Source of the DNA: Candidatus Eiseniibacteriota bacterium | Lineage (GTDB): Bacteria; Eisenbacteria; RBG-16-71-46 | Assembly: GCA_025360715.1 (NCBI GenBank) | Contig: JANYBS010000026.1 | Span: forward strand, 5,699 to 69,698 | Direction: 5' to 3' | DNA: 64,000 nt | Shown here: positions 1 to 64,000 of the stretch, piece by piece | Layout: each line of letters starts with the position of its first letter | Position numbering within the stretch: the first letter of the stretch is position 1 | Position numbers and translations under genes: made by a program | Notes under the pieces: model-generated | Databases searched by the model: none | Seen by the model: the letters and a program-made list of their open reading frames with translations, nothing else | What the model was told of the DNA's origin: nothing

Positions 1-146
1 TCCGGATCGTTGGGATCGTGGACCTCGGCAAGCACGGCCTCGAATGCTTCGGCCGCCCGCGCGAACTCACCGCGATTGAAGTGGAGGATGCCCGCGTTGT
101 AGTGCCGGGTATGCCCCCACTTCATCAGCGAAGAGAGGAAAGCCAT
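1..146 (-). CDS. TPR-like protein, N-terminal part (runs off window)
   Basis: Not in ORF track. ATG at 146, 4 bp after the ftsZ stop, reads MAFLSSLMKWGHTRHYNAGILHFNRGEFARAAEAFEAVLAEV..., which fits the TPR pattern Y-x-x-G...G-x-F-x-x-A-x-x-x-F. Confidence 0.7.
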   Translation of the reverse strand, partial: MAFLSSLMKWGHTRHYNAGILHFNRGEFARAAEAFEAVLAEVHDPNDP

Positions 147-150
147 GACG

Positions 151-1296
151 TCAGTCCATCTGCTTGCGCAGGAACGTCGGCACCTCGAGCGAACTGCCGT
201 TCGAGTCGCCACGGCCCCAATTGGCGCGGGCCTCGCGGCGCTTCCACGCCGGCTCGTCGTAGCTGCTCAGGTCCTCGGTGTTAGCAACCTTGGCGCGGCT
301 GGGACGTTCGACTGCGCGGATCACCGGCGTGACGTGCCCGAAGCCGGTCGCGACGACCGTGACGATGATCTCGCCATCGAGCGACGGATCGATCACCGCG
401 CCAAAGATCACATTGGCATCTTCGCCCGCGGCCTCCATGACCACGTTCGACGCTTCGTTCACCTCGTGCAGGGCCAGGTCGCGGCCGCCCGTGATATTGA
501 GCAGGATGCCTTCGGCGCCGTGGATCGACACATCTTCGAGCAGCGGGCTCGCGATGGCCTTCTGTGCGGCCTCGATCGCGCGGCCCTCACCCGTGGCGCG
601 GCCCGTGCCCATGAGCGCGTTGCCGCGCACCTGCATGACGCTCTTCACGTCGGCGAAGTCCACATTCACGAGTCCCGCGACGGTGACCAGGTCAGCGATG
701 CCCTTGGTGGCCTTGAGCAGCACGTCGTCGGCCACGCCGAACGCCTCGGTGACCGGCGTGCCGCGCTCGACCACCGTGAGCAGGCGCTCGTTCGGGATGA
801 TCAGCAGCGTGTCGACCTCGGCGCGCAACTCGGCCAGGCCTTCTTCCGCCTGACGCATGCGGCGGCGGCCTTCGAAGCCGAAGGGCTTCGTGACCACGCC
901 GACCGTGAGCGCACCCGCCTGCCGCGCGAGCCGCGCCACGACGGGCGCCGCGCCGGTGCCTGTGCCACCACCCATGCCGGCGGTGATGAAGACCATGTCG
1001 GAATCATGCAGCGCGTCGGAGAGCGCCTGCTCGTCTTCTTCCGCCGAGCGCCGGCCCTGCGAGGGATCGCCGCCCGAGCCCAGGCCGCGGGTCGTCTGTG
1101 CGCCGATCTGGATTCGCGTGGGCGCCAACGACTGCGAGAGCGCCTGCATGTCGGTGTTCGCGGCGATGAATTCCACACCGCGCAATCCGGCGCCGATCAT
1201 CCGGTTGATGGCGTTTCCGCCGGCCCCACCCACACCTACGACCTTGAGCCGAGCGGCCACCGTGCGATCGATATCGAGTTCGAACATATCTGGCAC
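151..1296 (-). CDS. ftsZ: Cell division GTPase FtsZ
   Basis: [11 protein letters not shown], tubulin signature [17 protein letters not shown]-terminal [10 protein letters not shown] peptide. Confidence 0.99.
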
Positions 1297-1375
1297 CTTT
1301 CCTTGTGCGGGGTTGGGCGGCCATCCTGGCCACCGTCATCCTACATCTGTCGTTCGGGATCCCTGCGTGAGGGGA

Positions 1376-2617
1376 TCAGAACAGATTCGTGAACCAGCCC
1401 CGGATGTCGAAACGGGAACGAGCCTTCGCAGTACTGCTTTCCGACGAGAACATGCCGCTGTGGCCGCCTTCCTGGCGGGCCGCCTGCAGCACGAGACCGA
1501 CACCCGTGGAGAAGCGCGGGTCGGCGACGTTGGCGGAGAGCCCGCCCAGGCCGCGCGGGATCCCCAGGCGCACCGGCATCTCGAATACCTGCTCGGCGAG
1601 TTCCGACACGCCCGGCAGCAGCGAAGTGCCGCCCGTGAGGACGACGCCGCCACCGATGAGCGCGGCGAAATGGTTCTTGCGGACCTCTTTGTTGGCGAGC
1701 GCGAAGATCTCTTCCATGCGCGGCTCGATCATCGACGCCAGCACGTGGCGTGAGATCTCGCGGTCCGCGCGGCCGCCCACGCCCGAGACCGGCAGCATCT
1801 CCTCGGCGGGCACCAGCGACGCGAGCGCGGAACCATGCGCGATCTTGAGGGCTTCGGCCTTATCGATCGGTGTGCGAAGACCGATGGCGATGTCGCTGGT
1901 GACGTTGGCGCCGCCGAACGGGATGATCGCCGTGTGGCGGATCGAGCCTTCGTGGAACACCGCGACGTCGGTCGTGCCGCCGCCGATGTCGAGAAGCACT
2001 ACGCCCAGGTCGCGCTCGTCGTCATCGAGCACCGCCATCGACGATGCCAGCGGCTCGAGTACGAGATCGTAGACCTTGAGGCCGGAGCGCTGGATCGCGC
2101 GGCAGATGTTCTTGGCGCTCGTGACCGCGCCGGTGATGATATGGACCTCGGCTTCGAGCCGCACGCCGCTCATGCCGATGGGATCCTTGATGCCGTCCTG
2201 GTCGTCGACGATGAACTCCTGCGGGATCACGTGGATGATCTCGCGGTCCATCGGGATCGCGATCGCCTTGGCCGCTTCGACGACGCGCTCCACGTCGGAG
2301 GGCGCGATCTCATTGTCCTTGCGCGAGACGGCGATCACGCCGCGGCTGTTGATGCTGCGGATGTGATCGCCCGCGATGCCGGCGTAGACGCCCTTGACCT
2401 CGATGCCGGCCATGCGTTCAGCTTCTTCGACCGATCGCGTGATGCTCGCGACCGCCTTGTCGAGGTCCACCACCACGCCGCGGCGAAGGCCATCGCTTGG
2501 CGCGTTCCCGACGCCGACCACGCGCAGTTCTCCCGCGTTGTTCTGGTCCGCGATGATGCAGGAGATCTTGGTTGTGCCGATGTCGAGACCGACGAACGTC
2601 CTTGTCGCCTGGGCCAC
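1376..2617 (-). CDS. ftsA: Cell division protein FtsA
   Basis: GLDIGTTKI, LDIGGGTTD, VVLTGG actin-fold motifs; directly upstream of ftsZ. Confidence 0.98.
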   Translation of the reverse strand: MAQATRTFVGLDIGTTKISCIIADQNNAGELRVVGVGNAPSDGLRRGVVVDLDKAVASITRSVEEAERMAGIEVKGVYAGIAGDHIRSINSRGVIAVSRKDNEIAPSDVERVVEAAKAIAIPMDREIIHVIPQEFIVDDQDGIKDPIGMSGVRLEAEVHIITGAVTSAKNICRAIQRSGLKVYDLVLEPLASSMAVLDDDERDLGVVLLDIGGGTTDVAVFHEGSIRHTAIIPFGGANVTSDIAIGLRTPIDKAEALKIAHGSALASLVPAEEMLPVSGVGGRADREISRHVLASMIEPRMEEIFALANKEVRKNHFAALIGGGVVLTGGTSLLPGVSELAEQVFEMPVRLGIPRGLGGLSANVADPRFSTGVGLVLQAARQEGGHSGMFSSESSTAKARSRFDIRGWFTNLF

Positions 2618-2652
2618 GGGGTTCCCTCCCCTTATGTCGCTCTTGAGTTGTC

Positions 2653-3507
2653 TCAGCTGGGGCTCTGCGGCCCAGCGGCGATGGCCACCGGTGTCGCAGC
2701 GCGCACGATGATCTGTTCCGGGAATCTCACGTCGACCTCTCCGGGCTTCATGCCCTTCTCTGCAAGGTCGGCGAGTGTGGCGCGCAACCCCGTGAGCTGA
2801 CGCATGCTCGCGGGGAATGCGGGACCGACCACGACGGTCCCGTTCAAGAGCACGATGCGCGTCCTGCGCGGCTCCGAAACGTCGACCTCCGAGACCTGCC
2901 CTGCCAGACGAAGTGCATTATCACTCAAGACGGCCATCCATGCGAGCCCTCTCTGCACCGGCGCCGTGCGAACCTGGGTCCCTGCCCGGTAGAAGGAGAC
3001 GTCGACGCCCGAGAGCATCGGGGCATCGGCCACGCTGCCCGTCTGCAGTGGCGCCAGCAGGACGCCGGCGGAATCCACTTCCCACGTCTCGCCGTGCGAT
3101 ATGAGCAACTGCGGGACACGCTCGGTGACGCGGATGCGGATGCCGCGCAGGCTCGACCGACCCACGTCGGCGGTGGCGACGCGCGGGTCGAGCATCACCC
3201 GCTGGCGCACGCGAGAGAGATCGATACCCAGCAGGTCCTGGCCCACGGTCAGCGCGGCGTCCTTGCGGATGCGCTCGGCGTCGAGATAGCGGAAGCCCTC
3301 GACGCGCACGTCGGTGAGGATCGCGTAGCGCTGACGCAGACTGCGCCACGGTACGAGCGCCATCGCCGCCGCGAACGCCGCCACACCGGCGATCAGCAGC
3401 GCGCGGCGCAGGATGACGGCCGCAAGGCCCGCACCCTCGCCGCCGCGTTCCCCGCGGCGCGCGCCGCGCGGATCGCGCTGCAACGCCCGTCCTTGGTAGT
3501 TGCCCAT
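2653..3507 (-). CDS. ftsQ: Cell division protein FtsQ/DivIB (TM + POTRA)
   Basis: Single TM helix, POTRA-like VRVEG...IRVTERVP, C-terminal VDVRFPEQIIVR; position upstream of ftsA. Confidence 0.88.
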   Translation of the reverse strand: MGNYQGRALQRDPRGARRGERGGEGAGLAAVILRRALLIAGVAAFAAAMALVPWRSLRQRYAILTDVRVEGFRYLDAERIRKDAALTVGQDLLGIDLSRVRQRVMLDPRVATADVGRSSLRGIRIRVTERVPQLLISHGETWEVDSAGVLLAPLQTGSVADAPMLSGVDVSFYRAGTQVRTAPVQRGLAWMAVLSDNALRLAGQVSEVDVSEPRRTRIVLLNGTVVVGPAFPASMRQLTGLRATLADLAEKGMKPGEVDVRFPEQIIVRAATPVAIAAGPQSPS

Positions 3508-3552
3508 ATCGAGCCCTCCTGGCTCATGTGCTGCAGGCCGCGAAGCGTGTCT

Positions 3553-4932
3553 CTAGGCCGTCACCTTCTCGCGCAGCTTCTCGAGTAGCGCGTCACCCAT
3601 CTTCCACACGTCACCCGCTCCGAGCGTGATGACGGTATCGCCGGGCTGGACTGCAGCGGCCACTGCTGCGACGGCCTCCGCAGGCGCCGGAGTGTAACTC
3701 ACATGCCGGCCCCCCTGCGCGGCGGCGGATTCCACGACCGTCGCGCCGGAGATACCCGGCAGCGGCTTCTCGCCCGCCGCGTACACGTCGAGCACCCAGA
3801 CGAGGTCGGCGTCGTGGAAGCAGCTCCCGAATTCCTCACGCAGCGCAGCGGTGCGCGAATAGCGGTGCGGCTGGAAGAGCACGAGTACCCGCCCACCCAG
3901 CGTGCGGGCCGCCGCCAGCGTGGCCGCGACCTCGGTCGGATGGTGACCGTAGTCGTCGATCACGCGCACTCCGCCCACCTCGCCGCGGGTCTCGAACCGC
4001 CGCCCGACGCCGCGGAACTCGGCGAGCGCCGCGGCGATGTGTCCGAATCCCACCTCGAGCTCAAGGCCCACCGCGACGGCCGCCAAGGCGTTGAGCACGT
4101 TGTGATGCCCGGGCACACTCAGCTCGATGTCGCCGAGCGTGCGGCCCTGCCAGCTCACCGTGAAACGTGAGCCGTGCGGCGTGAGGGTGATGCCGCTCGC
4201 CTGCACGGCCGCCTCGGGCCGGGTGCCATACAAGGTCGTGCGCTTCGTGACTTGCGACAGGATCCCACGCACATTCGCGTCATCGGCGCAGAGCACACTC
4301 ACGCCGTAGAACGGCACTCGGTTCGCGAAGTAGACGAACGCCTGGCGGATCTCGTCCAGGTCCTTGTAGTGATCCAGGTGCTCGCGGTCGATGTTCGTGA
4401 TGATCGTGACCGCCGGCGCCAATCGCAGGAACGAGCCGTCGCTCTCGTCCGCTTCGGCGACCAGGAAGCGGCCGCGGCCCAACACGGCGTTCGAGCCCAC
4501 TGCGCGCAGCCGGCCGCCCACCACGATCGTGGGGTCGAGGCCGCCGCGGCTCAGGACCGAAGCCACCATGGAGGTGGTCGTGGTCTTGCCGTGCGAACCG
4601 CCGATCGCCACGCCGTACTTCATGCGCATGAGCTCGGCGAGCATGTCGGCGCGCGCGATCACCGGGATCCCGGCGGCGCGGGCGGCGACCATCTCGGGGT
4701 TCTCCTGTTGCACCGCGCTCGAATAGACGACGACGTCGGCGCCTTCCACATTCTCGGCGCCGTGGCCGGTGAAGACGCGGCCGCCGGCGTCGAGGATGCG
4801 GTCGGTCACGTCGGACGACTTGAGGTCGCTGCCCGAGACCTCGTAACCCAGGTTCAGGAGCACTTCCGCGATGCCGCTCATGCCGCTGCCGCCGATGCCG
4901 ATCAAGTGGATGCGGTTCGCGCGGCCGTACAT
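3553..4932 (-). CDS. murC: UDP-N-acetylmuramate--L-alanine ligase
   Basis: IHLIGIGGSGMSG, GSHGKTTT, EADESDGSF, DDYGHHPTE; start re-set to ATG 4932 (MYGRANR), 1 bp after the murG stop. Confidence 0.97.
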   Translation of the reverse strand: MYGRANRIHLIGIGGSGMSGIAEVLLNLGYEVSGSDLKSSDVTDRILDAGGRVFTGHGAENVEGADVVVYSSAVQQENPEMVAARAAGIPVIARADMLAELMRMKYGVAIGGSHGKTTTTSMVASVLSRGGLDPTIVVGGRLRAVGSNAVLGRGRFLVAEADESDGSFLRLAPAVTIITNIDREHLDHYKDLDEIRQAFVYFANRVPFYGVSVLCADDANVRGILSQVTKRTTLYGTRPEAAVQASGITLTPHGSRFTVSWQGRTLGDIELSVPGHHNVLNALAAVAVGLELEVGFGHIAAALAEFRGVGRRFETRGEVGGVRVIDDYGHHPTEVAATLAAARTLGGRVLVLFQPHRYSRTAALREEFGSCFHDADLVWVLDVYAAGEKPLPGISGATVVESAAAQGGRHVSYTPAPAEAVAAVAAAVQPGDTVITLGAGDVWKMGDALLEKLREKVTA

Positions 4933-4933
4933 A

Positions 4934-6073
4934 CTAGAACCCGCCTCCCTGCGCCGACTCCTCGACGGGTGCGGGCGCGCCCTCGACCCAGCGGATGAGC
5001 GACTTGGCGATACGCATCGCCGCATCCGGGCGCGCGAAGAGCCGCGCGTTCGTCGACAGCTTGGACAACGTGGTGCGGTCCGCCAGCAGGTGCGCGACCT
5101 CCTTGGCCAGGCGCTCGCCGTTCAGGTCGCCGTCCAGGATCATCACCGCCGCGCCGCGATCGGCAAGGCTCATGGCGTTGTCGACCTGATGGTCGCGCGC
5201 CGCGTACGGGTAGGGCACCAGGATCGCCGGCAGTCCGCAGACCGCGATCTCGGCCAGCGTCATGGCGCCGGAGCGGCACACCACCAGGTCGGCGCAGGCG
5301 TAGGCCAGATGCATCTGCTTCACGAACGGCTGCACCGTCGCCGGCAGCTGCTCCTTGGCGACGATGTCGCGCACCCGCTCGTAGTCCTCTTTGCCCGTCT
5401 GCAGGATGACCTGGACTTCGAAGCGGTCCTTCAGGCGCCGCAGGGCATCGATGGCCGCTTCGTTGATCGTCTTGGCGCCCAGGCTGCCGCCGAAGACGAA
5501 TACGACCGGCTTGCCGGGCATGAGCTTGAACTCGCGCAACGCCAAGTCACGGTCGCCCGCAAGGATGTGCGCGCGCACGGGATTGCCCGTGACCTTGAGA
5601 TGGTCGCGGCGTGTGAAGTGCGTGCGCGCCTCGAGGAAGCTCAGATGCACCTCGCTGGCGATCCGCGAAAGCAGGCGGTTCGTCAGGCCCGGGTAGCTGT
5701 TCTGCTCCTGCAGCAGCAACGGCCGGCCGAGCAGCCATGCGGCGAACGACACAGGGCCGCTCACATAGCCGCCCGTCCCGAGCACGACCTGCGGGTTCTC
5801 GGTCAGGACGATCAGCAACGCCTGCAGGAAGCCGATCGCGTTGACCACCACCGACTCAGGCCAGCGCCACCATTGACGGCGCGGGAAGCCGCGCGTCATG
5901 AGGAACCGGATGCGGAAGCCCGCTTCGGGGACCGCGGTCGCCTCGAGACCCTGACGTCCGCCGATGAACACCACCTCGCACTTCGGACGCAGGCGCACCA
6001 ACTCCTCTGCGACCGCGATGCCAGGGAACACATGTCCGCCGGTGCCACCACCGGCGATGAGAACCTTCATCAC
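4934..6073 (-). CDS. murG: Lipid II GlcNAc transferase MurG
   Basis: AGGGTGGHVFP, GGYVS, EQN, GNPVR, FGGSLGA, RSGAMT, HQ-x-x-NA motifs. Confidence 0.98.
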   Translation of the reverse strand: MMKVLIAGGGTGGHVFPGIAVAEELVRLRPKCEVVFIGGRQGLEATAVPEAGFRIRFLMTRGFPRRQWWRWPESVVVNAIGFLQALLIVLTENPQVVLGTGGYVSGPVSFAAWLLGRPLLLQEQNSYPGLTNRLLSRIASEVHLSFLEARTHFTRRDHLKVTGNPVRAHILAGDRDLALREFKLMPGKPVVFVFGGSLGAKTINEAAIDALRRLKDRFEVQVILQTGKEDYERVRDIVAKEQLPATVQPFVKQMHLAYACADLVVCRSGAMTLAEIAVCGLPAILVPYPYAARDHQVDNAMSLADRGAAVMILDGDLNGERLAKEVAHLLADRTTLSKLSTNARLFARPDAAMRIAKSLIRWVEGAPAPVEESAQGGGF

Positions 6074-7206
6074 GCCTCCCGGGACCAGCGCTGGCGCGTG
6101 AGCGCCTCGCTCTGATCATTCATCGCGCTGATCCGGTACAGGATCCCGGCCGCAGCCAGGTTCACGAGCAATGCCGAGCCGCCGTAGGAGACGAACGGCA
6201 ACGGCAGCCCCGTCGTGGGGGCAAGCCCGGTGGCGACAGCCAGATTGGCTGCCGCATAGAGACCGATCTGCACAGTGATGCCTCCCGCCACAAGGGCGGA
6301 GAATGTCTCGGTGCAGCGCGCTGCGACGCGCATGCCCCGCCACAGGAACAATGCGATCACCACGAGTAGGAACGTCGAGCCGATGAAGCCCAGTTCCTCT
6401 GCGATGATCGAGAAGATGAAATCCGTGTGTGCTTCGGGGAGGAACATGAGCTTCTGCATGCCCCCTCCCAGGCCACGGCCGAGCAGGCCGCCCGAGCCGA
6501 TCGCGATCAGCGACTGGTCGAGCTGGTAGCCGTGGCCCCGCGCCTCCAGCGAACCGCTGGTCATGAACGAGGCGAAGGTCTGGACCCGCCGCATCATATA
6601 CGGATGCGTCAGGAGTGCCACGAATACCGCCCCGGCGCCCGCCCCGACCGGGGCCAGCAGGTATCGCAGGGGCGAACCGCTCAGGAACAGCACCACGAAG
6701 CCCGTGATCAGCAGGAGCCCGGCCGAACTCAGGTTCGGCTGCAGCAGGATGAGCCCGGCGACCGCGCCGATGAAGGCCAGCGGCGGCAGCAGGCCCTTGA
6801 CGAATCCATGTTCTGCGACCGGCCGGCGCTTGAGCCACCAGGCCAGGAACAGCACCGCGGCCAGCCGCGCCAGGTCGGTCGGCTGAAGCGACATGAAGCC
6901 CACCCGCAGCCAGCGCGTGGCCCCGTTCGACATATGCCCCAGGCCCACGACCAGCACCAGGAGCAGGCAGGCGCCGCCGAGCAGCCACGGCGTCAGGCGC
7001 TCGATGGTCTTGAGCGACACCTTGGTCATGCCGAAGAGCACGGCCATGCCCAGCGCCGTGCGGAAGAGCTGTTGCTTGAGGAAGTAATTCGCATCGCCGT
7101 CGTGCTTCACGAATGCGTAGAACGAACCCGATGAATACACCATCACCAGACCGACCATGGTCAGGATCAGGGTCAGCACGATCAGCAGACGATCGCCTCG
7201 GTTCAC
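6070..7206 (-). CDS. ftsW: SEDS peptidoglycan polymerase FtsW
   Basis: GLVMVYSS, GATRWL, LQP, GYQ, LPEAHTDFIFS, GLPLPFVSYGGS; start re-set to GTG 7206 overlapping the murD stop. Confidence 0.95.
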   Translation of the reverse strand: MNRGDRLLIVLTLILTMVGLVMVYSSGSFYAFVKHDGDANYFLKQQLFRTALGMAVLFGMTKVSLKTIERLTPWLLGGACLLLVLVVGLGHMSNGATRWLRVGFMSLQPTDLARLAAVLFLAWWLKRRPVAEHGFVKGLLPPLAFIGAVAGLILLQPNLSSAGLLLITGFVVLFLSGSPLRYLLAPVGAGAGAVFVALLTHPYMMRRVQTFASFMTSGSLEARGHGYQLDQSLIAIGSGGLLGRGLGGGMQKLMFLPEAHTDFIFSIIAEELGFIGSTFLLVVIALFLWRGMRVAARCTETFSALVAGGITVQIGLYAAANLAVATGLAPTTGLPLPFVSYGGSALLVNLAAAGILYRISAMNDQSEALTRQRWSREA

Positions 7207-8633
7207 GCTTCTCCCCCTTGCGTTGCCTGGGTTCCGTGGGTTCCGTGAGTGACAACGGACAGCAGCCGGGCGACTTCTTCCTTGAAGCGGCGCCCGCGGT
7301 CCTCGTAGTCGGTGAACATATCGAAAGATGCGCAGCCGGGCGACAAGAGCACCACGGCTTCCTCGTCGCGGCTGCGGCCCCGCCGCGCCGCCTCGAATGC
7401 CGCGCGCACCGCCTCGGCCAGCGTGGGTGCGCGCACCGCCGGCACATCGCTCCACGCGCGTTGCATCGCATCGGCACCTTCGCCGATCAGCACGAGTTGG
7501 CGCACATGCTGCTGCACGAGTGCGTGCAGCGGCGCGAAATCCTGGCCCTTGTCGCGGCCACCGGCGATGAGCACCACCTTCTGCGGAAAGCTCTTCAGCG
7601 CCACAGTGAGCGAGTCCGTATTGGTGGCCTTGGAGTCGTTCACGAACCGCACACCCTGCACCTGCCCCGCGCTCTCCAAGCGATGCTCGAGGCCGCCGTA
7701 GGTGCGCAGCACATCGCGCATCGCGGCGATCGGCAGCTCGAGCGGCAGCACGGTGGCGAGCGCCGCGAGCACATTGGACACATTGTGCGCGCCGAGCAGC
7801 CGCAGCTCGTGTCGCGCGAGCAGTCGTTCGCGGCCGCCGCGCCAGGCGAGCATGAGATCCTCGCCGTCGAGAAAGGCACCTTCGTCCACCGCGCGCTCGC
7901 GCGAGAACAGCAGCGGCGTGCCTGCGCCGCTCACGTGCGCCATCACCTCGCGATCATCGGCATTGCGCACGGCCCAATCTTCCGCGCTCTGGCGCGCGAA
8001 GAGTCGCGCCTTGGTGGCGGCATAGGCCGCCACGTCGCCGTGACGGTCGAGGTGGTCGCTCGTGAGGTTGAGCCACGTCGCGACGAACGGCTGCAGGCGG
8101 TCCACGGTCTCGAGCTGGAACGAACTCACCTCGGCGACCAGCAGGCCCGACGCGCTCACGCTCTCGGCGACTTCGCAGATCGGCCGGCCGATGTTGCCGC
8201 ACGCCTCGGCCTCGCGGCCGGCAGCGCGCAGCAGCGCCGCCGTGAGGTCGGTGGTCGTGCTCTTGCCGTTCGTTCCCGTGATGCACACGAGCGGCGCGCT
8301 CGCGGCCAGGAAGCCCAGCTCGAGTTCGCTCAGCACCGGCAGGCCGCGGCGCGCGGCCTCGACCGCCAGCGGATGGGTGATCGCGATACCCGGGCTCCAG
8401 ATCACGAAGTCGCGATCTTCGAGCAACCCCACGTCCTCGCGCCCCCATTCGCACGTCGCGATCGCGGCCAGAGCCCGGGCCGGTTCGCTCAGCGCTTCGG
8501 CCGCGCGCCGGTCACACACGCGCACGTCCAAGCCGTGGCGCGCGAGCAGCCGCGCGGCGGCGATGCCGCTGCGCGCGGCGCCCACGACCAGCGGGCGCTC
8601 GCCCGGAAGCGGATGGCGCGGATCGAAGGTCAC
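7203..8633 (-). CDS. murD: UDP-MurNAc-L-Ala--D-glutamate ligase
   Basis: ITGTNGKSTTT, EVSSFQLE, DHLDRH, NDSKATN, LLSPGCASFDMF. Confidence 0.98.
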   Translation of the reverse strand: MTFDPRHPLPGERPLVVGAARSGIAAARLLARHGLDVRVCDRRAAEALSEPARALAAIATCEWGREDVGLLEDRDFVIWSPGIAITHPLAVEAARRGLPVLSELELGFLAASAPLVCITGTNGKSTTTDLTAALLRAAGREAEACGNIGRPICEVAESVSASGLLVAEVSSFQLETVDRLQPFVATWLNLTSDHLDRHGDVAAYAATKARLFARQSAEDWAVRNADDREVMAHVSGAGTPLLFSRERAVDEGAFLDGEDLMLAWRGGRERLLARHELRLLGAHNVSNVLAALATVLPLELPIAAMRDVLRTYGGLEHRLESAGQVQGVRFVNDSKATNTDSLTVALKSFPQKVVLIAGGRDKGQDFAPLHALVQQHVRQLVLIGEGADAMQRAWSDVPAVRAPTLAEAVRAAFEAARRGRSRDEEAVVLLSPGCASFDMFTDYEDRGRRFKEEVARLLSVVTHGTHGTQATQGGEA

Positions 8634-9721
8634 TGGAGCTTGAACGTGGAAAGCGAGAGCAGCGCCAGCAGCGCGCCGGTGATGTAGAAGCGCAGCACGA
8701 CCCGCGACTCCGCCCAGCCGAGCAGTTCGAAATGGTGATGCAGCGGTGACATGCGGAACACGCGCTTGCCGGTGAGCTTGAACGAGGCCACCTGGATCAT
8801 CACCGAGAGCGCCTCGGCCACGAACACTCCGCCGATGATGACCAGCCAGAACTCGCGCTTGATGAGCACTGCGACCACACCAAGCGCCCCGCCCAGCGCG
8901 AGCGATCCGGTGTCGCCCATGAACACGTCGGCGGGATGGCAGTTGTACCAGAGGAACCCGAGCGCTGCCCCCAGCACCGCCGCGCAGAACACCGTGAGCT
9001 CACCGCTGTACACGAGATGGCTGATATTCAGGTACTGGCTGAATTTAAGATGCCCGCTCACGTAACACATGCCGGCGAGCGCCAGCGCCGCGATGGCGAC
9101 AAGACCCGATGCCAGACCGTCCAAGCCGTCGGTGAGATTGACGGCGTTCGAAGAACCCGTGATCACCAGGATCACGAACGGCACGAACAGCCAGCCCAGG
9201 TCGAGGAAGCGGAATTTCATGAATGGCACGTGGGTGACCGTGGGCGACAGGCCGTGCTCCGGATGCAAGAGGATCGCGAGCCCCACGACCGCACCGATGA
9301 AGATCTGACCCGCGAGCTTGTAGCGCCCGAGCAGGCCCTTGGGATGGTTCTTCACCACGCGCAGGTAGTCATCGAGCAGGCCGATGCCGCCGAGCCACAC
9401 GGTCGTGAGCAGCGCCAGCCACATCTGCCGCGAGTGGAAGTTCCCCCAAAGCAGGCACGGCACCACGATCGACGTCAGAATCAAGATGCCGCCCATGGTC
9501 GGCGTTCCCGCTTTTCCATAGTGCGTCTGCGGGCCTTCCTTGCGCACCTTCTGGCCCAATTTGACGCTGCGCAACCAGTCGATCATGCGCGGCCCGAAGA
9601 TCAGGCTGATGAAGAGCGCGGTCACCGCCGCATATGCCGAACGGAACGTGATGTATCGGAACACGTTCAGGATCGACAGTCCGGGCAGCGTATGAAGTTT
9701 GTAGATCCACTCATAGAACAT
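8630..9721 (-). CDS. mraY: Phospho-MurNAc-pentapeptide transferase
   Basis: KAGTPTMGG, DDY, NAVNLTDGLDGL, FMGDTGS, PLHHHFE. Confidence 0.99.
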   Translation of the reverse strand: MFYEWIYKLHTLPGLSILNVFRYITFRSAYAAVTALFISLIFGPRMIDWLRSVKLGQKVRKEGPQTHYGKAGTPTMGGILILTSIVVPCLLWGNFHSRQMWLALLTTVWLGGIGLLDDYLRVVKNHPKGLLGRYKLAGQIFIGAVVGLAILLHPEHGLSPTVTHVPFMKFRFLDLGWLFVPFVILVITGSSNAVNLTDGLDGLASGLVAIAALALAGMCYVSGHLKFSQYLNISHLVYSGELTVFCAAVLGAALGFLWYNCHPADVFMGDTGSLALGGALGVVAVLIKREFWLVIIGGVFVAEALSVMIQVASFKLTGKRVFRMSPLHHHFELLGWAESRVVLRFYITGALLALLSLSTFKLQ

Positions 9722-11131
9722 TCAATTCTCCCGCAGTCCGGCCAGCACGTCTTCGAGTGCCGCACCGCGCGAACCCTTGAGCAGCACCACCGTCCCCGGC
9801 AGAAGCTGGGCATCCAGCTCAGCGGCCAGCGACGGCTTGTCGGCGAAGATGCGCACACTCACGCGGGCAGCACGCGCACCCTCGGCATAATCCTGGGCGT
9901 GTGCGCCGACCGCCCATAGCTCGGCGTCACGCACTTGCGCGCCCGTGTCGCGGTGGAGCTGCGGCGCGGTGGTCCCGAGTTCCAGCATATCCCCGAGAAC
10001 GGCGATGCGGCGACTCGCGCCCGGCCAGTGGGCAAGCGTACGCAGGGCGGCCTGCGTGGCGTCGGGATTCGCATTGTAGAAGTCCAGAAGCAGCACAGCG
10101 CCGCGAAGCGTGCGCACTTCCATGCGGCCGGGCAGCGGCCGGTAGGCCCCGAGTGCCGCCGCGACGGCCGAGGGATCCAGACGATAGTGCTTGGCGACCG
10201 CGATCGCCGCGAGGGCGTTCTGCACCTGGTGCGCGCCCACGAGCTGCAGGTGCACCGGCGGGAAGCCGTCCACATGCAGACGCGAGCCTTGTGGCCCCAG
10301 GTCCTCCACCTGCGTGGGCCGGACCTCCGCGTTCGCGCCCAGACCATACGTGATCACCCGCGCCTTGGCGCCCTTCACCGCCGCGAGCAACCGCGGCGAG
10401 TCCGCACCCACGAACGCCGGCTGTCCGCTCGTGAGCGCATGCACGAGCGATGCCTTCTCGGCCGCGATCGCTTCGAGTGTGCCCAGGCTCTCGAGGTGCG
10501 CGGATCCCGCATTCGTCACGATCACGCCGACAGGCTTGGCGATCTTCGCCAGCGCCGCGATCTCGCCCGCGTTGCTCATGCCCATCTCGACAATGGCCAC
10601 CTCATGCTCCGGCCGCAACGCCAGCAACGTCAGGGGCACACCCCAGTGGTTGTTCAGGTTGCCCTGCGTGCGCAGCGTCGGCGCTGCGGTCGCGAACGCC
10701 GCGGCGACCAGTTCCTTCGTGGTCGTCTTGCCCGCGCTGCCGGTGATGCCCAGCAGCAGCCCCGGCCAGAGATCGCGCAGCTTGGTCGCCAGTTGCTGCA
10801 ACGCGGCCGTCACGTCGTTCACGAGCACGAGCGGGCCGAGCTCATGCTGCTCGATCAGCGGATGCACCTCGCGCAAGCACAGAGCGGCGCCGGCGCCGCG
10901 CGCGAAGGCTTCGTCCAGATAGGCGTGGCCATCGACCTGCGAACCGGGCAACGGCACGAACAACATGCCGGGCTCGATCCTGCGCGTGTCGATGCTCGCG
11001 CCGGTGATGCCGCTCCTGAGCAGCGCCTCGCGCGCGCCCGGGTCGACCGGTACCTTGCGCACGACGAGGTCGCCATTCGCCCACTGTGCCAACTGCACCA
11101 GGTTGATGAGCGGATGCTCGAGCAGGCTCAC
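9722..11131 (-). CDS. murF: UDP-MurNAc-tripeptide--D-Ala-D-Ala ligase
   Basis: ITGSAGKTTTKE, NLNNHWGVPLT, EMGM, YNANP, LGDMLELG, LKGSRG. Confidence 0.97.
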   Translation of the reverse strand: MSLLEHPLINLVQLAQWANGDLVVRKVPVDPGAREALLRSGITGASIDTRRIEPGMLFVPLPGSQVDGHAYLDEAFARGAGAALCLREVHPLIEQHELGPLVLVNDVTAALQQLATKLRDLWPGLLLGITGSAGKTTTKELVAAAFATAAPTLRTQGNLNNHWGVPLTLLALRPEHEVAIVEMGMSNAGEIAALAKIAKPVGVIVTNAGSAHLESLGTLEAIAAEKASLVHALTSGQPAFVGADSPRLLAAVKGAKARVITYGLGANAEVRPTQVEDLGPQGSRLHVDGFPPVHLQLVGAHQVQNALAAIAVAKHYRLDPSAVAAALGAYRPLPGRMEVRTLRGAVLLLDFYNANPDATQAALRTLAHWPGASRRIAVLGDMLELGTTAPQLHRDTGAQVRDAELWAVGAHAQDYAEGARAARVSVRIFADKPSLAAELDAQLLPGTVVLLKGSRGAALEDVLAGLREN

Positions 11132-12600
11132 GCCACACCTCCCGCGAGCAGTTCGCGCACGACGGCCCGATCGTCGAACGGCAGTACCAGCGCGCCGATC
11201 GTCTGCGTGTCCTCGTGGCCCTTGCCCGCGACCAGCACCACGTCGCCGGCATGCGCAGCCGCGAGCGCCGCGGCGATCGCCTCACGCCGATCGAGGATCA
11301 CCGTGAGCGTACCTGCCGGTGCGCCGGCGACGATCTCGTCGGCGATCGCCTGCGGCGCTTCGCTGCGCGGATTGTCGTTCGTGACCCACGCGCGGTCGGC
11401 CATACGCGCGGCGATGCCGCCCATGAGCGGGCGCTTGCCGCGGTCGCGGTCGCCGCCGCAGCCGAAGACCAGCAGCAGCCGCCCCGGCGCGTGTTCGCGG
11501 CACGCCGCCAGCGCGCGCTCGAGCGCATCGGGCGTGTGCGCGTAGTCCACGGCCACGGTGAAGCCCGCGGCCCCGTCGATGCGCTCGAGCCGCCCGGGCA
11601 CGCCGCTGCAGCTCGCCAGCCCGCGGGCCACCACCTCTGCCGAGATCCCCAGCGCGCGCGCCCCCCCCCAGGCGCCGGCCGCGTTCCACGCGTTGTAGCG
11701 CCCGAGCAACGGCAGCGTGAACGCGTAGGCCTGCCCCGCTTCTTCGAACCGCACCGCCATGCCGCCGGCGACCGGTGCGGCCGCCGCGATGCGCACGTCG
11801 CAGCGCGCGGCCTCGCCAAAGCGCAGCACGCGGCGATGCGCGTGCGAAGCGGCGGCAGCGATCGCATCGGCGGCGGGGTCATCGCCATTCACCACCGCGA
11901 CGGCTGGCTTCTCGGTGCCGCCGTTTCGGCCATCGAAGAGCATGGCTTTCGCGTCAAGGTACGCGGCCATGGTGCCGTGATAATCCAAGTGGTCCTGCGT
12001 GAGGTTCGTGAACACGCACGCGTCGCACGCCAGCCCCCAGGTGCGGCGCTGCGCGAGCGCGTGGCTGCTGGCTTCCATGGCCACTGCGGCCACGCCGCGC
12101 CCGCGCATCTCGGCGAGCAGGCTCTGCAACTGCGGCGCCTCGGGCGTGGTGAATGCGCTCGCGCGCGATTCGCCGGCGAGGCGCACTCCCGTCGTGCCGA
12201 TCACCCCGGCCGCGAGGCCAGCCGCGCGGAAGATGCTCTCGAGCAGGTACGTGGTGGTGGTCTTGCCATTGGTGCCGGTCACCGCGACGACCTTGAGCGC
12301 GCGCGAGGGATGGCCGTACAAACGATTGGCGGCCTGCGCGAGCGCCAATCGGGCATCGGCGACCTGCACGTGCGTGGCGCCCTCGACGCGCGCGCCCGGC
12401 GCGGTGACCACGGCCGCGGCGCCGGCGGCGACCGCAGCGGCGGCAAAGCGCGCGCCGTCGGCGTGCACGCCCTGCAGCGCGAAGAACACATCGCCCGCGC
12501 CGGCGCAGCGCGAGTCGAGCGCCAGAGCGCGCACCGGCATTCCCGTCTCCCCGGTGACCACGGCCCCTTCCACCTCCACGAGCAACTCTTGCAGCGTCAC
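11128..12600 (-). CDS. murE: UDP-MurNAc-dipeptide--meso-diaminopimelate ligase
   Basis: VTGTNGKTTT, MEASSH, NLTQDHLDYH, DYAHTPD, GCGGDRD, and the DNPR motif associated with meso-DAP specificity; start re-set to GTG 12600. Confidence 0.96.
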   Translation of the reverse strand: MTLQELLVEVEGAVVTGETGMPVRALALDSRCAGAGDVFFALQGVHADGARFAAAAVAAGAAAVVTAPGARVEGATHVQVADARLALAQAANRLYGHPSRALKVVAVTGTNGKTTTTYLLESIFRAAGLAAGVIGTTGVRLAGESRASAFTTPEAPQLQSLLAEMRGRGVAAVAMEASSHALAQRRTWGLACDACVFTNLTQDHLDYHGTMAAYLDAKAMLFDGRNGGTEKPAVAVVNGDDPAADAIAAAASHAHRRVLRFGEAARCDVRIAAAAPVAGGMAVRFEEAGQAYAFTLPLLGRYNAWNAAGAWGGARALGISAEVVARGLASCSGVPGRLERIDGAAGFTVAVDYAHTPDALERALAACREHAPGRLLLVFGCGGDRDRGKRPLMGGIAARMADRAWVTNDNPRSEAPQAIADEIVAGAPAGTLTVILDRREAIAAALAAAHAGDVVLVAGKGHEDTQTIGALVLPFDDRAVVRELLAGGVA

Positions 12601-14723
12601 GGCCGGTGCTTCATCGCCGAAGCGGCCGCCGCATCCGTGGACGCATGGGTGCGCGCCGCAGCATCGGGGAGCGCACACCACAGGCGCACGCTGCCGGGAA
12701 TCGGCAGCGGCGTCCCGGCAGGCGGCTCCTGATGCACGACGAGGCCCTGCCCCTCGATGCGGGCGGTCACCTGACGAAGTCCGAGCTGCCGCATGGCCTC
12801 GCGCACCGTGAGGCCGGCGAGCGCCGGGAGATGGCGGCCCAGCGAGTCCTGCGGCGGCGAAAGCGATGCAAGGATCGGCGCGCCGCGCTCCAGCGGCTGG
12901 CCCGCGGCCGGCACCTGCGCAAGCACGCGCGGGCCTGAGCCGTCGAAATGGATGTTCAAGCCATACTCGCGCGCGCGACGTTCCGCCTCGACGGGCGGCA
13001 GCAGACGCAGGTCGGGTGCGGTCACGTTCGGCAGCGCCGGCGGCTTCGCCGCGATCACGCCTTGCGTGTGGCCGAGAACACTCTCGCGCTGGCGCAGCAG
13101 GTCGAGCATGACCTCGCGGAACACCGGCGCCGCCACCTGGCCGCCGTAGTACGAACTGCCGCGCGGCTCATCGATCACCACGACGCCGACGATACGCGGG
13201 TCATCGGCTGGTGCCATCCCGGCGAACGACGCCATGTACATGCCCGTGCCGTAGCCATGCGTGCGCGGATCGTACTTCTGCGCGGTGCCGGTCTTGCCGG
13301 CGATCCGCAGCGTGCTCAGGCGCGCGGCGGTCGCCGTGCCGCTATCGACGACGGCGCACAGCATGCTGCGCAGTTCGGCGACCGTGGCGTCACTGAATAC
13401 ACGGCGCACGGACGACGGCGTGCCGAGCGTGATCCGCTTGCCGTCGGGGCCGCGTTCCTCGCGCACGAGCATCGGCCGCATGAGCACGCCACCGTTCGCG
13501 ATCGCGCCGTACGCGAGCGCGAGCTGCAGCGGCGTCACGGCGACCTCCTGCCCGATCGCGATCGTGGGCGTGGAACGTGGTTGCCACGCCGAGACCGGCC
13601 GCAGATGCCCCGAGGTCTCGCCCGGGAACTCGATGCCCGTCAGGCTGCCGAAGCCCAGCGAAGTGGCATAGCGATAGAGCCGCTCGGCACCCAGGCGGAT
13701 GCCGAGCTTGCCGCAGACGATATTGCTCGAGTTCTGGATGGCGCCGAAGAACGTGTAGCCCGGATGCGCATGCGAGTCCTTGATGAAGACGCCCGGAAGC
13801 AACTCGGCGCGGCCGCTGGCGGCTGCGACGAAGTATTCGTCGGGGCGTGCCAAGCGCTCCTCGAGCGTGGCACCGGCCACGACCACCTTGAATGTGGAGC
13901 CCGGCTCGTACTGGTCGGTGAACGTCCAGTTCTTCGCAAGGCCCGCCGGCAGGTGCGGCACACACGCCGCCGCCAGGATCTCGCCCGTGGCCGGATCCAG
14001 GAACAGCGCGAAGCCGCGCTTGGCGTGGAGCGAATCGACCGCGCGCGCCAGGTGCTGCTCGGTGATGGCTTGGAGATCCGCATCGAGCGTGAGCGTGAGC
14101 GAGGCGCCATCGCGCGCCGGGCGGCCGTCGGCGCCTGGCAGCGTGAGCAGGCGCGATGCGCCCGCGCGGATCTGCGTGATCCAACCCGAACGGCCGCTCA
14201 GCTCGCTGTCGTACTGGTATTCCAGTCCATCGACGCCCAGGTTGTCGGGGTTCGTGCGCCCCAGGATCTCGGCGGCCGCCTCGTTCAGGCGGTAGTCACG
14301 CTTGGTGTCGTCCTCCACGACAACGCCGCTCAGCTTGAGCGCGCGGATGGCCTCGCCCGTCTCCGGCGGCACCTCGCGCGAGAGGAACGCATAGCCCGTG
14401 ATGCTCTCGAGCTTGCGGCGCAGGACCGCTGGCTTCTCGCCCAGCAGCGGCGCCAGCAGCGTCGCGGCTTCGCTCACGCTCCCCAGCTGCGGGCGGTACA
14501 CCGCGACCTCGCAGATCTGCAGGTCGCGCGCGAGCACGACCCCGTTGCGGTCGAGGAGCTCACCGCGGCGCGGCACGAGCTTGTGACGCTGCTGCTGGTT
14601 CTGCGCAGCCCGCTCGGTGAAGTGCTTGTGCAGCGCGATCTGCAGCCACGCCACCCGTACCCACAAGCAAGCCAGTATCAAGAAAAGACCGGCCGCGGCC
14701 ACCAGCACCCGACTCTTGCGCAT
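12597..14723 (-). CDS. ftsI: Division transpeptidase FtsI/PBP3-type class B PBP with two C-terminal PASTA domains
   Basis: N-terminal TM, RRGELLDRNG, SxxK (STFK), SxN (SSN), KTG motifs; two PASTA-like repeats. Start 14723 or 14768. Confidence 0.93.
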   Translation of the reverse strand: MRKSRVLVAAAGLFLILACLWVRVAWLQIALHKHFTERAAQNQQQRHKLVPRRGELLDRNGVVLARDLQICEVAVYRPQLGSVSEAATLLAPLLGEKPAVLRRKLESITGYAFLSREVPPETGEAIRALKLSGVVVEDDTKRDYRLNEAAAEILGRTNPDNLGVDGLEYQYDSELSGRSGWITQIRAGASRLLTLPGADGRPARDGASLTLTLDADLQAITEQHLARAVDSLHAKRGFALFLDPATGEILAAACVPHLPAGLAKNWTFTDQYEPGSTFKVVVAGATLEERLARPDEYFVAAASGRAELLPGVFIKDSHAHPGYTFFGAIQNSSNIVCGKLGIRLGAERLYRYATSLGFGSLTGIEFPGETSGHLRPVSAWQPRSTPTIAIGQEVAVTPLQLALAYGAIANGGVLMRPMLVREERGPDGKRITLGTPSSVRRVFSDATVAELRSMLCAVVDSGTATAARLSTLRIAGKTGTAQKYDPRTHGYGTGMYMASFAGMAPADDPRIVGVVVIDEPRGSSYYGGQVAAPVFREVMLDLLRQRESVLGHTQGVIAAKPPALPNVTAPDLRLLPPVEAERRAREYGLNIHFDGSGPRVLAQVPAAGQPLERGAPILASLSPPQDSLGRHLPALAGLTVREAMRQLGLRQVTARIEGQGLVVHQEPPAGTPLPIPGSVRLWCALPDAAARTHASTDAAAASAMKHRP

Positions 14724-14845
14724 GTCCCTGTGGGCCAAGTTCCCTCCATGGAACGGCGGTTCACGCAAACCGCCGGCCTCACTCGCGCGGTGCGGTGTCG
14801 CGGCCGGTCACTACACTTCCGGACGCCCCCGTTACGACGACCGGA

Positions 14846-15283
14846 TCACTTCACGAGGCGGCCTCGTGCCTGGGCATCGGGCACGAGTGACGCCATTGCT
14901 CTTCCTGCGAAAGCGAACATCCCGCCGGCGGCAACGGCCTCGAGGCGCGAATCCGCGGGCTCTAGATAAGCTTCGGGCAACGACACGATGCGGCCCGGGT
15001 CGCCGGGGCGCAGCCCCAGTTCCGAAGCCACCGGTCCCAGCTGCGAGCGGCTCGTCGACTTGTCGAGCTCCGCGCGCGACCAGCCCAGTGCCGCCTGCGC
15101 CTGATTGCGCGCGCCCGTGGCGTGATAGATCTCGACGGAGAGGCCGGCAACCGTGCTGCTCTGCCAGACCTCCGTGAGGAGCACCGCCACGACGAGCAGG
15201 GCGCCGAGCACCCAGTCGTAGCGGAGACTGCGCGATTCGTGGACGCGCCACGAGGGAACCGATCGACGCCAGCCCTGGGTCAT
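14846..15283 (-). CDS. FtsL-like cell division protein
   Basis: Short basic N-terminus, one TM helix, heptad-like segment, ASELGLRP (cf. the FtsL A-x-x-x-LGM motif); sits between rsmH and ftsI; ATG 15283 overlaps the rsmH stop. Confidence 0.7.
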   Translation of the reverse strand: MTQGWRRSVPSWRVHESRSLRYDWVLGALLVVAVLLTEVWQSSTVAGLSVEIYHATGARNQAQAALGWSRAELDKSTSRSQLGPVASELGLRPGDPGRIVSLPEAYLEPADSRLEAVAAGGMFAFAGRAMASLVPDAQARGRLVK

Positions 15284-16215
15284 CGTGCCTTCCTCCGGAA
15301 TGCCCTGAGACGCGCGCTGCGCGCCCGGGGGTTCGAGTGCTGCTCCTCCGCCGAGGGAACCACCACCTTCTTCGTCAACTCCTGCCACGGCGATACGTCA
15401 CCGTCGTCCGTGAGCGCCGGCAAGCGGCGCGAGATCACCGGCGCGCTGCTGCGAAGCGCATGCTTCACCCGCCGGTCCTCACCGCTGTGGTACGCCAGCG
15501 TCACGACGACGCCGCCGTCCCCCATGACACCGGGCAGCCATTCGAGCGCTCCTTCGATGTCTGCCATCTCATCGTTCACCCAGATACGCAGCGCTTGAAA
15601 GACCGGCGCCAGCTTCTTCGGGCCTGCCTCACCGAGGACGCGCCCACACACCGCAGCGAGCTGCCGCGTGGTGGCGAGCTGCCCCGTCTGAGCGGCCTCG
15701 ACGATCGCGCGCGCAAGCCGCGCGCTGCCGGCGAGATCGCCATATTCCTTCAGCACGATGGCCAGCTCGGACACATCCGTGTGTGCAAGTCGCTGGATCA
15801 GCGTCTCACCCCGCATGCGGTCCATGCGCAGGTCGAGCGGACCATCCATCATGAAACTCATCCCCCGGGTGGGATCGTCGATCTGCGCCGACGACAACCC
15901 GAAATCGAACAACGCGCCCGTGAAGGGCTCACCCCCAGCCATCAAGGCGTGGGCCGCCGGGATCTCCCGGAACGTCCCGTGCGTGAACATCACGCGCTCA
16001 CCGAACCGCGCGAGGCGTTCACGCGCGAAGGCAAGGGATCCCCCATCGCGGTCGGAGCCGAGCAGCCGCGCGCCCGGTTCGGCGAGCAGCACCGCTTCGG
16101 CGTGACCGCCATCCCCGAGCGTGGCGTCCAGGTAGAGCCCCGCGCCCCCGAGCAGGAAACCCATCGTCTCGCGGACGAGCACCGGGTCATGACGCGGTCC
16201 CAAGCCGGGGTCCAT
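15280..16215 (-). CDS. rsmH: 16S rRNA m4C1402 methyltransferase RsmH
   Basis: HDPVL, DATLGDGGHA, DFGLSSAQID, GPLDLRMD, FQALRIWVN, YHSGEDR, NPRARSARLR. Start 16215 or 16233. Confidence 0.97.
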   Translation of the reverse strand: MDPGLGPRHDPVLVRETMGFLLGGAGLYLDATLGDGGHAEAVLLAEPGARLLGSDRDGGSLAFARERLARFGERVMFTHGTFREIPAAHALMAGGEPFTGALFDFGLSSAQIDDPTRGMSFMMDGPLDLRMDRMRGETLIQRLAHTDVSELAIVLKEYGDLAGSARLARAIVEAAQTGQLATTRQLAAVCGRVLGEAGPKKLAPVFQALRIWVNDEMADIEGALEWLPGVMGDGGVVVTLAYHSGEDRRVKHALRSSAPVISRRLPALTDDGDVSPWQELTKKVVVPSAEEQHSNPRARSARLRAFRRKAR

Positions 16216-16648
16216 CGAAGGTGCGCGGCACATTCACGAGCGCCGCTGCGTCGGTGCAGCCGCGCAGATGGGCATCACAGCCCGCCAGGCGGAACAGGTC
16301 ACGCAGGTAATGGCTCAGGCCGCAGAGCAGGTAGGAGCCCGTGCGCGTCTCGAAGCGCGCGAGCGCGTCGACGAGGCGCGGCACCATGCGGTAGTCGATG
16401 TGCCGCAGCTGCGAGCAGTCCACGAGCAGCAGATCGATACCGCGCGAGGCCAGGTCCTCGAGGGCGCGCTCGATGCCGCGCTCCGCCGAGAGGTCCACCC
16501 AGCCACGCAGCGCGATCGTCGCCACGCGCCCGGTCGACTGCTCGTGCAGCTCGATGCGCGCAGCAGCGCCGTGGCGACCGCGAGTGAACTGGAGGTTCAC
16601 TGCCATCGAAGGCTGCGAGCTGTGCATGTCCACCGGCGCCACCATCAC
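16187..16648 (-). CDS. STAS-domain (anti-anti-sigma-like) protein
   Basis: LRGWVDL...LLVDCSQLRHIDY...LLCGLSHYLRDLFRLAG matches the STAS pattern (LxGxLD, xxDxSxVxxIDS, LxGLxxxVxxxFxxxG); GTG overlaps the mraZ stop. Confidence 0.8.
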   Translation of the reverse strand: MMVAPVDMHSSQPSMAVNLQFTRGRHGAAARIELHEQSTGRVATIALRGWVDLSAERGIERALEDLASRGIDLLLVDCSQLRHIDYRMVPRLVDALARFETRTGSYLLCGLSHYLRDLFRLAGCDAHLRGCTDAAALVNVPRTFDGPRLGTAS

Positions 16649-17094
16649 ATGTCTCCCAGGACTTCTTCTGCGAGTGCATCGAGTTGATCCTGCACCGGCG
16701 CCACGACTGCGGCGAAGCGGCTCGGCTCCCAGATCTCGATGCGGCCGACTTGGCCGTGCAGGATGGCATCCTTGCCAAGACCTGCACGGCTCATCAGTGA
16801 CGGCGGGATCGAGATGCGTCCCTGCTTATCCACCGTCACCTTGCTTGCGCCCACGAGGAATGCACGTGCGAACTGCCGCTGCTTCTGCGGACCCGTCGAC
16901 ATCTTCCGCAGCTTCTCCTCGAGGTGTTTCCAGTCCTCCTCCGCGTACAGCCACAGGCAGCCATCGAGGCCACCCAGGAGAACGAATGTGTTCAGGGGAT
17001 TCTTGCGACCAGGCACAGCCCGCATCGACGCCGGGACCACGAGTCGGCCCTTGTCGTCGATCGAGTAGTTCTCAGTGCCGTAGAAGGTCGCCAT
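16645..17094 (-). CDS. mraZ: Division/cell wall transcriptional regulator MraZ
   Basis: Two AbrB-like repeats IDDKGRLVVP and VDKQGRISIP, GRIEIW. Confidence 0.97.
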   Translation of the reverse strand: MATFYGTENYSIDDKGRLVVPASMRAVPGRKNPLNTFVLLGGLDGCLWLYAEEDWKHLEEKLRKMSTGPQKQRQFARAFLVGASKVTVDKQGRISIPPSLMSRAGLGKDAILHGQVGRIEIWEPSRFAAVVAPVQDQLDALAEEVLGDM

Positions 17095-17120
17095 CGTGAT
17101 GCCTTCGCGTGATCGCCGTG

Positions 17121-17170
17121 ACTACCATCAACACCCAGGTCTCCCCCTACTTCCCCAAAAATCCCCACCG
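17121..17170 (-). promoter_or_regulatory. MraZ operator: (T)GGG boxes at 10-bp spacing
   Basis: Minus strand reads GTGGGG, TTGGGG, AGGGGG, CTGGGT, ATGGTA with exact 10-nt period upstream of mraZ, as in described MraZ direct-repeat boxes. Confidence 0.8.
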
Positions 17171-17176
17171 CGCTGC

Positions 17177-17206
17177 ACAATAGGTTCTGGGCTCGCTGCT
17201 TCGCAA
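17177..17206 (-). promoter_or_regulatory. Putative sigma70 promoter of the dcw operon
   Basis: TTGCGA-18 nt-TATTGT immediately upstream of the MraZ boxes, with an AT-rich tract further upstream. Confidence 0.5.
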
Positions 17207-17281
17207 GACAAAATCCGCTTGACCTACAGAAAAAAATGCGCCCTGCACGCGTGTGCAGGGCGCATGAACAGCGGACCTCGG

Positions 17282-18832
17282 TCAGCGTTCGGCGCGCAAC
17301 GAGTCGTATGCGGCCCAATCCACGCGGTAGAACGAGTAGACCACGGCGCCGGGCCGGGCGATGCCCAGGTTGGGCACCGAGGCGTGGCCCAGTGGGATCA
17401 GCGCGGCGCCGTAGCGGCTGCGCTCCGAGAGCTCGTAGGGCCGCAGCGCACGATCCACAAGAAAGTCCGGACGTCCCACGGCGACGAAGGAGAAGTTCGC
17501 GGCGATGTCCTCGGGCTGCTCCTTGTGCAGCAGCGGCACCATCTCGGGTGTGACCAAGCCGGCCAGGTCGAGCACCTTGCGCTGGCTGTAGAAGCCCAGC
17601 GCGCCGATGTCCGGCGCCGCGATCGTGACGCCCGGCGCCGTATGACCAGCGAACCACTTACCCCAAGGGATCAGGCTCTGGTCGAGACCCGCAGTGAACG
17701 AACGCACCTGCGGAATCACCTTGGCGCGATAGACCACGATGTTCTGGAAGAGCGCGAGCGCCGACAGCGCCGCGCCGAGCAACAACGCGCCGCGGCGCGA
17801 GGTCTCGGTCGGCGCCTCACCCACCCACCAGCGCTCGACCGCGCGCCACGAAAGCCACGCGACGATCGGCATGAGCGGCAAGAGGTAGCGCGAGAGCACC
17901 GGCACGCCGCGCATCGTGTACAGCACCGGCACGGACGCGACCCACACCCACGGCAGCAACCGCTGAGCCTGCCAGTGGCGCGGCCACAGGCGCTTGCCGC
18001 CAAAGATCATCGCCGCCACGAGCGCGCCGGCGAGCGCGGCATCGGTGGCGCCGATCACGCCCGCTTGCCTGAGCAGGTTCTCGCGCAGGTACTCGAGCCC
18101 AAGGCCACCCGCGGTCTTCGCCGCCAGCGTGTTCGGCCAGAAGGTGCCGAAGTAGAGCCGCGCGAACAACAGCCAGCCACCATAGATGAGCGTGGGCGGC
18201 AGCGCGCCGGCGATCAGCCGCCGCACGCCGTCGCGCGAGTCCGTGTCGATGACGAGGAACACGCCCCAGAGCACAAGCAGGAACACCGCCTCGGGCCGCG
18301 TGAGTGCCGCGAGCGCCCACAGCGCGCCTGTGCGCACCGGGCGCGAACCCCACTGCTTGCCTTCGGTGAACGCCACGAAGCCGGCCAGAACCAGCGCCAC
18401 CGCGAGCGGCGTCTCCATGCCCGAGAGCGACCAGCGGATCATCCACGCGTGACCGGCCCACGTGACCGTGGCGAGCGCGCGCATCTCCGGAGTGCGCAGG
18501 TTGCGGCGCATGAGCTGCAGGAACAGCACCACGGACCACAGCGTCGCGATCAAGCCCAGCATTCGCGCCGTGAAGATGCCGTCGAGTCCCACCGCGATGC
18601 CGTCGGCGATCAGCGCCACCCACAGCGGACTTGTGCTGCCATACACATGCTCGCCCGGATTGAACGCGAAGCCCTGCCCGTGCGCCAGATGCCGCGCATA
18701 CTGCAGATGGATGAACGTATCGTCGGTGAGATAGCCACGCACCGGCCACATGAGCAGCAACGCGAGTCCGAGCCCCACCCACAGGCCCAGCTTCTCGATG
18801 CGCGTCATGGGGCCGTTCTCGTTCAGGATCAC
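17282..18832 (-). CDS. Multi-TM GT-C-type glycosyltransferase (DD-motif, arabinofuranosyltransferase-like)
   Basis: YLTDDTFIHLQYARHL...G-x-TSPLW, SGMETPL, LTRPE, DIGALGF, DLAGL; many TM helices; GTG 18832 overlaps the upstream stop. Confidence 0.7.
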   Translation of the reverse strand: MILNENGPMTRIEKLGLWVGLGLALLLMWPVRGYLTDDTFIHLQYARHLAHGQGFAFNPGEHVYGSTSPLWVALIADGIAVGLDGIFTARMLGLIATLWSVVLFLQLMRRNLRTPEMRALATVTWAGHAWMIRWSLSGMETPLAVALVLAGFVAFTEGKQWGSRPVRTGALWALAALTRPEAVFLLVLWGVFLVIDTDSRDGVRRLIAGALPPTLIYGGWLLFARLYFGTFWPNTLAAKTAGGLGLEYLRENLLRQAGVIGATDAALAGALVAAMIFGGKRLWPRHWQAQRLLPWVWVASVPVLYTMRGVPVLSRYLLPLMPIVAWLSWRAVERWWVGEAPTETSRRGALLLGAALSALALFQNIVVYRAKVIPQVRSFTAGLDQSLIPWGKWFAGHTAPGVTIAAPDIGALGFYSQRKVLDLAGLVTPEMVPLLHKEQPEDIAANFSFVAVGRPDFLVDRALRPYELSERSRYGAALIPLGHASVPNLGIARPGAVVYSFYRVDWAAYDSLRAER

Positions 18833-20223
18833 GCAGCGCCTCCGGTCGTGCCGATCAGGCGATCGAGGAGTCCCGCAAGCCGCGCCGCAAGGCGCGGCCG
18901 GGCGTACTCCTCGAGCCATTCGGGACGCGCATCCGGCACGCGCCCGTGTTCTTTCCATGTCGTGTACCGCGTTTCGAGTTCGCGCGCCAGTGCGTCGCGG
19001 TCGCCGGGCGCCAGCACGCAGCCTTTCGCGCGCGTGATCAACCTCGCCACTTCGTCGCTCGCGGGCAGCAGCGCCACCACGGGTCGGCCGCTGTCGAGGT
19101 ACTCGTAGGTCTTGCCCGGCACCATCGCCGCGAAGCCATCGCCGTGCGGCTTCCACAACATGAGCACGTCGGCCGCGCGCTGCAGGGCGCGCGAGTCCGC
19201 GTGGATGCGCGCGCCCAGGAATCGCACGATGCCGGTCAGCCCCAGTGCCTCGGCGCGGTCGGCCAGATCCATGTCGTAGGGCCCCGCCAGGTCCACGCGC
19301 AGCCGGCGTCGCGCCTCGGGCAGTCGCGCGAGCACCTCGTGCACCGCTTCCAGCAGCGTGCCCAGGTCCTCCATGAGCGCGAGCGTGCCGGTGAACACGA
19401 TGCGGAATGGCTCGGGCGCTGCGAGTAAGATCCCCGGCGCGGCCGGCACGGGATGGGAAGCCGGCGACGACACCTGCTCCGGCTCGTACCCATTCGGCAG
19501 ATGTTCCGTGCGCCGCACTTTGGCGCCACTCTCGCGGCCCAGCGCATCGAGGTGCGCGCGCGACGCCGTGAGCACCAGGTCGGCGCGCTCCAGCACGCGC
19601 TTCTCCATGGCCGCCTGCCGCGCGCGATGCCACGACGTGGGCGGCGTGCGCCAGTGCAGGCCCACCCATGGGTCACGAAAGTCGGCGATGAATGGCAGGC
19701 GCTCACGGGATTCGTCTGGCAGGTGCACCCGGCCTCCGGCCGTGTGTGCTTCACGGAGAGAATCGGAGCGTTCCAGGGCCTCCAGTGCCGCGAGATGCGC
19801 CGAGTCCGGCGGCGATGTGGAGAGCACCGCGTCGATGTCGCCGCGCGCGATGCGCTCACGCGCCACCTTCGCCGCGCGATTGGACCAGCCCACATACGGA
19901 TCGGGCAGCAGCCACCAGTCGGCAAGCGCGCGCAACCCGGCGAACGTGCTGCCGCGGCGCTTCCCTTGCGCTTCCTCGGGACGCACGCGCAGCCACGCGG
20001 CGAGCGGACTCGCGCCGCTCACACGGATCACTTCGGTCCCGGCGGGTACGCGAGCGAGAAGGGACTCGTCGCGCACCCAATAGTCGCGTTCGCCCGCACA
20101 GATCACGGTGCAATCCCAGCCATGCTCGGGCAGGCGTTGCACGAACGACAACACGCGGTGCACGCCGCCGCCTGCCAATGGCGGGAAGAAATGCGCGAGC
20201 AGCAGCAGGCGGTGGCGCTTCAT
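18829..20223 (-). CDS. Glycosyltransferase family 4
   Basis: HFFPPLAGGGVHR, STSPPDSAH, ADFRDPW, PNGYE, PGKTYEYL; start re-set to ATG 20223. Confidence 0.88.
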   Translation of the reverse strand: MKRHRLLLLAHFFPPLAGGGVHRVLSFVQRLPEHGWDCTVICAGERDYWVRDESLLARVPAGTEVIRVSGASPLAAWLRVRPEEAQGKRRGSTFAGLRALADWWLLPDPYVGWSNRAAKVARERIARGDIDAVLSTSPPDSAHLAALEALERSDSLREAHTAGGRVHLPDESRERLPFIADFRDPWVGLHWRTPPTSWHRARQAAMEKRVLERADLVLTASRAHLDALGRESGAKVRRTEHLPNGYEPEQVSSPASHPVPAAPGILLAAPEPFRIVFTGTLALMEDLGTLLEAVHEVLARLPEARRRLRVDLAGPYDMDLADRAEALGLTGIVRFLGARIHADSRALQRAADVLMLWKPHGDGFAAMVPGKTYEYLDSGRPVVALLPASDEVARLITRAKGCVLAPGDRDALARELETRYTTWKEHGRVPDARPEWLEEYARPRLAARLAGLLDRLIGTTGGAA

Positions 20224-21296
20224 GACGGCCGCCCGTGCGTGCTGAGCGGTTGCCCCGCAACCAACTGCTCGAACATCTCCTCGATCTGCCGCATGTTCTG
20301 CAGCCAGTCGCCGCGTGCCGCGATCACTGCGGCATTGTGCGCACGCGCGCGCGCGCGCCACGCATCGCCGTCGAGCGCCGTCTCGAGCGCGCGGCTCAGC
20401 GCTGCGTCATCGCCGACCGGGAAGCAGCGCGCACCCTCGCCGTCTTGCACCCACTCGCGATTGCCTTCGAGGTCGCTCACCACGGGAACCGCGCCCGCCG
20501 CCATGCTCTCGAGCAGCGAGACCGACGTGGAGTCGCTCTGCGAGGCCGACAGCATGACCTCGGCGCGGCCGAGCCACTGCGCCATCTCTTGCGGCGTAAG
20601 CCGTCCCACGAACCGGTAGCGCCCGGCAGGCAGCAGTCTCGCCGCCAGTGCCTCGTGCTGCGCGCGCAACGAGCCCTCGCCCGCCAGCGCGAGGAACACC
20701 TCGGGCCGCGCGGCCATCACGCGCGCGACGCCGCGCAGGATCACGGGAATGTCGTACACGCTCTCGTGCATGCGCGTGCTCAACAGCAGACCGTGTTCGC
20801 GTGCACCGGGAACGAAGCGGCTGCGATCGACGCCCCAGGGAATCGCGCGCACGACGTCGCGCGGCGCGCCCAGTTCCAGAGCAGCAGCAGCAAGGTTGTC
20901 ACTGTCGGCCAGCACGAGATCGGCGCGTTGCATCACCCACTTCGCGCGGGCGCGCTGGAAGGCGTCACGCTTGCCGGCGATGAGCAAGTCGCTGCCCCAT
21001 GCGGTCACGCATAGCGGACGCCGCCCGCAGAGCACTCCCATCACGCCGTAGTTGGGCACGTAGTGGGCATCGATCAACTGCGGACGAAAGTCCGCCAGGG
21101 CATGCTGCAGCGCGCCGACCGCGAGCGGATAGCGCAGCGCGCCGGGCAGCGGCGCCGCGGGCAGGATGTGCGCATCGAAGCCCGGCGCTGCCGGCTCGAG
21201 CGAGTACACGCGCACGTCGTGACCGCGCTTGCGCAGGTGTTCCACCCAGCGCACGGTGTGGATGACCGCGGCGTTCGAGAGGGTCGCGATCCTCAC
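20220..21296 (-). CDS. Glycosyltransferase family 4
   Basis: HTVRW, WGSD, PWGVD, SLLESMAAGAVPVVSD. Confidence 0.88.
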   Translation of the reverse strand: MRIATLSNAAVIHTVRWVEHLRKRGHDVRVYSLEPAAPGFDAHILPAAPLPGALRYPLAVGALQHALADFRPQLIDAHYVPNYGVMGVLCGRRPLCVTAWGSDLLIAGKRDAFQRARAKWVMQRADLVLADSDNLAAAALELGAPRDVVRAIPWGVDRSRFVPGAREHGLLLSTRMHESVYDIPVILRGVARVMAARPEVFLALAGEGSLRAQHEALAARLLPAGRYRFVGRLTPQEMAQWLGRAEVMLSASQSDSTSVSLLESMAAGAVPVVSDLEGNREWVQDGEGARCFPVGDDAALSRALETALDGDAWRARARAHNAAVIAARGDWLQNMRQIEEMFEQLVAGQPLSTHGRPS

Positions 21297-22336
21297 GCGC
21301 GCTCGCCTTGCGGGCGGCGCGCGCGCGCATAGCGCTGCAACTTCGCCAGCATCCGCGCATGCGCAGGCGCATAGCGGTCATCGAGCCAGCGCACCGCGAA
21401 GCGTTCGCCGCGCGCGCCGAGCGCATGCTTGAAGGTGGCGACAAGCGACAAGCCGGTGCTCGCGCCCAGGTCCACGCGCATGCGGCCATGTGCCGCCGCC
21501 CATTCGATGATCTGCCATAGCAGCAGCGTGAACGCCTGCCGGCGGCGGCCATCGGGGTGCGTGCCGCTCCACCACACGAACAGGTCGTGCGGGCCATCGA
21601 TCGCGAGCGCCGAGGAGAGCACGCCCTGTGTGTCGCGCAATGTGAAGAGCCGCGCGAGCGGGCCGTCGGGCGCGTCCGCAAGCAGGCGGCGAGAGAGTTC
21701 CAGCGGCAGCGGCCGGTGACCGCCCCACGCGCGGCTCTGCGTCACGTGCAGCGCATACGCGGCCTCGAGCGCGGCAGGTTCCTCGGAAAACGCGAGCCGC
21801 TGCCGCCGCGCATGCGCGAGCGCCTGGCGGTGCTTGCGCTCCATGCGCTTGAGCGCGCCTTCAGGGCCGCCCTGCAGGTCCACCACCGCGGACTCGAACC
21901 AGCGCGACTCACCGGCGATCGCAGCGAGCGCGTCCTCGCTCACGACGGGCCCGCCCGCGCGGTGCAGCGACCACTCGCCGCCGACGATGCCCTCTTGGCG
22001 CGCCAGCGCATCGAAGGCGCGCGCGACGGCCAGATCCACCTCGGCGTGGCGTCCCGGCAGTGCGACCGGCGCCGCGGGCAGCAACATGGGTAGCGCATGC
22101 AGCCAGCGGAATCCCGCGCGCTGCTCGATCACCAATGCGGCGCCGCCGATGGTCCGGCCCTGCTCCTCGACCACCACCACACGGCTCTCGAGCGCCGCGC
22201 TCGCCGAAGTGAACGCCGCCCACACACCGGGGCGGTGCGCTCCGCCCGCAGCGGGATCGGCGGCCAGCAACTCGCCCCAATCCCGTGGTGCGCGCTCGAC
22301 CACGTGCGTGTGGATACCGGGTGCGGCCGGCCTCAT
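21293..22336 (-). CDS. GNAT-fold FemAB/BcsL-like acyltransferase
   Basis: VVDL...RKHRQALAHA, LLWQIIEWAAAHG...DLGAS...FKHALGA, typical of FemAB-like/Acetyltransf_6 proteins in polysaccharide loci; start re-set to ATG 22336. Confidence 0.72.
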   Translation of the reverse strand: MRPAAPGIHTHVVERAPRDWGELLAADPAAGGAHRPGVWAAFTSASAALESRVVVVEEQGRTIGGAALVIEQRAGFRWLHALPMLLPAAPVALPGRHAEVDLAVARAFDALARQEGIVGGEWSLHRAGGPVVSEDALAAIAGESRWFESAVVDLQGGPEGALKRMERKHRQALAHARRQRLAFSEEPAALEAAYALHVTQSRAWGGHRPLPLELSRRLLADAPDGPLARLFTLRDTQGVLSSALAIDGPHDLFVWWSGTHPDGRRRQAFTLLLWQIIEWAAAHGRMRVDLGASTGLSLVATFKHALGARGERFAVRWLDDRYAPAHARMLAKLQRYARARRPQGERA

Positions 22337-22406
22337 GATCCGCTTGCTGCGCGCGGGTGGTCCGCCCGCGCCCCGGGCGTGCGAGGCCAGCTCGGAGCGC
22401 CCAAGA

Positions 22407-24671
22407 TCAGTGCAGGACCACGACCCGGGCGGCGCCTTCACGACCGCCGCCGTGCGCGTGAACGAAATAGATGCCCGGGCGGACCCGCTCGCCATTCAAG
22501 TCATAACCATCCCAGACCACGCGGTCGTTCGCGTCAGCGACAAACCGCCGCAGAACGCGGCCGTTCAGGTCCAGGATCTCCCCTTGGTACGCGGTGGTGT
22601 TGCCCGACAGCCGCAGCTCGAACCCGATGCCGGTCTGCGTGACCGGGTTCGGATAGATCTTGATCCGCAGCGCAGCCGGACGCGGTGCCGGCGGCGGCGT
22701 GTAGTTCGGGTCGTAGCGGTTCATGCCCGCCGCGGTTCCTATCCAGACGACGCCGCTGACGGGATCGACGGAGATCGCGCGCACCTCGTTGTCGGCGAGC
22801 GGCGAGTTGTCCGCCTTGAAGTCCACGAACGGCTTGCCCGGCGAGAACACGCGCACGCCGTCGACCGAGCCGACATAGACGCTGCCGTCGGGCCCCACCG
22901 CAAGTGGATGCACCGCGCCGCGCGGAGCGGGGCCGGCTGCGAGAGGCAGACTCGACTGCACACTGCGCGTGGTGCCGCGCAGGCGCAACAGGCTGCTCGT
23001 GGTGAGCACCCAGATCGAATCGCCGCGCGCCACGATGCCGAAGATGTCGAGATTGCTCGTGGCCTGCACGACCGAGAACATGCCCGCGTGCGCCAAGTGA
23101 TCGCCCGTGAGTTGCGCGACCGCGACTCCCGTGCCTGGGAAACCCGCCCACAACGACGCACCCGATGCGCTCACCTGCACGGCGAGCGCGCGCACCTGAT
23201 TGTCGGGGATCCCGGAGTTGGTGGTCTTATACGTCTCGATCAGCGCGCCAGCCGTATCGTACACCGCGATGCCCACCGGCGGACGGCCGCCGCGATCGGG
23301 CGTGTCGGCGCCGATGAACACATAGCCGCTGCTGTCGACACAACTCGACCAGCCGAGCGTGTACAGCGAGAGCGTATCGCTGGAGCCCGGAGACACGACC
23401 AGATGGTCGAAGTGCGGCGGGACCACGGAGTCGTCAAAGCGCTCCACGGCGAAGTCCCAGTTCGTGACCCACTTGCGGCCGCGGCGATCGCGCTGCAGCG
23501 CGAACGCAAAGGAGGAATTGATGAACGTCGTGTCCTGGGAAGCGCCGGCGCTGACAGGCAGCCAGTTGCGCCACTGCGTGCCGTCGAAGCGGCTCACGCC
23601 TTCGCCGAAGGTGCAGACATATACACGCGAGCCATCGGCGAGGATGTTCTGCACGCTGTTGCCTGCCGGCGCCGGCGGAAAGCGCCGGGGCCATGCAGCG
23701 GCGAAATCCTGCTCCCACAGCGCGCCGCCTGCGAAGCCGAACGCGTGATTCGCCGCATCGACCGTGACCTCGGAGCCACCATCGTCGGTCCCGTCGGCGA
23801 CCGGCGCGCCGCCGACCTGCGCCCACAGGTTCGTGACCCACTCGAACGTGCCGGAGCTTGAGATCGACAGCATGCGGCCGAAGTCATCGCGCACGCGTTT
23901 CGTGGCGCCGTTACCGGCCGCCAGTCCCCACGTGTGCGCATTGCGGTCCCACCGATAGGTGGCGGCGCCGGCGAGCACGAAGATCTCGCGGCCATCCGTG
24001 ACCATGCCATCGCACTTGTGCGTGAGCAGGCCCGTGTTCACGGTCGACCAGTTCGCCAACTGTTCCGAGATGCGCGCGATCGCAACGCCCCCCTGTGTGG
24101 CCACGAACAGCGAATCGCCATACACGACGATGCCGGTCACACGATCATCGGCGAACGGCGACAGCGCGCCGGAATCGGGGATGCGGCCCGCGATCTCGCG
24201 GCCGTTCCACAGCGCGATGCCGCGCGGCGTGCCGATCCACATGGTGTCGCCGTCGGCGCGCAGGACCGAGACGGTGTCCGACGGCAGGCCGTCGAACGCG
24301 TTGATGAGGTCCCAGCTCGTACGATCCGCCGACAAACGGCTCAGCCCCAGCCCGGGCGTTCCGCACCACACCCGGCCGGAGCGATCGAAGGCCATCGTCG
24401 TGATGTGGTTGCTCGCCAGGCCGCCCGGCTCGCGCGTCGAGGACTCGAAGCGGCCTTCCGACCGCAGGTAGCGCACCAGGCCGGCTTCACCCGTGGCGAT
24501 CCACACGGTATCGGCGCCGGCGACGAGGTCGTTGCACGTGTAGGTCTTCAGGAACGTCTGCCACTGCCCTGCCGCCCGCGCGGGCGCCGCGAGAAGCACG
24601 AGCGAGGCGCACATCGGGAGCAGCAGGAGCGAAAGGAGCACGGCGATGCGGCGCAGCATGGCGTACGGCAT
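22407..24671 (-). CDS. Secreted beta-propeller protein (PorZ-like) with C-terminal FlgD-Ig/T9SS-like domain
   Basis: Signal peptide ending ARA; repeated GLASNHI/GLPSDTV/SGIPDNQV/SPLADNEV + W-x-GT-x-x-G propeller blades; C-terminal IYPNP...WDGYDLNGERVRPGIYFV. Start re-set to 24671. Confidence 0.75.
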   Translation of the reverse strand: MPYAMLRRIAVLLSLLLLPMCASLVLLAAPARAAGQWQTFLKTYTCNDLVAGADTVWIATGEAGLVRYLRSEGRFESSTREPGGLASNHITTMAFDRSGRVWCGTPGLGLSRLSADRTSWDLINAFDGLPSDTVSVLRADGDTMWIGTPRGIALWNGREIAGRIPDSGALSPFADDRVTGIVVYGDSLFVATQGGVAIARISEQLANWSTVNTGLLTHKCDGMVTDGREIFVLAGAATYRWDRNAHTWGLAAGNGATKRVRDDFGRMLSISSSGTFEWVTNLWAQVGGAPVADGTDDGGSEVTVDAANHAFGFAGGALWEQDFAAAWPRRFPPAPAGNSVQNILADGSRVYVCTFGEGVSRFDGTQWRNWLPVSAGASQDTTFINSSFAFALQRDRRGRKWVTNWDFAVERFDDSVVPPHFDHLVVSPGSSDTLSLYTLGWSSCVDSSGYVFIGADTPDRGGRPPVGIAVYDTAGALIETYKTTNSGIPDNQVRALAVQVSASGASLWAGFPGTGVAVAQLTGDHLAHAGMFSVVQATSNLDIFGIVARGDSIWVLTTSSLLRLRGTTRSVQSSLPLAAGPAPRGAVHPLAVGPDGSVYVGSVDGVRVFSPGKPFVDFKADNSPLADNEVRAISVDPVSGVVWIGTAAGMNRYDPNYTPPPAPRPAALRIKIYPNPVTQTGIGFELRLSGNTTAYQGEILDLNGRVLRRFVADANDRVVWDGYDLNGERVRPGIYFVHAHGGGREGAARVVVLH

Positions 24672-24676
24672 TCGGT

Positions 24677-25393
24677 TCACTCCAGTCGGCCGAGCAGGTC
24701 GAGCAGGCGGAGCTTCCAGACCATCCCGGCGGCTTCCCAGATGATCTTCTTGTTCATCTTGGACGTGCCGAGCTGGCGGTCGACGAAGATGATGGGGATC
24801 TCGACGATACGAAAACCCTTCTTCCAGCAGCGGAACGACATCTCGATCTGGAACGAGTAGCCCTCGGACTGCACCTTGTCGAGGCGGATGCCTTCGAGCG
24901 CGCGGCGGCGGAAGCACTTGTATCCGCCGGTGGCGTCGCGCAGCGGTAGCCCGGTCACGATGCGCGAATACACATTGGCGCTATACGAGAGAATGAGCCG
25001 CGAGAGCGGCCAGTTCATGACCGTGACACCCTTGATGTAGCGCGAACCCAACACGATGTCAGCGTTCTCGGCAGCCTTGAGGAACTCCCCGATCGCGCCC
25101 GGGTCATGCGAGAAGTCCGCATCCATCTCGAAGATGTACTCGGCGCCGTTGTTGAGCGCGTAGCGGAAGCCATCGCGATACGCCGAGCCCAGGCCCATCT
25201 TGCCGGGACGCTTGAGCAGGTGGATGCGCGTCTCGGACTGCATGCGCCGTTCGACGATGGCCGCGGTGCCGTCGGGCGAGTTGTCATCGACGATGAGGAT
25301 GTCGAGACCCCACGGCAGCCCCAGGACCTTGTCGAGGATCGCTTCGATGTTCTCGCACTCATTGTAAGTGGGAACGATGACGAGCTTCTCCAT
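24677..25393 (-). CDS. Polyprenol-monophosphomannose synthase (DPM1/Ppm1-like GT2)
   Basis: IVPTYNE, VDDNSPDGT, GLGSAY, MDADFSH, DATGGYKCFR, GYSFQIE, FVDRQLGTSKM. Confidence 0.92.
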   Translation of the reverse strand: MEKLVIVPTYNECENIEAILDKVLGLPWGLDILIVDDNSPDGTAAIVERRMQSETRIHLLKRPGKMGLGSAYRDGFRYALNNGAEYIFEMDADFSHDPGAIGEFLKAAENADIVLGSRYIKGVTVMNWPLSRLILSYSANVYSRIVTGLPLRDATGGYKCFRRRALEGIRLDKVQSEGYSFQIEMSFRCWKKGFRIVEIPIIFVDRQLGTSKMNKKIIWEAAGMVWKLRLLDLLGRLE

Positions 25394-27873
25394 CAGAGCA
25401 CCCCCGCAGCCGCAGCCGCGATCGCGCCCGCTTCGTCCGGGCCGGCGGCGGGCGGCCGGCGGCGATCGTTGTAGACCCCCGCGAACAGCAACAGCAGAGC
25501 GGCGGCGACGCTCACCAGCGACAGGGTCACACCGGTGCGCATGACGCGCGACGCGAAATGGAAGTTCACCTGATGCTCTCCTGCCGGCACCGCGACCGCG
25601 CGCAACGCATGATCCGCGCGCAGCATCTGGGCCTTCTGGCCGTCGACCGTCACGGTCCAGTCGGGGTAGTACAGATCGGCCAGCCGCAGCAGCCCGGCGC
25701 CCGGCGTCTGAACCTTGATGTCCACATCGTGCAGGCCGTATTTCGTGATCGTCGCGGTGGCGCCAGTCACATTGCCGAGCGTGACGCCCGGTGCCTGTGT
25801 GAGCCAGGTGAAGTTCGCAGGATCATGCACGCCGGCCGTGATCGAATCGATGGCCGCCGTGCCGGTATCGGCCACCACACCGTACGCGCCGACCACCATG
25901 GCGCGCGGCATGGCTGTGAGGTTCTCGTAGACGCTCTGCGAACCTTGGAAAGCCAGCTTGAGGAATGGCGGCGTCTGCTCGGGCGGCAGTGCGCGGCTGA
26001 GCACGACGTAGCGCACGTTGAGCAATCCCCACCAGCGCGGGGAATTCATCACACCATTGGGCGCCGTGCGGTCGAGGATGTCCTGGAACAACCGCGGCTT
26101 CGCGGCGTGATAGCCGTTGAGGGTGGCCAGGCCGAAACCCGCAAGACGATTGTCGCGCAGGTTCTCGGGCAGGTACGTGCGGAAGCTGCCCCACGGGCCC
26201 TGCTTCTGCAGCCAGTCCACGACGTCGTCGCGGCCCACGTCCAGGCTTGCCGACTGCACCTCGCCGATCACCGGCTGCATGACCGAGGTGCTGATCGGGA
26301 ACAAGTCGAACATGAGCATCACGAGCACACCCAGCGATGCCATGAATGGTGCGAGCTTTCCGCGCACCGTGAACCACGCGAGTGCGATCACCACCAGCCC
26401 GGTCACGCCCACACGCAGCAGGTCGCCCGCGAACATCTGGAACGCGGCCGCCGCGGCATCCGGCGGGAACTGCGCCTTGCTCGCAGTGGCGAGCCCCACG
26501 TACCAGCTGCGCAGGCCGTCCTGGCCCACGACAGCGGCGAGCAGCATGACGCCAAGTAGCGCGCCCATCACCTGCAGCAGCCGCTCCAGACCGGCGTCGC
26601 GTTGCTTGGGATCGCGGCCTGCTTCGAGGATCGCGCTCCAGCCCCACGCGGCGCCCACGGCGATCGCGAGCTGGAAGAGGATGATGATCATGACCGGGAT
26701 GCGGAAGCGGTTGAAGAGCGGCACATGATCGTAGAGGAAGCCGTAGAGCGGGAAATTGTGCCCGAATGACACGAACACCGAGAAGAGCCCCATGACCAGC
26801 GCGAACACACGCGCCGTGCCCTTGGCGCCGTTCGCGCGCGCGAGTGCGACGATCGCGAGCAGTATCGCGACGATGCCTACAAATGCATTGGGGTAATCGG
26901 TGAACGGCATGCCGCCCCAGTAGGTGCCGCCGCCGAAGCCCACCCAGTTAGGCAGGAAGACGGCCGGCCATTCATAGAGCGCCATCGACCACTGCGTCGC
27001 GTAGTCCATGCCCGCGCCGCCGCCACCGCCGCCGCTGCGCACGGAGTACGCGGCGTAATCCTTGAGCGGCAGGTTGTAGAAGCCGGCCACACCGAAAGCC
27101 AAGCCGGCCGCCACAGCGAGTGCGAGTGCGCGCACGACCTTGGCGCCTGCCTGCTTCGGGTCACGCGCGGCCGCGAGCACCTCGACACCGGCGTACAGCC
27201 CCACCGCCATCCATGTGTAGAAGCAGATCTGCACGTGGCCGCGCAGGAACTGGAATCCGCCCGCGAGACCGAGCCAGCCCAGGTCGCTCAGGCTGCCGCG
27301 GCGCAGCCAGCGCGCCGTGAGCCACACCATGAGCGGCAGGTATGCGGAGTCCACGAGCTGGCTGCCGTGGCCATGCGCGCCGACCGCGACCAGGTTGGGC
27401 GCGAACATGAAGATGACCGCGCCCATGAATGCGCCTTCGGCGCGCGCACCCCACTCGCGCGCGAGCTGGTACGTGAAGAGCGCGCCCAGAAAGTAGTAGA
27501 GCAGCAGCCACGTCATGTCGGGCAGTACGGGCACGGCCTTCTGCAGCAGGCCGAGCGGCCAGTCGGGCGGATAGATGAGCGGGTTGTAGGCGCCGCTGGC
27601 GAAGCTGGGCATGCCCAGGAACACGAACGGGTTCCAGAGCGGGTACACGTGCTCATGCCAGAGCGACTGCTCGCCGATGCGCACGAAGCCCGCAGGGGCG
27701 ACGGCGTCGGGCGAGACGAATGTCTTGCCGCCGAGCGATACCTCGTGGAAGAACAAGATGGTGATCACGGCGAGCGCCAGCGCCACCCATTTCAGGGACA
27801 GGGCGGCGGACGGCGTCAGGCCGCGAGCGGGCTTCGTATCGCGACGGGACTTCGGGAGCTTGGTTTCGGCCAT
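25393..27873 (-). CDS. YfhO-family multi-TM membrane protein (GT-C)
   Basis: PLWNPFVFLGMP, many TM helices, LLNVRYV, C-terminal YYPDWTVTVDG...ADHALRAVAVPAGEHQVNFHF, characteristic of YfhO. Confidence 0.85.
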   Translation of the reverse strand: MAETKLPKSRRDTKPARGLTPSAALSLKWVALALAVITILFFHEVSLGGKTFVSPDAVAPAGFVRIGEQSLWHEHVYPLWNPFVFLGMPSFASGAYNPLIYPPDWPLGLLQKAVPVLPDMTWLLLYYFLGALFTYQLAREWGARAEGAFMGAVIFMFAPNLVAVGAHGHGSQLVDSAYLPLMVWLTARWLRRGSLSDLGWLGLAGGFQFLRGHVQICFYTWMAVGLYAGVEVLAAARDPKQAGAKVVRALALAVAAGLAFGVAGFYNLPLKDYAAYSVRSGGGGGGAGMDYATQWSMALYEWPAVFLPNWVGFGGGTYWGGMPFTDYPNAFVGIVAILLAIVALARANGAKGTARVFALVMGLFSVFVSFGHNFPLYGFLYDHVPLFNRFRIPVMIIILFQLAIAVGAAWGWSAILEAGRDPKQRDAGLERLLQVMGALLGVMLLAAVVGQDGLRSWYVGLATASKAQFPPDAAAAAFQMFAGDLLRVGVTGLVVIALAWFTVRGKLAPFMASLGVLVMLMFDLFPISTSVMQPVIGEVQSASLDVGRDDVVDWLQKQGPWGSFRTYLPENLRDNRLAGFGLATLNGYHAAKPRLFQDILDRTAPNGVMNSPRWWGLLNVRYVVLSRALPPEQTPPFLKLAFQGSQSVYENLTAMPRAMVVGAYGVVADTGTAAIDSITAGVHDPANFTWLTQAPGVTLGNVTGATATITKYGLHDVDIKVQTPGAGLLRLADLYYPDWTVTVDGQKAQMLRADHALRAVAVPAGEHQVNFHFASRVMRTGVTLSLVSVAAALLLLFAGVYNDRRRPPAAGPDEAGAIAAAAAGVL

Positions 27874-27898
27874 GGTCTCGCTGAGAAGGTCAGGGTCT

Positions 27899-29062
27899 TC
27901 AGGCGGCCCGCAGGCGGGCTTCGATCTCGTTCACCATCCGTGCTGCCAGCGCATCCCAGTCGTGGGGTGCGGACATCGCGCAGCGCCGGGCGCGGTCCGC
28001 AGGTGCATCGAGCGCGACTGCAAGCGCACGGCTCACTTCATCTGTCGTGGTCGCGAAGAGAAGGTCGGGAGAACGCTCCTGAAGATCGAGGACCGGTGTG
28101 GTGATGACCGGAAGTCCGGCAGCGAGATACTGGTAGACCTTGTTCGGATTGATCCCCTGCACGAAGGGATCCGCGGCCCGGAACGGAATCACGCCCACGT
28201 CGAGTCCCTGCATGTAAGCAGGCACATCGGCATAGGGACGCTGTCCCAGCACCGCCACGCCCTCGCGCCGGCGGAAACCTTCCACCTGCGCGTCGGTCGC
28301 GGCCGTACCCGGTCCAATCAATACCACGGTGCCTCCCCGACGGTTCCGGCGGAGCGCTTCGAGGATCTCGAAATCAAGGAAATGGCTGAGCAGTCCGACA
28401 TAGCCGATGAGCGGTCGCGGCAGCGCGGCCAAGTCCTCAGGCAGCGCTCGCGGCTCCATGAACTGCGCCCTCTCGACACCGTTCCCGAGCAGGATCAAGG
28501 GTCGGTCGATCTCCCCGGCGAGCTGACGACGGTAATACTCCGAGACCACGAAGACCGCATCCGCCTGGCCGATGGTGCGATGCCAATACGGGCGCGCCCA
28601 AGGCGGGGTCACCGAGAACTGGAAAGGACTATCGTTGAAGTCATAGAGTACCAGCTTCTTGCGGAGCCGCGAAAGCAGTCCCGGCGCGTAGATGTTGCTG
28701 GCCATGACGATGGGCGATTCCGCCACACGCAGCCGACGCAGCATGTGCCCCAGGTAGAGCTCAGCGCCCAGCTCGATGGCGGTCCGGCCGGCCGCCGTGC
28801 CCGCGAGGGCATTGTAGGCCCCACTCTGGGTGCCGGGCTTGAGGAAGGGCACCGTGAAATAGGTCACCCGTCCCTCGTGCCGCGGCGTCCAGGGGTCGTC
28901 CGCGCCGCCCCCGGGCGGCTGGGCGAAGAACACCCGCCAGTCCTTGGGGAAGCGCGAGAGCAGGAACTGCTTCCGGGTGCGGAAATACCCCCAGCGGACC
29001 TCGGAGAGGACCACGAGGTCGCGGGAGCCATCAGAAGAACGAGGGGTGGGTTCGGTCAGCAT
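27899..29062 (-). CDS. Glycosyltransferase (TuaH-like GT4)
   Basis: W...RKQFLLSR, NGVE, IGYVG, PNKVYQYLAAGLPVI; start re-set to ATG 29062. Confidence 0.85.
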   Translation of the reverse strand: MLTEPTPRSSDGSRDLVVLSEVRWGYFRTRKQFLLSRFPKDWRVFFAQPPGGGADDPWTPRHEGRVTYFTVPFLKPGTQSGAYNALAGTAAGRTAIELGAELYLGHMLRRLRVAESPIVMASNIYAPGLLSRLRKKLVLYDFNDSPFQFSVTPPWARPYWHRTIGQADAVFVVSEYYRRQLAGEIDRPLILLGNGVERAQFMEPRALPEDLAALPRPLIGYVGLLSHFLDFEILEALRRNRRGGTVVLIGPGTAATDAQVEGFRRREGVAVLGQRPYADVPAYMQGLDVGVIPFRAADPFVQGINPNKVYQYLAAGLPVITTPVLDLQERSPDLLFATTTDEVSRALAVALDAPADRARRCAMSAPHDWDALAARMVNEIEARLRAA

Positions 29063-29127
29063 CCACGGCAAGGTAGCCGCAACCAGCGCGGCATGCCAGA
29101 GGGTGCGGGCCCGGCGCGGCCTTCGAC

Positions 29128-29847
29128 CTAACGGCCTGCGAGCGGGAAGCGGCTCCAAGCCGAGTGCGCGATCGGGTCGCGGCCCGAGAGCGCGACCACC
29201 TGCCACGTGATCATCTCGCCTGTGGGCACACGCTGCGCGAGTGCAGCGAGCGAGTCGGCCTCGATGCTCAGGCGCGTCCCGGCCACGGGGCCGTAGCGCG
29301 CGACTTCATGCACCTGCGCGTCGAAGACCTGCACATGGTAGAAGCCAGCGCCCGGATAGGCGTCCCAGCTCAGGGTGACGCCGGCGCCAGCATCGATGGC
29401 CTGAGCGCCCTGCACCTGGGCGGTGCCCGCGTCGCCACGGAACTGAGCGGGCGGATCGGTTCGGCGCATGAGCACGAGCGTGGAGACGAGCGCCAGGCAC
29501 GCGGCGAGCGCCAGGAAGCCGGGCAGGTTCGAACGCCGCGCGCGTGGCGAGGACATGGGCAGAGGCTTGGGCTTGGGCTGCAGATCGGGCTGCGGCGTGG
29601 GAAGCAGCGTGGGAAGCAGCGTGGGCTTCTCGTGCGCGCCGATGATTCCGGGCACCATCGCCGCGAGACGCGCCTCGGCCTGCGCGAGTTCTGCTGCATC
29701 TGCGACATCGAGCGCCAGGAACTCCTGCATCGCCGTGAGCGTGGCCTGGCAGCGTTCGCAGCCTTCCACGTGCGCGCGCTCGGCGTCGCCTTGCGGCTGC
29801 GCGAGGATGCGCGTGAGCTGTTCGACCGGCGGATGGCTCGCGCTCAT
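29128..29847 (-). CDS. Transmembrane zinc-binding anti-sigma factor (zf-HC2/ZAS) with extracytoplasmic domain
   Basis: N-terminal H...HVEGCERC (HxxxCxxC), Pro-rich linker, TM LPGFLALAACLALVSTLVLM, then FRG and a beta-rich FN3/Ig-like domain; ATGA overlap with the sigma gene. Confidence 0.8.
   Translation of the reverse strand: MSASHPPVEQLTRILAQPQGDAERAHVEGCERCQATLTAMQEFLALDVADAAELAQAEARLAAMVPGIIGAHEKPTLLPTLLPTPQPDLQPKPKPLPMSSPRARRSNLPGFLALAACLALVSTLVLMRRTDPPAQFRGDAGTAQVQGAQAIDAGAGVTLSWDAYPGAGFYHVQVFDAQVHEVARYGPVAGTRLSIEADSLAALAQRVPTGEMITWQVVALSGRDPIAHSAWSRFPLAGR
29595..29625. repeat. 12-bp tandem repeat (GCGTGGGAAGCA x ~2.6) encoding PTLL-PTLL-PT
   Basis: Read directly; lies in the anti-sigma cytoplasmic linker. 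Confidence 0.85.
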
Positions 29848-30461
29848 CGCTGCGCGCCCCCGGATGCGTCGCCACCGCGCATGAAGTCGGCGCCGAGTTC
29901 CGCGCGCAGCTTGCGGCGCGCCGACTGCAGCACGCCGCGCGCGCCGCTCGCGCCCTCAAGGCCGAGTAGTCGCGTGATGTCGTCGACTGGCAGCCCTTCC
30001 TGCGCGCGCAGCCAGATCACCTTGCGCTCGAGCGGACCGAGCACCGAGTCGATGGCGCACACGACGCGCTCGGCGCGCTCGCGCTCGAGGCGCGACACTT
30101 CCAAGCCGGGCTGATCATCCATGAGCATCTCCACGTCGGCCTCCTCGTCGCGTGACAGCGGCCGCTTGCGCAGGATCGACAAGCAACGATTGCGCGCGAT
30201 GGTGAAGAACCACGCACCGACCGTGCCGCGTGAGTCATACCGGGGCAACGCGAGATACGCGCGAAGCAGGCACTCCTGCGTCAGGTCGAGCGCGCTCTCA
30301 CGGTCGCGGACCATCCGGAGACACCAGAGGTAGATCCGGCTCCGCCACCGATCGAGCAGCATCCCGGCTGCGCGACGCCCCTCCTCCCCCTGCGGGTCGG
30401 ACTGGAAGATCGCGATCAGCCGTTCGTCATCCCCGGCATCACCCGGGAGTGCTTCCTTCAC
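29844..30461 (-). CDS. ECF RNA polymerase sigma factor
   Basis: DDERLI, region 2 ALDLTQECLLRAY...WFFTIARNRCLS, region 4 LERKVIWLR...ARRKLR. Confidence 0.93.
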   Translation of the reverse strand: MKEALPGDAGDDERLIAIFQSDPQGEEGRRAAGMLLDRWRSRIYLWCLRMVRDRESALDLTQECLLRAYLALPRYDSRGTVGAWFFTIARNRCLSILRKRPLSRDEEADVEMLMDDQPGLEVSRLERERAERVVCAIDSVLGPLERKVIWLRAQEGLPVDDITRLLGLEGASGARGVLQSARRKLRAELGADFMRGGDASGGAQR

Positions 30462-30507
30462 TGGGAACCTCAGGATGATCGATCCGGCACAACATTTCTC
30501 TCGGCGC

Positions 30508-33210
30508 TCAGGGAACGATGCCGAAAATGCTGCGCCGGGGCAACTTGGCCGTCACGAGCGGATCGCCCACCAAGGTGAAGCCCGCCCAATGCAAGGGCGC
30601 CGCCGTCGCCGGGTCGCGGCGCAGCGCGAGTTGCGCCTGACGCAACGCCTCACCGGCCGGCAGGCCGCGCTCGAGCGCCGTATAGAAGGCCTGCGTGACG
30701 GCCTTGCCGTCGGCGTCCGGGATCGGCCAGCGTGCGCCAACCACCGCGCGCGCGCCAGCGCGCAGGAAGGCGCCCGCCAGGCCGCGCTCTCCCGGCTGGG
30801 CCTGACGCAGGTCGCTCTGCACGGCGGTGCAGCCGGTGAGTACGGCAAGGCGCGCGCGCAGGCGCACCGGCACGAGGTCGTGCACCCGCAGATAGGCGTC
30901 CGAGCGCGAGGGATCGCCGAGGAGGATGCCGGAGCGCCACGGGTTCTCGGGATCGGTATCGAAGTGCGCACTCACGTGCACGACATCGGCGGTGCCCATG
31001 CGCAGAAGCGCTCGATCGGCGTCGGCGCGCGACCGCGGCGCGCGCAGCGTGACACCGGCGTAGCGTCCCAAGAGCCAGCGCGTCTCATCCGCGACGCCCG
31101 CGAGGCGTTGCCCCTTCGCATCCACGCTGTTCGTGAGCACGAACAGACTCGTTGCCGCGCTGCTTTCGTGCGTGGCTCGCAAGCTCGCGAACAAACAGAG
31201 CGACGGCAGACTCACGGTCTCGAAGCGGTCGACGAGCGCGCGAGCATCGCCGGGCGCGATCAGCATCGGCCACGGGTACGCCTGCCCCCATGCGCCATCG
31301 ACCACCAGCAGCCGTTTCGCGTGGCGCAGTTCGCCCGCCAGCGGCGCGAGCAGGTCACGGCCGAGCTCCAGCGCAAGCGAGCGCTGCATGGGCGACAGAT
31401 CGGCCCCGGCCCTTTGCGCCAATTCGTGCAGCTGTTGCACGCGCGCCAACCCGCGCATGGCGCCAGGCACCGCATAGCTGCGAACACTCGCGCGCGTCAA
31501 GGCGAACACGAACGAGCTGTCCTGGCCCGGGAGGATCTCGAGCAGCACCTCGCCCGGCTGCAGCACCGAACCCTGCAATACCGGGAGCGTGGCAGCTTTC
31601 AGCGGCGTGCCCAGAACCTGCGTGTGCAGAGGCTCGATCTCGTGGTAGCGGTCGAACGCGAGCCGTAAGCGCTCGCCCGCGGACTCGCCGGGCGCAGGAG
31701 TCGCGACGATGCGCACGAGATCGCCCCAGAAGATCGTGCCTCGGTCGAAGCCGCGCGAGTCCCACATGGGATCATCCGATTTGAACCGCCCGCTCGCAGT
31801 CTGTCGAAAGGCCGCAAGCGCTGCCTCGCGCGCGCCCAAGGGGTCGCCCGCTGCCATGCGCGCCAGCGCGAGATCGTTGAGCACCGCGATCGTCCTGCGC
31901 TCGCGCGTCGCGTCGGGCACGTCCCGCAGCAACGCCTCAAGGCGGCGCACGGCGCCGCGGTGATCGCCCGCCGCGCCAAGGACACGCGCCGCCATGACGC
32001 GAACTTGCAGCAATTCGGAATCCGACGCCGGGCGGAACCGGCTCACATCGGCGACCCAGCCATCGAGCGACTTGACCGCTTCGTCCACACGCCCGGCGCG
32101 CCCCAGCGCGAGCGCGCGTTCGGAGATCAGCGCAGGCTCGGGCCGCAGATGGAAAGAGTCCACGACCGCCCACGCCGAACGCAATTGCTCGAACCCTTCA
32201 TCAAAGCGATCGAGCGCGCGCAGGGCCATGCCATAGCGCATGTGGTAGCTCGCGCGGGTGCTCGGCCGCAGCCGCGCCGAGAGCAGGGGTCGCGCCGCCT
32301 CGAGCACCTGCACGGCGCGCGCAGGCTCGTCGAGCCGGAAGTGCGTCACCGCGAGGTTCACGCTCGATTGCAATTGTTCGTCTGCGCGACCGGCGCGGCG
32401 CTGCAATTCGATCGCCTGCTCATACGCGGGCACGGCGTCGGCGGGATCGCCGTGCTCCCATTCGAGCGTCGCCAGATTGTTGAGCGCGGAGGCAAGGTTG
32501 TACGAATCGTTCTGAGCGCGCGCCTCGCGGATCACATCGGCGTAGACGACGCGCGCCTCATCGAGGCGCCCCTCGTGCACGAGCGCACGGCCCAGTCCCA
32601 CCTGCGCCACACGGCGCGACAGGCCGTCCCACTGCGGCGAGAGCAATCGCAGCGCCGCGCGGTAGCCGCGCTCCGCGGCCGCATGGCGCTCCGCGAGCAG
32701 GTCGATGTACGCCAGGTCGAGCCGCGCTTGTCCTTCGTATCGCGGCAGGCGCGCTGCACGTGAAGCAGCAAGCAGCCGCTTCAGCACCGGCGCCGCCTCG
32801 CTCGCCGTGCCCGCGAGCACATCGCCCAACGCGTGCGAGAAGAGCGCTTGGCAGAGCAGCAGCGTGTCGCGCGCCGCGGCGCCGCGCGCGATGCCGGCAG
32901 ACGCGATGCGCTGCGCCGCCTCGCGCTGGCCGCGGAACGCGAGCAGCGTTGCGCGGTGGGCGTCGGCGACGATGCGCAGGTCGGAGTCCGCGACCGCTGC
33001 AGGCGACTGCGCCAGCTCGGTGAGCCAGCGCTCGGACTCGGCGCCGGCATCGCGCGCGCGCAACGAATCGTAGCGCACGAACACGTCGCGATAGCGCTCC
33101 GAGGGACGCGCGCTGGTGCGCGCGGCACGCGCCGGTACGAGCGCGACCAGACATGTCAGCGAGCAGAGGAGCGCAACGATGAGCCGGGCGGGCGGGAGGC
33201 GCGCGTGCAT
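30508..33210 (-). CDS. TPR + CHAT (caspase HetF-associated) protease with N-terminal signal peptide
   Basis: TPRs (LASALNNLATL, SSVNLAVTH), CHAT motifs LLVVDG...PW, VVHVSAH, LAVLTGC, GLAGAFLRAGARAVV, FYTAL, HWAGFTLVG; His/Cys dyad present; start re-set to ATG 33210. Confidence 0.9.
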   Translation of the reverse strand: MHARLPPARLIVALLCSLTCLVALVPARAARTSARPSERYRDVFVRYDSLRARDAGAESERWLTELAQSPAAVADSDLRIVADAHRATLLAFRGQREAAQRIASAGIARGAAARDTLLLCQALFSHALGDVLAGTASEAAPVLKRLLAASRAARLPRYEGQARLDLAYIDLLAERHAAAERGYRAALRLLSPQWDGLSRRVAQVGLGRALVHEGRLDEARVVYADVIREARAQNDSYNLASALNNLATLEWEHGDPADAVPAYEQAIELQRRAGRADEQLQSSVNLAVTHFRLDEPARAVQVLEAARPLLSARLRPSTRASYHMRYGMALRALDRFDEGFEQLRSAWAVVDSFHLRPEPALISERALALGRAGRVDEAVKSLDGWVADVSRFRPASDSELLQVRVMAARVLGAAGDHRGAVRRLEALLRDVPDATRERRTIAVLNDLALARMAAGDPLGAREAALAAFRQTASGRFKSDDPMWDSRGFDRGTIFWGDLVRIVATPAPGESAGERLRLAFDRYHEIEPLHTQVLGTPLKAATLPVLQGSVLQPGEVLLEILPGQDSSFVFALTRASVRSYAVPGAMRGLARVQQLHELAQRAGADLSPMQRSLALELGRDLLAPLAGELRHAKRLLVVDGAWGQAYPWPMLIAPGDARALVDRFETVSLPSLCLFASLRATHESSAATSLFVLTNSVDAKGQRLAGVADETRWLLGRYAGVTLRAPRSRADADRALLRMGTADVVHVSAHFDTDPENPWRSGILLGDPSRSDAYLRVHDLVPVRLRARLAVLTGCTAVQSDLRQAQPGERGLAGAFLRAGARAVVGARWPIPDADGKAVTQAFYTALERGLPAGEALRQAQLALRRDPATAAPLHWAGFTLVGDPLVTAKLPRRSIFGIVP

Positions 33211-33331
33211 GTGAGCGTCACCCTGCCCCCGCGGTGTGCAGCGGTCAAGCAGGCTTGGCGCTTTGCGGCGAAAGCACCGCGGCGCGCATCCCAAGGGACG
33301 CGCGCCGCGAGACTTTGTTCTCTTGCACCGG

Positions 33332-35407
33332 CTACCCGGCGAGGATGCCAGCGGCCGTCTCGTCCTCGAAGCGTTCGGTCGCTTCGACGAATGTGAGATG
33401 CCTGCCCGCGTTCGGGCTGTCATTCGAGCTGCGCTCGGTCAGGCGCGGATCCTTGGCCACGTACTGGTGCGACCAAGACTCCAGGCTCAACCAGCGCCAG
33501 ACCTGAAGCCCGATCTCGCGCCGGCCAGCGAGGTATTCCTCCAACTCCGCCTGCAACACATCGCCGCGCACCCAGTCCTGGAACGGACCCGGCCGGCTCA
33601 GGCGCTTGCGCACCTCGGCGGAGTAGCGGCCGCGCAACCACAGGTCGGTAGGCGTCTCGAAACCCATCTTGTCACGACGGTCCAGGATCGACTTGGGGAT
33701 CCGGTCGTGTAGCGCCCGGCGCAGGATCGCTTTCGTGGTGACGCCATCGAGCTTCTGCGTATCGGGCAGTGCGAACGCGAACTCCGCCAGGCGATAGTCC
33801 AGGAACGGCAGGCGCGTCTCGATGCCGAACGCCATCGAGTCGCGATCCTCGTAGCGCAGCAGGCTCGGCAACTGGCGCTGCAACGTGTCGAACTCCAGCT
33901 GCCGCCACAGATACGAACGCGAGCCGTGCGGCATGTGGCCGACGGTGCTGGGAGCATTGGCCAGAAGGCTCGAAAGCACCTTGTCCTTGCCCTGGCCGTA
34001 GCGGCCGCGCAGCGCACCCACGAGCCCTGCAGGCAGCCACGGTTCGAAGGTATGCAGCAGCGTGGTGGCAAAGCCCAAGCGGTCGCTCACCTTGCCCCAC
34101 AGCGACTGGAAGCCGGCCCAGTCGCCGGCGGCGACCAGGTCGCGCAGGCGCGCGGGCAGATACCGGAAGTAGCCCGCCAGGATCTCGTCGCCGCCCTGGC
34201 CATCGAGGAGCACCTTGAGGCCCTTGTCGCGCGCGAGCTGCATGACCTTGTATTGCGAGTACACGCCGGGGCCGGCCGTAGGCTCGTCCTGCGCTCGCGC
34301 AAGCGTGTCGAACACGCTCCAGAAGTCGCCGCCATCGGGCACGATGATGTGGCTCGTGGCGCCGCTGGCCTCGACCGCCGCGCGGATGTAGGGCCGCTCA
34401 TCGAACGCGGGGCCCTCGTCGTAGGCGCACGAGAACGCGTGCAGGCCCTTGTTGGCGAGCGTGGAAGCGGTCGTGATCACCGCGCTCGAGTCGAGTCCGC
34501 CCGACAGACAGGAGCCGACCTCGACGTCGGCGCGCAGCCGCAGCTTCACGGAGTCGGTGAACAGCCGCTCGAACTCAGCCTCCAGGGACCTGGCATCGCC
34601 CCCCACGAAGCGACTGGGATCGACGCTCCACCAGCGACGCACGCTCAGACCGTTGTCGCTCATGGTCAGGCAGTGGCCCGCAGGCAGCTGCCAGAGACCT
34701 TCGAAGAACGTCTGCGCCTCGTGATCGACCCAGTCGAGCGCGAGCAGGTCACGGATGGCCGACAGCCGCGGCGTGATGCGGTGCGGCTGCGTGAGCACGA
34801 GCGCCTTGGGCTCGGATGCGAAGGCGAACCGCTGACCATCGAACTGGTAGTAGAACGGCTTCACACCGAAGCGGTCACGCGCGCAGAAAAGCTGCTTCTT
34901 GGCACCGTCCCAGATCGCGAGTGCGAACATGCCATTGAAATGATGCAGGCAGTCCTCGCCCCACTTCTGGTAGGCCGCGAGGATGACTTCGGTGTCGGAT
35001 GTGCTCACGAACCGCGCCCCGTCCTTCTCGAGTTCGGCGCGCAGCTCGATGTGGTTGTAGACCTCGCCGTTGAACACGATCCAATCGCGGCCGTCAGCGC
35101 CGCAGAGCGGCTGGTGACCACTGGGCTTGAGGTCGACGATGGAGAGCCGGCGGTGCACCAGGCCGACGCCGTAGTCGGCGGTGCGCTGGTCGCCACGCGC
35201 CTTCGCAGGCGCATAGGGCAGGCCGGACTGGAACACATCGGCAGGCGTATCGGCGCCGCCGTGCGTGAAGGACTGGCCGCCCTTGGCATCGATGAGCACC
35301 ATGCCTTCGTCGTCGGGACCGCGATGGCGGAGCAGTTGCCCCATGCGATGCAGCCGTCCGAGATCGGCGCGTCCTTGTCGATCGTAGAGTCCCGCGATGC
35401 CGCACAT
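33332..35407 (-). CDS. asnB: Asparagine synthase (glutamine-hydrolysing) family amidotransferase
   Basis: MCGIAG, HRGPD, HRRLSIVD, FNGEVYN, RDRFGVKP, LSGGLDSS, DGQGGDE, RLPFLD. Probably a polysaccharide amidotransferase given context. Confidence 0.93.
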   Translation of the reverse strand: MCGIAGLYDRQGRADLGRLHRMGQLLRHRGPDDEGMVLIDAKGGQSFTHGGADTPADVFQSGLPYAPAKARGDQRTADYGVGLVHRRLSIVDLKPSGHQPLCGADGRDWIVFNGEVYNHIELRAELEKDGARFVSTSDTEVILAAYQKWGEDCLHHFNGMFALAIWDGAKKQLFCARDRFGVKPFYYQFDGQRFAFASEPKALVLTQPHRITPRLSAIRDLLALDWVDHEAQTFFEGLWQLPAGHCLTMSDNGLSVRRWWSVDPSRFVGGDARSLEAEFERLFTDSVKLRLRADVEVGSCLSGGLDSSAVITTASTLANKGLHAFSCAYDEGPAFDERPYIRAAVEASGATSHIIVPDGGDFWSVFDTLARAQDEPTAGPGVYSQYKVMQLARDKGLKVLLDGQGGDEILAGYFRYLPARLRDLVAAGDWAGFQSLWGKVSDRLGFATTLLHTFEPWLPAGLVGALRGRYGQGKDKVLSSLLANAPSTVGHMPHGSRSYLWRQLEFDTLQRQLPSLLRYEDRDSMAFGIETRLPFLDYRLAEFAFALPDTQKLDGVTTKAILRRALHDRIPKSILDRRDKMGFETPTDLWLRGRYSAEVRKRLSRPGPFQDWVRGDVLQAELEEYLAGRREIGLQVWRWLSLESWSHQYVAKDPRLTERSSNDSPNAGRHLTFVEATERFEDETAAGILAG

Positions 35408-35472
35408 GGTGTGTCACTCCTTCAAGGCCGTGGCCCCGCTTTGTTCACCGCTTGCGACCGGAGTCGCGGACA

Positions 35473-36921
35473 TTACTGCGCGAACGGACGCGCGCGGTGT
35501 TTCACCGCGCCGCGGTCCGTCCAGACTTCGAGCCGCCATGCCAGCCCTGCAAACAGCGCCAGCGCCGCGACCTTCACCCCTACGCCCCCCACCCCCGGTG
35601 GTGCGAGCCGCACTGCCGCCACCCCCAAGCCCAGAGCGCCCAGGAAGAGCAGCGCAAGACGCGCGCCCCGGTACGGCAAGGGATGCACTCTCTGGGCGAC
35701 GATGTAGGCGAACACGGCAGAAGATGCGTAGCCCATGCACGTGGCCGCAGCAGCGCCTTGCGCGCCGTAACGCGGCGTGAGCACGAGGTTCGCGAGCGTC
35801 GCCACCAGCGCAGCGCCGCCGGCCGTCCACACGATCAACGGCGTGCGAAGCGACAGGTTGATACCCAGAGCGGCCACATAGTAGGCCCCCTGTGCGACCG
35901 CCGCAAAGGCGAGCCAGAGCGCTGGGGCTGCGGCTGCGGCATATGACTTGGTGGCCAGCAGGCCCACGATCGTGGGCGCGAAGAGTCCGCACGCCAGCGC
36001 CCCGAACGACGCCACCGCCACATAGAGCGCGAAGACGCGCGCGAACAGCAAGCCGGAGCCCGGCTGTTTGGCTTGAGCGAAGGCCCAAGGTCCAAAGGCC
36101 AACTGGAACGCCGAGACCGCCATGGTCACGACCGCGAAGAACTTCATGGCCACTCCGTAGACGGCGACGGTCTCGAGGTTGGAATGCTGCTGCAGCGTAT
36201 AGCGGTCGACCGAGCTGATGATGCCGTAAGCGAACGACACCGGCATGAGCGGTGCGCCGTAGCGGAACATCTGGCGCAGTAACGTGCGGCTGAACCGCGG
36301 CTTGAGCGAATGCCGGCAGAACACCAGCCCCACGCACGCCGTGCCTGCATCCCCCAGCAGCTTCCCGTACAGCACACCGGCCACGCCAAGGTGTTTTCCG
36401 ATCACGAAGTAGAGCGTCAGGCCGCCCACGAGCACTGCTTGCGTCACGTTCAAAGCGATGAACTTCCACGGCTGGAAGGTCACGCGCAGCACATCGTTCG
36501 AGAACAGGCAGAACAACGTGAACGGCAGCGTCATCGCGCCGATGCGCAGGTACTTCGCGTAGGCCGCGCCGCCCAGGACGTGACTCGCGAGCCACGGCGC
36601 GGACAGCGCCAGGATCGCGGCAGCCGAGCCGCCCACGAGCAGGCGGAACACGAACGACGACGACACCATGCGGATGCGCGCTTCCCGGTCCGGCTGTTCG
36701 TAGAAGAATCGCGCGAGCGCACTGTCCATGCCGAATACCAGGACGAGCAGCACACTGGCGGAGTAGCTCAACACCAGGTCCGAGACCCCGAACTGCTGCT
36801 GCAGAAGCGCGCGCACGAGGACCGGCACCAAGAGCAGGTTCACGCCCTTGCCGAGCACCTGCCCCAGCCCATAGATGAGCGAGTCGCCCGACAGGCGCCG
36901 CAGCTGCTCGCGGATGTTCAT
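35473..36921 (-). CDS. Wzx-type oligosaccharide flippase
   Basis: SLIYGLG...LLLVPVL, ~12-14 TM helices, DRY, YGAQGAAAAT. Confidence 0.88.
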   Translation of the reverse strand: MNIREQLRRLSGDSLIYGLGQVLGKGVNLLLVPVLVRALLQQQFGVSDLVLSYSASVLLVLVFGMDSALARFFYEQPDREARIRMVSSSFVFRLLVGGSAAAILALSAPWLASHVLGGAAYAKYLRIGAMTLPFTLFCLFSNDVLRVTFQPWKFIALNVTQAVLVGGLTLYFVIGKHLGVAGVLYGKLLGDAGTACVGLVFCRHSLKPRFSRTLLRQMFRYGAPLMPVSFAYGIISSVDRYTLQQHSNLETVAVYGVAMKFFAVVTMAVSAFQLAFGPWAFAQAKQPGSGLLFARVFALYVAVASFGALACGLFAPTIVGLLATKSYAAAAAPALWLAFAAVAQGAYYVAALGINLSLRTPLIVWTAGGAALVATLANLVLTPRYGAQGAAAATCMGYASSAVFAYIVAQRVHPLPYRGARLALLFLGALGLGVAAVRLAPPGVGGVGVKVAALALFAGLAWRLEVWTDRGAVKHRARPFAQ

Positions 36922-37928
36922 CGTGCACCGATCGCTTGGTAGATCTCGATGAGCCGCGCTGCCACGACCGGCGCCGCATGCTCGCGCTCTACATAGGCGC
37001 GACCCTCATCGCCAAGGCGCTCGCGCCGTGGCGTGTCGGTGAGCACGGCCTCGAGATCGGCGGCGATCGTCGCGACGCTCGTGCGCACGATCGGAGCGCC
37101 ATGCATGCGAGGCTCGAAATCCGGGCGGATGTGACACAGCGCCGGCTTGCCCACCGCCATGGCTTCGACACTCACCATGCCATACCAACCCATGAAGACC
37201 TGGTCCACGAACACGTCGCACTCGCGCATCTGCCGTTGCAGCTCGGGCCACGGCACTTTCTCGACGGTGCGGAACTCGATGTTCGGGAACTTCGGACGCA
37301 GCAGATCGAACGCCGCCTCGATGTGGCGCGTGCCCTTGATGAGACGATTCGTCGGGGCGTGGAGCACCAACTTGGGTTGCGCACGCACAGCCTGCTGCGG
37401 GTAGTCCGGCAGCCACACCGCCACGTGCACCTGCTTCGCGCGCGGCGCGGACTCCAGCAGATCAGGCGTGGACACGATCTCGGCATCGGCGAAGCGCGCG
37501 GCCGAGGCGAGGATGCGCTTCTGGCGCGCCGGATGGCAGAACGGGTCGCACTCGGTGCACGTGGAGGCCGAGTGCGTGGCCAGCATGTGCGCGCGGTTGC
37601 GGATATCGCAGCCGTGATAGTGGAACACCACCTTCTTGCCCAGCGCGTGATAGAGCGGCAGGTCGAAATTATGCGGCGGGATCATGGTGCGGCCGAAATG
37701 AAAATGGAACACGTCCCACTTTCCCAGATGCCGCGCCAGGTTGCCCGCGTAGCCCAGGTAGCGCCGCGGCGGCGACATGGCGTCGTACGGACGCATCTCG
37801 TCGACCGCGTACTGCGCGAAAGTGGGATTGGTCGCCAGCGAGTGCGCCTCGACTCCCAGATCGCGCAACGCCCGCGCGAGGATGCTCGTCTGCCCGGCGA
37901 TCTCGGAGGGCGCGTGCAGTACCTTCAT
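36918..37928 (-). CDS. Glycosyltransferase family 4-like
   Basis: HYHGCDIR, HAPTNRLIKGT, DQVFMGWYGMVSVEAMAVGKP; start re-set to ATG 37928. Confidence 0.82.
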   Translation of the reverse strand: MKVLHAPSEIAGQTSILARALRDLGVEAHSLATNPTFAQYAVDEMRPYDAMSPPRRYLGYAGNLARHLGKWDVFHFHFGRTMIPPHNFDLPLYHALGKKVVFHYHGCDIRNRAHMLATHSASTCTECDPFCHPARQKRILASAARFADAEIVSTPDLLESAPRAKQVHVAVWLPDYPQQAVRAQPKLVLHAPTNRLIKGTRHIEAAFDLLRPKFPNIEFRTVEKVPWPELQRQMRECDVFVDQVFMGWYGMVSVEAMAVGKPALCHIRPDFEPRMHGAPIVRTSVATIAADLEAVLTDTPRRERLGDEGRAYVEREHAAPVVAARLIEIYQAIGAR

Positions 37929-38773
37929 CGTGGCCTGCCGAAGGGGTTCAGCTTGCCGCACCATGGGCACGACCAGCGCGCCGCGAACGGCGGCGTCGCA
38001 TCGACCACGGCGTGTTCGCCGCAGTCGCGGCACACGTGCGTGATGCGCCGCGGGCCCGGCAGCGGCGGCGCCGTCGGCCCGTCGGTGCGGCCCGTCTTGC
38101 GGAAGGTGAGCACGAAGTTGGCATCGCTCGCGAGGTCCACGCCGGTCGCGCGGTGGATGTTAGCGAGCGCATCGGTGAACGCGCCCTGTAGCGGCTTGGT
38201 GCGCGCGTCGTTCATCCACGAGAAGCCCGCCGGCACGAACGCGTGCGCCGTGAGCGACATGCCGCGACTGCGGAAGAGCTCGAGCAAGCCTTGCAAGGCG
38301 AACCGTTGCTGATGCTCCAGGCGCTTCTTGAACTTCATGAGCGCGTACTTCGCGAAGTAGCCGGCGAAGCGGTACAGGCGATCATCGAACGCCGCCGCGC
38401 GCGGCACCGACAGATAGAGCGTGCCGCCTGGTCTGGTCACGCGCACGAGTTCATCGCAGCACGCGTGCAGCTCGGTCACGTGCTCAAGCACGTAATGGCA
38501 CACGGTGAGGTCAAAGCGCTCCGCGCGCAGCGGCAGGTGCGCGAGATCGCCGCGGAACACGCGCACGAGCGGCGTACGCTGGGGCGGCCCCGGCGGGAAC
38601 TTGATGTCAAACCCAGTAATGTCCAGGTCCAGCCGCTCGGAGTAAGGCCACGAACCGGGTCCGCACCCCGCATCGAGCACGCGCGCGCCCCGCGGCTGCG
38701 AGGCGATCACCTCGCGCAGGAACACCGGCGGGTCGCTGGGGCCCATGGCGGGCTTGTGCACCTGCAAGCTCAC
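37925..38773 (-). CDS. Class I SAM methyltransferase with C-terminal Cys4 zinc ribbon
   Basis: VLDAGCGPG, LPLRAERFD, VLEHV, RVTRPGG; C-terminal CRDC...CPWC; start re-set to GTG 38773. Confidence 0.82.
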   Translation of the reverse strand: MSLQVHKPAMGPSDPPVFLREVIASQPRGARVLDAGCGPGSWPYSERLDLDITGFDIKFPPGPPQRTPLVRVFRGDLAHLPLRAERFDLTVCHYVLEHVTELHACCDELVRVTRPGGTLYLSVPRAAAFDDRLYRFAGYFAKYALMKFKKRLEHQQRFALQGLLELFRSRGMSLTAHAFVPAGFSWMNDARTKPLQGAFTDALANIHRATGVDLASDANFVLTFRKTGRTDGPTAPPLPGPRRITHVCRDCGEHAVVDATPPFAARWSCPWCGKLNPFGRPR

Positions 38774-39681
38774 AGCTTCACCTCCGCCGGGTCGCTTCCC
38801 CGCATTGCGTCGCCGAGTGCGCGCGGCACCGCGGCTGCGGCAGCGAACTTGCCACGCGCCACGAGCAGCGTCCAGAGCGCCGCCTGTTGGGCCACGAAGG
38901 CCGGGCCCCACGTGACGCGTGCCACACCGCGCGCGTGGCGCGCCCACATGGCGGCGTTCGCACGCAGGCGCTGGTAGACCTTCCACGCGTTGATCGCGCC
39001 GCCGCTGCTGGCGCTCACCTGATGCCACAGCCGCGCGGTCGGCACGAACAACAGCCGATAGCCGGCCGCGCGCGCGCGCAGCGACCAGTCGGCGTCCTCG
39101 GCGTAGATGAAGTAGCGCTCATCGAGCAAGCCCACCTTTTCCCACGCCTCGCGCGTGGCGAGCAGGCAGCAGCCGGTCAGGTAGCCCGTCGTGGTGATGG
39201 CGCGGTACTGGCCGTGATCGCGCTGGCGGATCCCCACGTGCGCCGCGAACGCCCACATGGGATCGCACACACCGCCCGCGTACCAGATCACGTCGGTGGG
39301 CGCCGCATGATAGATGAGCGGCGCGGCCGCGCCCGCCTGCGGGTCCTCGGCGAGCGCCGCGAGCAGGTGCTCGTAAAGTCCTGGGTCCGCCTGCACGTCG
39401 TTGTTGAGCAGCATCACGGCATCGGCGCCACTCTCGAGCGCGCGCACAAGGCCCACGTTGTTGCCGCCGGCGAAGCGCTTGTTCGTCTCGAGCGCGATGA
39501 GTTCGCACCATGCATATTCGTCGGCTACCACCCGCGGCGAGCCATCGGTACTCGCGTTATCCACGACGATCACGTGCGCGCGCCAGCCTTGAGGCACGCG
39601 GCAGAGCCGCAACGAGTCCAGCGTCTCGCGCGTGAGCTGAGCGCCGTTCCAACTGAGCACGATCACCGCAAGGGTCTTCAC
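38770..39681 (-). CDS. Glycosyltransferase family 2 (WbbL/rhamnosyltransferase-like)
   Basis: IVLSWNG, VVDNASTDGS, FAGGNN, LLNND, GCCLL, YAEDADW; start re-set to GTG 39681. Confidence 0.9.
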   Translation of the reverse strand: MKTLAVIVLSWNGAQLTRETLDSLRLCRVPQGWRAHVIVVDNASTDGSPRVVADEYAWCELIALETNKRFAGGNNVGLVRALESGADAVMLLNNDVQADPGLYEHLLAALAEDPQAGAAAPLIYHAAPTDVIWYAGGVCDPMWAFAAHVGIRQRDHGQYRAITTTGYLTGCCLLATREAWEKVGLLDERYFIYAEDADWSLRARAAGYRLLFVPTARLWHQVSASSGGAINAWKVYQRLRANAAMWARHARGVARVTWGPAFVAQQAALWTLLVARGKFAAAAAVPRALGDAMRGSDPAEVKL

Positions 39682-41261
39682 GCGCCGCGCGTCTCGCGTT
39701 CCGCGTTCGCCGCCGCAAAGGCCGCCGCGCCCGCGGCCACCGCCCCGGCCAGCAGCAGCAGCGCCGCGATCATGAGCGGCGCCGCCGGGATGCCGGCGTA
39801 GTGCGCGTACAGCCACCACACGTCGATCGCCTTGAGCATCGCGACCTGGTCCCCGGCCGAGATACCCAATCGCGGATCGGCCGCGCCCGCCTGGCCGAGC
39901 GTGGGCATGTCCCCGCGCAGATGCGCGGCGATGTTGGCCAACAGCATCTTCCCATGCTCGGTGATCGGGCTGAATGCAGGATTGAAATGACTCGCCTCGA
40001 GCGAGTGCGGGTCATCGAGCGCGCGCGTGTAAGGATAATCCCCCACCTCGCGCATCTCGGCGCCGAAGTAGATGCCCACGCCTGCAAGCTGCACGAGCAG
40101 CCCGATCGCCGCCAGCGCCCACGCCGCGCGCTTGAGCGCACGCGATCCGTATTCGAGCGCGAACGCGACACACAGAAACGCCGCCGGCAGCATGGGCACC
40201 AGATAGCGCGGCCCCCACGAGCCGTCGCCGGCCCAGTGCTGGAAGGTGGCGTATTGGACGAGCCCGATCGCCCACATCGCCGCAGCGCCGATGAACGCGC
40301 TGTCGGCGGCCCAGCCGTGGCGCGGCTCCTCGCCATGCGCGCGGCGGCGGCGCATCTCGCTCGCGCCCCACGGCAGCAGCCAGAGCAGCGGCGCGAACCA
40401 CAGCACGCCCTTTCCGCTCGAGAAGATCAGACCGTGCAGGCCTACCATCAAGGGAGTGCTGAACGCCGAGGCGCTCGCCTGTGCGCCGTAGCCGCTCTCG
40501 GCGGCGTTGTGGAAGCGCGCGTAGTTGTAGGCCAGGTGCCCGGCGCTCGCGAGTGCGATGCCGGCGAGCGGCAGCACCAACCGCATCGGCTTGCGCCACG
40601 GCCGCAGGGCCAGCAGCGCCGCGAGCGTGAGCGTGAGCATGCTCGCCTTGGCTGAGACTGCGAGGAAGGTGCCGAGCGCGCACCACAGCAGCCAGCGCCG
40701 CGCACCGGGGCGGTCCACGGCAGCGCCGGCAGCCGCCATCGCCGCACTACCAAGCGTGAGCAGCAACCCGAAAGCCTCGAGTGGTTCGGCCATGAAGCTC
40801 TTCGCGTAGATCCAGACGGGCGTCGTGAATCCCAGTAGCGCCGTGGCGGCGAGCGCTGCGCGGGGCCGCACGCCCAGCAGGCGCGCGAATGCGTAGAAGG
40901 CGGCCAGCATCAGCGCCGTGAGCATGGCGTTGAAGAACGACGCCACGAAGCGCGCCGCGAGCACGGCCTTGCCGCCCGGAAAGTGCCCGACACGGGTGGC
41001 CGTCTCAGCGATGGCCACGAGCGGCAGCGCGAGGATCGCCTGGCCCGCGGTGTTCTTGGAATAGAAGCGCCCATCAGGGCCTTGCAGGGTGGCGCCCTCG
41101 GGCACGTCGATGTGGCCATGCAGCATCGCGCGCGAGAGCTCGAACATGGTCACTTCGTCGCTGCCGGCGATGCGGCCGCCGCCGGTGAGTGCGAAGACGA
41201 GGAAAGCAGCGATGGCGATCAGCCGCGCGGTGGCGCCGATCGACGCGGTGCGGGTGCTCAT
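39678..41261 (-). CDS. Multi-TM putative GT-C glycosyltransferase
   Basis: First-loop acidic motif GSDE, YSK, TPVWIYAK, GKG-x-LWFAP, WGPRYLVP; many TM helices. Confidence 0.62.
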   Translation of the reverse strand: MSTRTASIGATARLIAIAAFLVFALTGGGRIAGSDEVTMFELSRAMLHGHIDVPEGATLQGPDGRFYSKNTAGQAILALPLVAIAETATRVGHFPGGKAVLAARFVASFFNAMLTALMLAAFYAFARLLGVRPRAALAATALLGFTTPVWIYAKSFMAEPLEAFGLLLTLGSAAMAAAGAAVDRPGARRWLLWCALGTFLAVSAKASMLTLTLAALLALRPWRKPMRLVLPLAGIALASAGHLAYNYARFHNAAESGYGAQASASAFSTPLMVGLHGLIFSSGKGVLWFAPLLWLLPWGASEMRRRRAHGEEPRHGWAADSAFIGAAAMWAIGLVQYATFQHWAGDGSWGPRYLVPMLPAAFLCVAFALEYGSRALKRAAWALAAIGLLVQLAGVGIYFGAEMREVGDYPYTRALDDPHSLEASHFNPAFSPITEHGKMLLANIAAHLRGDMPTLGQAGAADPRLGISAGDQVAMLKAIDVWWLYAHYAGIPAAPLMIAALLLLAGAVAAGAAAFAAANAERETRGA

Positions 41262-42049
41262 GCGAGTTCCTCCTTTGCGTCATGCGAGCCGCGGGCATGC
41301 CACTTCGCCAGGAATGCCTTCTTGTCGCGCTGCAGCCGGTAGACGACATGCAGCAGGTACGCGCTCACCGCGAGCACGCCCACGAGCGCGCTCAGCAGCA
41401 ACGTGAGCCGCAGCGGCCGCGGCCACTCATGCGGGATGTCGATCACGACAAGCAACGCTGCCAAGACGACCCCGAAGACGGCCTGCACGCGGAATGTCCG
41501 CATCTGCTGCTTCGTGTCGAAGCGTTCAGGTTCATCGAGTTCGAGTACGTCGCGCAGGTCCCACGCGCGGCGGTAGAGACTCCAGAAGAACCCGGTGAGT
41601 GCCGAGAAGCCGCATGAGTAAAGCGCGTAGACGCGCGAGAGATCCTCGTGGTGCATCTCCATGGTGTGCGCGCCCAGCAGCGGGTCGAGATACGAGCCCA
41701 TCATGAACTTGAGCGGATAGGTGAAGACCAGTGCGACGAACAAGATGCCGGCCATGGTCCAATGCGTGCGGATGTCATCCAGGCCGAAGCGGCGGCACCC
41801 GCGGTTCTGTATGCTCCAGATCCAGAACAGGATAATGAACGTGGCGGCGAATGAGAGCATGCCGCGGAACATGTTCAAGAGTTCCGTGGAGTCATGCGGC
41901 ACCTCGAGCGACAGCACACTCAAGGTGATGGCGAATGCGAGCACCGCGTCGCAGAACGCCTCGAGCCGGGTGTGGTGCTCCCCGCGCGCGCGGAACGGCA
42001 ATTCGTTGGCGTTGGTCAAGCCTAAGAGCCGCTCGCGCATCTCGTTCAT
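41258..42049 (-). CDS. TMEM175-family (DUF1211) potassium channel
   Basis: RLEAFCDAVLAFAITLSVLSLEVP matches the TMEM175 RLEAFSDGVFAIAITL signature; six TM helices. Confidence 0.85.
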   Translation of the reverse strand: MNEMRERLLGLTNANELPFRARGEHHTRLEAFCDAVLAFAITLSVLSLEVPHDSTELLNMFRGMLSFAATFIILFWIWSIQNRGCRRFGLDDIRTHWTMAGILFVALVFTYPLKFMMGSYLDPLLGAHTMEMHHEDLSRVYALYSCGFSALTGFFWSLYRRAWDLRDVLELDEPERFDTKQQMRTFRVQAVFGVVLAALLVVIDIPHEWPRPLRLTLLLSALVGVLAVSAYLLHVVYRLQRDKKAFLAKWHARGSHDAKEELA

Positions 42050-43212
42050 GCCCAGCCTCTTGCCGGCTTCAACTCATCGATCAGATCGACCGTGGACGCC
42101 GCGAGCGCGTCCCACGAGTGCTCGACCTGCAGCTTGGCGATATGCGGCGCCATGGCGGCGCCCAGCCGCTGCTCGAAATAGCGCTCGATCGTGGCCGCCA
42201 GCGCCACCGGGTCCTCGGGCGGGCAGGTGAGGCCGGTCTCGCCGTCTCGCACGGTCTCGGTGATGCCGCCCACCGTGGTGGCGATCACGGGCGAGCCCAG
42301 CGCGTACGCCACGTGCGTCACGCCGCTCTGCGTGCCGGATCGATACGGCAGCACGGTCACGTCGGCGGCGCGGAAGAGCGCCTCGACCTCGTCGTCACCG
42401 ATGTAGCGCTCCAGCAAGCGCACGGCGCCACCGCCTGCCGCTGCGGCGAGCGCGCGATAGTGTTCCGGCTTCTCGTAGAACTCCCCCGCCACCACGAGCG
42501 TGGCCTGCGGGCGGTGGTTGCGCACGATCGCCCAAGCTTCGAGCAGGGTATCGAGGCCCTTGTAGTGGCGCACGTAGCCGAAGAACAGCGCGACCTCACC
42601 GGCGAGCGCCAAGTGCGCACGCGCGGTTTCGCGCGTGTAGCGGCCGCGGTCGAACTGCGCGTAGAACGGATGCGGCACGCGGCGGCGCGGCGCGCCGGGC
42701 TTGAGCGTGTCGAGGTCGCGTTCGACCGAATCGCTCATCACCAGATAGCCATCCGAGTTGCGCATCATCCACGCCGAGAACGCCGCGTCGTAGAAGCGCG
42801 GCTCGTGCGGGAGGAGGTTGTCGCACACGAGGATCACCTTGGTGCCGCGCTTGCGCAGAGGTCCCACGCTCGAGGCGAACGACGGCGCGAAGAACGGCAT
42901 CCACCATTTCAGGACCACCGCCGCGGGTGCGAACGCTTCCAGATGCGCGGCGGTGCGGCGCCAACTCAGCGGCCCGATCGAATCCAGCAGCGCGCGCGTG
43001 GGAAAGCGCGGTGGCGCCGCGTTGGGATCGAACTGGCTCGTGCCCGGGAACAGGAATTCTGGGTATTGCCGCGTGAACGTGACCGCGCGGATCTCGGCAT
43101 GACCCTCGAGTGCCTCGCCCAGCAGCCCCAGATACTGCGCCAGGCCGCCGCGCCACGGATGCAGCGGGCCCAGCAGGGCGATGCGGCGTGAAGCGCTCGG
43201 GGCCGTGGACAT
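42046..43212 (-). CDS. Glycosyltransferase family 4
   Basis: GPLHPWRGG, LFFGYVRHYKGLD, LPYRSGTQSGV; start re-set to ATG 43212. Confidence 0.9.
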   Translation of the reverse strand: MSTAPSASRRIALLGPLHPWRGGLAQYLGLLGEALEGHAEIRAVTFTRQYPEFLFPGTSQFDPNAAPPRFPTRALLDSIGPLSWRRTAAHLEAFAPAAVVLKWWMPFFAPSFASSVGPLRKRGTKVILVCDNLLPHEPRFYDAAFSAWMMRNSDGYLVMSDSVERDLDTLKPGAPRRRVPHPFYAQFDRGRYTRETARAHLALAGEVALFFGYVRHYKGLDTLLEAWAIVRNHRPQATLVVAGEFYEKPEHYRALAAAAGGGAVRLLERYIGDDEVEALFRAADVTVLPYRSGTQSGVTHVAYALGSPVIATTVGGITETVRDGETGLTCPPEDPVALAATIERYFEQRLGAAMAPHIAKLQVEHSWDALAASTVDLIDELKPARGWA

Positions 43213-43220
43213 GCGTGCGC

Positions 43221-44252
43221 TCAGCGCTCGCGCGCGACCGACCAACTGGACATGCCGCGCGACTCGAACTGGAACGGCACGACCTGACCGCCGTGCTTCT
43301 CGAGCGCCGCCGCCACGCGATGACGGCGGTCGAAGCGAGTGAGCAGCAGGAAGTAGCCTCCGCCCCCGGCACCCGGCATCTTGCCGCCGATCGCGCCCTC
43401 TTTGCGGGCGATCTGGTAGAGCTTGTCGACGTGCGTGTTCGAGATGCCGTCATCGAGGCGCTTCTTCTGCTCCCACGCCTCGTGCAGCAGTTCGCCGAAA
43501 CCGTCGATGTGTCCAAGCAAAAGCGCGCGCTTCATCTCGTGCGCCTGCACCTTGAGGTGCTCGAGCGCTGCGACGGTCTTCTGGTTGCCTTCCACATACG
43601 AGCGCGTCTGGCGTTCGATGATCTTTGCCGACTGTCGCGTCTGTCCCATGTAGCACAGCAGCAAGCGGTACTCGAGCTCTTCCAGCGTCTGGCGGCGCAA
43701 GCGCAGCGGCGTGACGATTGTGCCCTCGCGCTCGAACTCGATGAAGTTGAAGCCGCCGAACGACGCCGCGTATTGATCTTGCCTCCCGCCCGCAAGCTTG
43801 AGGTCGACGCGCTCGATCTTGAACGCCATCTCGGCGATGTCATAAGGCGACAGGTCCAGCTTGAGCCACTCGCGCAGCACACCGATCAGCGCCACCATCA
43901 GCGTGGACGACGCACCCAGACCCGAGCCGGGAGGCGCGTCGGAGTGCGTCCACAGGTCGGCGCCGCGCTTGACCTTGAGCGCGCGCACCGCGGCCTTGAG
44001 CAGATCGAGCTGCCCGTCGAACTTGAGGCGCTTGGGATGGTCATATTTTGCAATCAGGTCGTAGTCGAGACTCGCCAGCGTGAGCCGCGTGTCACGCCGC
44101 GGGCTGAGCGCCGCGTACGCATGGTGATTGATCGTGGCCGAGAGCACGCAGCCGCCATGCTCTTCCGGATAGGGCGATACGTCGGTGCCGCCGCCGCAGA
44201 ACGAGATACGAAGCGGCGCGCGAGCGCGGTAGTAGCGACGGGTGATGCTCAT
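43221..44252 (-). CDS. hddA: GHMP sugar kinase, D-glycero-alpha-D-manno-heptose 7-phosphate kinase-like
   Basis: APLRISFCGGGTD, PPGSGLGASS, GRQDQYAASFGGFN, GAGGGG. Confidence 0.85.
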   Translation of the reverse strand: MSITRRYYRARAPLRISFCGGGTDVSPYPEEHGGCVLSATINHHAYAALSPRRDTRLTLASLDYDLIAKYDHPKRLKFDGQLDLLKAAVRALKVKRGADLWTHSDAPPGSGLGASSTLMVALIGVLREWLKLDLSPYDIAEMAFKIERVDLKLAGGRQDQYAASFGGFNFIEFEREGTIVTPLRLRRQTLEELEYRLLLCYMGQTRQSAKIIERQTRSYVEGNQKTVAALEHLKVQAHEMKRALLLGHIDGFGELLHEAWEQKKRLDDGISNTHVDKLYQIARKEGAIGGKMPGAGGGGYFLLLTRFDRRHRVAAALEKHGGQVVPFQFESRGMSSWSVARER

Positions 44253-44262
44253 GGCTTGATAC

Positions 44263-44952
44263 TCATGCCTTCAGCTCCCGCTGTGCCCGATCGAACTCCT
44301 CGGGCGTGCCGATGTCATAGAAGCGGCCCTCACACGTGTGGCCATGCAGCCGGCCCTCGGCCGCCAGACGCGGCAGCACGTCGCGTTCCAGCGAATGCGC
44401 GCCGGCTGGCAGCTCGCGCCAGAGCTCGGGTGAGAACACGTACTGCCCGCCGTTCACCCACGCCGGGCCCGAGAACTGCTCGTCCTTTTCGATGAAGCGC
44501 GCCACGCGGTCGCCATCGCGCTCGACGCGACCACGGCTGCGCGCGTCTTCCACGCGATAAAGCGCCACCGATCCCAGCGCGCCGCGCTCCCAGCGATCGC
44601 GCTCCATGGTCCACGGATCGGCCTCGCCCAGAGTGTCGCCGTTGACCACCAGCGCCGGGCCGTCGACGAACCGCTTCGCGAGCGCGAGCGCGCCACCGGT
44701 GCCCAACGGCTCGGTCTCGACCGAGTACTCGAGCGCGATGCCCAGCGCCGAGCCATCGCCCAACGAGTCTGCGATCTGTTCCGCGCCGAAACCCGTGAGC
44801 AACACGGCGCTGCGGATGCCATGGTCGCGCAGCCACTCGAGCTGCCGCGCCAGGAAAGGGCGGCCGCCGAGCGGCGCCAGCGGCTTGGGCAACTCACCGA
44901 AGCGCGGCTTGAGCCGCGTCCCGAGTCCGCCCGCCAGGACGAACGCTTTCAT
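44263..44952 (-). CDS. hddC: Sugar-1-phosphate nucleotidyltransferase (HddC-like guanylyltransferase)
   Basis: LAGGLGTRL, PKPL, EPLGTGGAL, NGDT, SLERD, FYDIGTPE; adjacent to the HddA-like kinase; start re-set to ATG 44952. Confidence 0.75.
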   Translation of the reverse strand: MKAFVLAGGLGTRLKPRFGELPKPLAPLGGRPFLARQLEWLRDHGIRSAVLLTGFGAEQIADSLGDGSALGIALEYSVETEPLGTGGALALAKRFVDGPALVVNGDTLGEADPWTMERDRWERGALGSVALYRVEDARSRGRVERDGDRVARFIEKDEQFSGPAWVNGGQYVFSPELWRELPAGAHSLERDVLPRLAAEGRLHGHTCEGRFYDIGTPEEFDRAQRELKA

Positions 44953-44954
44953 GC

Positions 44955-45896
44955 TCAGGCGTCCAGGTTGAAGCGGCGGCGCACCGGGTAGTCGGCGCGC
45001 GCCGAAAGATGCGCGATCATCTCGCCGAGCAGGCCCATGAGGATGAATTGGATGCCGAGCAGCACGCACGCCGCGCCGCCCAGCATGAGCGGCCGCACGC
45101 GCAGCGGGTCGCCGTGGATCCACTGCGCCACGAACCACAGCGCCAGGCCGAAGCCCGTGGTGAGAAACAGCAGCCCGATGCGGCCGAAGACGTGCAAGGG
45201 CTTGAGCGCCGAAGTCGAGATGAACGCCGCCGTGAGCAGGTCCAGGAAGCCGTTCACGAACCGCGAAGCGCCGAATTTGGACTTTCCGAAAACACGCGCG
45301 CGGTGATGTACGCCGATCTCGCCCACCCGGAAGCCGCGCCAATGCGCCAGCGCGGGCATGAAGCGGTGCAGCTCGCCGTACAGCTCGATCGAGTCCACGA
45401 CTTCGCGGCGGTAGAGCTTGAAGCCGCAGTTGAAGTCATGCAGCCGCACACCGGCGACCATCGACGTGACGGCATTGAACAACTTGCTCGGCAGCGTCTT
45501 GGAGATGGGATCGAGCCGCTTGACCTTCCAGCCCGACACCAGGTCCAGGCCGCCGTCGAGCGCCTCGAACATGCGCGGAAGCTCGGCGGGGTCGTCCTGC
45601 AGATCGGCGTCCATCGTGCACACGAGCGAGCCGCGCACGGCCTTGAAGCCCGTCGCCAGCGCCGCCGACTTGCCCAGGTTTCGCTGCAGCAGGATGCCGC
45701 GCACGTTCGGCGCAGAGGCGCACAGCTTCTCGATCACCTTGTCCGTGCCGTCACGCGAGCCGTCGTCCACGTAGAGGATCTCGTACGTCACGCCAAGCGT
45801 CTGCATGGCCGCCAGGACCTCGGCATGCAACTGGGGCAGGCTCTCGGCCTCGTTGAAGGCCGGGATCACCACGCTCAGGCGCGGCGCGTCGGTCAC
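44955..45896 (-). CDS. Polyprenyl-phosphate glycosyltransferase (ArnC/GtrB-like GT2)
   Basis: VVIPAFNE, VDDGSRD, MDADLQDDP, HDFNCGFK, GELHRF, two C-terminal TM helices; start re-set to GTG 45896. Confidence 0.9.
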   Translation of the reverse strand: MTDAPRLSVVIPAFNEAESLPQLHAEVLAAMQTLGVTYEILYVDDGSRDGTDKVIEKLCASAPNVRGILLQRNLGKSAALATGFKAVRGSLVCTMDADLQDDPAELPRMFEALDGGLDLVSGWKVKRLDPISKTLPSKLFNAVTSMVAGVRLHDFNCGFKLYRREVVDSIELYGELHRFMPALAHWRGFRVGEIGVHHRARVFGKSKFGASRFVNGFLDLLTAAFISTSALKPLHVFGRIGLLFLTTGFGLALWFVAQWIHGDPLRVRPLMLGGAACVLLGIQFILMGLLGEMIAHLSARADYPVRRRFNLDA

Positions 45897-46846
45897 GCCT
45901 TGCTCCCGTACAACCCCTGCGCCCAGCTCGCCTCGGCGTGCAGGCCCTCTTCGATGCCGATCTGGGTCGCATAATCCAGGTCCTGCTTGAGGCGCGTCGC
46001 ATCGGCGCGCGTACGCAGCGGATCGCCCGGCGGGCGCGTCTCGAACTTGAGCCGCGCCTTCACGCCCAGCGCCTTCTCGAGGATCGCGATCGTCTCGAGC
46101 ACATCCACCTGCGAGCCGCCGCCGATGTTGTAGACCGCCTGCGCCGTCGCGCGCTGCCACGCGCGTACGTTCGCCTCGATCGCATCGGCGATGAACGTGA
46201 AGTCACGCGACTGCTTACCATCGCCATAGACCGCGATCTCATCACCTTGGAGTAGCGCTTTGCAGAACTTGTGGAACGCCATGTCGGGACGCTGACGCGG
46301 GCCGTACACGGTGAAGTACCGCAGCCCCGCTACGTTCATGCCGAAGTTGCGGCCGTAGAGCAGCACCAGGTGCTCGGCCGCGAGCTTGGTCACGCCATAG
46401 GGCGAGAACGGCCGCGGCAACAGCATCTCATCGGTGGGGTACTTCTCGGCGTCGCCGTAGACGGATGAAGACGACGCGTACACGAACCGCTCGAGCGGCG
46501 TGTTCTGGTAGCGCTCGAGCAGGCGCTGCGTCGCGAGCACGTTGTGGTGCACGTATGCGGCGAAATCCTTGCCCCACGACGCGCGCACGCCAGCCTGCGC
46601 GGCCTGATGGAACACCACGTCCACCTCGGGCAATGCCGTCAGATCGGCGGCGCCCAGGTCGAGCTCCAGCAACTGGTACTGCGGGTTCTGCAGCGCGCTC
46701 TGGATGTTCGCCCGCTTGAGATTGATGTCGTAGTAGTCCGTGAAGCAGTCGACGCCGGTCACGCGCAGACCATCGGCGAGCAGCCGCTCGCTCAAGGTGG
46801 AGCCGATGAAGCCGGCTGCTCCGGTCACCAGTGCATGCTTGGGCAT
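45893..46846 (-). CDS. NAD-dependent nucleotide-sugar epimerase (UDP-glucuronate/glucose 4-epimerase-like)
   Basis: TGAAGFIG, AAQAGVR, ASSSSVYG, YGVTK, RYFTVYGPRQRPDMA. Confidence 0.93.
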   Translation of the reverse strand: MPKHALVTGAAGFIGSTLSERLLADGLRVTGVDCFTDYYDINLKRANIQSALQNPQYQLLELDLGAADLTALPEVDVVFHQAAQAGVRASWGKDFAAYVHHNVLATQRLLERYQNTPLERFVYASSSSVYGDAEKYPTDEMLLPRPFSPYGVTKLAAEHLVLLYGRNFGMNVAGLRYFTVYGPRQRPDMAFHKFCKALLQGDEIAVYGDGKQSRDFTFIADAIEANVRAWQRATAQAVYNIGGGSQVDVLETIAILEKALGVKARLKFETRPPGDPLRTRADATRLKQDLDYATQIGIEEGLHAEASWAQGLYGSKA

Positions 46847-46855
46847 TGAGGGTCC

Positions 46856-49468
46856 TTACGGTACCGGGGTCACCGGCGGCGGCACGATGCTCGGCCGCGA
46901 CGGGCTCCGGATACCCAGCGCATTGCGCTCGGAATCGAGCAACTGCTGCGCCTGCGGATCGCCGGGGTGGCCTTCGAGCCAACGCTGCAAGTACTGCAAC
47001 GCGCGCTCGCGCTGCCCCGCCTCGCGCAGCGTGCTGTACGCGCCGTAGTACGGCAGGCCGTAGTTGGGATCCATCTGGATCGCCGCGTCGAACTGGCGCA
47101 CGGCCTCGTCGAGCTTGCCGCGCAGCGCCATGGACACGCCGTAGTAGTACTTGACCTCGGGATTGTTGGGCGACTTCGTGTTGAGCATCTCGAAGAGCGC
47201 CATCGCCTTGGCCGTATCGCCCGCGTCCATGTAGAACCCGCCCAGCGGCAGCAGCACCTCGGCGTAGTCCGGGAACATGCGGCCGATGCGTTCCATCTCG
47301 GAGATCGCCTTGGGCAGCTGGCCGTTGCGGCGGTAGTAGTACGCGAGTTGCAAGTGCGCCGCCGCGTAGTTGCGCGAAAGCGTGGACGCGTTGTCGTCCT
47401 TGTAGACCTTGCGGTCCCACGTGCCGTCCTTCTCGAACAACCCGCGGTACATGAACGTCTCGTAGAGCGCCTTGGTCGTGGCCGGCACGTCGAGGCCTGC
47501 CTTGAGGCTGTCGCGCTTGACCTCGTAGACCAAGCCTTGCAGGGCGAAGTACGGGTCGTAGCCGTAGTGCTCGGGCACCGTCACGGCGAAGTACGGTTGG
47601 CGCTTCCACGTGCCATCCGCGTTCTTCGAGTTCTCCATGATGTGGTGAACCATGTACTCGTTGGTGTAGATGATGTGGCCCGTCTCGTCCTGCACGGCGC
47701 CGCCACCGAGCATCTGGACCGTGCGGTCGTCGAGCGTGATCGGCACCTTGGGCGACTCGTCGCGAAGCTGGCGGATGTACCAGTCCGTGTTGAGCAGGCT
47801 CAGGTTCACGATGCGCACGTCCTTGCGGAAGCCCTCGACCTGCTGGATGTACCAGAGCGGGAACGTATCGTTGTCGCCGTTCGTGAACATGTACGAGTTC
47901 GGAGCGAGCGGCGCGAGCATGTTGTAGGCGTAGTCGCGCGCGATGTAGTTGCCGCTGCGATCGTGCGTGAACCACAGCGTCTTCATGAGCAGGAAAGGCT
48001 GCGCGCACAACAGGACCGTGGCCGCCACGGTGGCGTATCGCTGCCCGGCCCCTTCACTGAACGACTCGCGCACCCAACAGATGAGCCACGTACAACCGAG
48101 GCCGATCCACATGGCGTAGGCGTGGTAGCCGCTCTGGAAGAAGTAGTCGCGGTCGCGGACCTCGTGGTCGCTGAAGTTGAGGAACACGATCAGGCCGGCG
48201 GTGTTGAGGCCAAAGAAGACGAAGTTGTAGAAGAAGCCCTTCTTCGGATCGCGCTTGGCCTGCCAGAACGCGCCAGCCAGACCCAGCAGCATCGGAAGAA
48301 GCGACGTAAAGGCGGCTTTACCCGGGAAGAGCGGCCACTGACGGCTGAAGTAGCGCCAGAACTCTTTATTGAGCTGGTTCTCGAGCGAGGAGCGGCGCAC
48401 GAACATGTTCATCTCGCCGTACTGCTTGCGCTCGAGCAGGTCACGCAGCGTGTTCCAGTTGCTGGGATTGCCCTCGTTGATCGCCGGATGCAGGTTGGCG
48501 CGGATCGGCAGGTACAGGTGCGTGGAGTAGCCGACCACCATGAGCAGCAGCGCCAGCAGGATGACGCGCGCTTCCTTGTGCTTGGGCGCCATCATCACGA
48601 GCGGGAAGACGACACCGACCGCCGCCGCGATCGCGCCGACCGCCGTGAAGTCCGCCTTGCCATAGGCGAAATACATGCCGTAGGCGGCCAGCAGTGCGCT
48701 GATCCCGAACACCCAACCCTGCATCTTGTTCTTGGACAGGAACCAGAAATTGACGATGACCGAGAACAGCAGCACGGCTCCGGCCATCTTCTCGAGGCCC
48801 GCGGGCACGCGCAGGATCGCCAGGAACGGAATGGCGAAGAGCATCGCCACCTTCCAGTCGATGAACGCCACCAGCACGATGAGCGGCGCGCCCATCACAC
48901 CCACGCCCAGGTGCAGACCCACGCTCAGCCACATCACGTAGGTGGCCGCGAGCAGGAAGCCCACATTCGGCTTCTTGTCGTGCGCATCCCACCACTTCAG
49001 GCCCAGCCAGAACACGAGCACCGAGGCCAGGCTCATCATCTGGTAGACCTCGGCCTCGATCGAGTTCTCCCAGAAGTTGTCCGAGAACGCGAGCATGAGC
49101 GCGCCCACGAACGCGCCGGCGATCGCCGCCCACTCCTGCCACGGCTTGCGGTCTTCGCCAAAGGCGCGGCGCGCCATCGACAACGTGCACAGGTACGTGA
49201 GCAGCACCGCGAGCGCGGCCGAGATCGCCGAGACCGCATTGACGCGCTGGGCGATCGTGGCCCAAGGGATGAGCGTGGCCACGCGGCCGAGCAGTACGAA
49301 GAACGGCGTGCCGGGCGGATGCGGGATGCCCAGGATGTTGGAGACGGCGATGAACTCGCCGGAATCCCAGAACGGCACCGTGGGCGTGAGCGTCCTGAGA
49401 TAGACACCCGCTGCGATGAGCAGCGTGAGCAGCGCGACGAAGCGTGACGCGCGCGGGTTGACGTTCAT
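46856..49468 (-). CDS. DUF2723 / TMEM260-like GT-C membrane protein with C-terminal TPRs
   Basis: PTVPFWDSGEFI...LGIPHPPGTP, EAEVY, VRDRDYFF, FTNGDNDTFPLWY; TPR-like C-terminus. Confidence 0.9.
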   Translation of the reverse strand: MNVNPRASRFVALLTLLIAAGVYLRTLTPTVPFWDSGEFIAVSNILGIPHPPGTPFFVLLGRVATLIPWATIAQRVNAVSAISAALAVLLTYLCTLSMARRAFGEDRKPWQEWAAIAGAFVGALMLAFSDNFWENSIEAEVYQMMSLASVLVFWLGLKWWDAHDKKPNVGFLLAATYVMWLSVGLHLGVGVMGAPLIVLVAFIDWKVAMLFAIPFLAILRVPAGLEKMAGAVLLFSVIVNFWFLSKNKMQGWVFGISALLAAYGMYFAYGKADFTAVGAIAAAVGVVFPLVMMAPKHKEARVILLALLLMVVGYSTHLYLPIRANLHPAINEGNPSNWNTLRDLLERKQYGEMNMFVRRSSLENQLNKEFWRYFSRQWPLFPGKAAFTSLLPMLLGLAGAFWQAKRDPKKGFFYNFVFFGLNTAGLIVFLNFSDHEVRDRDYFFQSGYHAYAMWIGLGCTWLICWVRESFSEGAGQRYATVAATVLLCAQPFLLMKTLWFTHDRSGNYIARDYAYNMLAPLAPNSYMFTNGDNDTFPLWYIQQVEGFRKDVRIVNLSLLNTDWYIRQLRDESPKVPITLDDRTVQMLGGGAVQDETGHIIYTNEYMVHHIMENSKNADGTWKRQPYFAVTVPEHYGYDPYFALQGLVYEVKRDSLKAGLDVPATTKALYETFMYRGLFEKDGTWDRKVYKDDNASTLSRNYAAAHLQLAYYYRRNGQLPKAISEMERIGRMFPDYAEVLLPLGGFYMDAGDTAKAMALFEMLNTKSPNNPEVKYYYGVSMALRGKLDEAVRQFDAAIQMDPNYGLPYYGAYSTLREAGQRERALQYLQRWLEGHPGDPQAQQLLDSERNALGIRSPSRPSIVPPPVTPVP

Positions 49469-50505
49469 CCGTTCGGCCTCCGTGGATTCCGTGCTGCTCT
49501 GCGGCGGTGGGGGATTCGCACTGCGAAGAGGATGCCGCCGATGAGACTGACGGCGAAAGCCACCACGAAAGTGGTGATCTGCATCGAGAAAGCGCTTCCC
49601 TTGTCGAGCCCGACGAGCCCGAAGAGAACCATACCAGCGCCTTCTCGTACACCCATGCCGCTCAAGGAGATGGGCAATGACACTATCACCGCGAGAAGCG
49701 GCACGAAAAGGAAGAAGTAGGCCAAAGCCACATGCAAGCCGAGCGCCCGCGCCACCAGGACGTGCACGAATATGCGCATCACCTGCGTGACGGTGGCGAC
49801 TGTGAACAATTCCATGAACATCCGCGGCTGGCCGCGGAAGCCCGCCAGGCTCTCGGAGAGTTCATCCAGCGCGGGCTTGAGGCGCCCCAGGCCGACTTTG
49901 GACAGCAGCCGCTCGATGGTCGCCAGGAGCACCGGATGGAACACCGCCCACAGCATGGTCACCGAGATCGTGAAGAAGATCAGGATGCCGCTGTAAGCCG
50001 CCGCAAGATGGAAGTGGTCGATCGCCGGCAGCGTCGAAACCACAGCCAGGGCGCCCATCGCGACGGTGCCGATCATGCGGTCCAACAAGACCGTCGAGAA
50101 CGCCGTGGCGCGCGAGGCACCCGCGCGCGAGGCGTCCATGACGCGCGAGAAGTCGCCGCCCAGGTTCGCGGGCACGAAGTTGTTGAAGAACAGCCCCACA
50201 TGGAAGTACGCGCACACCTTCCAGAACGGCAGCACGATGCCGACCTTGCGCAGCAGCTTGCTCCACTGATATGCGCCCAGAAGGTTGCTGCCCGCCATCA
50301 TGGCGAATGCGCCCAGCAGCCAGCGGCGGTCGGCGTGCTCGAGATCGGAACTCACCTTGGACCACGGCACCAGGTGGAAGAGCCACGCGATCATCGCGCC
50401 GCTGATCGCCAGCTGCAGCACCAGCAGCAGCGCAGTGCGCGCGCTCGGCGCGCTGGGGCCGCCTGCTCCCCCCGTCGCGCTCGGCGCGTTCGAGGCTTCG
50501 CTCAC
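49465..50505 (-). CDS. Lysylphosphatidylglycerol-synthase-TM / UPF0104 flippase-like membrane protein
   Basis: FFNNFVPANLGGD, DRMIG, LPISLSGMGVREG; start re-set to GTG 50505. Confidence 0.85.
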   Translation of the reverse strand: MSEASNAPSATGGAGGPSAPSARTALLLVLQLAISGAMIAWLFHLVPWSKVSSDLEHADRRWLLGAFAMMAGSNLLGAYQWSKLLRKVGIVLPFWKVCAYFHVGLFFNNFVPANLGGDFSRVMDASRAGASRATAFSTVLLDRMIGTVAMGALAVVSTLPAIDHFHLAAAYSGILIFFTISVTMLWAVFHPVLLATIERLLSKVGLGRLKPALDELSESLAGFRGQPRMFMELFTVATVTQVMRIFVHVLVARALGLHVALAYFFLFVPLLAVIVSLPISLSGMGVREGAGMVLFGLVGLDKGSAFSMQITTFVVAFAVSLIGGILFAVRIPHRRRAARNPRRPNG

Positions 50506-51620
50506 GCGCCCTCCCCTGCCAGCACGTCGAGCGACCGGCGCGCGCAATCGTCCCACTGGAAGCGTGACGCCCACTGCACGCCCGCGTCCGCCAGGCGCTC
50601 GCGCAGCGGCGCATCGGTGAGCACGCGCGTGAGCGACGACGCCAGTGCCGCATCGTCATCGTAGGGCACCAGCAGGCCCGTCTCGTCGCGGCGCACCGAA
50701 TCGCGCAGGCCCGGGCTGTCGGCGGCGACCACGGCGGTGCCGCACGCGCCGGCTTCCACCACCGTGAGCCCCCAGCCTTCCTTGGGACTCGGCTGCACGA
50801 CCGCCCACGCCGCCTGCATGCGCTTCACCTTCTCGGCAAAGGGCAGGAAGCCATGGAAGTCCACGGCGTGCGAGACGCCATGCTTGATTGCCTGCCTCGT
50901 GAGCGCGTCCTGCCACGGCCCGTCGCCGATGATGCCCATGCGCAGGTCGGGGACCTTGTCGAGCACCGCCGACAGCGAACGCAGCACCCAGTCCAGGCCC
51001 TTGTAGCGGCGCAGGCGGCCGACGAACACGAGCGTCGGCGCGACGCTCTTGGGCACCGCGGGATCGAGCTTGTAGCGCGTGTGGTCGAGCCCGCAGTGCA
51101 CCACCTGGATGCGACCCCGCGGCACTCCGCGCCCCACCAGGTCATCGCGCGTGCTCTCCGAGATCGCCAGGAATCGCGAGAGCGCGTACGCGCGCGGGAT
51201 CATCCACTCGAGCGCCACGACGTAACTGGCGATCGCCGGGTGCGCCTCGCGGAACGCCGTGGTGCCGAAGAGATGCGGCACAATCACGGCGACGGGCGCC
51301 TTGCTGAATTGCGCGCAGAAGCACGGGACCTTGTTGATGTCTTCGACGATCAGATCGGGCGTGTTCGCGCCGGAGAACTCGCGGCGCAGCACCCCGGGCA
51401 CGGCGATGTTGAAGTCGTACCAGTCGCCACGCCGCACGATGCGCATGCCGCGATGCTCGCCCTCGGACGGCGCGCCGCGAAAGCCGCTCGCCAGCCAAGT
51501 GACCTTCCAGCCGCGCCGTACGGCCTCGAGCAGGATCTCTTCCAGATGCAACTCGGCGCCGCCGGCTTCGGGATGCGCCGGGTCGCGGAAGTTGACGGCC
51601 AGCAGGTGCCTTGCGCTCAT
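50502..51620 (-). CDS. Glycosyltransferase family 4
   Basis: RDPAHPEAGGAE, VGRLRRYKG, KEGWGLTVVEAGACG; start re-set to ATG 51620. Confidence 0.92.
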   Translation of the reverse strand: MSARHLLAVNFRDPAHPEAGGAELHLEEILLEAVRRGWKVTWLASGFRGAPSEGEHRGMRIVRRGDWYDFNIAVPGVLRREFSGANTPDLIVEDINKVPCFCAQFSKAPVAVIVPHLFGTTAFREAHPAIASYVVALEWMIPRAYALSRFLAISESTRDDLVGRGVPRGRIQVVHCGLDHTRYKLDPAVPKSVAPTLVFVGRLRRYKGLDWVLRSLSAVLDKVPDLRMGIIGDGPWQDALTRQAIKHGVSHAVDFHGFLPFAEKVKRMQAAWAVVQPSPKEGWGLTVVEAGACGTAVVAADSPGLRDSVRRDETGLLVPYDDDAALASSLTRVLTDAPLRERLADAGVQWASRFQWDDCARRSLDVLAGEGA

Positions 51621-52393
51621 CGCTTGCGAGCGACCGTGCCGATGACGTGCGAGGTGTAGAGCGTCCAGCGCTGGCCGCGCAGCGACGCGCGCAGGCCATC
51701 CCAGCCGTTCGACCAGAACGCCGGGCCCTTGGGATGCAGCGGCAGCTTCACGCCCACCCCGCGTTTGAGCACCTCGCGCGTGACGCGGTACCACAGGCCG
51801 GGCACCATCCAGTCGCCATAGGTGCGCACGACCTGCATGCCAGTGGCGGCGCACAGACGCTCGAGCTGGTCGGGCGTGAACTGCGTCTCCCACCCCGCGA
51901 ACCACTTGCCCAGCAGGATGAGCGTGTTCTTCATCACCGTGTAGAGGTGAAAGCTCTGCGGCACGTCGACGAGCATTCGGCCGCCCTTGGCGGTCACGCG
52001 CGCGTTCTCGTTCAGCAGCGGCATCGGGTCGCGAAAGTGCTCGAGCAGTCCCTGATGGAACGACACGTCGATCGCGCCGTCGCGGAACGGCATGCGCGTC
52101 GCGTCGGCCTGCACGAACATCACGTCGATGCCCTGCGCTTTCGCCTGCGCCTTGACCAGCGCGAGCGAGGCCGGCGAGTAGTCGAGCACGATGCCCTTGG
52201 CGCCTTGGCGAGCCAGGTCGAGCAGGTCGCGGCCGGAGCCGGCGCCGATCTCCATCACGTACTTGGCACTCACGGGGCCGTCCGCGAGCACCTCGCGCAC
52301 GAGCCGCCCGCCGGTCGAGTACGTGTCATCGATGTCGGCCGAGTGGCCCTTCCAGTACGACTCCCAGTGTTCGAGCGTAGAGACGCGCGCCAC
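51617..52393 (-). CDS. Class I SAM-dependent methyltransferase
   Basis: MEIGAGSG, ADATRMPF, GLLEHF; start re-set to GTG 52393. Confidence 0.85.
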   Translation of the reverse strand: MARVSTLEHWESYWKGHSADIDDTYSTGGRLVREVLADGPVSAKYVMEIGAGSGRDLLDLARQGAKGIVLDYSPASLALVKAQAKAQGIDVMFVQADATRMPFRDGAIDVSFHQGLLEHFRDPMPLLNENARVTAKGGRMLVDVPQSFHLYTVMKNTLILLGKWFAGWETQFTPDQLERLCAATGMQVVRTYGDWMVPGLWYRVTREVLKRGVGVKLPLHPKGPAFWSNGWDGLRASLRGQRWTLYTSHVIGTVARKR

Positions 52394-52406
52394 GGTTCCT
52401 CCGGTC

Positions 52407-53132
52407 TTACTCGCCCCATTGCAGACGGTCGGCAAGGTACGGCGGCAAGCCGGCCTCACGGACCCGCTGCATGGCGGCGGGAATGTCATAGGTCACGCGC
52501 CGGTGTTCGAACGCGAACCGGGAATCGTCGACGAGCAGCCACGCCGCGCGCGGATCCCCATCGCGCGGCTGGCCCACACTACCCACGTTGATCAGGTAGC
52601 GGCTGCTCTTATCGCCGCGCACGAGTTCCTGGCGCGTGTACTGCACCGTGGTGCCGGCCAGCTCGAACGTGCCCGGATAGTGCGAATGGCCGATGACGCA
52701 CACCTGCTCGGTGCAGCCCGTCATCTCGTACGCGGCATCGGCCGGCGAGAAGACGTAGTGCCACTCCTCGGGCTCGAACGGTGTCGCGTGCACGAGATAG
52801 ATGCCGTGCCACGACGCCGACATGGGCAGCTCGCGCAGGTACGTGAGGTGCTCTTCGGTCAAGTGAGCAGTCGTCCAGCGCGCGGCGGCGGCCGCATCGG
52901 GATTGAAATAGCCGAGCTTGATGCGGCCGCACGCGGCCCAGTCGTGATTGCCCGCGACGGCGTGCTCGATGAGCGGGCGCAGGCGCGCGATGCACTCGTT
53001 GGGCGCGGCGCCATAGCCAACAAAGTCGCCCAGACAGACCATGCCATCGACGCCCACCGACTCGATGTCGGCGAGGACCGCTTCGAGAGCGTCGATGTTG
53101 CCGTGGATATCCGACACGATGGCGAGGCGCAT
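52407..53132 (-). CDS. Metallophosphoesterase (calcineurin-like)
   Basis: SDIHGN, LGDFVGYG, GNHD, GHSH, NVGSVGQPRDG. Confidence 0.93.
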   Translation of the reverse strand: MRLAIVSDIHGNIDALEAVLADIESVGVDGMVCLGDFVGYGAAPNECIARLRPLIEHAVAGNHDWAACGRIKLGYFNPDAAAAARWTTAHLTEEHLTYLRELPMSASWHGIYLVHATPFEPEEWHYVFSPADAAYEMTGCTEQVCVIGHSHYPGTFELAGTTVQYTRQELVRGDKSSRYLINVGSVGQPRDGDPRAAWLLVDDSRFAFEHRRVTYDIPAAMQRVREAGLPPYLADRLQWGE

Positions 53133-53569
53133 CAGAACTCCGCAGCGCGCAGCGAGCGCGCAGCCTTGTCGAGCACACCATTCACGAAGCGCCCCGATTC
53201 CTCGCTGCCGTAGCGGCGCGCGATCTCGATGGCTTCGTCGATCACGACGCGCGCTGGCGAACCCGGGCGCGAAAGCAGCTCGGCCACGGCCACGCGCAAC
53301 GTCGCGCGGTCGGTCGCCGCCAAGCGGTTGAGCGGCCAGTGCTCGGCCGACGCGCGCAGCAGCGTGTCGATCTCGGCGCCGCGCGTTTCGAGCGCGCGCA
53401 CGAGGTCGCTCACGAGCTCACGCTGGTCGTCGGTCAGGTCCTCTTCGGGTGCGCGCAGGTCCCACGCGAACGCGTAACTGTCGCCGGCCACGTCGGCCTG
53501 GTACGCGACGCGGAAGGCGACCTCGCGCGCGCGGCGGCGCTGGCCCGTGACGGGGGTGGACTCGGTCAT
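53132..53569 (-). CDS. nusB: Transcription antitermination factor NusB
   Basis: RRRARE-x-A, DRATLR, VVIDEAIEIARRYG, FVNGVLD; follows ribH. Confidence 0.97.
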   Translation of the reverse strand: MTESTPVTGQRRRAREVAFRVAYQADVAGDSYAFAWDLRAPEEDLTDDQRELVSDLVRALETRGAEIDTLLRASAEHWPLNRLAATDRATLRVAVAELLSRPGSPARVVIDEAIEIARRYGSEESGRFVNGVLDKAARSLRAAEF

Positions 53570-54042
53570 GTGCTCCTCACGGCGCGGCGGTGCCGCGCCA
53601 TCGCGATGCCGGCAAGCGCAACCTGCGCGCCGGTGTTGCCCATCTCGCCGCCGCTACGGGCGGCGGCCTGTTCGGCGTCGTATGCCGCCAGCACGCCGTT
53701 GAGCACGGGCACGCCGGTATCAAGCGCGACGCGCATCAGGCCTTGCGAGGCCGCTTCGGCGACGAGGCGGAAATGTTCCGTTTCGCCCTTGATCACGCAG
53801 CCATAAGCCAACACGGCGTCGAAGCGCCCGGACTCGGCCGCCCACTTGGCTGCGACCGGCAGCTCGTAGCTGCCCGGCACCCAGCGCACTTCCACATCGG
53901 CGTCCGCCGCGCCGCGATGGCGCAACACGTCAAGCGCCGCGTCCACCAGCCGCTCGACGATGTGCTCGTTCCACGTGGCCGCGAGCACGGCGAAGCGCAG
54001 CCCCGTGGCGTCGGATTCCGGCTTGAGGACTTGCACGCTCAC
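53566..54042 (-). CDS. ribH: 6,7-dimethyl-8-ribityllumazine synthase
   Basis: [26 protein letters not shown]. Confidence 0.97.
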
Positions 54043-55316
54043 TCGCCCCCCAGCGCCAGATCGAGCAGATGGCCCAGCTTGTCTCGCTTGGTCGACAGGT
54101 AGCGCTTGTTGTGGCGGTTGGGTGCGATCTGCAGGCCGACGCGTTTTTCTATTTGTAGACCGTACGCTTCGAGGCCCACGATCTTGCGCGGGTTGTTCGT
54201 GAGCAGCTCGATCTTCTGCAAGCCCAGATCCGCCAGGATCTGCGCGCCGATGCCGTAATCACGCAGGTCGGCCGGGAAGCCCAACTTGAGGTTCGCGGTC
54301 ACGGTGTCGTAGCCCTTGTCCTGCAGCTGGTACGCGCGCAGCTTGTTGGCCAGGCCGATGCCGCGGCCTTCCTGGCGCAGGTAGAGCAGCACGCCGTTGC
54401 CGCGTTTCTGGATCGCCCGCATGGCCGCGTGCAGCTGCGGCCCGCAGTCGCAGCGCTGCGAGCCGAACACGTCGCCGGTCAGGCATTGCGAGTGCACGCG
54501 CACGAGCGCGGCCTGCTTGCGGCTGAGCTTGCCCTTCACGAGCGCCACGTGATGGTCGCCTTCGAGCACGCTCTGGTACAAGTGCAGCTGGAACTCGCCC
54601 TCAGCGGTCGGCAGCGGCACGGTGAGCACGTGGCGCACGAGCTTCTCGCGATGGCGGCGGTACTCGATGAGGTCGCGAATGGTGAGAATGCCCAGGCCAT
54701 GCCGCGCCGCGAACTTTTGCAGCTCGGGCAGGCGCATCATGTGGCCGTCTTCGGTGAGCACTTCGCACACGGCGGCGACCGGATGCAGTCCGCCCAGCGT
54801 GCACAGGTCCGGCGCGGCCTCGGAGTGTCCCGCGCGGCGCAGCACGCCGCCCGGCATGGCCTTGAGCGGGAAGATGTGCCCGGGGCGCACGAAGTCGGTC
54901 GCCTTGGCGCGCGGCTTGGCGAGATCGCGCAGCGTCTTCGCGCGATCGAACGCCGAGGTGCCCGTGGTGGTGCCGGCGCGCGAATCCACCGATTCGGTGA
55001 ACGGCGTACCGAACTTGGACGTGTTGTTGGAGACCAGCAGCTTCAGGTCGAGCCGCTCGGCGACATCGGGCGCCATGGCGGCGCACAGAATGCCGCGGCC
55101 GTGCTTGACCGCGAAGTTGACCATGGCGGGCGTCGCCTTCTGGGCGGCGAAGACCAGGTCGCCTTCGTTCTCGCGGTCCGCGTCGTCGACCACGATGATC
55201 ATCTTGCCCGCGGCGATACGCCGCACGGCCTCTTCAACGTCCAGGAACACGCCCGGGGCGGAGCCGTTGCGGCTCACACCCTTTGCGCGGGGTTTCTTGA
55301 GAGTGGCGGTGCTCAC
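54039..55316 (-). CDS. ribBA: Bifunctional DHBP synthase / GTP cyclohydrolase II
   Basis: [25 protein letters not shown]; [28 protein letters not shown]. Confidence 0.98.
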
Positions 55317-55924
55317 GACTGCCTCCCGGCCATGCCGGAATCCTCGAGCAGGCGCGCGAGGTAGCGCGCCAGGAGGTCGACTTCGAGATTCACCCGCCGC
55401 CCGGCCTTGTGATCCTGAGCCGTGGTGACCGCGAGTGTGTGGGGAATGTAAGCGATTTCGCAGCCATCCGGCGTGAGTGCGGCCACCGTGAGGCTGATGC
55501 CGTCTATGGCAAGAGACCCCTTCTCGGGGATGAAGCGGCGCAGTTCCGTGGGCACGCGGATCGTGATGCGAGTGCCATCGCCCTCTTTCGCGTCGACGAT
55601 CACCTCGCCCACGCCGTCAACGTGGCCCTGCACCATGTGGCCGCCCAGGCGCTGCTCCAACCTGAGCGCGCGTTCCAGGTTCACGCGCTCGCCCACCGCC
55701 CACGCGCCGAGCGTGGTGCGCGCGAGCGTCTCGGGGATCGCTTCGACCGCGAAGCGGCCCGGCTCGAGCGCGACGACCGTGAGGCACACGCCGCTGCACG
55801 CGATGCTGTCGCCCACGTGCGCGTCTTCCATCACGAGCTCGGCGGCGAGCCAGAAGCGCCGGCCGGCAGAGCGCTCTTCGAGCTGCGCGACATGGCCGAC
55901 TTCCTCGATGAGTCCGGTGAACAT
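55313..55924 (-). CDS. ribE: Riboflavin synthase alpha chain
   Basis: Diagnostic MFTGLIEE start at ATG 55924, [29 protein letters not shown]. Confidence 0.97.
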
Positions 55925-55925
55925 G

Positions 55926-57038
55926 TCAGCGCCCTCCTTTGAATGCCACCCACGTGAGCGTGTCGGCGCCCACGCGCGCAACGCTCTGCACGCGGCCTGC
56001 GGGTGCGCTCGTGAGCGTGGCGCCGAAGGGCGCACACCAGCTGAGCCCCGCGCCGAGCACGCGCGGCGCGGTGAAGAGCGCCAGGCGCTGCACGAGTCCC
56101 ACGCGCAGCCAAGCGCCGCCCAGCAGCGCGCCGCCCTCGATCAGCACCTCGTGATGGCCCTCGCGCGCCAGGCGCTTGGCCAGCGCGAGCGCCGAGACGC
56201 GGCCTTGCACGAGCGGCAGCTTCCAAACGCGCACGCCGCGCGCTTCGAGCGCAGCCACGCGAGCGGCCGGAGCGTTCGCGCCGCATGCGACCACGGTGCC
56301 GCGCGCAAGCGTTCGCGAGAACAGCTTGAGCGTGAGCGGCAGCTTCAGCGCCGTGTCGCAGACCACGCGCAGCGGCTGCGTCGCATTCTTGATGCCGCGC
56401 GCGGTGAGCCGCGGATCGTCGGCGCGCGCGGTGCCGGCGCCGATCACGACGCAATCGCTCGTCGCGCGCAGCACGTGGCCCACGCGCCGCGCCTCGGGCC
56501 CGGTGATCCAGCGCGAGTGACCCTTGGCGTCGGCGATGCGGCCGTCGAGCGTGGCCGCCACCTTCCACGTGACGCGCGGCAGGCCGTGCTCGTGAACGCG
56601 CAGGTAGCTCGCGAGCGTCTCGCGCGCTTCATCGGCGCACAGACCCACTTCCACGCGGACGCCCGCGGCGCGCAGCTTGCGCAAGCCCCGGCCGTTCACG
56701 ATCGCGTGCGGGTCGCGCACCGCGACGACGCAGCGCCGGATGCCGGCGGCGATGATGGCATCGGTGCACGGCGGCGTGCGGCCCACGTGCGCGCAGGGCT
56801 CCAGCGTCACATACAGCGTGGCGCCGCGCGCGGCGGCTCCAGCCTTGGAGAGCGCCATGGCCTCGGCGTGCGGCGCGCCCAGCTGCGCATGCCAGCCCTC
56901 GGCGATCACGCGGCCGGCCTTGACCAGCACGGCTCCCACCACCGGATTGGGCGCGGTGCGCCCGCGGCCACGCTCCGCCAAGCGCAAGGCGCGCAGCATG
57001 AACGCGCGGTCGGCGGCGGCAGAGGAGGCAGTGGGCAT
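55926..57038 (-). CDS. ribD: Bifunctional riboflavin deaminase/reductase RibD
   Basis: PNPVVGAV, HAE, TLEPCAHVGRTPPC, SRWIT, IEGG; start re-set to ATG 57038. Confidence 0.97.
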   Translation of the reverse strand: MPTASSAAADRAFMLRALRLAERGRGRTAPNPVVGAVLVKAGRVIAEGWHAQLGAPHAEAMALSKAGAAARGATLYVTLEPCAHVGRTPPCTDAIIAAGIRRCVVAVRDPHAIVNGRGLRKLRAAGVRVEVGLCADEARETLASYLRVHEHGLPRVTWKVAATLDGRIADAKGHSRWITGPEARRVGHVLRATSDCVVIGAGTARADDPRLTARGIKNATQPLRVVCDTALKLPLTLKLFSRTLARGTVVACGANAPAARVAALEARGVRVWKLPLVQGRVSALALAKRLAREGHHEVLIEGGALLGGAWLRVGLVQRLALFTAPRVLGAGLSWCAPFGATLTSAPAGRVQSVARVGADTLTWVAFKGGR

Positions 57039-57055
57039 GGGAACCTTTCGCGGAG

Positions 57056-57088
57056 AATAGACAAGCCCCGAGGGGACTCCCACGGGGC
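57056..57088 (-). terminator. Putative terminator of the FMN riboswitch expression platform
   Basis: GCCCCG-U-GGG-AGUC-CCC-U-CGGGGC followed by UUGUCUAUU, between the aptamer and ribD. Confidence 0.55.
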
Positions 57089-57164
57089 CGCGAAGGACAA
57101 CGCCATGCGAGGACCGGGCCCGGGGTGCTTGCCGGACTGCGGCCTGTCAGATGCGCCGACCCTC

Positions 57165-57298
57165 CCCTTCTTTCATCCCGACTTTAACGGTCGGCCCCGG
57201 AATCACACCGGGTCTGCCATCAGCCGCGCCATGGGGGCGCAAAGCTGGGGCTCGCGGGCTGTACCGCCGGTGGGGACTTGCGCCCCGCCCCGAAGGAG
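57165..57298 (-). ncRNA. FMN riboswitch (RFN element)
   Basis: Minus strand CUUCGGGGCGGGGCGCAAGUCCCCACCGGCGGUACAGCCCGCGAGC...CAGACCCGGUGUGAUUCCGGGGCCGACCGUUAAAGUCGGGAUGAAAGAAG follows the RFN consensus; upstream of ribD. Confidence 0.96.
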
Positions 57299-57311
57299 AA
57301 AAGCGGGGCGG

Positions 57312-57340
57312 AGCATACGGCGCGAGCGCTGGGGCGTCAA
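57312..57340 (-). promoter_or_regulatory. sigma70 promoter of the rib operon
   Basis: TTGACG-17 nt-TATGCT just upstream of the riboswitch. Confidence 0.8.
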
Positions 57341-57377
57341 AAATGACGCGGCGAGGGGCCCGGTGGCCCCCCGCCGC
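57339..57377 (-). terminator. Intrinsic terminator of the small upstream transcript
   Basis: 13-bp stem GCGGCGGGGGGCC/GGCCCCUCGCCGC (one G-U pair, which only works on the minus strand), ACCG loop, then GUCAUUUUU. Confidence 0.75.
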
Positions 57378-57427
57378 TTTCGGTGCGCTGCTGGGATTCG
57401 CGAGGCGACCCAGCGGTGCTGGTCCGC

Positions 57428-57475
57428 CTAGCGGACAGCCACCTCCGCGATCCTCATCATGATGGTACTAGACAA
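57428..57475 (-). CDS. Putative 15-aa small ORF MSSTIMMRIAEVAVR (TTG start)
   Basis: Perfect SD AAAGGAGGTG 5 nt upstream of TTG; own promoter and terminator; below the ORF-track length cutoff. Confidence 0.55.
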   Translation of the reverse strand: MSSTIMMRIAEVAVR

Positions 57476-57503
57476 TGGACCACCTCCTTTCTTGCGTTCG
57501 ATC

Positions 57504-57533
57504 AGCATAGGAGTGGCCAGAAAGACGAGTCAA
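57504..57533 (-). promoter_or_regulatory. sigma70 promoter of the small transcript
   Basis: TTGACT-18 nt-TATGCT with an upstream A6 tract (UP-element-like). Confidence 0.72.
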
Positions 57534-57583
57534 CGGGGTTTTTTGGCGCCGCTCGGGCCGCGGGCCCCCAGCGTACGGAACGC

Positions 57584-58180
57584 TCAATAGTGGATCGCGA
57601 AGCGCGCCGTCCAGACCGACCAGGTGCCCTGCGTGACCGGCACGATGCGGGTGCCCAGTTCGATGCCGACGCCCACCACGCTGTTGATCCGCGGCCCCAG
57701 CGTGAGGTCGGCCGCGAACTCCGGCTTGGCCTCGCTCACGGTGAGGTCGCCAAACGCCGCGCCGCCGCCGGCCACGCTGAGGTCCGCATGCGGCAGAGCC
57801 AGGCCGGGGCCGAAGGCAAGGTGCGTGAACGGGCCCTTCTTCGGCTGGTAGCTGGCCATGAGCGCCACGTCGAACATGGCGTAGTCGAGCCCGGCGTTCA
57901 CGCTGCCGCGCCTGGTCTGGCTCGAGCCGAGCAGGTTGAACGCGATCGTGGGGCCCAGGCGCCACTGGGCATTGAGCGGATAGTCGATGCCCGCGGCCAC
58001 GGAGATCGAGCCCGCGGGTGCGAGCGAGTCCGATACCAGTTTCGCATAGCCGAACGCCACGTGGCCGTGCCACGCGTCGAGCTTCATGTAGGCATCCGCC
58101 GGCCGCGCCATGCCGAGGACGGCGAGTGTCGCGAGCAGCACGGCGAGCAAGGCGGCCGGGGCGGAACGGACTCGGATCAT
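57584..58180 (-). CDS. Exported outer-membrane beta-barrel protein (small OMP-like)
   Basis: Signal peptide ending ADA, alternating amphipathic strands, terminal ARFAIHY (BAM beta-signal-like aromatic end); SD GGAG upstream of ATG 58180. Confidence 0.7.
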   Translation of the reverse strand: MIRVRSAPAALLAVLLATLAVLGMARPADAYMKLDAWHGHVAFGYAKLVSDSLAPAGSISVAAGIDYPLNAQWRLGPTIAFNLLGSSQTRRGSVNAGLDYAMFDVALMASYQPKKGPFTHLAFGPGLALPHADLSVAGGGAAFGDLTVSEAKPEFAADLTLGPRINSVVGVGIELGTRIVPVTQGTWSVWTARFAIHY

Positions 58181-58350
58181 GCGGTTCTCCGGATGGGCGG
58201 GGCTGCGGACGCTTACGTGGCGGGGAATCGCCGCCTCGCAGGGCCATACACCGTGCGAGGCCCCGCAGTGCCGCCATAACAGCGCCGGCGGCGGATACGA
58301 GACCGCCCGCGGAGCGAAGCCCCACGGGCGGAGGAACTCTCTTGCGCGCC

Positions 58351-58380
58351 ATTCTATTGGCGCGCCGCGCACAGCGTCAA
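58351..58380 (-). promoter_or_regulatory. sigma70 promoter upstream of the OMP gene
   Basis: TTGACG-18 nt-TAGAAT; -10 flanked by inverted repeat GCGCGCCA/TGGCGCGC. Confidence 0.72.
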
Positions 58381-58634
58381 TCGCGGCTCTGGCCACTTTC
58401 CTTGTAAGCGGAGTTGAGCGCATTCGTGAGCTTCTCGCTCAGATGGACGGGAACGCTCACGTTCTCCTTCGCCTGGTAAAGGTGGATCGTGTGCTGGATC
58501 GAATCCACTTCGAGCTGGCAATGCGAACAGTTCGCGAGGTGGCCGTCGATCGCGGTCCTCAGCTCGCTCCGGGCGTCGTCGTCGAGGTACTCCCAGAGCT
58601 GGTCGAGCACTTCCTGACAGGACAGGCGCTTCAC
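58377..58634 (-). CDS. Small soluble zf-HC2 (RsrA-like) anti-sigma factor
   Basis: LSCQEVLDQLWEYLDD...HLANCSHC...VPVHL, the classical ZAS pattern; start re-set to GTG 58634. Confidence 0.85.
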   Translation of the reverse strand: MKRLSCQEVLDQLWEYLDDDARSELRTAIDGHLANCSHCQLEVDSIQHTIHLYQAKENVSVPVHLSEKLTNALNSAYKESGQSRD

Positions 58635-58922
58635 AAGGAAGTGCTCCAAGCGGCGGCTTGCCGGTGGAAGGACGCGTTCCGCATGTTCTTCTCCCCTGAG
58701 ACGAGTGTGGCGCCGGGCATTCGCCCGGGCCGGCAGGACGGCCCTCCCACTGCGCGCTTGGATGCGCGAAGGGGCGTGCGGTTGTAGCCGATTTCGCGGG
58801 GAGCCTGTGGGGGCGGACCCTCGCCCCTCCAGCATCGCCCGGTTGCCTCCGGAACTCAAGTCCGCAGCAGAGGAAAAACGGGCGAAGGCAGACGCGGAAG
58901 GCACTGGAGCAATGCAGCAAGA

Positions 58923-58998
58923 TGGTGACCCGTGCTGGGATCGAACCAGCGACACCCTGATTAAAAGTCAGGTGCTCTACCGACTGAGCTAACGGGTC
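58923..58998 (-). tRNA. tRNA-Lys (anticodon TTT)
   Basis: 76 nt: acceptor GACCCGT/ACGGGTC, D-arm AGCTCAGTCGGTAGAGC, anticodon arm CCTGA-CTTTTAA-TCAGG, T-arm GGTTCGATCC, encoded CCA. Confidence 0.98.
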
Positions 58999-59094
58999 CC
59001 CGAAAGGCTCTTGAATACACTGATTACACGCTCGCGGGGCCCACGTCCAGCGCCCCGGGCCGGAGGGCCGGACTCGTCCAGGCCCTGAATTCGC

Positions 59095-59126
59095 CACGCG
59101 GCCCCGCGTCGCCGCGGAGCCGCGTG
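59095..59126. terminator. GC-rich hairpin after the RND permease (possible terminator)
   Basis: CACGCGGC-C-CCGCG-TCGC-CGCGG-A-GCCGCGTG; no clear U tract. Confidence 0.4.
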
Positions 59127-59151
59127 ATCGTTCTGTGACTGGCGGGCTGGC

Positions 59152-62100
59152 TTACGCCGGCGTCGCCTCGCCTGCCGGGGCCAGATCGTCCTCGCGCAGC
59201 GGGGCGGTCTCCTCGGCGGTGTGGGTCTTGGCGACGACCGTGTAGATGGCCGGCAGCACGAAGAGCGTGAACACGGTGCCGATCACCATGCCGGTCACCA
59301 GCACCATACCGATGCTGTTTCGCGCGCCGGCGCCAGGGCCGTGCGCGAAGATGAGCGGCAAGTGGCCGAACACCGTCGCGGCGGTGGTCATGAGGATCGG
59401 GCGAAGGCGTGTGCCCGCGGCCTCGATCACGGCGGCCGCCTTGTCCCTGCCCTGCTGCTGAAGGTGGTTGGCGAACTCCACGATCAGGATGCCGTTCTTG
59501 GCCACCAGACCGATCAGCGTGATGAGACCCACCTGACTGTAGATATTGATCGACGTGAGCCCAAGGAACGAGAACAGCAGCGCGCCGGCGACCGCGAGCG
59601 GCGCGGAGCCGACCAAGATCACGAATGGATCGCGGAAGCTCTCGAACTGCGCCGCGAGCACCAGGAAGATCAGGATGATCGAGAGCAGGAAGACTCCGAG
59701 AAAACCCCCGCCTTCGGTGCGTAGCTGCCGCGACTCACCCGCGTAGTCGAGCGAGTACCCACGCGGCATGATCTTCTTCGCTTCGGTCTCGAGGAAGCCC
59801 AGCGCCTGATCGAGCGGCACACCGGGCGGGATCACCGCCTGGATACGCACGGCATTCAGCTGCTGGAAGCGCTTGAGCTCGCGCGGCTGCGTGGACGTCG
59901 TGATGGTCGCGAACGTGGACAACGGCACCAGCTTGCCATTGGGCCCGGTCACATAGATGTCCTGCAGCTGCTCCGCATTGAGTCGCTCGGAACGCTTGAT
60001 CTGCGGGATCACCTTGTAGCTGCGGCCCTGGATGCTGAACCGGTTCACGTAGTTACCGCCCAGGCTCGTGGCGAGGTCGCGGCCCACCTGGCTCATGTCG
60101 AGCCCGAGCGAGCGTACCTTGTCGCGATCGAAGACCACTTCCGCCTGTGGCTGGTCGAACTTCAGGTCCGGATCGACGTACATGAACATGCCGCTCGCGT
60201 ACGCCTTGCCCACGAGCTGGTTCGCGATTCCCGCAAGTTCCTGCGGCTCGGCCGTGGAGGCGATCACGAGGTCAACTGGGAAGTTGCCGCCGCCCGGAAG
60301 CGCCGGCGGCGTGAGCGAGATCGCGCGGATGCCAGGGATCTGCGAGAAGCCGCCCGAGACCATCTGCGAGAGCTGCTGCGTGCTGCGCTTCCGCTCGTTC
60401 CAAGGCTTGGTCACCATGCCGGCAAAGCCACCGCCCGGCGACGTGATCTGGAAGATGTTCTTGGTCTCGGGGAACGAGTGATATGTGTCGTAGATGCTCT
60501 TGGCGAACATCTTGGTCTGGTCGAGCGTCGCATTCGGCGCCGCCTGGACGATGCCGAAGACGATGCTCTGGTCTTCCTGCGGTGCGAGTTCCTTCTGCGA
60601 GAACATGTAAAAAGGAATCGTAAGCAGCACCACGATCACCCAGAGCGTGAGCACGACCGCGCGGTTCTGCAGCGTGGCAGTAAGACGGCCCTGATACCAC
60701 ACGCGGAAACGGTCGAAGTCGCGATTGATGCGGCCGGCGAAGCCCTTCTCGTTGTCGCCCGCGCGCAGCAGACGCGAGGCAAGCATCGGCGACAGCGTGA
60801 GCGCGACCACGCCCGAGATCAGCACAGCGCCGGCGAGCGTGAAGGCGAACTCGCGGAAGAGCGTGCCCGTGAGGCCACCCTGCAGACCGATCGGCGTGTA
60901 CACCGCGGCGAGCGTGATGGTCATGGCGATGATCGGGCCGACCAGCTCGCGCGCCGCGTGCAGCGCGGCTTGGAACGGCGTCTCCCCTTCATGCACGTGG
61001 CGTTCGATGTTCTCGACCATGACGATGGCGTCGTCGACGACGAGACCTACCGACAGCACGATCGCGAGCAGCGTGAGCAGATTGATCGTGAAGCCCGACA
61101 CCTGCATGAGGAATACGGCGCCGATGAGCGAGATGGGGATCGCGATCACCGGGATGATCAGTCCGCGCACCGATCCCAGGAACAGGAAGATCACAACGAC
61201 GACGATGAGCAGAGTCTCCGTTAGCGTCTTGAGCACTTCCTGGATGGCGTCCTGGATATAGACCGTGGAGTCATACGGAATGCCCGCCTTCATGCCGACC
61301 GGCAACTGCGCCTGGATATCCTTCACCGCGACGCGGACGTTCTTGATCACGTCGAGCGAGTTCGCCGTCGGCAGCACCCAGATGCCCATGAACGTGGCGG
61401 ACTCACCGTTGAACTTGACCTCGGAGTCGTAATCCTCGGCGCCCAGCACGACGTCGGCCACATCGCCCAGCCGCACGATATCGCTGCCGTTCTGCCGCAC
61501 GACCAGGTTGCGGAACTCCTCGGGCGTCTTGAGATCGGTGTTGGCCACCAGGTTCACCGAGGTCATGGTGCCCTTGGTACGGCCCAGGGCGCTGAGGTAG
61601 TTGTTGCCCGAGAGCGCCGTCCACACTTGCGACGACGAGAGTCCGTGCGCCGCCAGTTCGGTGGGTTTGAGCCACACGCGCATCGCGAATGTGCGGCCGC
61701 CCAGGATGTCGGCGCGCTGCACGCCGCTGATGGCGCTCAGCTTGGGCTGCACCACACGCGTGAGATAGTCGCTGATCTGGTTCTGGTCCAGATCGGCCGA
61801 TGAGAAGCCCAGGTACATGGCGGCGAACTGTGCGTCGCTCGTCTGCACCTGGATGATCGGCGCCTGCGCCTCGGGCGGCAGGTCGTTGCGGACCTGCGCG
61901 ACCTTGGACTGGATCTGCGTGAGCGCGGCATTGGTATCGTAGTTGAGCTTGAGGTGCACGGTGATCGTGCTCACGCTCTGCGCGCTCGAGGATTCCACGT
62001 AATCGATGCCATCGGCGCTGGCGATCACACGCTCGAGCGGCGACGTGATGAAGCCGCGCACCAGGTCGGCGTTGGCGCCAACGTAAACAGTGCTCACGGT

Positions 62101-62235
62101 GACGACCGCGCTATCACTGCGCGGGTACTGGCGAACGGTGAGCGAGCGGATCGACTGGAGGCCGGCGATCAGGATGATCAAGTTGACGACGATCGCGAGG
62201 ACCGGCCTGCGGATGAAGAGGTCGGTGAACTTCAT
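59152..62235 (-). CDS. RND efflux permease (AcrB/MexI/MexW-like)
   Basis: FIRRPVLA, GLVVDDAIVMVEN, AQFESFRDP, KNGILIVEFA, RLRPILMT; 1027 aa. Confidence 0.97.
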   Translation of the reverse strand: MKFTDLFIRRPVLAIVVNLIILIAGLQSIRSLTVRQYPRSDSAVVTVSTVYVGANADLVRGFITSPLERVIASADGIDYVESSSAQSVSTITVHLKLNYDTNAALTQIQSKVAQVRNDLPPEAQAPIIQVQTSDAQFAAMYLGFSSADLDQNQISDYLTRVVQPKLSAISGVQRADILGGRTFAMRVWLKPTELAAHGLSSSQVWTALSGNNYLSALGRTKGTMTSVNLVANTDLKTPEEFRNLVVRQNGSDIVRLGDVADVVLGAEDYDSEVKFNGESATFMGIWVLPTANSLDVIKNVRVAVKDIQAQLPVGMKAGIPYDSTVYIQDAIQEVLKTLTETLLIVVVVIFLFLGSVRGLIIPVIAIPISLIGAVFLMQVSGFTINLLTLLAIVLSVGLVVDDAIVMVENIERHVHEGETPFQAALHAARELVGPIIAMTITLAAVYTPIGLQGGLTGTLFREFAFTLAGAVLISGVVALTLSPMLASRLLRAGDNEKGFAGRINRDFDRFRVWYQGRLTATLQNRAVVLTLWVIVVLLTIPFYMFSQKELAPQEDQSIVFGIVQAAPNATLDQTKMFAKSIYDTYHSFPETKNIFQITSPGGGFAGMVTKPWNERKRSTQQLSQMVSGGFSQIPGIRAISLTPPALPGGGNFPVDLVIASTAEPQELAGIANQLVGKAYASGMFMYVDPDLKFDQPQAEVVFDRDKVRSLGLDMSQVGRDLATSLGGNYVNRFSIQGRSYKVIPQIKRSERLNAEQLQDIYVTGPNGKLVPLSTFATITTSTQPRELKRFQQLNAVRIQAVIPPGVPLDQALGFLETEAKKIMPRGYSLDYAGESRQLRTEGGGFLGVFLLSIILIFLVLAAQFESFRDPFVILVGSAPLAVAGALLFSFLGLTSINIYSQVGLITLIGLVAKNGILIVEFANHLQQQGRDKAAAVIEAAGTRLRPILMTTAATVFGHLPLIFAHGPGAGARNSIGMVLVTGMVIGTVFTLFVLPAIYTVVAKTHTAEETAPLREDDLAPAGEATPA

Positions 62236-63362
62236 CAGCTGTCTTCCGGCTTGGGCGCTGCGCTGTTGCCCGGCTGCACCTTGTTGTTGACGACGACCGC
62301 GGCCGCCGGACGCAGCTTGAACACGCCGGAGGAAACCACTTCCTCGCCTGCCTTTACTCCCGAGATCACCGCGACTTGATCACCCTGCGCGGCGCCGAGC
62401 TTCACGAACTGCTGGCGCACACCCAGGTATTCCTTGCCATCGGGGCCCTTCATCTTCTCGACGATGAACACGCTGTTGCCGTAGGGCGCGTACGAGATCG
62501 CCGAGACCGGCACCGCGACCAGCGGCTCATGCATGCCCGTGGTGACCGACACCGTCACGTACGAGCCTGCGCGCAGACGGCCACGCGTGTTCAAGAAGGT
62601 CGCCTGCACCTTCACATTGCGAGTGGCCTCATCGACCACCGGATCGATCGCCGTCACGCGGCCCACCGCGATCGCCGCTTCGCCGGAGTCGGCGGCGGCG
62701 CGGACCGTGGCGCCCACGCGGATCTGCCCCACCTGCTGCTGCGGGACGCTGAAGTTCACGTAGATGGGGTCCTCGGACTGCAGCGGCACCATGGCATCGC
62801 CGCTGCGCACGTACTGGCCCACGTTCACCATGCGGATGCCGGCCACGCCCGAGAACGGCGCGCGAATCGTCTTGCGATCGATGGCCGCCCTGACCTCGTT
62901 CACGACCGCGTCCGCCTGCTTGGAGAGCGCATCGGCCTGGTCGTACTCGGCCTGCGGGATGAGCTGCTGCTCGAAGATCTTCTTCGAACGCGCGAGCGCG
63001 GTGCGGGCCAGATCAGCCTGCGCCTCGACGGAGGCGAGCTGTGCGCGCTCCTGACGAGTGTCGAGCGCGATCAGCACCTGCCCCGCCCTCACGCGTGCGC
63101 CCGACTCGAAGTCGACCGCCGAGACGACGCCCGGCTGGTCTGCGCTGAGCGTGACGCCCTGGACCGGCGCGACGCTGCCGACGGCCTGGGCCGTCGCTGC
63201 CCACGTCTGCGGCTTGGCGACGACGGTGGTCACGGCCTCGGGCGGCATCTTGAACGACTTGCCAGCGGCCATCGCGGCCTGGATCTGCTGGAACTTCACG
63301 AAGCCGAGGGCGGCCACGACCACAAGGACCACCGCCAGCATCTGGATCATTCGCTTTGGCAT
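62235..63362 (-). CDS. RND periplasmic adaptor (MexH/MexV-like membrane fusion protein)
   Basis: N-terminal anchor, lipoyl halves GVVSAVDFESG / IRAPFSG, GEEVVSSGVFKL. Confidence 0.95.
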   Translation of the reverse strand: MPKRMIQMLAVVLVVVAALGFVKFQQIQAAMAAGKSFKMPPEAVTTVVAKPQTWAATAQAVGSVAPVQGVTLSADQPGVVSAVDFESGARVRAGQVLIALDTRQERAQLASVEAQADLARTALARSKKIFEQQLIPQAEYDQADALSKQADAVVNEVRAAIDRKTIRAPFSGVAGIRMVNVGQYVRSGDAMVPLQSEDPIYVNFSVPQQQVGQIRVGATVRAAADSGEAAIAVGRVTAIDPVVDEATRNVKVQATFLNTRGRLRAGSYVTVSVTTGMHEPLVAVPVSAISYAPYGNSVFIVEKMKGPDGKEYLGVRQQFVKLGAAQGDQVAVISGVKAGEEVVSSGVFKLRPAAAVVVNNKVQPGNSAAPKPEDS

Positions 63363-63756
63363 GTGAGGAGGACTCCTGAGTCACCAAGGGGACCGACGGC
63401 GATTCCTGCCGCGGAGATGTCCGCGGGGGATCGGATGCGCTGTTCCCGGCTGGGGCGCGCCCGTCACTGTCCAAGCCCCCGCGTGTGCGGAGGTGCTTCG
63501 TGGGATGCCTTGGCATCCAACGGGATTCGCCGCTTCCGTGAACCGGATGCGGCGACAAGCGAAGAGGAGCTGGACAGCTCGCCGGAGCCTATCACGCCGA
63601 GGCCCGAGCGCGTGAGGCGGGACGAACCGTGTCATGACACGGATTGCCACGACGGTCGTTCACAGAGCCGCGTTCGTCCGAGAGGCTTGTTACATCATCC
63701 CGCGCAGCAGCGCGCAGGGGGCACGCGCCGGGTGGCCGGAACGGTCACGGCTTGAG

Positions 63757-64000
63757 TCAGCGTATGACCAGGACGCGCTGCGTGAACGAGTGCCCATCGG
63801 CGAGCATGCGCGCGAAATACAGCCCCGGCTGCAGGCCCGTGCCGCCGCTGATCGTCATCGCATGCCGCCCGGCGCCGTACACGCCGTCGGCGAGCACCAG
63901 CGCTTCGCGTCCCTGCACGTCGACGAGCGCCAGGTGCACGTGCGACTCACGCGGCACATCGAAGCGCATCTGCGCCGACATACGCATCGGGTTCGGCGAA
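63757..64000 (-). CDS. C-terminal FlgD-Ig/T9SS-like sorting domain of a secreted protein (5' part outside window)
   Basis: Frame open to the window edge: SPNPMR...LVDVQGREAL...GLQPGLYFAR...RVLVIR-stop. Confidence 0.8.
   Translation of the reverse strand, partial: SPNPMRMSAQMRFDVPRESHVHLALVDVQGREALVLADGVYGAGRHAMTISGGTGLQPGLYFARMLADGHSFTQRVLVIR

Follow-up and report, generated by a model that had tools for sequence, protein, structure and literature searches.

The question raised by this locus is why a gene for a predicted exported, caspase-like CHAT protease should lie in tandem with genes for an ECF sigma factor and its membrane anti-sigma factor, in the midst of genes for glycan synthesis. 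The three genes occupy positions 29128–33210 of the window, the 64,000-nucleotide stretch of DNA that was analysed, and run on the minus strand in the order TPR-CHAT, sigma, anti-sigma; all gene and motif coordinates given below are on that strand. The original prediction was that the protease makes the first cut in the anti-sigma factor and thereby releases the sigma factor, possibly to drive the neighbouring glycosylation genes. Translations and profile matches showed that the features claimed for each of the three genes are indeed there.

The TPR-CHAT gene (30508–33210), delineated by translation, Pfam, AF2 and Foldseek, encodes 900 residues when counted from the Met that precedes a hydrophobic segment, the open frame itself extending to 33423. 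Residues 1–29 (33124–33210) read as a predicted Sec signal peptide, MHARLPPARLIVALLCSLTCLVALVPARA, which has an A-x-A cleavage motif and is followed by Ala after the predicted cut. About 13 TPR-like helix pairs, matched by several Pfam TPR families, span residues ~36–530, and the CHAT domain covers residues 614–883 (Pfam, 1.4e-42). The catalytic residues are His 749 of the HVSAH motif (codon 30964–30966) and Cys 794 of LTGC (codon 30829–30831), which align with LATHG and VLAACEGG, respectively, of DdvA (8rot_B); the expected dyad is intact, and H745, H749 and C794 are invariant among all 20 aligned CHAT homologues. The AF2 model (mean pLDDT 85.5) has Csx29/craspase, separase and DdvA as its top Foldseek matches, led by Csx29 chains (E 7.8e-16), and when a profile of the CHAT domain was compared with the PDB the best match was DdvA (8rot_B, 9.1e-11), followed by separase (5e-7) and Csx29 (3e-4). 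Among 57 non-redundant CHAT proteins from triads, 52 have an N-terminal hydrophobic segment, which also appears in the consensus of the homologue alignment; export of the protein is predicted consistently. A C-terminal membrane anchor is also predicted in 44 of the 57. The geometric argument made below rests on this anchor, which the window's own CHAT protein, unlike most of its homologues, does not have.

The sigma factor (29844–30461, 205 residues) matches Sigma70_r2 of Pfam (5e-16) and, over residues 31–188, TIGR02937 (66.2 bits, the cut-off being 42.9). Alignment places it in a distinct group with the signature SGARGVLQxARRKLR in the sigma-4 region. The ATG of the anti-sigma gene overlaps the sigma TGA as ATGA, and the two genes are translationally coupled.

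The anti-sigma factor (29128–29847, 239 residues) matches no Pfam family, and its match to the NCBIfam 'antisigma' model NF052375 (E 0.0068) is below the model's cut-off. Its layout, derived from translation, AF2, Foldseek and alignment, comprises a cytoplasmic helical ZAS-type domain, a disordered Pro-rich linker, a single TM helix, an R-G motif and an FN3-like ectodomain; the zinc motif, the lone TM helix and the PPAQFRGDAG segment outside the membrane are all present. In the HxxxCxxC motif (HVEGCERC; H26, C30 and C33; 29749–29772) both Cys residues are invariant and the His is at least 90% conserved across 18 anti-sigma sequences; most homologues have a further Cys upstream, which is missing here and in two orthologues (83% and 71% identity). 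The TM helix was placed at residues ~108–127 (29467–29526) from the hydrophobic stretch, and AF2 gives a helix at 111–128. The ectodomain, residues 149–235 (29143–29403), is modelled as a β-sandwich with pLDDT of about 86–96 and has 33 PDB matches at E ≤ 0.001, FN3 domains predominating among the matches listed; profile matches to FN3 are weak.

Between helix and ectodomain lies the candidate site-1 cut site, PPAQFRGDAG (residues 132–141; 29425–29454), in which Arg 137 (codon 29437–29439) and the following Gly 138 mark the candidate cleavage position. The Arg is found in 83 of 84 non-redundant anti-sigma factors, the remaining sequence having a gap there, at a median distance of 12 residues past the TM helix. 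It is followed by Gly in 64 of the 84 and preceded by Leu, Val or Met in 68, and no adjoining linker column holds one residue in more than 47. Residues 134–141 have pLDDT below 50 and are predicted to form a disordered linker leading into the FN3 domain.

A survey of gene neighbourhoods, for which the sigma-seeded scan took one genome per species, showed that the three genes co-occur widely. CHAT genes are carried by 50 of 58 loci of the sigma group, in Eisenbacteria, Krumholzibacteriota and Latescibacterota, and two gene orders prevail: CHAT-sigma-anti-sigma in 41 and sigma-anti-sigma-CHAT in eight, the CHAT gene of the last locus being on the opposite strand. At loci seeded with the anti-sigma factor in relatives, CHAT lies directly upstream in 14 of 20 (two of the other six are cut by the contig start), and it is present at 18 of 20 loci chosen from other families of the class; these three sets (20, 20 and 58 loci) overlap in part and include related genomes. 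More distant ECF loci have a CHAT gene in only 1 of 22 cases. Within the window's own genome, five of seven CHAT genes directly adjoin a sigma gene of ECF type, the remaining two being cut by contig ends; the association is far beyond chance. The triad of exported CHAT protease, ECF sigma factor and membrane anti-sigma factor is a conserved module across several uncultured phyla.

The reading that we favour, with a confidence somewhat short of even, is that this module is a self-contained envelope switch, a split form of DdvA/DdvS in which the CHAT protease would cut the anti-sigma factor and so free the sigma factor. The cytoplasmic zinc-binding domain would keep the sigma factor at the inner membrane, and on the periplasmic side a short flexible linker, with its invariant [V/L]-R-G some 10 residues above the membrane, would lead to the FN3-like domain. 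In most homologues the exported TPR-CHAT protein would be tethered by its C-terminal TM helix, and because this anchor directly follows the CHAT domain, the caspase-like active site would be held at the membrane surface. A signal would probably be read through the TPR superhelix, the FN3 domain or both, whereupon the CHAT protease, which we infer to bind its partner, would carry out site-1 cleavage at R137|G138 or close to it; a cut at this bond is plausible. An RseP-type site-2 protease could then clear the stub and release the sigma factor to act on its regulon; the genome has M50 (Peptidase_M50) matches, of which the strongest scores 1.8e-58. Prediction of the CHAT-anti-sigma complex points weakly to binding: the ipSAE is 0.32 (runs of 0.32, 0.40 and 0.20) against 0.00 for the best of three controls, the runs share at least 96% of contacts and partner pLDDT is at least 74. 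Of 157 solved complexes 116 reached the ipSAE mark, as did 2 of 215 pairs that were mismatched, and the score lies in the range, 0.60 or under, that holds only 18 of the 157 solved complexes along with both of the passing mismatches.

The original prediction named the R|G bond as the candidate CHAT cut site, and while conservation and predicted disorder favour the site, its assignment to this enzyme is less secure. The motif is equally well kept in 13 of 13 anti-sigma factors for which the fetched sequence lacks a CHAT gene, several of these stretches being cut, so it need not be CHAT-specific and another protease or function could explain it; CHAT paralogues elsewhere in such genomes could act in trans. 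It is possible, if unlikely, that the TPR-CHAT protein is instead a co-sensor or guard that binds the FN3 domain or the linker and gates a separate housekeeping site-1 protease reading the R-G motif, in the manner of RseB with RseA, and that its own proteolysis is directed against itself or against other substrates. Protein binding is the usual role of TPR arrays, six of the eight sigma-group loci without CHAT have ~6 kb of sequence on both sides, and three CHAT-less pairs face a PPC/BNR-like protein of 883–947 residues. On the other hand, the invariance of the His/Cys dyad argues for selection on a catalytic role, the C-terminal anchor of 44 of the 57 proteins puts the CHAT domain and not the TPR array by the membrane, and the module has no other conserved protease gene.

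ECF operons often include their own effector genes, and the presumed operon starts with CHAT in the 41 loci (of 50) with the commonest order. The protease could be an output of an autoregulated sigma factor that processes envelope or secreted proteins or serves stress or cell death, which we consider distinctly unlikely even though T9SS-type cargo with an FlgD_ig-like C-terminal domain adjoins 4 of 20 other triad loci (5 of 35 flanking proteins scanned). Adjacency survives the change of gene order in the eight loci where CHAT comes last, and in the window's genome TPR-CHAT genes also lie beside ECF sigma genes with three other kinds of partner, a distribution that fits a regulatory partnership better. 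A shared ECF-type promoter was not found upstream of 35 non-redundant CHAT-first triad regions, a point that is weak either way since the upstream search is noisy.

We regard as improbable the further alternative that the module senses phage or other invaders and turns on defence genes, the role that DdvA/DdvS has for a CBASS-CRISPR island. Among solved structures DdvA is nearest to the CHAT domain, and the family resembles conflict systems in being multi-copy (up to nine anti-sigma copies in one genome), fast-evolving (~30% identity between aligned anti-sigma members; 18 sequences from 14 genomes) and inserted in varied contexts; there is also a weak PADLOC match to BovA (1.7e-6). Against this, no defence genes, cas genes included, were seen in the window among 14 ORFs near the triad, none was found among 35 immediate-flank proteins representing 19 of the 20 other triad loci, and the sigma and anti-sigma factors have no PADLOC match.

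The surroundings of the triad bear on the final claim, namely that the sigma factor drives the adjacent glycan genes. The flanking genes were identified as the expected asnB (Asn_synthase, 1.3e-74) and, downstream, a GT4-type glycosyltransferase (GT) gene (Pfam Glyco_trans_1_4, 4e-10). All 15 of 15 genomes from the same genus have asnB directly beside the GT gene with no triad between them, and blastn against three same-genus relatives shows homology ending at 29020 and restarting at 33431–33443, only 40–114 bp being present where the triad sits. The segment 29021–33430, which comprises the triad and its flanking spacers, is without nucleotide homology to them. The triad is therefore an insertion of ~4.4 kb at the asnB/GT junction, peculiar to the window's species, and its position inside a glycan locus is not part of the module's design. 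Among 19 of 20 other triad loci no shared neighbours were found, the immediate flanks being mutually unrelated, and homologues of the window's flanking genes are absent from the other fetched triad loci save for a weak GT2 match (27% identity, L044). Searches of the window and of triad-locus sequence found no target promoter or regulon for the sigma factor. Read-through into the GT gene is possible in this genome, given co-orientation with the glycan genes, a gap of only about 33–65 nt from the anti-sigma stop to the likely GT start and no terminator-like site found between them, but control of the adjoining glycosylation and PorZ-like genes by the sigma factor is unsupported and highly improbable, and as a conserved relationship it is largely refuted by the relatives.

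Several known systems resemble the envelope switch that we favour. In classical regulated intramembrane proteolysis (RseA/DegS/RseP and RsiW/PrsW/RasP) a first cut in a single-pass anti-sigma factor, made outside the membrane, is followed by that of an M50 site-2 protease, of which the window's genome also has an example. The site-1 enzyme there, a serine protease or a metalloprotease, has its gene elsewhere, whereas here a caspase-like enzyme of clan CD, sharing an operon with its substrate, would take that part.

ECF genes next to CHAT/TPR or caspase genes are already on record: the actinobacterial group ECF54 has 0.71 CHAT domains per ECF (PMC7826278), and Caspase-EACC2 genes are accompanied by genes for an ECF sigma factor plus a DUF1822 TPR protein (PMC8195603). 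The domain sets differ, ECF54 being without an anti-sigma factor and having subtilase and carboxypeptidase-regulatory-like genes, and as far as the available portions of these papers describe them neither system carries the ZAS/TM/R-G/FN3 anti-sigma factor of the triad (PMC7826278, PMC8195603). In the type III-E craspase (Csx29/Csx30), as here, a TPR-CHAT protease cuts a protein that restrains a sigma factor; that enzyme is cytoplasmic, activated by RNA via Cas7-11 and cleaves behind Met or Leu (PMC11506125, available portion), whereas the window's protein has a signal peptide, a candidate P1 residue of Arg and a weaker relation in sequence to Csx29 than to DdvA. Separases cut after Arg (PMC11506125), but the craspase preference means that CHAT proteases do not share a general specificity for Arg.

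The nearest precedent, which the original prediction did not mention, is DdvS/DdvA of Myxococcus xanthus (PDB 8ROT/8RW5), which likewise combines an ECF sigma factor, a single-pass ZAS-type anti-sigma factor and a periplasmic TPR-CHAT domain with a His/Cys dyad, the CHAT domain being the proposed site-1 protease on the juxtamembrane linker ahead of RseP. The mechanism had thus already been put forward for a fused protein, although CHAT activity is only proposed for DdvA itself. According to the available portion of that paper, DdvA is lost in an RseP-dependent way once its TPR-CHAT domain is removed, and the H862A and C907A variants, altered at the catalytic His and Cys, behaved like wild type without signal (PMC11506125). 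The TPR-CHAT domain of DdvA is fused to the anti-sigma factor in a single protein of 991 residues that acts in trans on itself as a dimer, whereas here the exported protease is separate and in most cases has a C-terminal anchor of its own, the anti-sigma factor bearing instead an FN3-like ectodomain. The CBASS/CRISPR island under DdvA control has no counterpart at the window's locus, and DdvA-like fusions are reported, in the same portion of the paper, only from Myxococcota and one Comamonas species (PMC11506125), unlike the present family of Eisenbacteria, Krumholzibacteriota and Latescibacterota. By this comparison the window's triad appears to be a split form of the DdvA design.

The three genes of the triad lie at 29128–33210 of the window and, like all genes examined in the surveyed region of this genome of approximately 70% G+C, are on the minus strand. 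The TPR-CHAT protein (900 aa; 33210 to 30508) is followed by the ECF sigma factor (205 aa; 30461 to 29844), both recognised by Pfam and NCBIfam profiles, and then by the anti-sigma factor (239 aa; 29847 to 29128), which no curated profile recognises and whose start codon shares the bases ATGA with the stop codon of the sigma gene. The asnB gene (33332–35407, minus strand) lies on the upstream side, and after the anti-sigma come, in order, a GT4-type glycosyltransferase, a YfhO-like membrane protein, a GT2 and a PorZ-like T9SS protein. The sequence strings quoted in the original prediction were all found in the translations of the CHAT protein and the anti-sigma.

The CHAT domain (residues 614–883) matches Pfam PF12770 with 146.6 bits against a cut-off of 24, and His 745, His 749 and Cys 794 are invariant in 20 of 20 homologues. 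Two acidic residues, Asp 832 and Glu 709, are invariant candidates for contacting the Arg of the anti-sigma linker. In a profile search the His and Cys motifs align with those of DdvA (PDB chain 8rot_B), the fused anti-sigma-TPR-CHAT protein of Myxococcus xanthus, and by profile and His/Cys dyad the protein is predicted to be a clan CD caspase-like peptidase. The AF2 model (mean pLDDT 85.5) features an N-terminal helix corresponding to the signal peptide, a long TPR superhelix with helix pairs spanning residues 36–530, and a C-terminal α/β domain. Its best Foldseek matches are Csx29 of the craspases, separases and DdvA (E 1e-12 to 8e-16), and the modelled architecture is of the type seen in these three proteins. 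A profile of the CHAT domain alone ranked DdvA (8rot_B) first in the PDB (9.1e-11), followed by separase (5e-7) and Csx29 (3e-4); profiles were needed, as single-sequence searches of the PDB reached no CHAT structure and no anti-sigma. An N-terminal hydrophobic segment occurs in 52 of 57 non-redundant full-length triad CHAT proteins, and 44 carry a second one at the C terminus, immediately behind the CHAT domain, so that the usual topology would be periplasmic with the catalytic domain at the membrane. The C-terminal anchor is absent from the window's CHAT protein and its nearest relatives.

The second protein matches Sigma70_r2 (Pfam, E 5e-16) and, over residues 31–188 of 205, the sigma70-ECF model TIGR02937 with 66.2 bits against a cut-off of 42.9. 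With sigma-2 and sigma-4 regions only and a length of about 200 residues, it is predicted to be an ECF (group IV) sigma factor. The assignment to an ECF group was thus borne out as far as the ECF type, and stopped short of a named group, no NCBIfam equivalog model scoring above its cut-off for this sigma. Because no curated ECF model reaches its cut-off at that level, the triad sigmas may form an unclassified group, and CHAT is not mentioned in the main text of the ECF re-classification paper. In the alignment of triad sigmas Trp 46 and Cys 93 are invariant and Cys 47 is nearly so, and the sigma-4 region carries the signature SGARGVLQxARRKLR.

The anti-sigma has no Pfam family, and its match to the NCBIfam anti-sigma model NF052375 (E 0.0068) reaches only 16.4 bits against a cut-off of 100; its homologues in a large protein collection bear the name 'hypothetical protein' and lack Pfam domains, and a metagenome scan gave only five matches, all short and weak. 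In the AF2 model, built on 18 homologues, an N-terminal helical domain (helices at residues 8–15, 22–29, 31–45 and 51–68) leads through a disordered Pro-rich linker into a TM helix at 111–128, a segment with pLDDT below 50 at 134–141 and a confident β-sandwich at 149–235, for which Foldseek returned 33 matches at E ≤ 0.001, mostly FN3 domains. The helical domain, through which the protein would bind the sigma, contains the HxxxCxxC motif (His 26, Cys 30, Cys 33) that is the hallmark of class I zinc-binding anti-sigmas (ZAS). Most anti-sigmas of the family have in addition a Cys about 15–20 residues before this motif, which completes a CHCC-type site like that of DdvA. In the window's protein (residues 1–6, window 29845–29832) and its close orthologues P0015 and P0016, SHPP stands where most others have the upstream Cys, and for this reason the zinc site may use His 5 or only three ligands.

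Residues invariant in the 18-sequence alignment (approximately 30% identity) are Cys 30, Arg 32, Cys 33, Ala 57, Leu 61, Arg 137, Trp 161, Tyr 170, Val 172 and Ala 219. Arg 137, on the periplasmic side of the TM helix, had been proposed together with Gly 138 as the site of a first cut, and wider alignment upheld the motif: the Arg is kept in 83 of 84 non-redundant anti-sigmas, the remaining one being gapped there, and lies a median of 12 residues past the TM helix. Gly follows it in 64 of the 84 and Leu, Val or Met precedes it in 68, while in the surrounding linker columns the commonest residue is found in at most 47. Two metagenomic orthologues (83% and 71% identity) keep AQFRG.

The genomic context shows that the triad is a genuine module, conserved and so far uncharacterised. 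Of 206 genomes of the phylum, 106 contain anti-sigma homologues, and a single genome can have as many as nine matches. For the best 20 matches in relatives, a CHAT gene lies directly upstream of the sigma/anti-sigma pair in 14, two are cut by the contig start and four have none; for 20 further matches, one per genome and from other families, CHAT is present in 18, and of the two exceptions one is cut by the contig start and the other has no upstream CHAT and reaches the end of its contig directly beyond the anti-sigma. A sigma-seeded scan, taking one genome per species, gave 80 loci, 58 of which match the sigma-group HMM at E ≤ 1e-60. CHAT is present in 50 of these 58 (41 ordered CHAT-sigma-anti-sigma, eight sigma-anti-sigma-CHAT and one on the opposite strand) versus only one of the 22 more distant ECF loci, and the anti-sigma adjoins the sigma in 56; of the eight without CHAT, one ends just after the sigma gene and one has only about 2 kb downstream. 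The three locus sets overlap and include genomes related to one another, and the sigma HMM derives from sigmas adjoining these anti-sigmas. The co-occurrence of the three genes anticipated in the original prediction is well borne out. Triad loci are labelled Eisenbacteria, Krumholzibacteriota and Latescibacterota, with a few other labels that may be binning artefacts, and in the window's own genome five of seven CHAT genes lie beside an ECF-type sigma, the other two being at contig ends.

No conserved fourth gene or regulon emerged from 35 flanking proteins, which share no family except scattered FlgD_ig-like tails. These proteins represent 19 of 20 other triad loci and were chosen from 69 candidate ORFs as the closest one to either side of the triad, with a few skipped. 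At three loci (L048, L054 and L057, in genomes G009, G015 and G001) a CHAT-less sigma/anti-sigma pair faces a divergent protein of 883–947 aa with PPC and BNR-like matches, which may be an alternative partner of such pairs; those at L048 and L054 also adjoin open frames of more than 2000 aa with adhesin-like domain matches. Two variants lie elsewhere in the window's genome, G000. The first (L191, C28:12347–16460) comprises, in order, an ECF-type sigma, an ORF of 264 aa that has a ZAS-like H-x4-C-x2-C but shows no TM helix, and a TPR-CHAT protein whose N-terminus lacks a hydrophobic segment; it resembles a cytoplasmic version of the craspase/sigma logic that does without CRISPR. The second (L192, C111:6198–11864) comprises, in order, an ECF sigma, a membrane-bound Ser/Thr kinase whose periplasmic part contains DUF4384, and an exported TPR-CHAT protein; the periplasmic tail of the kinase has SLRG, which resembles the anti-sigma motif and could be a coincidence.

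The triad sits within a large co-oriented glycan-synthesis cluster (window 22407–41261) that contains GT2, YfhO-like, GT4, asnB, a 521-aa protein without assigned family, a second GT4, a methyltransferase, another GT2 and a PMT-like gene; the last gene encodes a PorZ-like protein with a T9SS C-terminal domain. That the sigma drives the adjacent glycosylation and PorZ-like genes, as had been suggested, is not supported, since asnB and the GT (orthologues at 65–82% identity) are directly adjacent without the triad in 15 of 15 same-genus genomes; conservation was checked for these two genes of the cluster. Nucleotide homology to three relatives stops at 29020 and resumes at 33431–33443, where the relatives have only 40–114 bp, and the window's flanking genes have no homologues in the other fetched triad loci except one weak GT2 match in L044. 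Together with the mutually unrelated flanking proteins of other triads, these observations show the triad to be an insertion of approximately 4.4 kb in this species, as the synteny comparison proposed earlier now indicates. Local read-through from the triad into the GT gene is possible, but a link of the triad to glycosylation is not supported, and a species-specific insertion in a conserved glycan locus illustrates the risk of inferring function from adjacent genes.

Directly after the asnB stop lies a G+C-rich inverted repeat (window ~33277–33310, minus strand) that has a stem of about 9–10 bp but lacks a T tract. Next comes TTGACC-N17-CAGGGT, which ends 9 nt before the CHAT start codon, so that the CHAT mRNA would be nearly leaderless if this were a promoter; neither a consensus scan nor comparison supports it as one. 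The consensus scan of 28800–33600 found no sigma-70-like sites and one terminator-like site, inside the CHAT gene, which is fewer than the 1.6 expected from shuffles. In 35 non-redundant upstream regions no bipartite k-mer rose above shuffles (observed maximum 8, shuffle maxima 6–8). Upstream-motif searches say little here, because start-codon calls are noisy in DNA of 70% G+C.

In the proposed mechanism the periplasmic CHAT domain would act as a signal-gated site-1 protease on the anti-sigma linker, after which an RseP-type protease would act; an M50 protease that could take the site-2 role is present in the window's genome (Peptidase_M50 match at 1.8e-58 on contig C151). As in the original prediction, a CHAT cut in the anti-sigma is plausible and the best-supported reading, with two new arguments in its favour: an invariant Arg-Gly lies in the disordered stretch next to the membrane, and the C-terminal tether would hold CHAT beside it. 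Prediction of the complex between CHAT (residues 30–900) and the ectodomain (128–239), called for earlier, gave ipSAE 0.32 versus 0.00 for the best of three controls, with at least 96% contact agreement between runs and partner pLDDT of at least 74; the result was graded as weak support. Of 157 solved complexes 116 reach the mark used, as do 2 of 215 mismatched pairs, and values of 0.60 or under include only 18 of the 157 but both passing mismatches. Against a CHAT cut, the proteolysis of DdvA itself is unproven, the Arg-Gly motif is kept in all 13 anti-sigmas without a nearby CHAT gene, craspases do not cut after Arg, and the window's own CHAT protein lacks the C-terminal anchor.

A broader reading is tentative and, in our judgement, somewhat short of probable: that caspase-like proteases tethered to the membrane in the periplasm form a large family, so far undescribed, whose members are dedicated site-1 proteases of ECF signalling, encoded in the operon of the cognate anti-sigma and cutting it at the invariant Arg-Gly. 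The logic that DdvA carries out within one fused protein, and that craspases place under CRISPR control, would here be divided between two free-standing proteins. In Eisenbacteria and allied phyla it would have diversified into many paralogous sensor channels in each genome, beside same-genome variants pairing CHAT with a soluble anti-sigma or a Ser/Thr kinase. The work on DdvA, in which protease and substrate are one protein, left open whether the periplasmic CHAT domain is the site-1 protease of the anti-sigma. In the triad family the two are encoded by separate genes, with a precise candidate site about 12 residues outside the membrane and dozens of natural variants, so that the hypothesis, a plausible one, can now be put to a sharp test in vitro and in a heterologous host. 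If true, it would add caspase-like proteolysis to the known routes of ECF sigma activation, and would explain the recurrent CHAT/ECF gene linkage of several phyla, which has been noted but never explained.

A search of the literature, in which subscription journals were thinly covered, found no split periplasmic CHAT and anti-sigma pair and nothing relevant on sigma factors of Eisenbacteria. The closest known system is DdvA with its sigma DdvS, for which PMC11506125 already sets out a model of periplasmic CHAT as a signal-gated site-1 protease followed by an RseP-type protease. The triad would work alike, but its anti-sigma, TM helix and TPR-CHAT are split over separate genes, and because the defining fusion is absent it is not a member of the DdvA type. 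A search for fused forms found no protein of 435–2000 aa matching the anti-sigma profile, which is weak evidence; a 1301-aa frame on the minus strand of G104:C14 (L196:4045–7950) runs from an anti-sigma into a repeat-rich, β-propeller-like gene with a T9SS-type tail and no CHAT, and is more probably due to a frameshift or an error of assembly than to a true fusion. DdvA also controls a CBASS/CRISPR defence island, whereas the neighbours of the triad are glycan-synthesis genes and PADLOC gave no defence matches except a weak BovA match on the CHAT region. The type III-E craspase is cytoplasmic and acts with Cas7-11, whereas the triad CHAT has a signal peptide; as no cas-related Pfam families were found among 14 neighbouring ORFs and the protein is predicted to be exported, the triad is not a craspase module. 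Caspase/ECF/DUF1822 neighbourhoods are described by the Aravind group in PMC8195603. ECF54 of Actinobacteria, as described in PMC7826278, has no anti-sigma and has subtilase and carboxypeptidase-regulatory-like genes beside CHAT, whereas the triad has an anti-sigma and none of those genes, and with this different gene context it is not ECF54.
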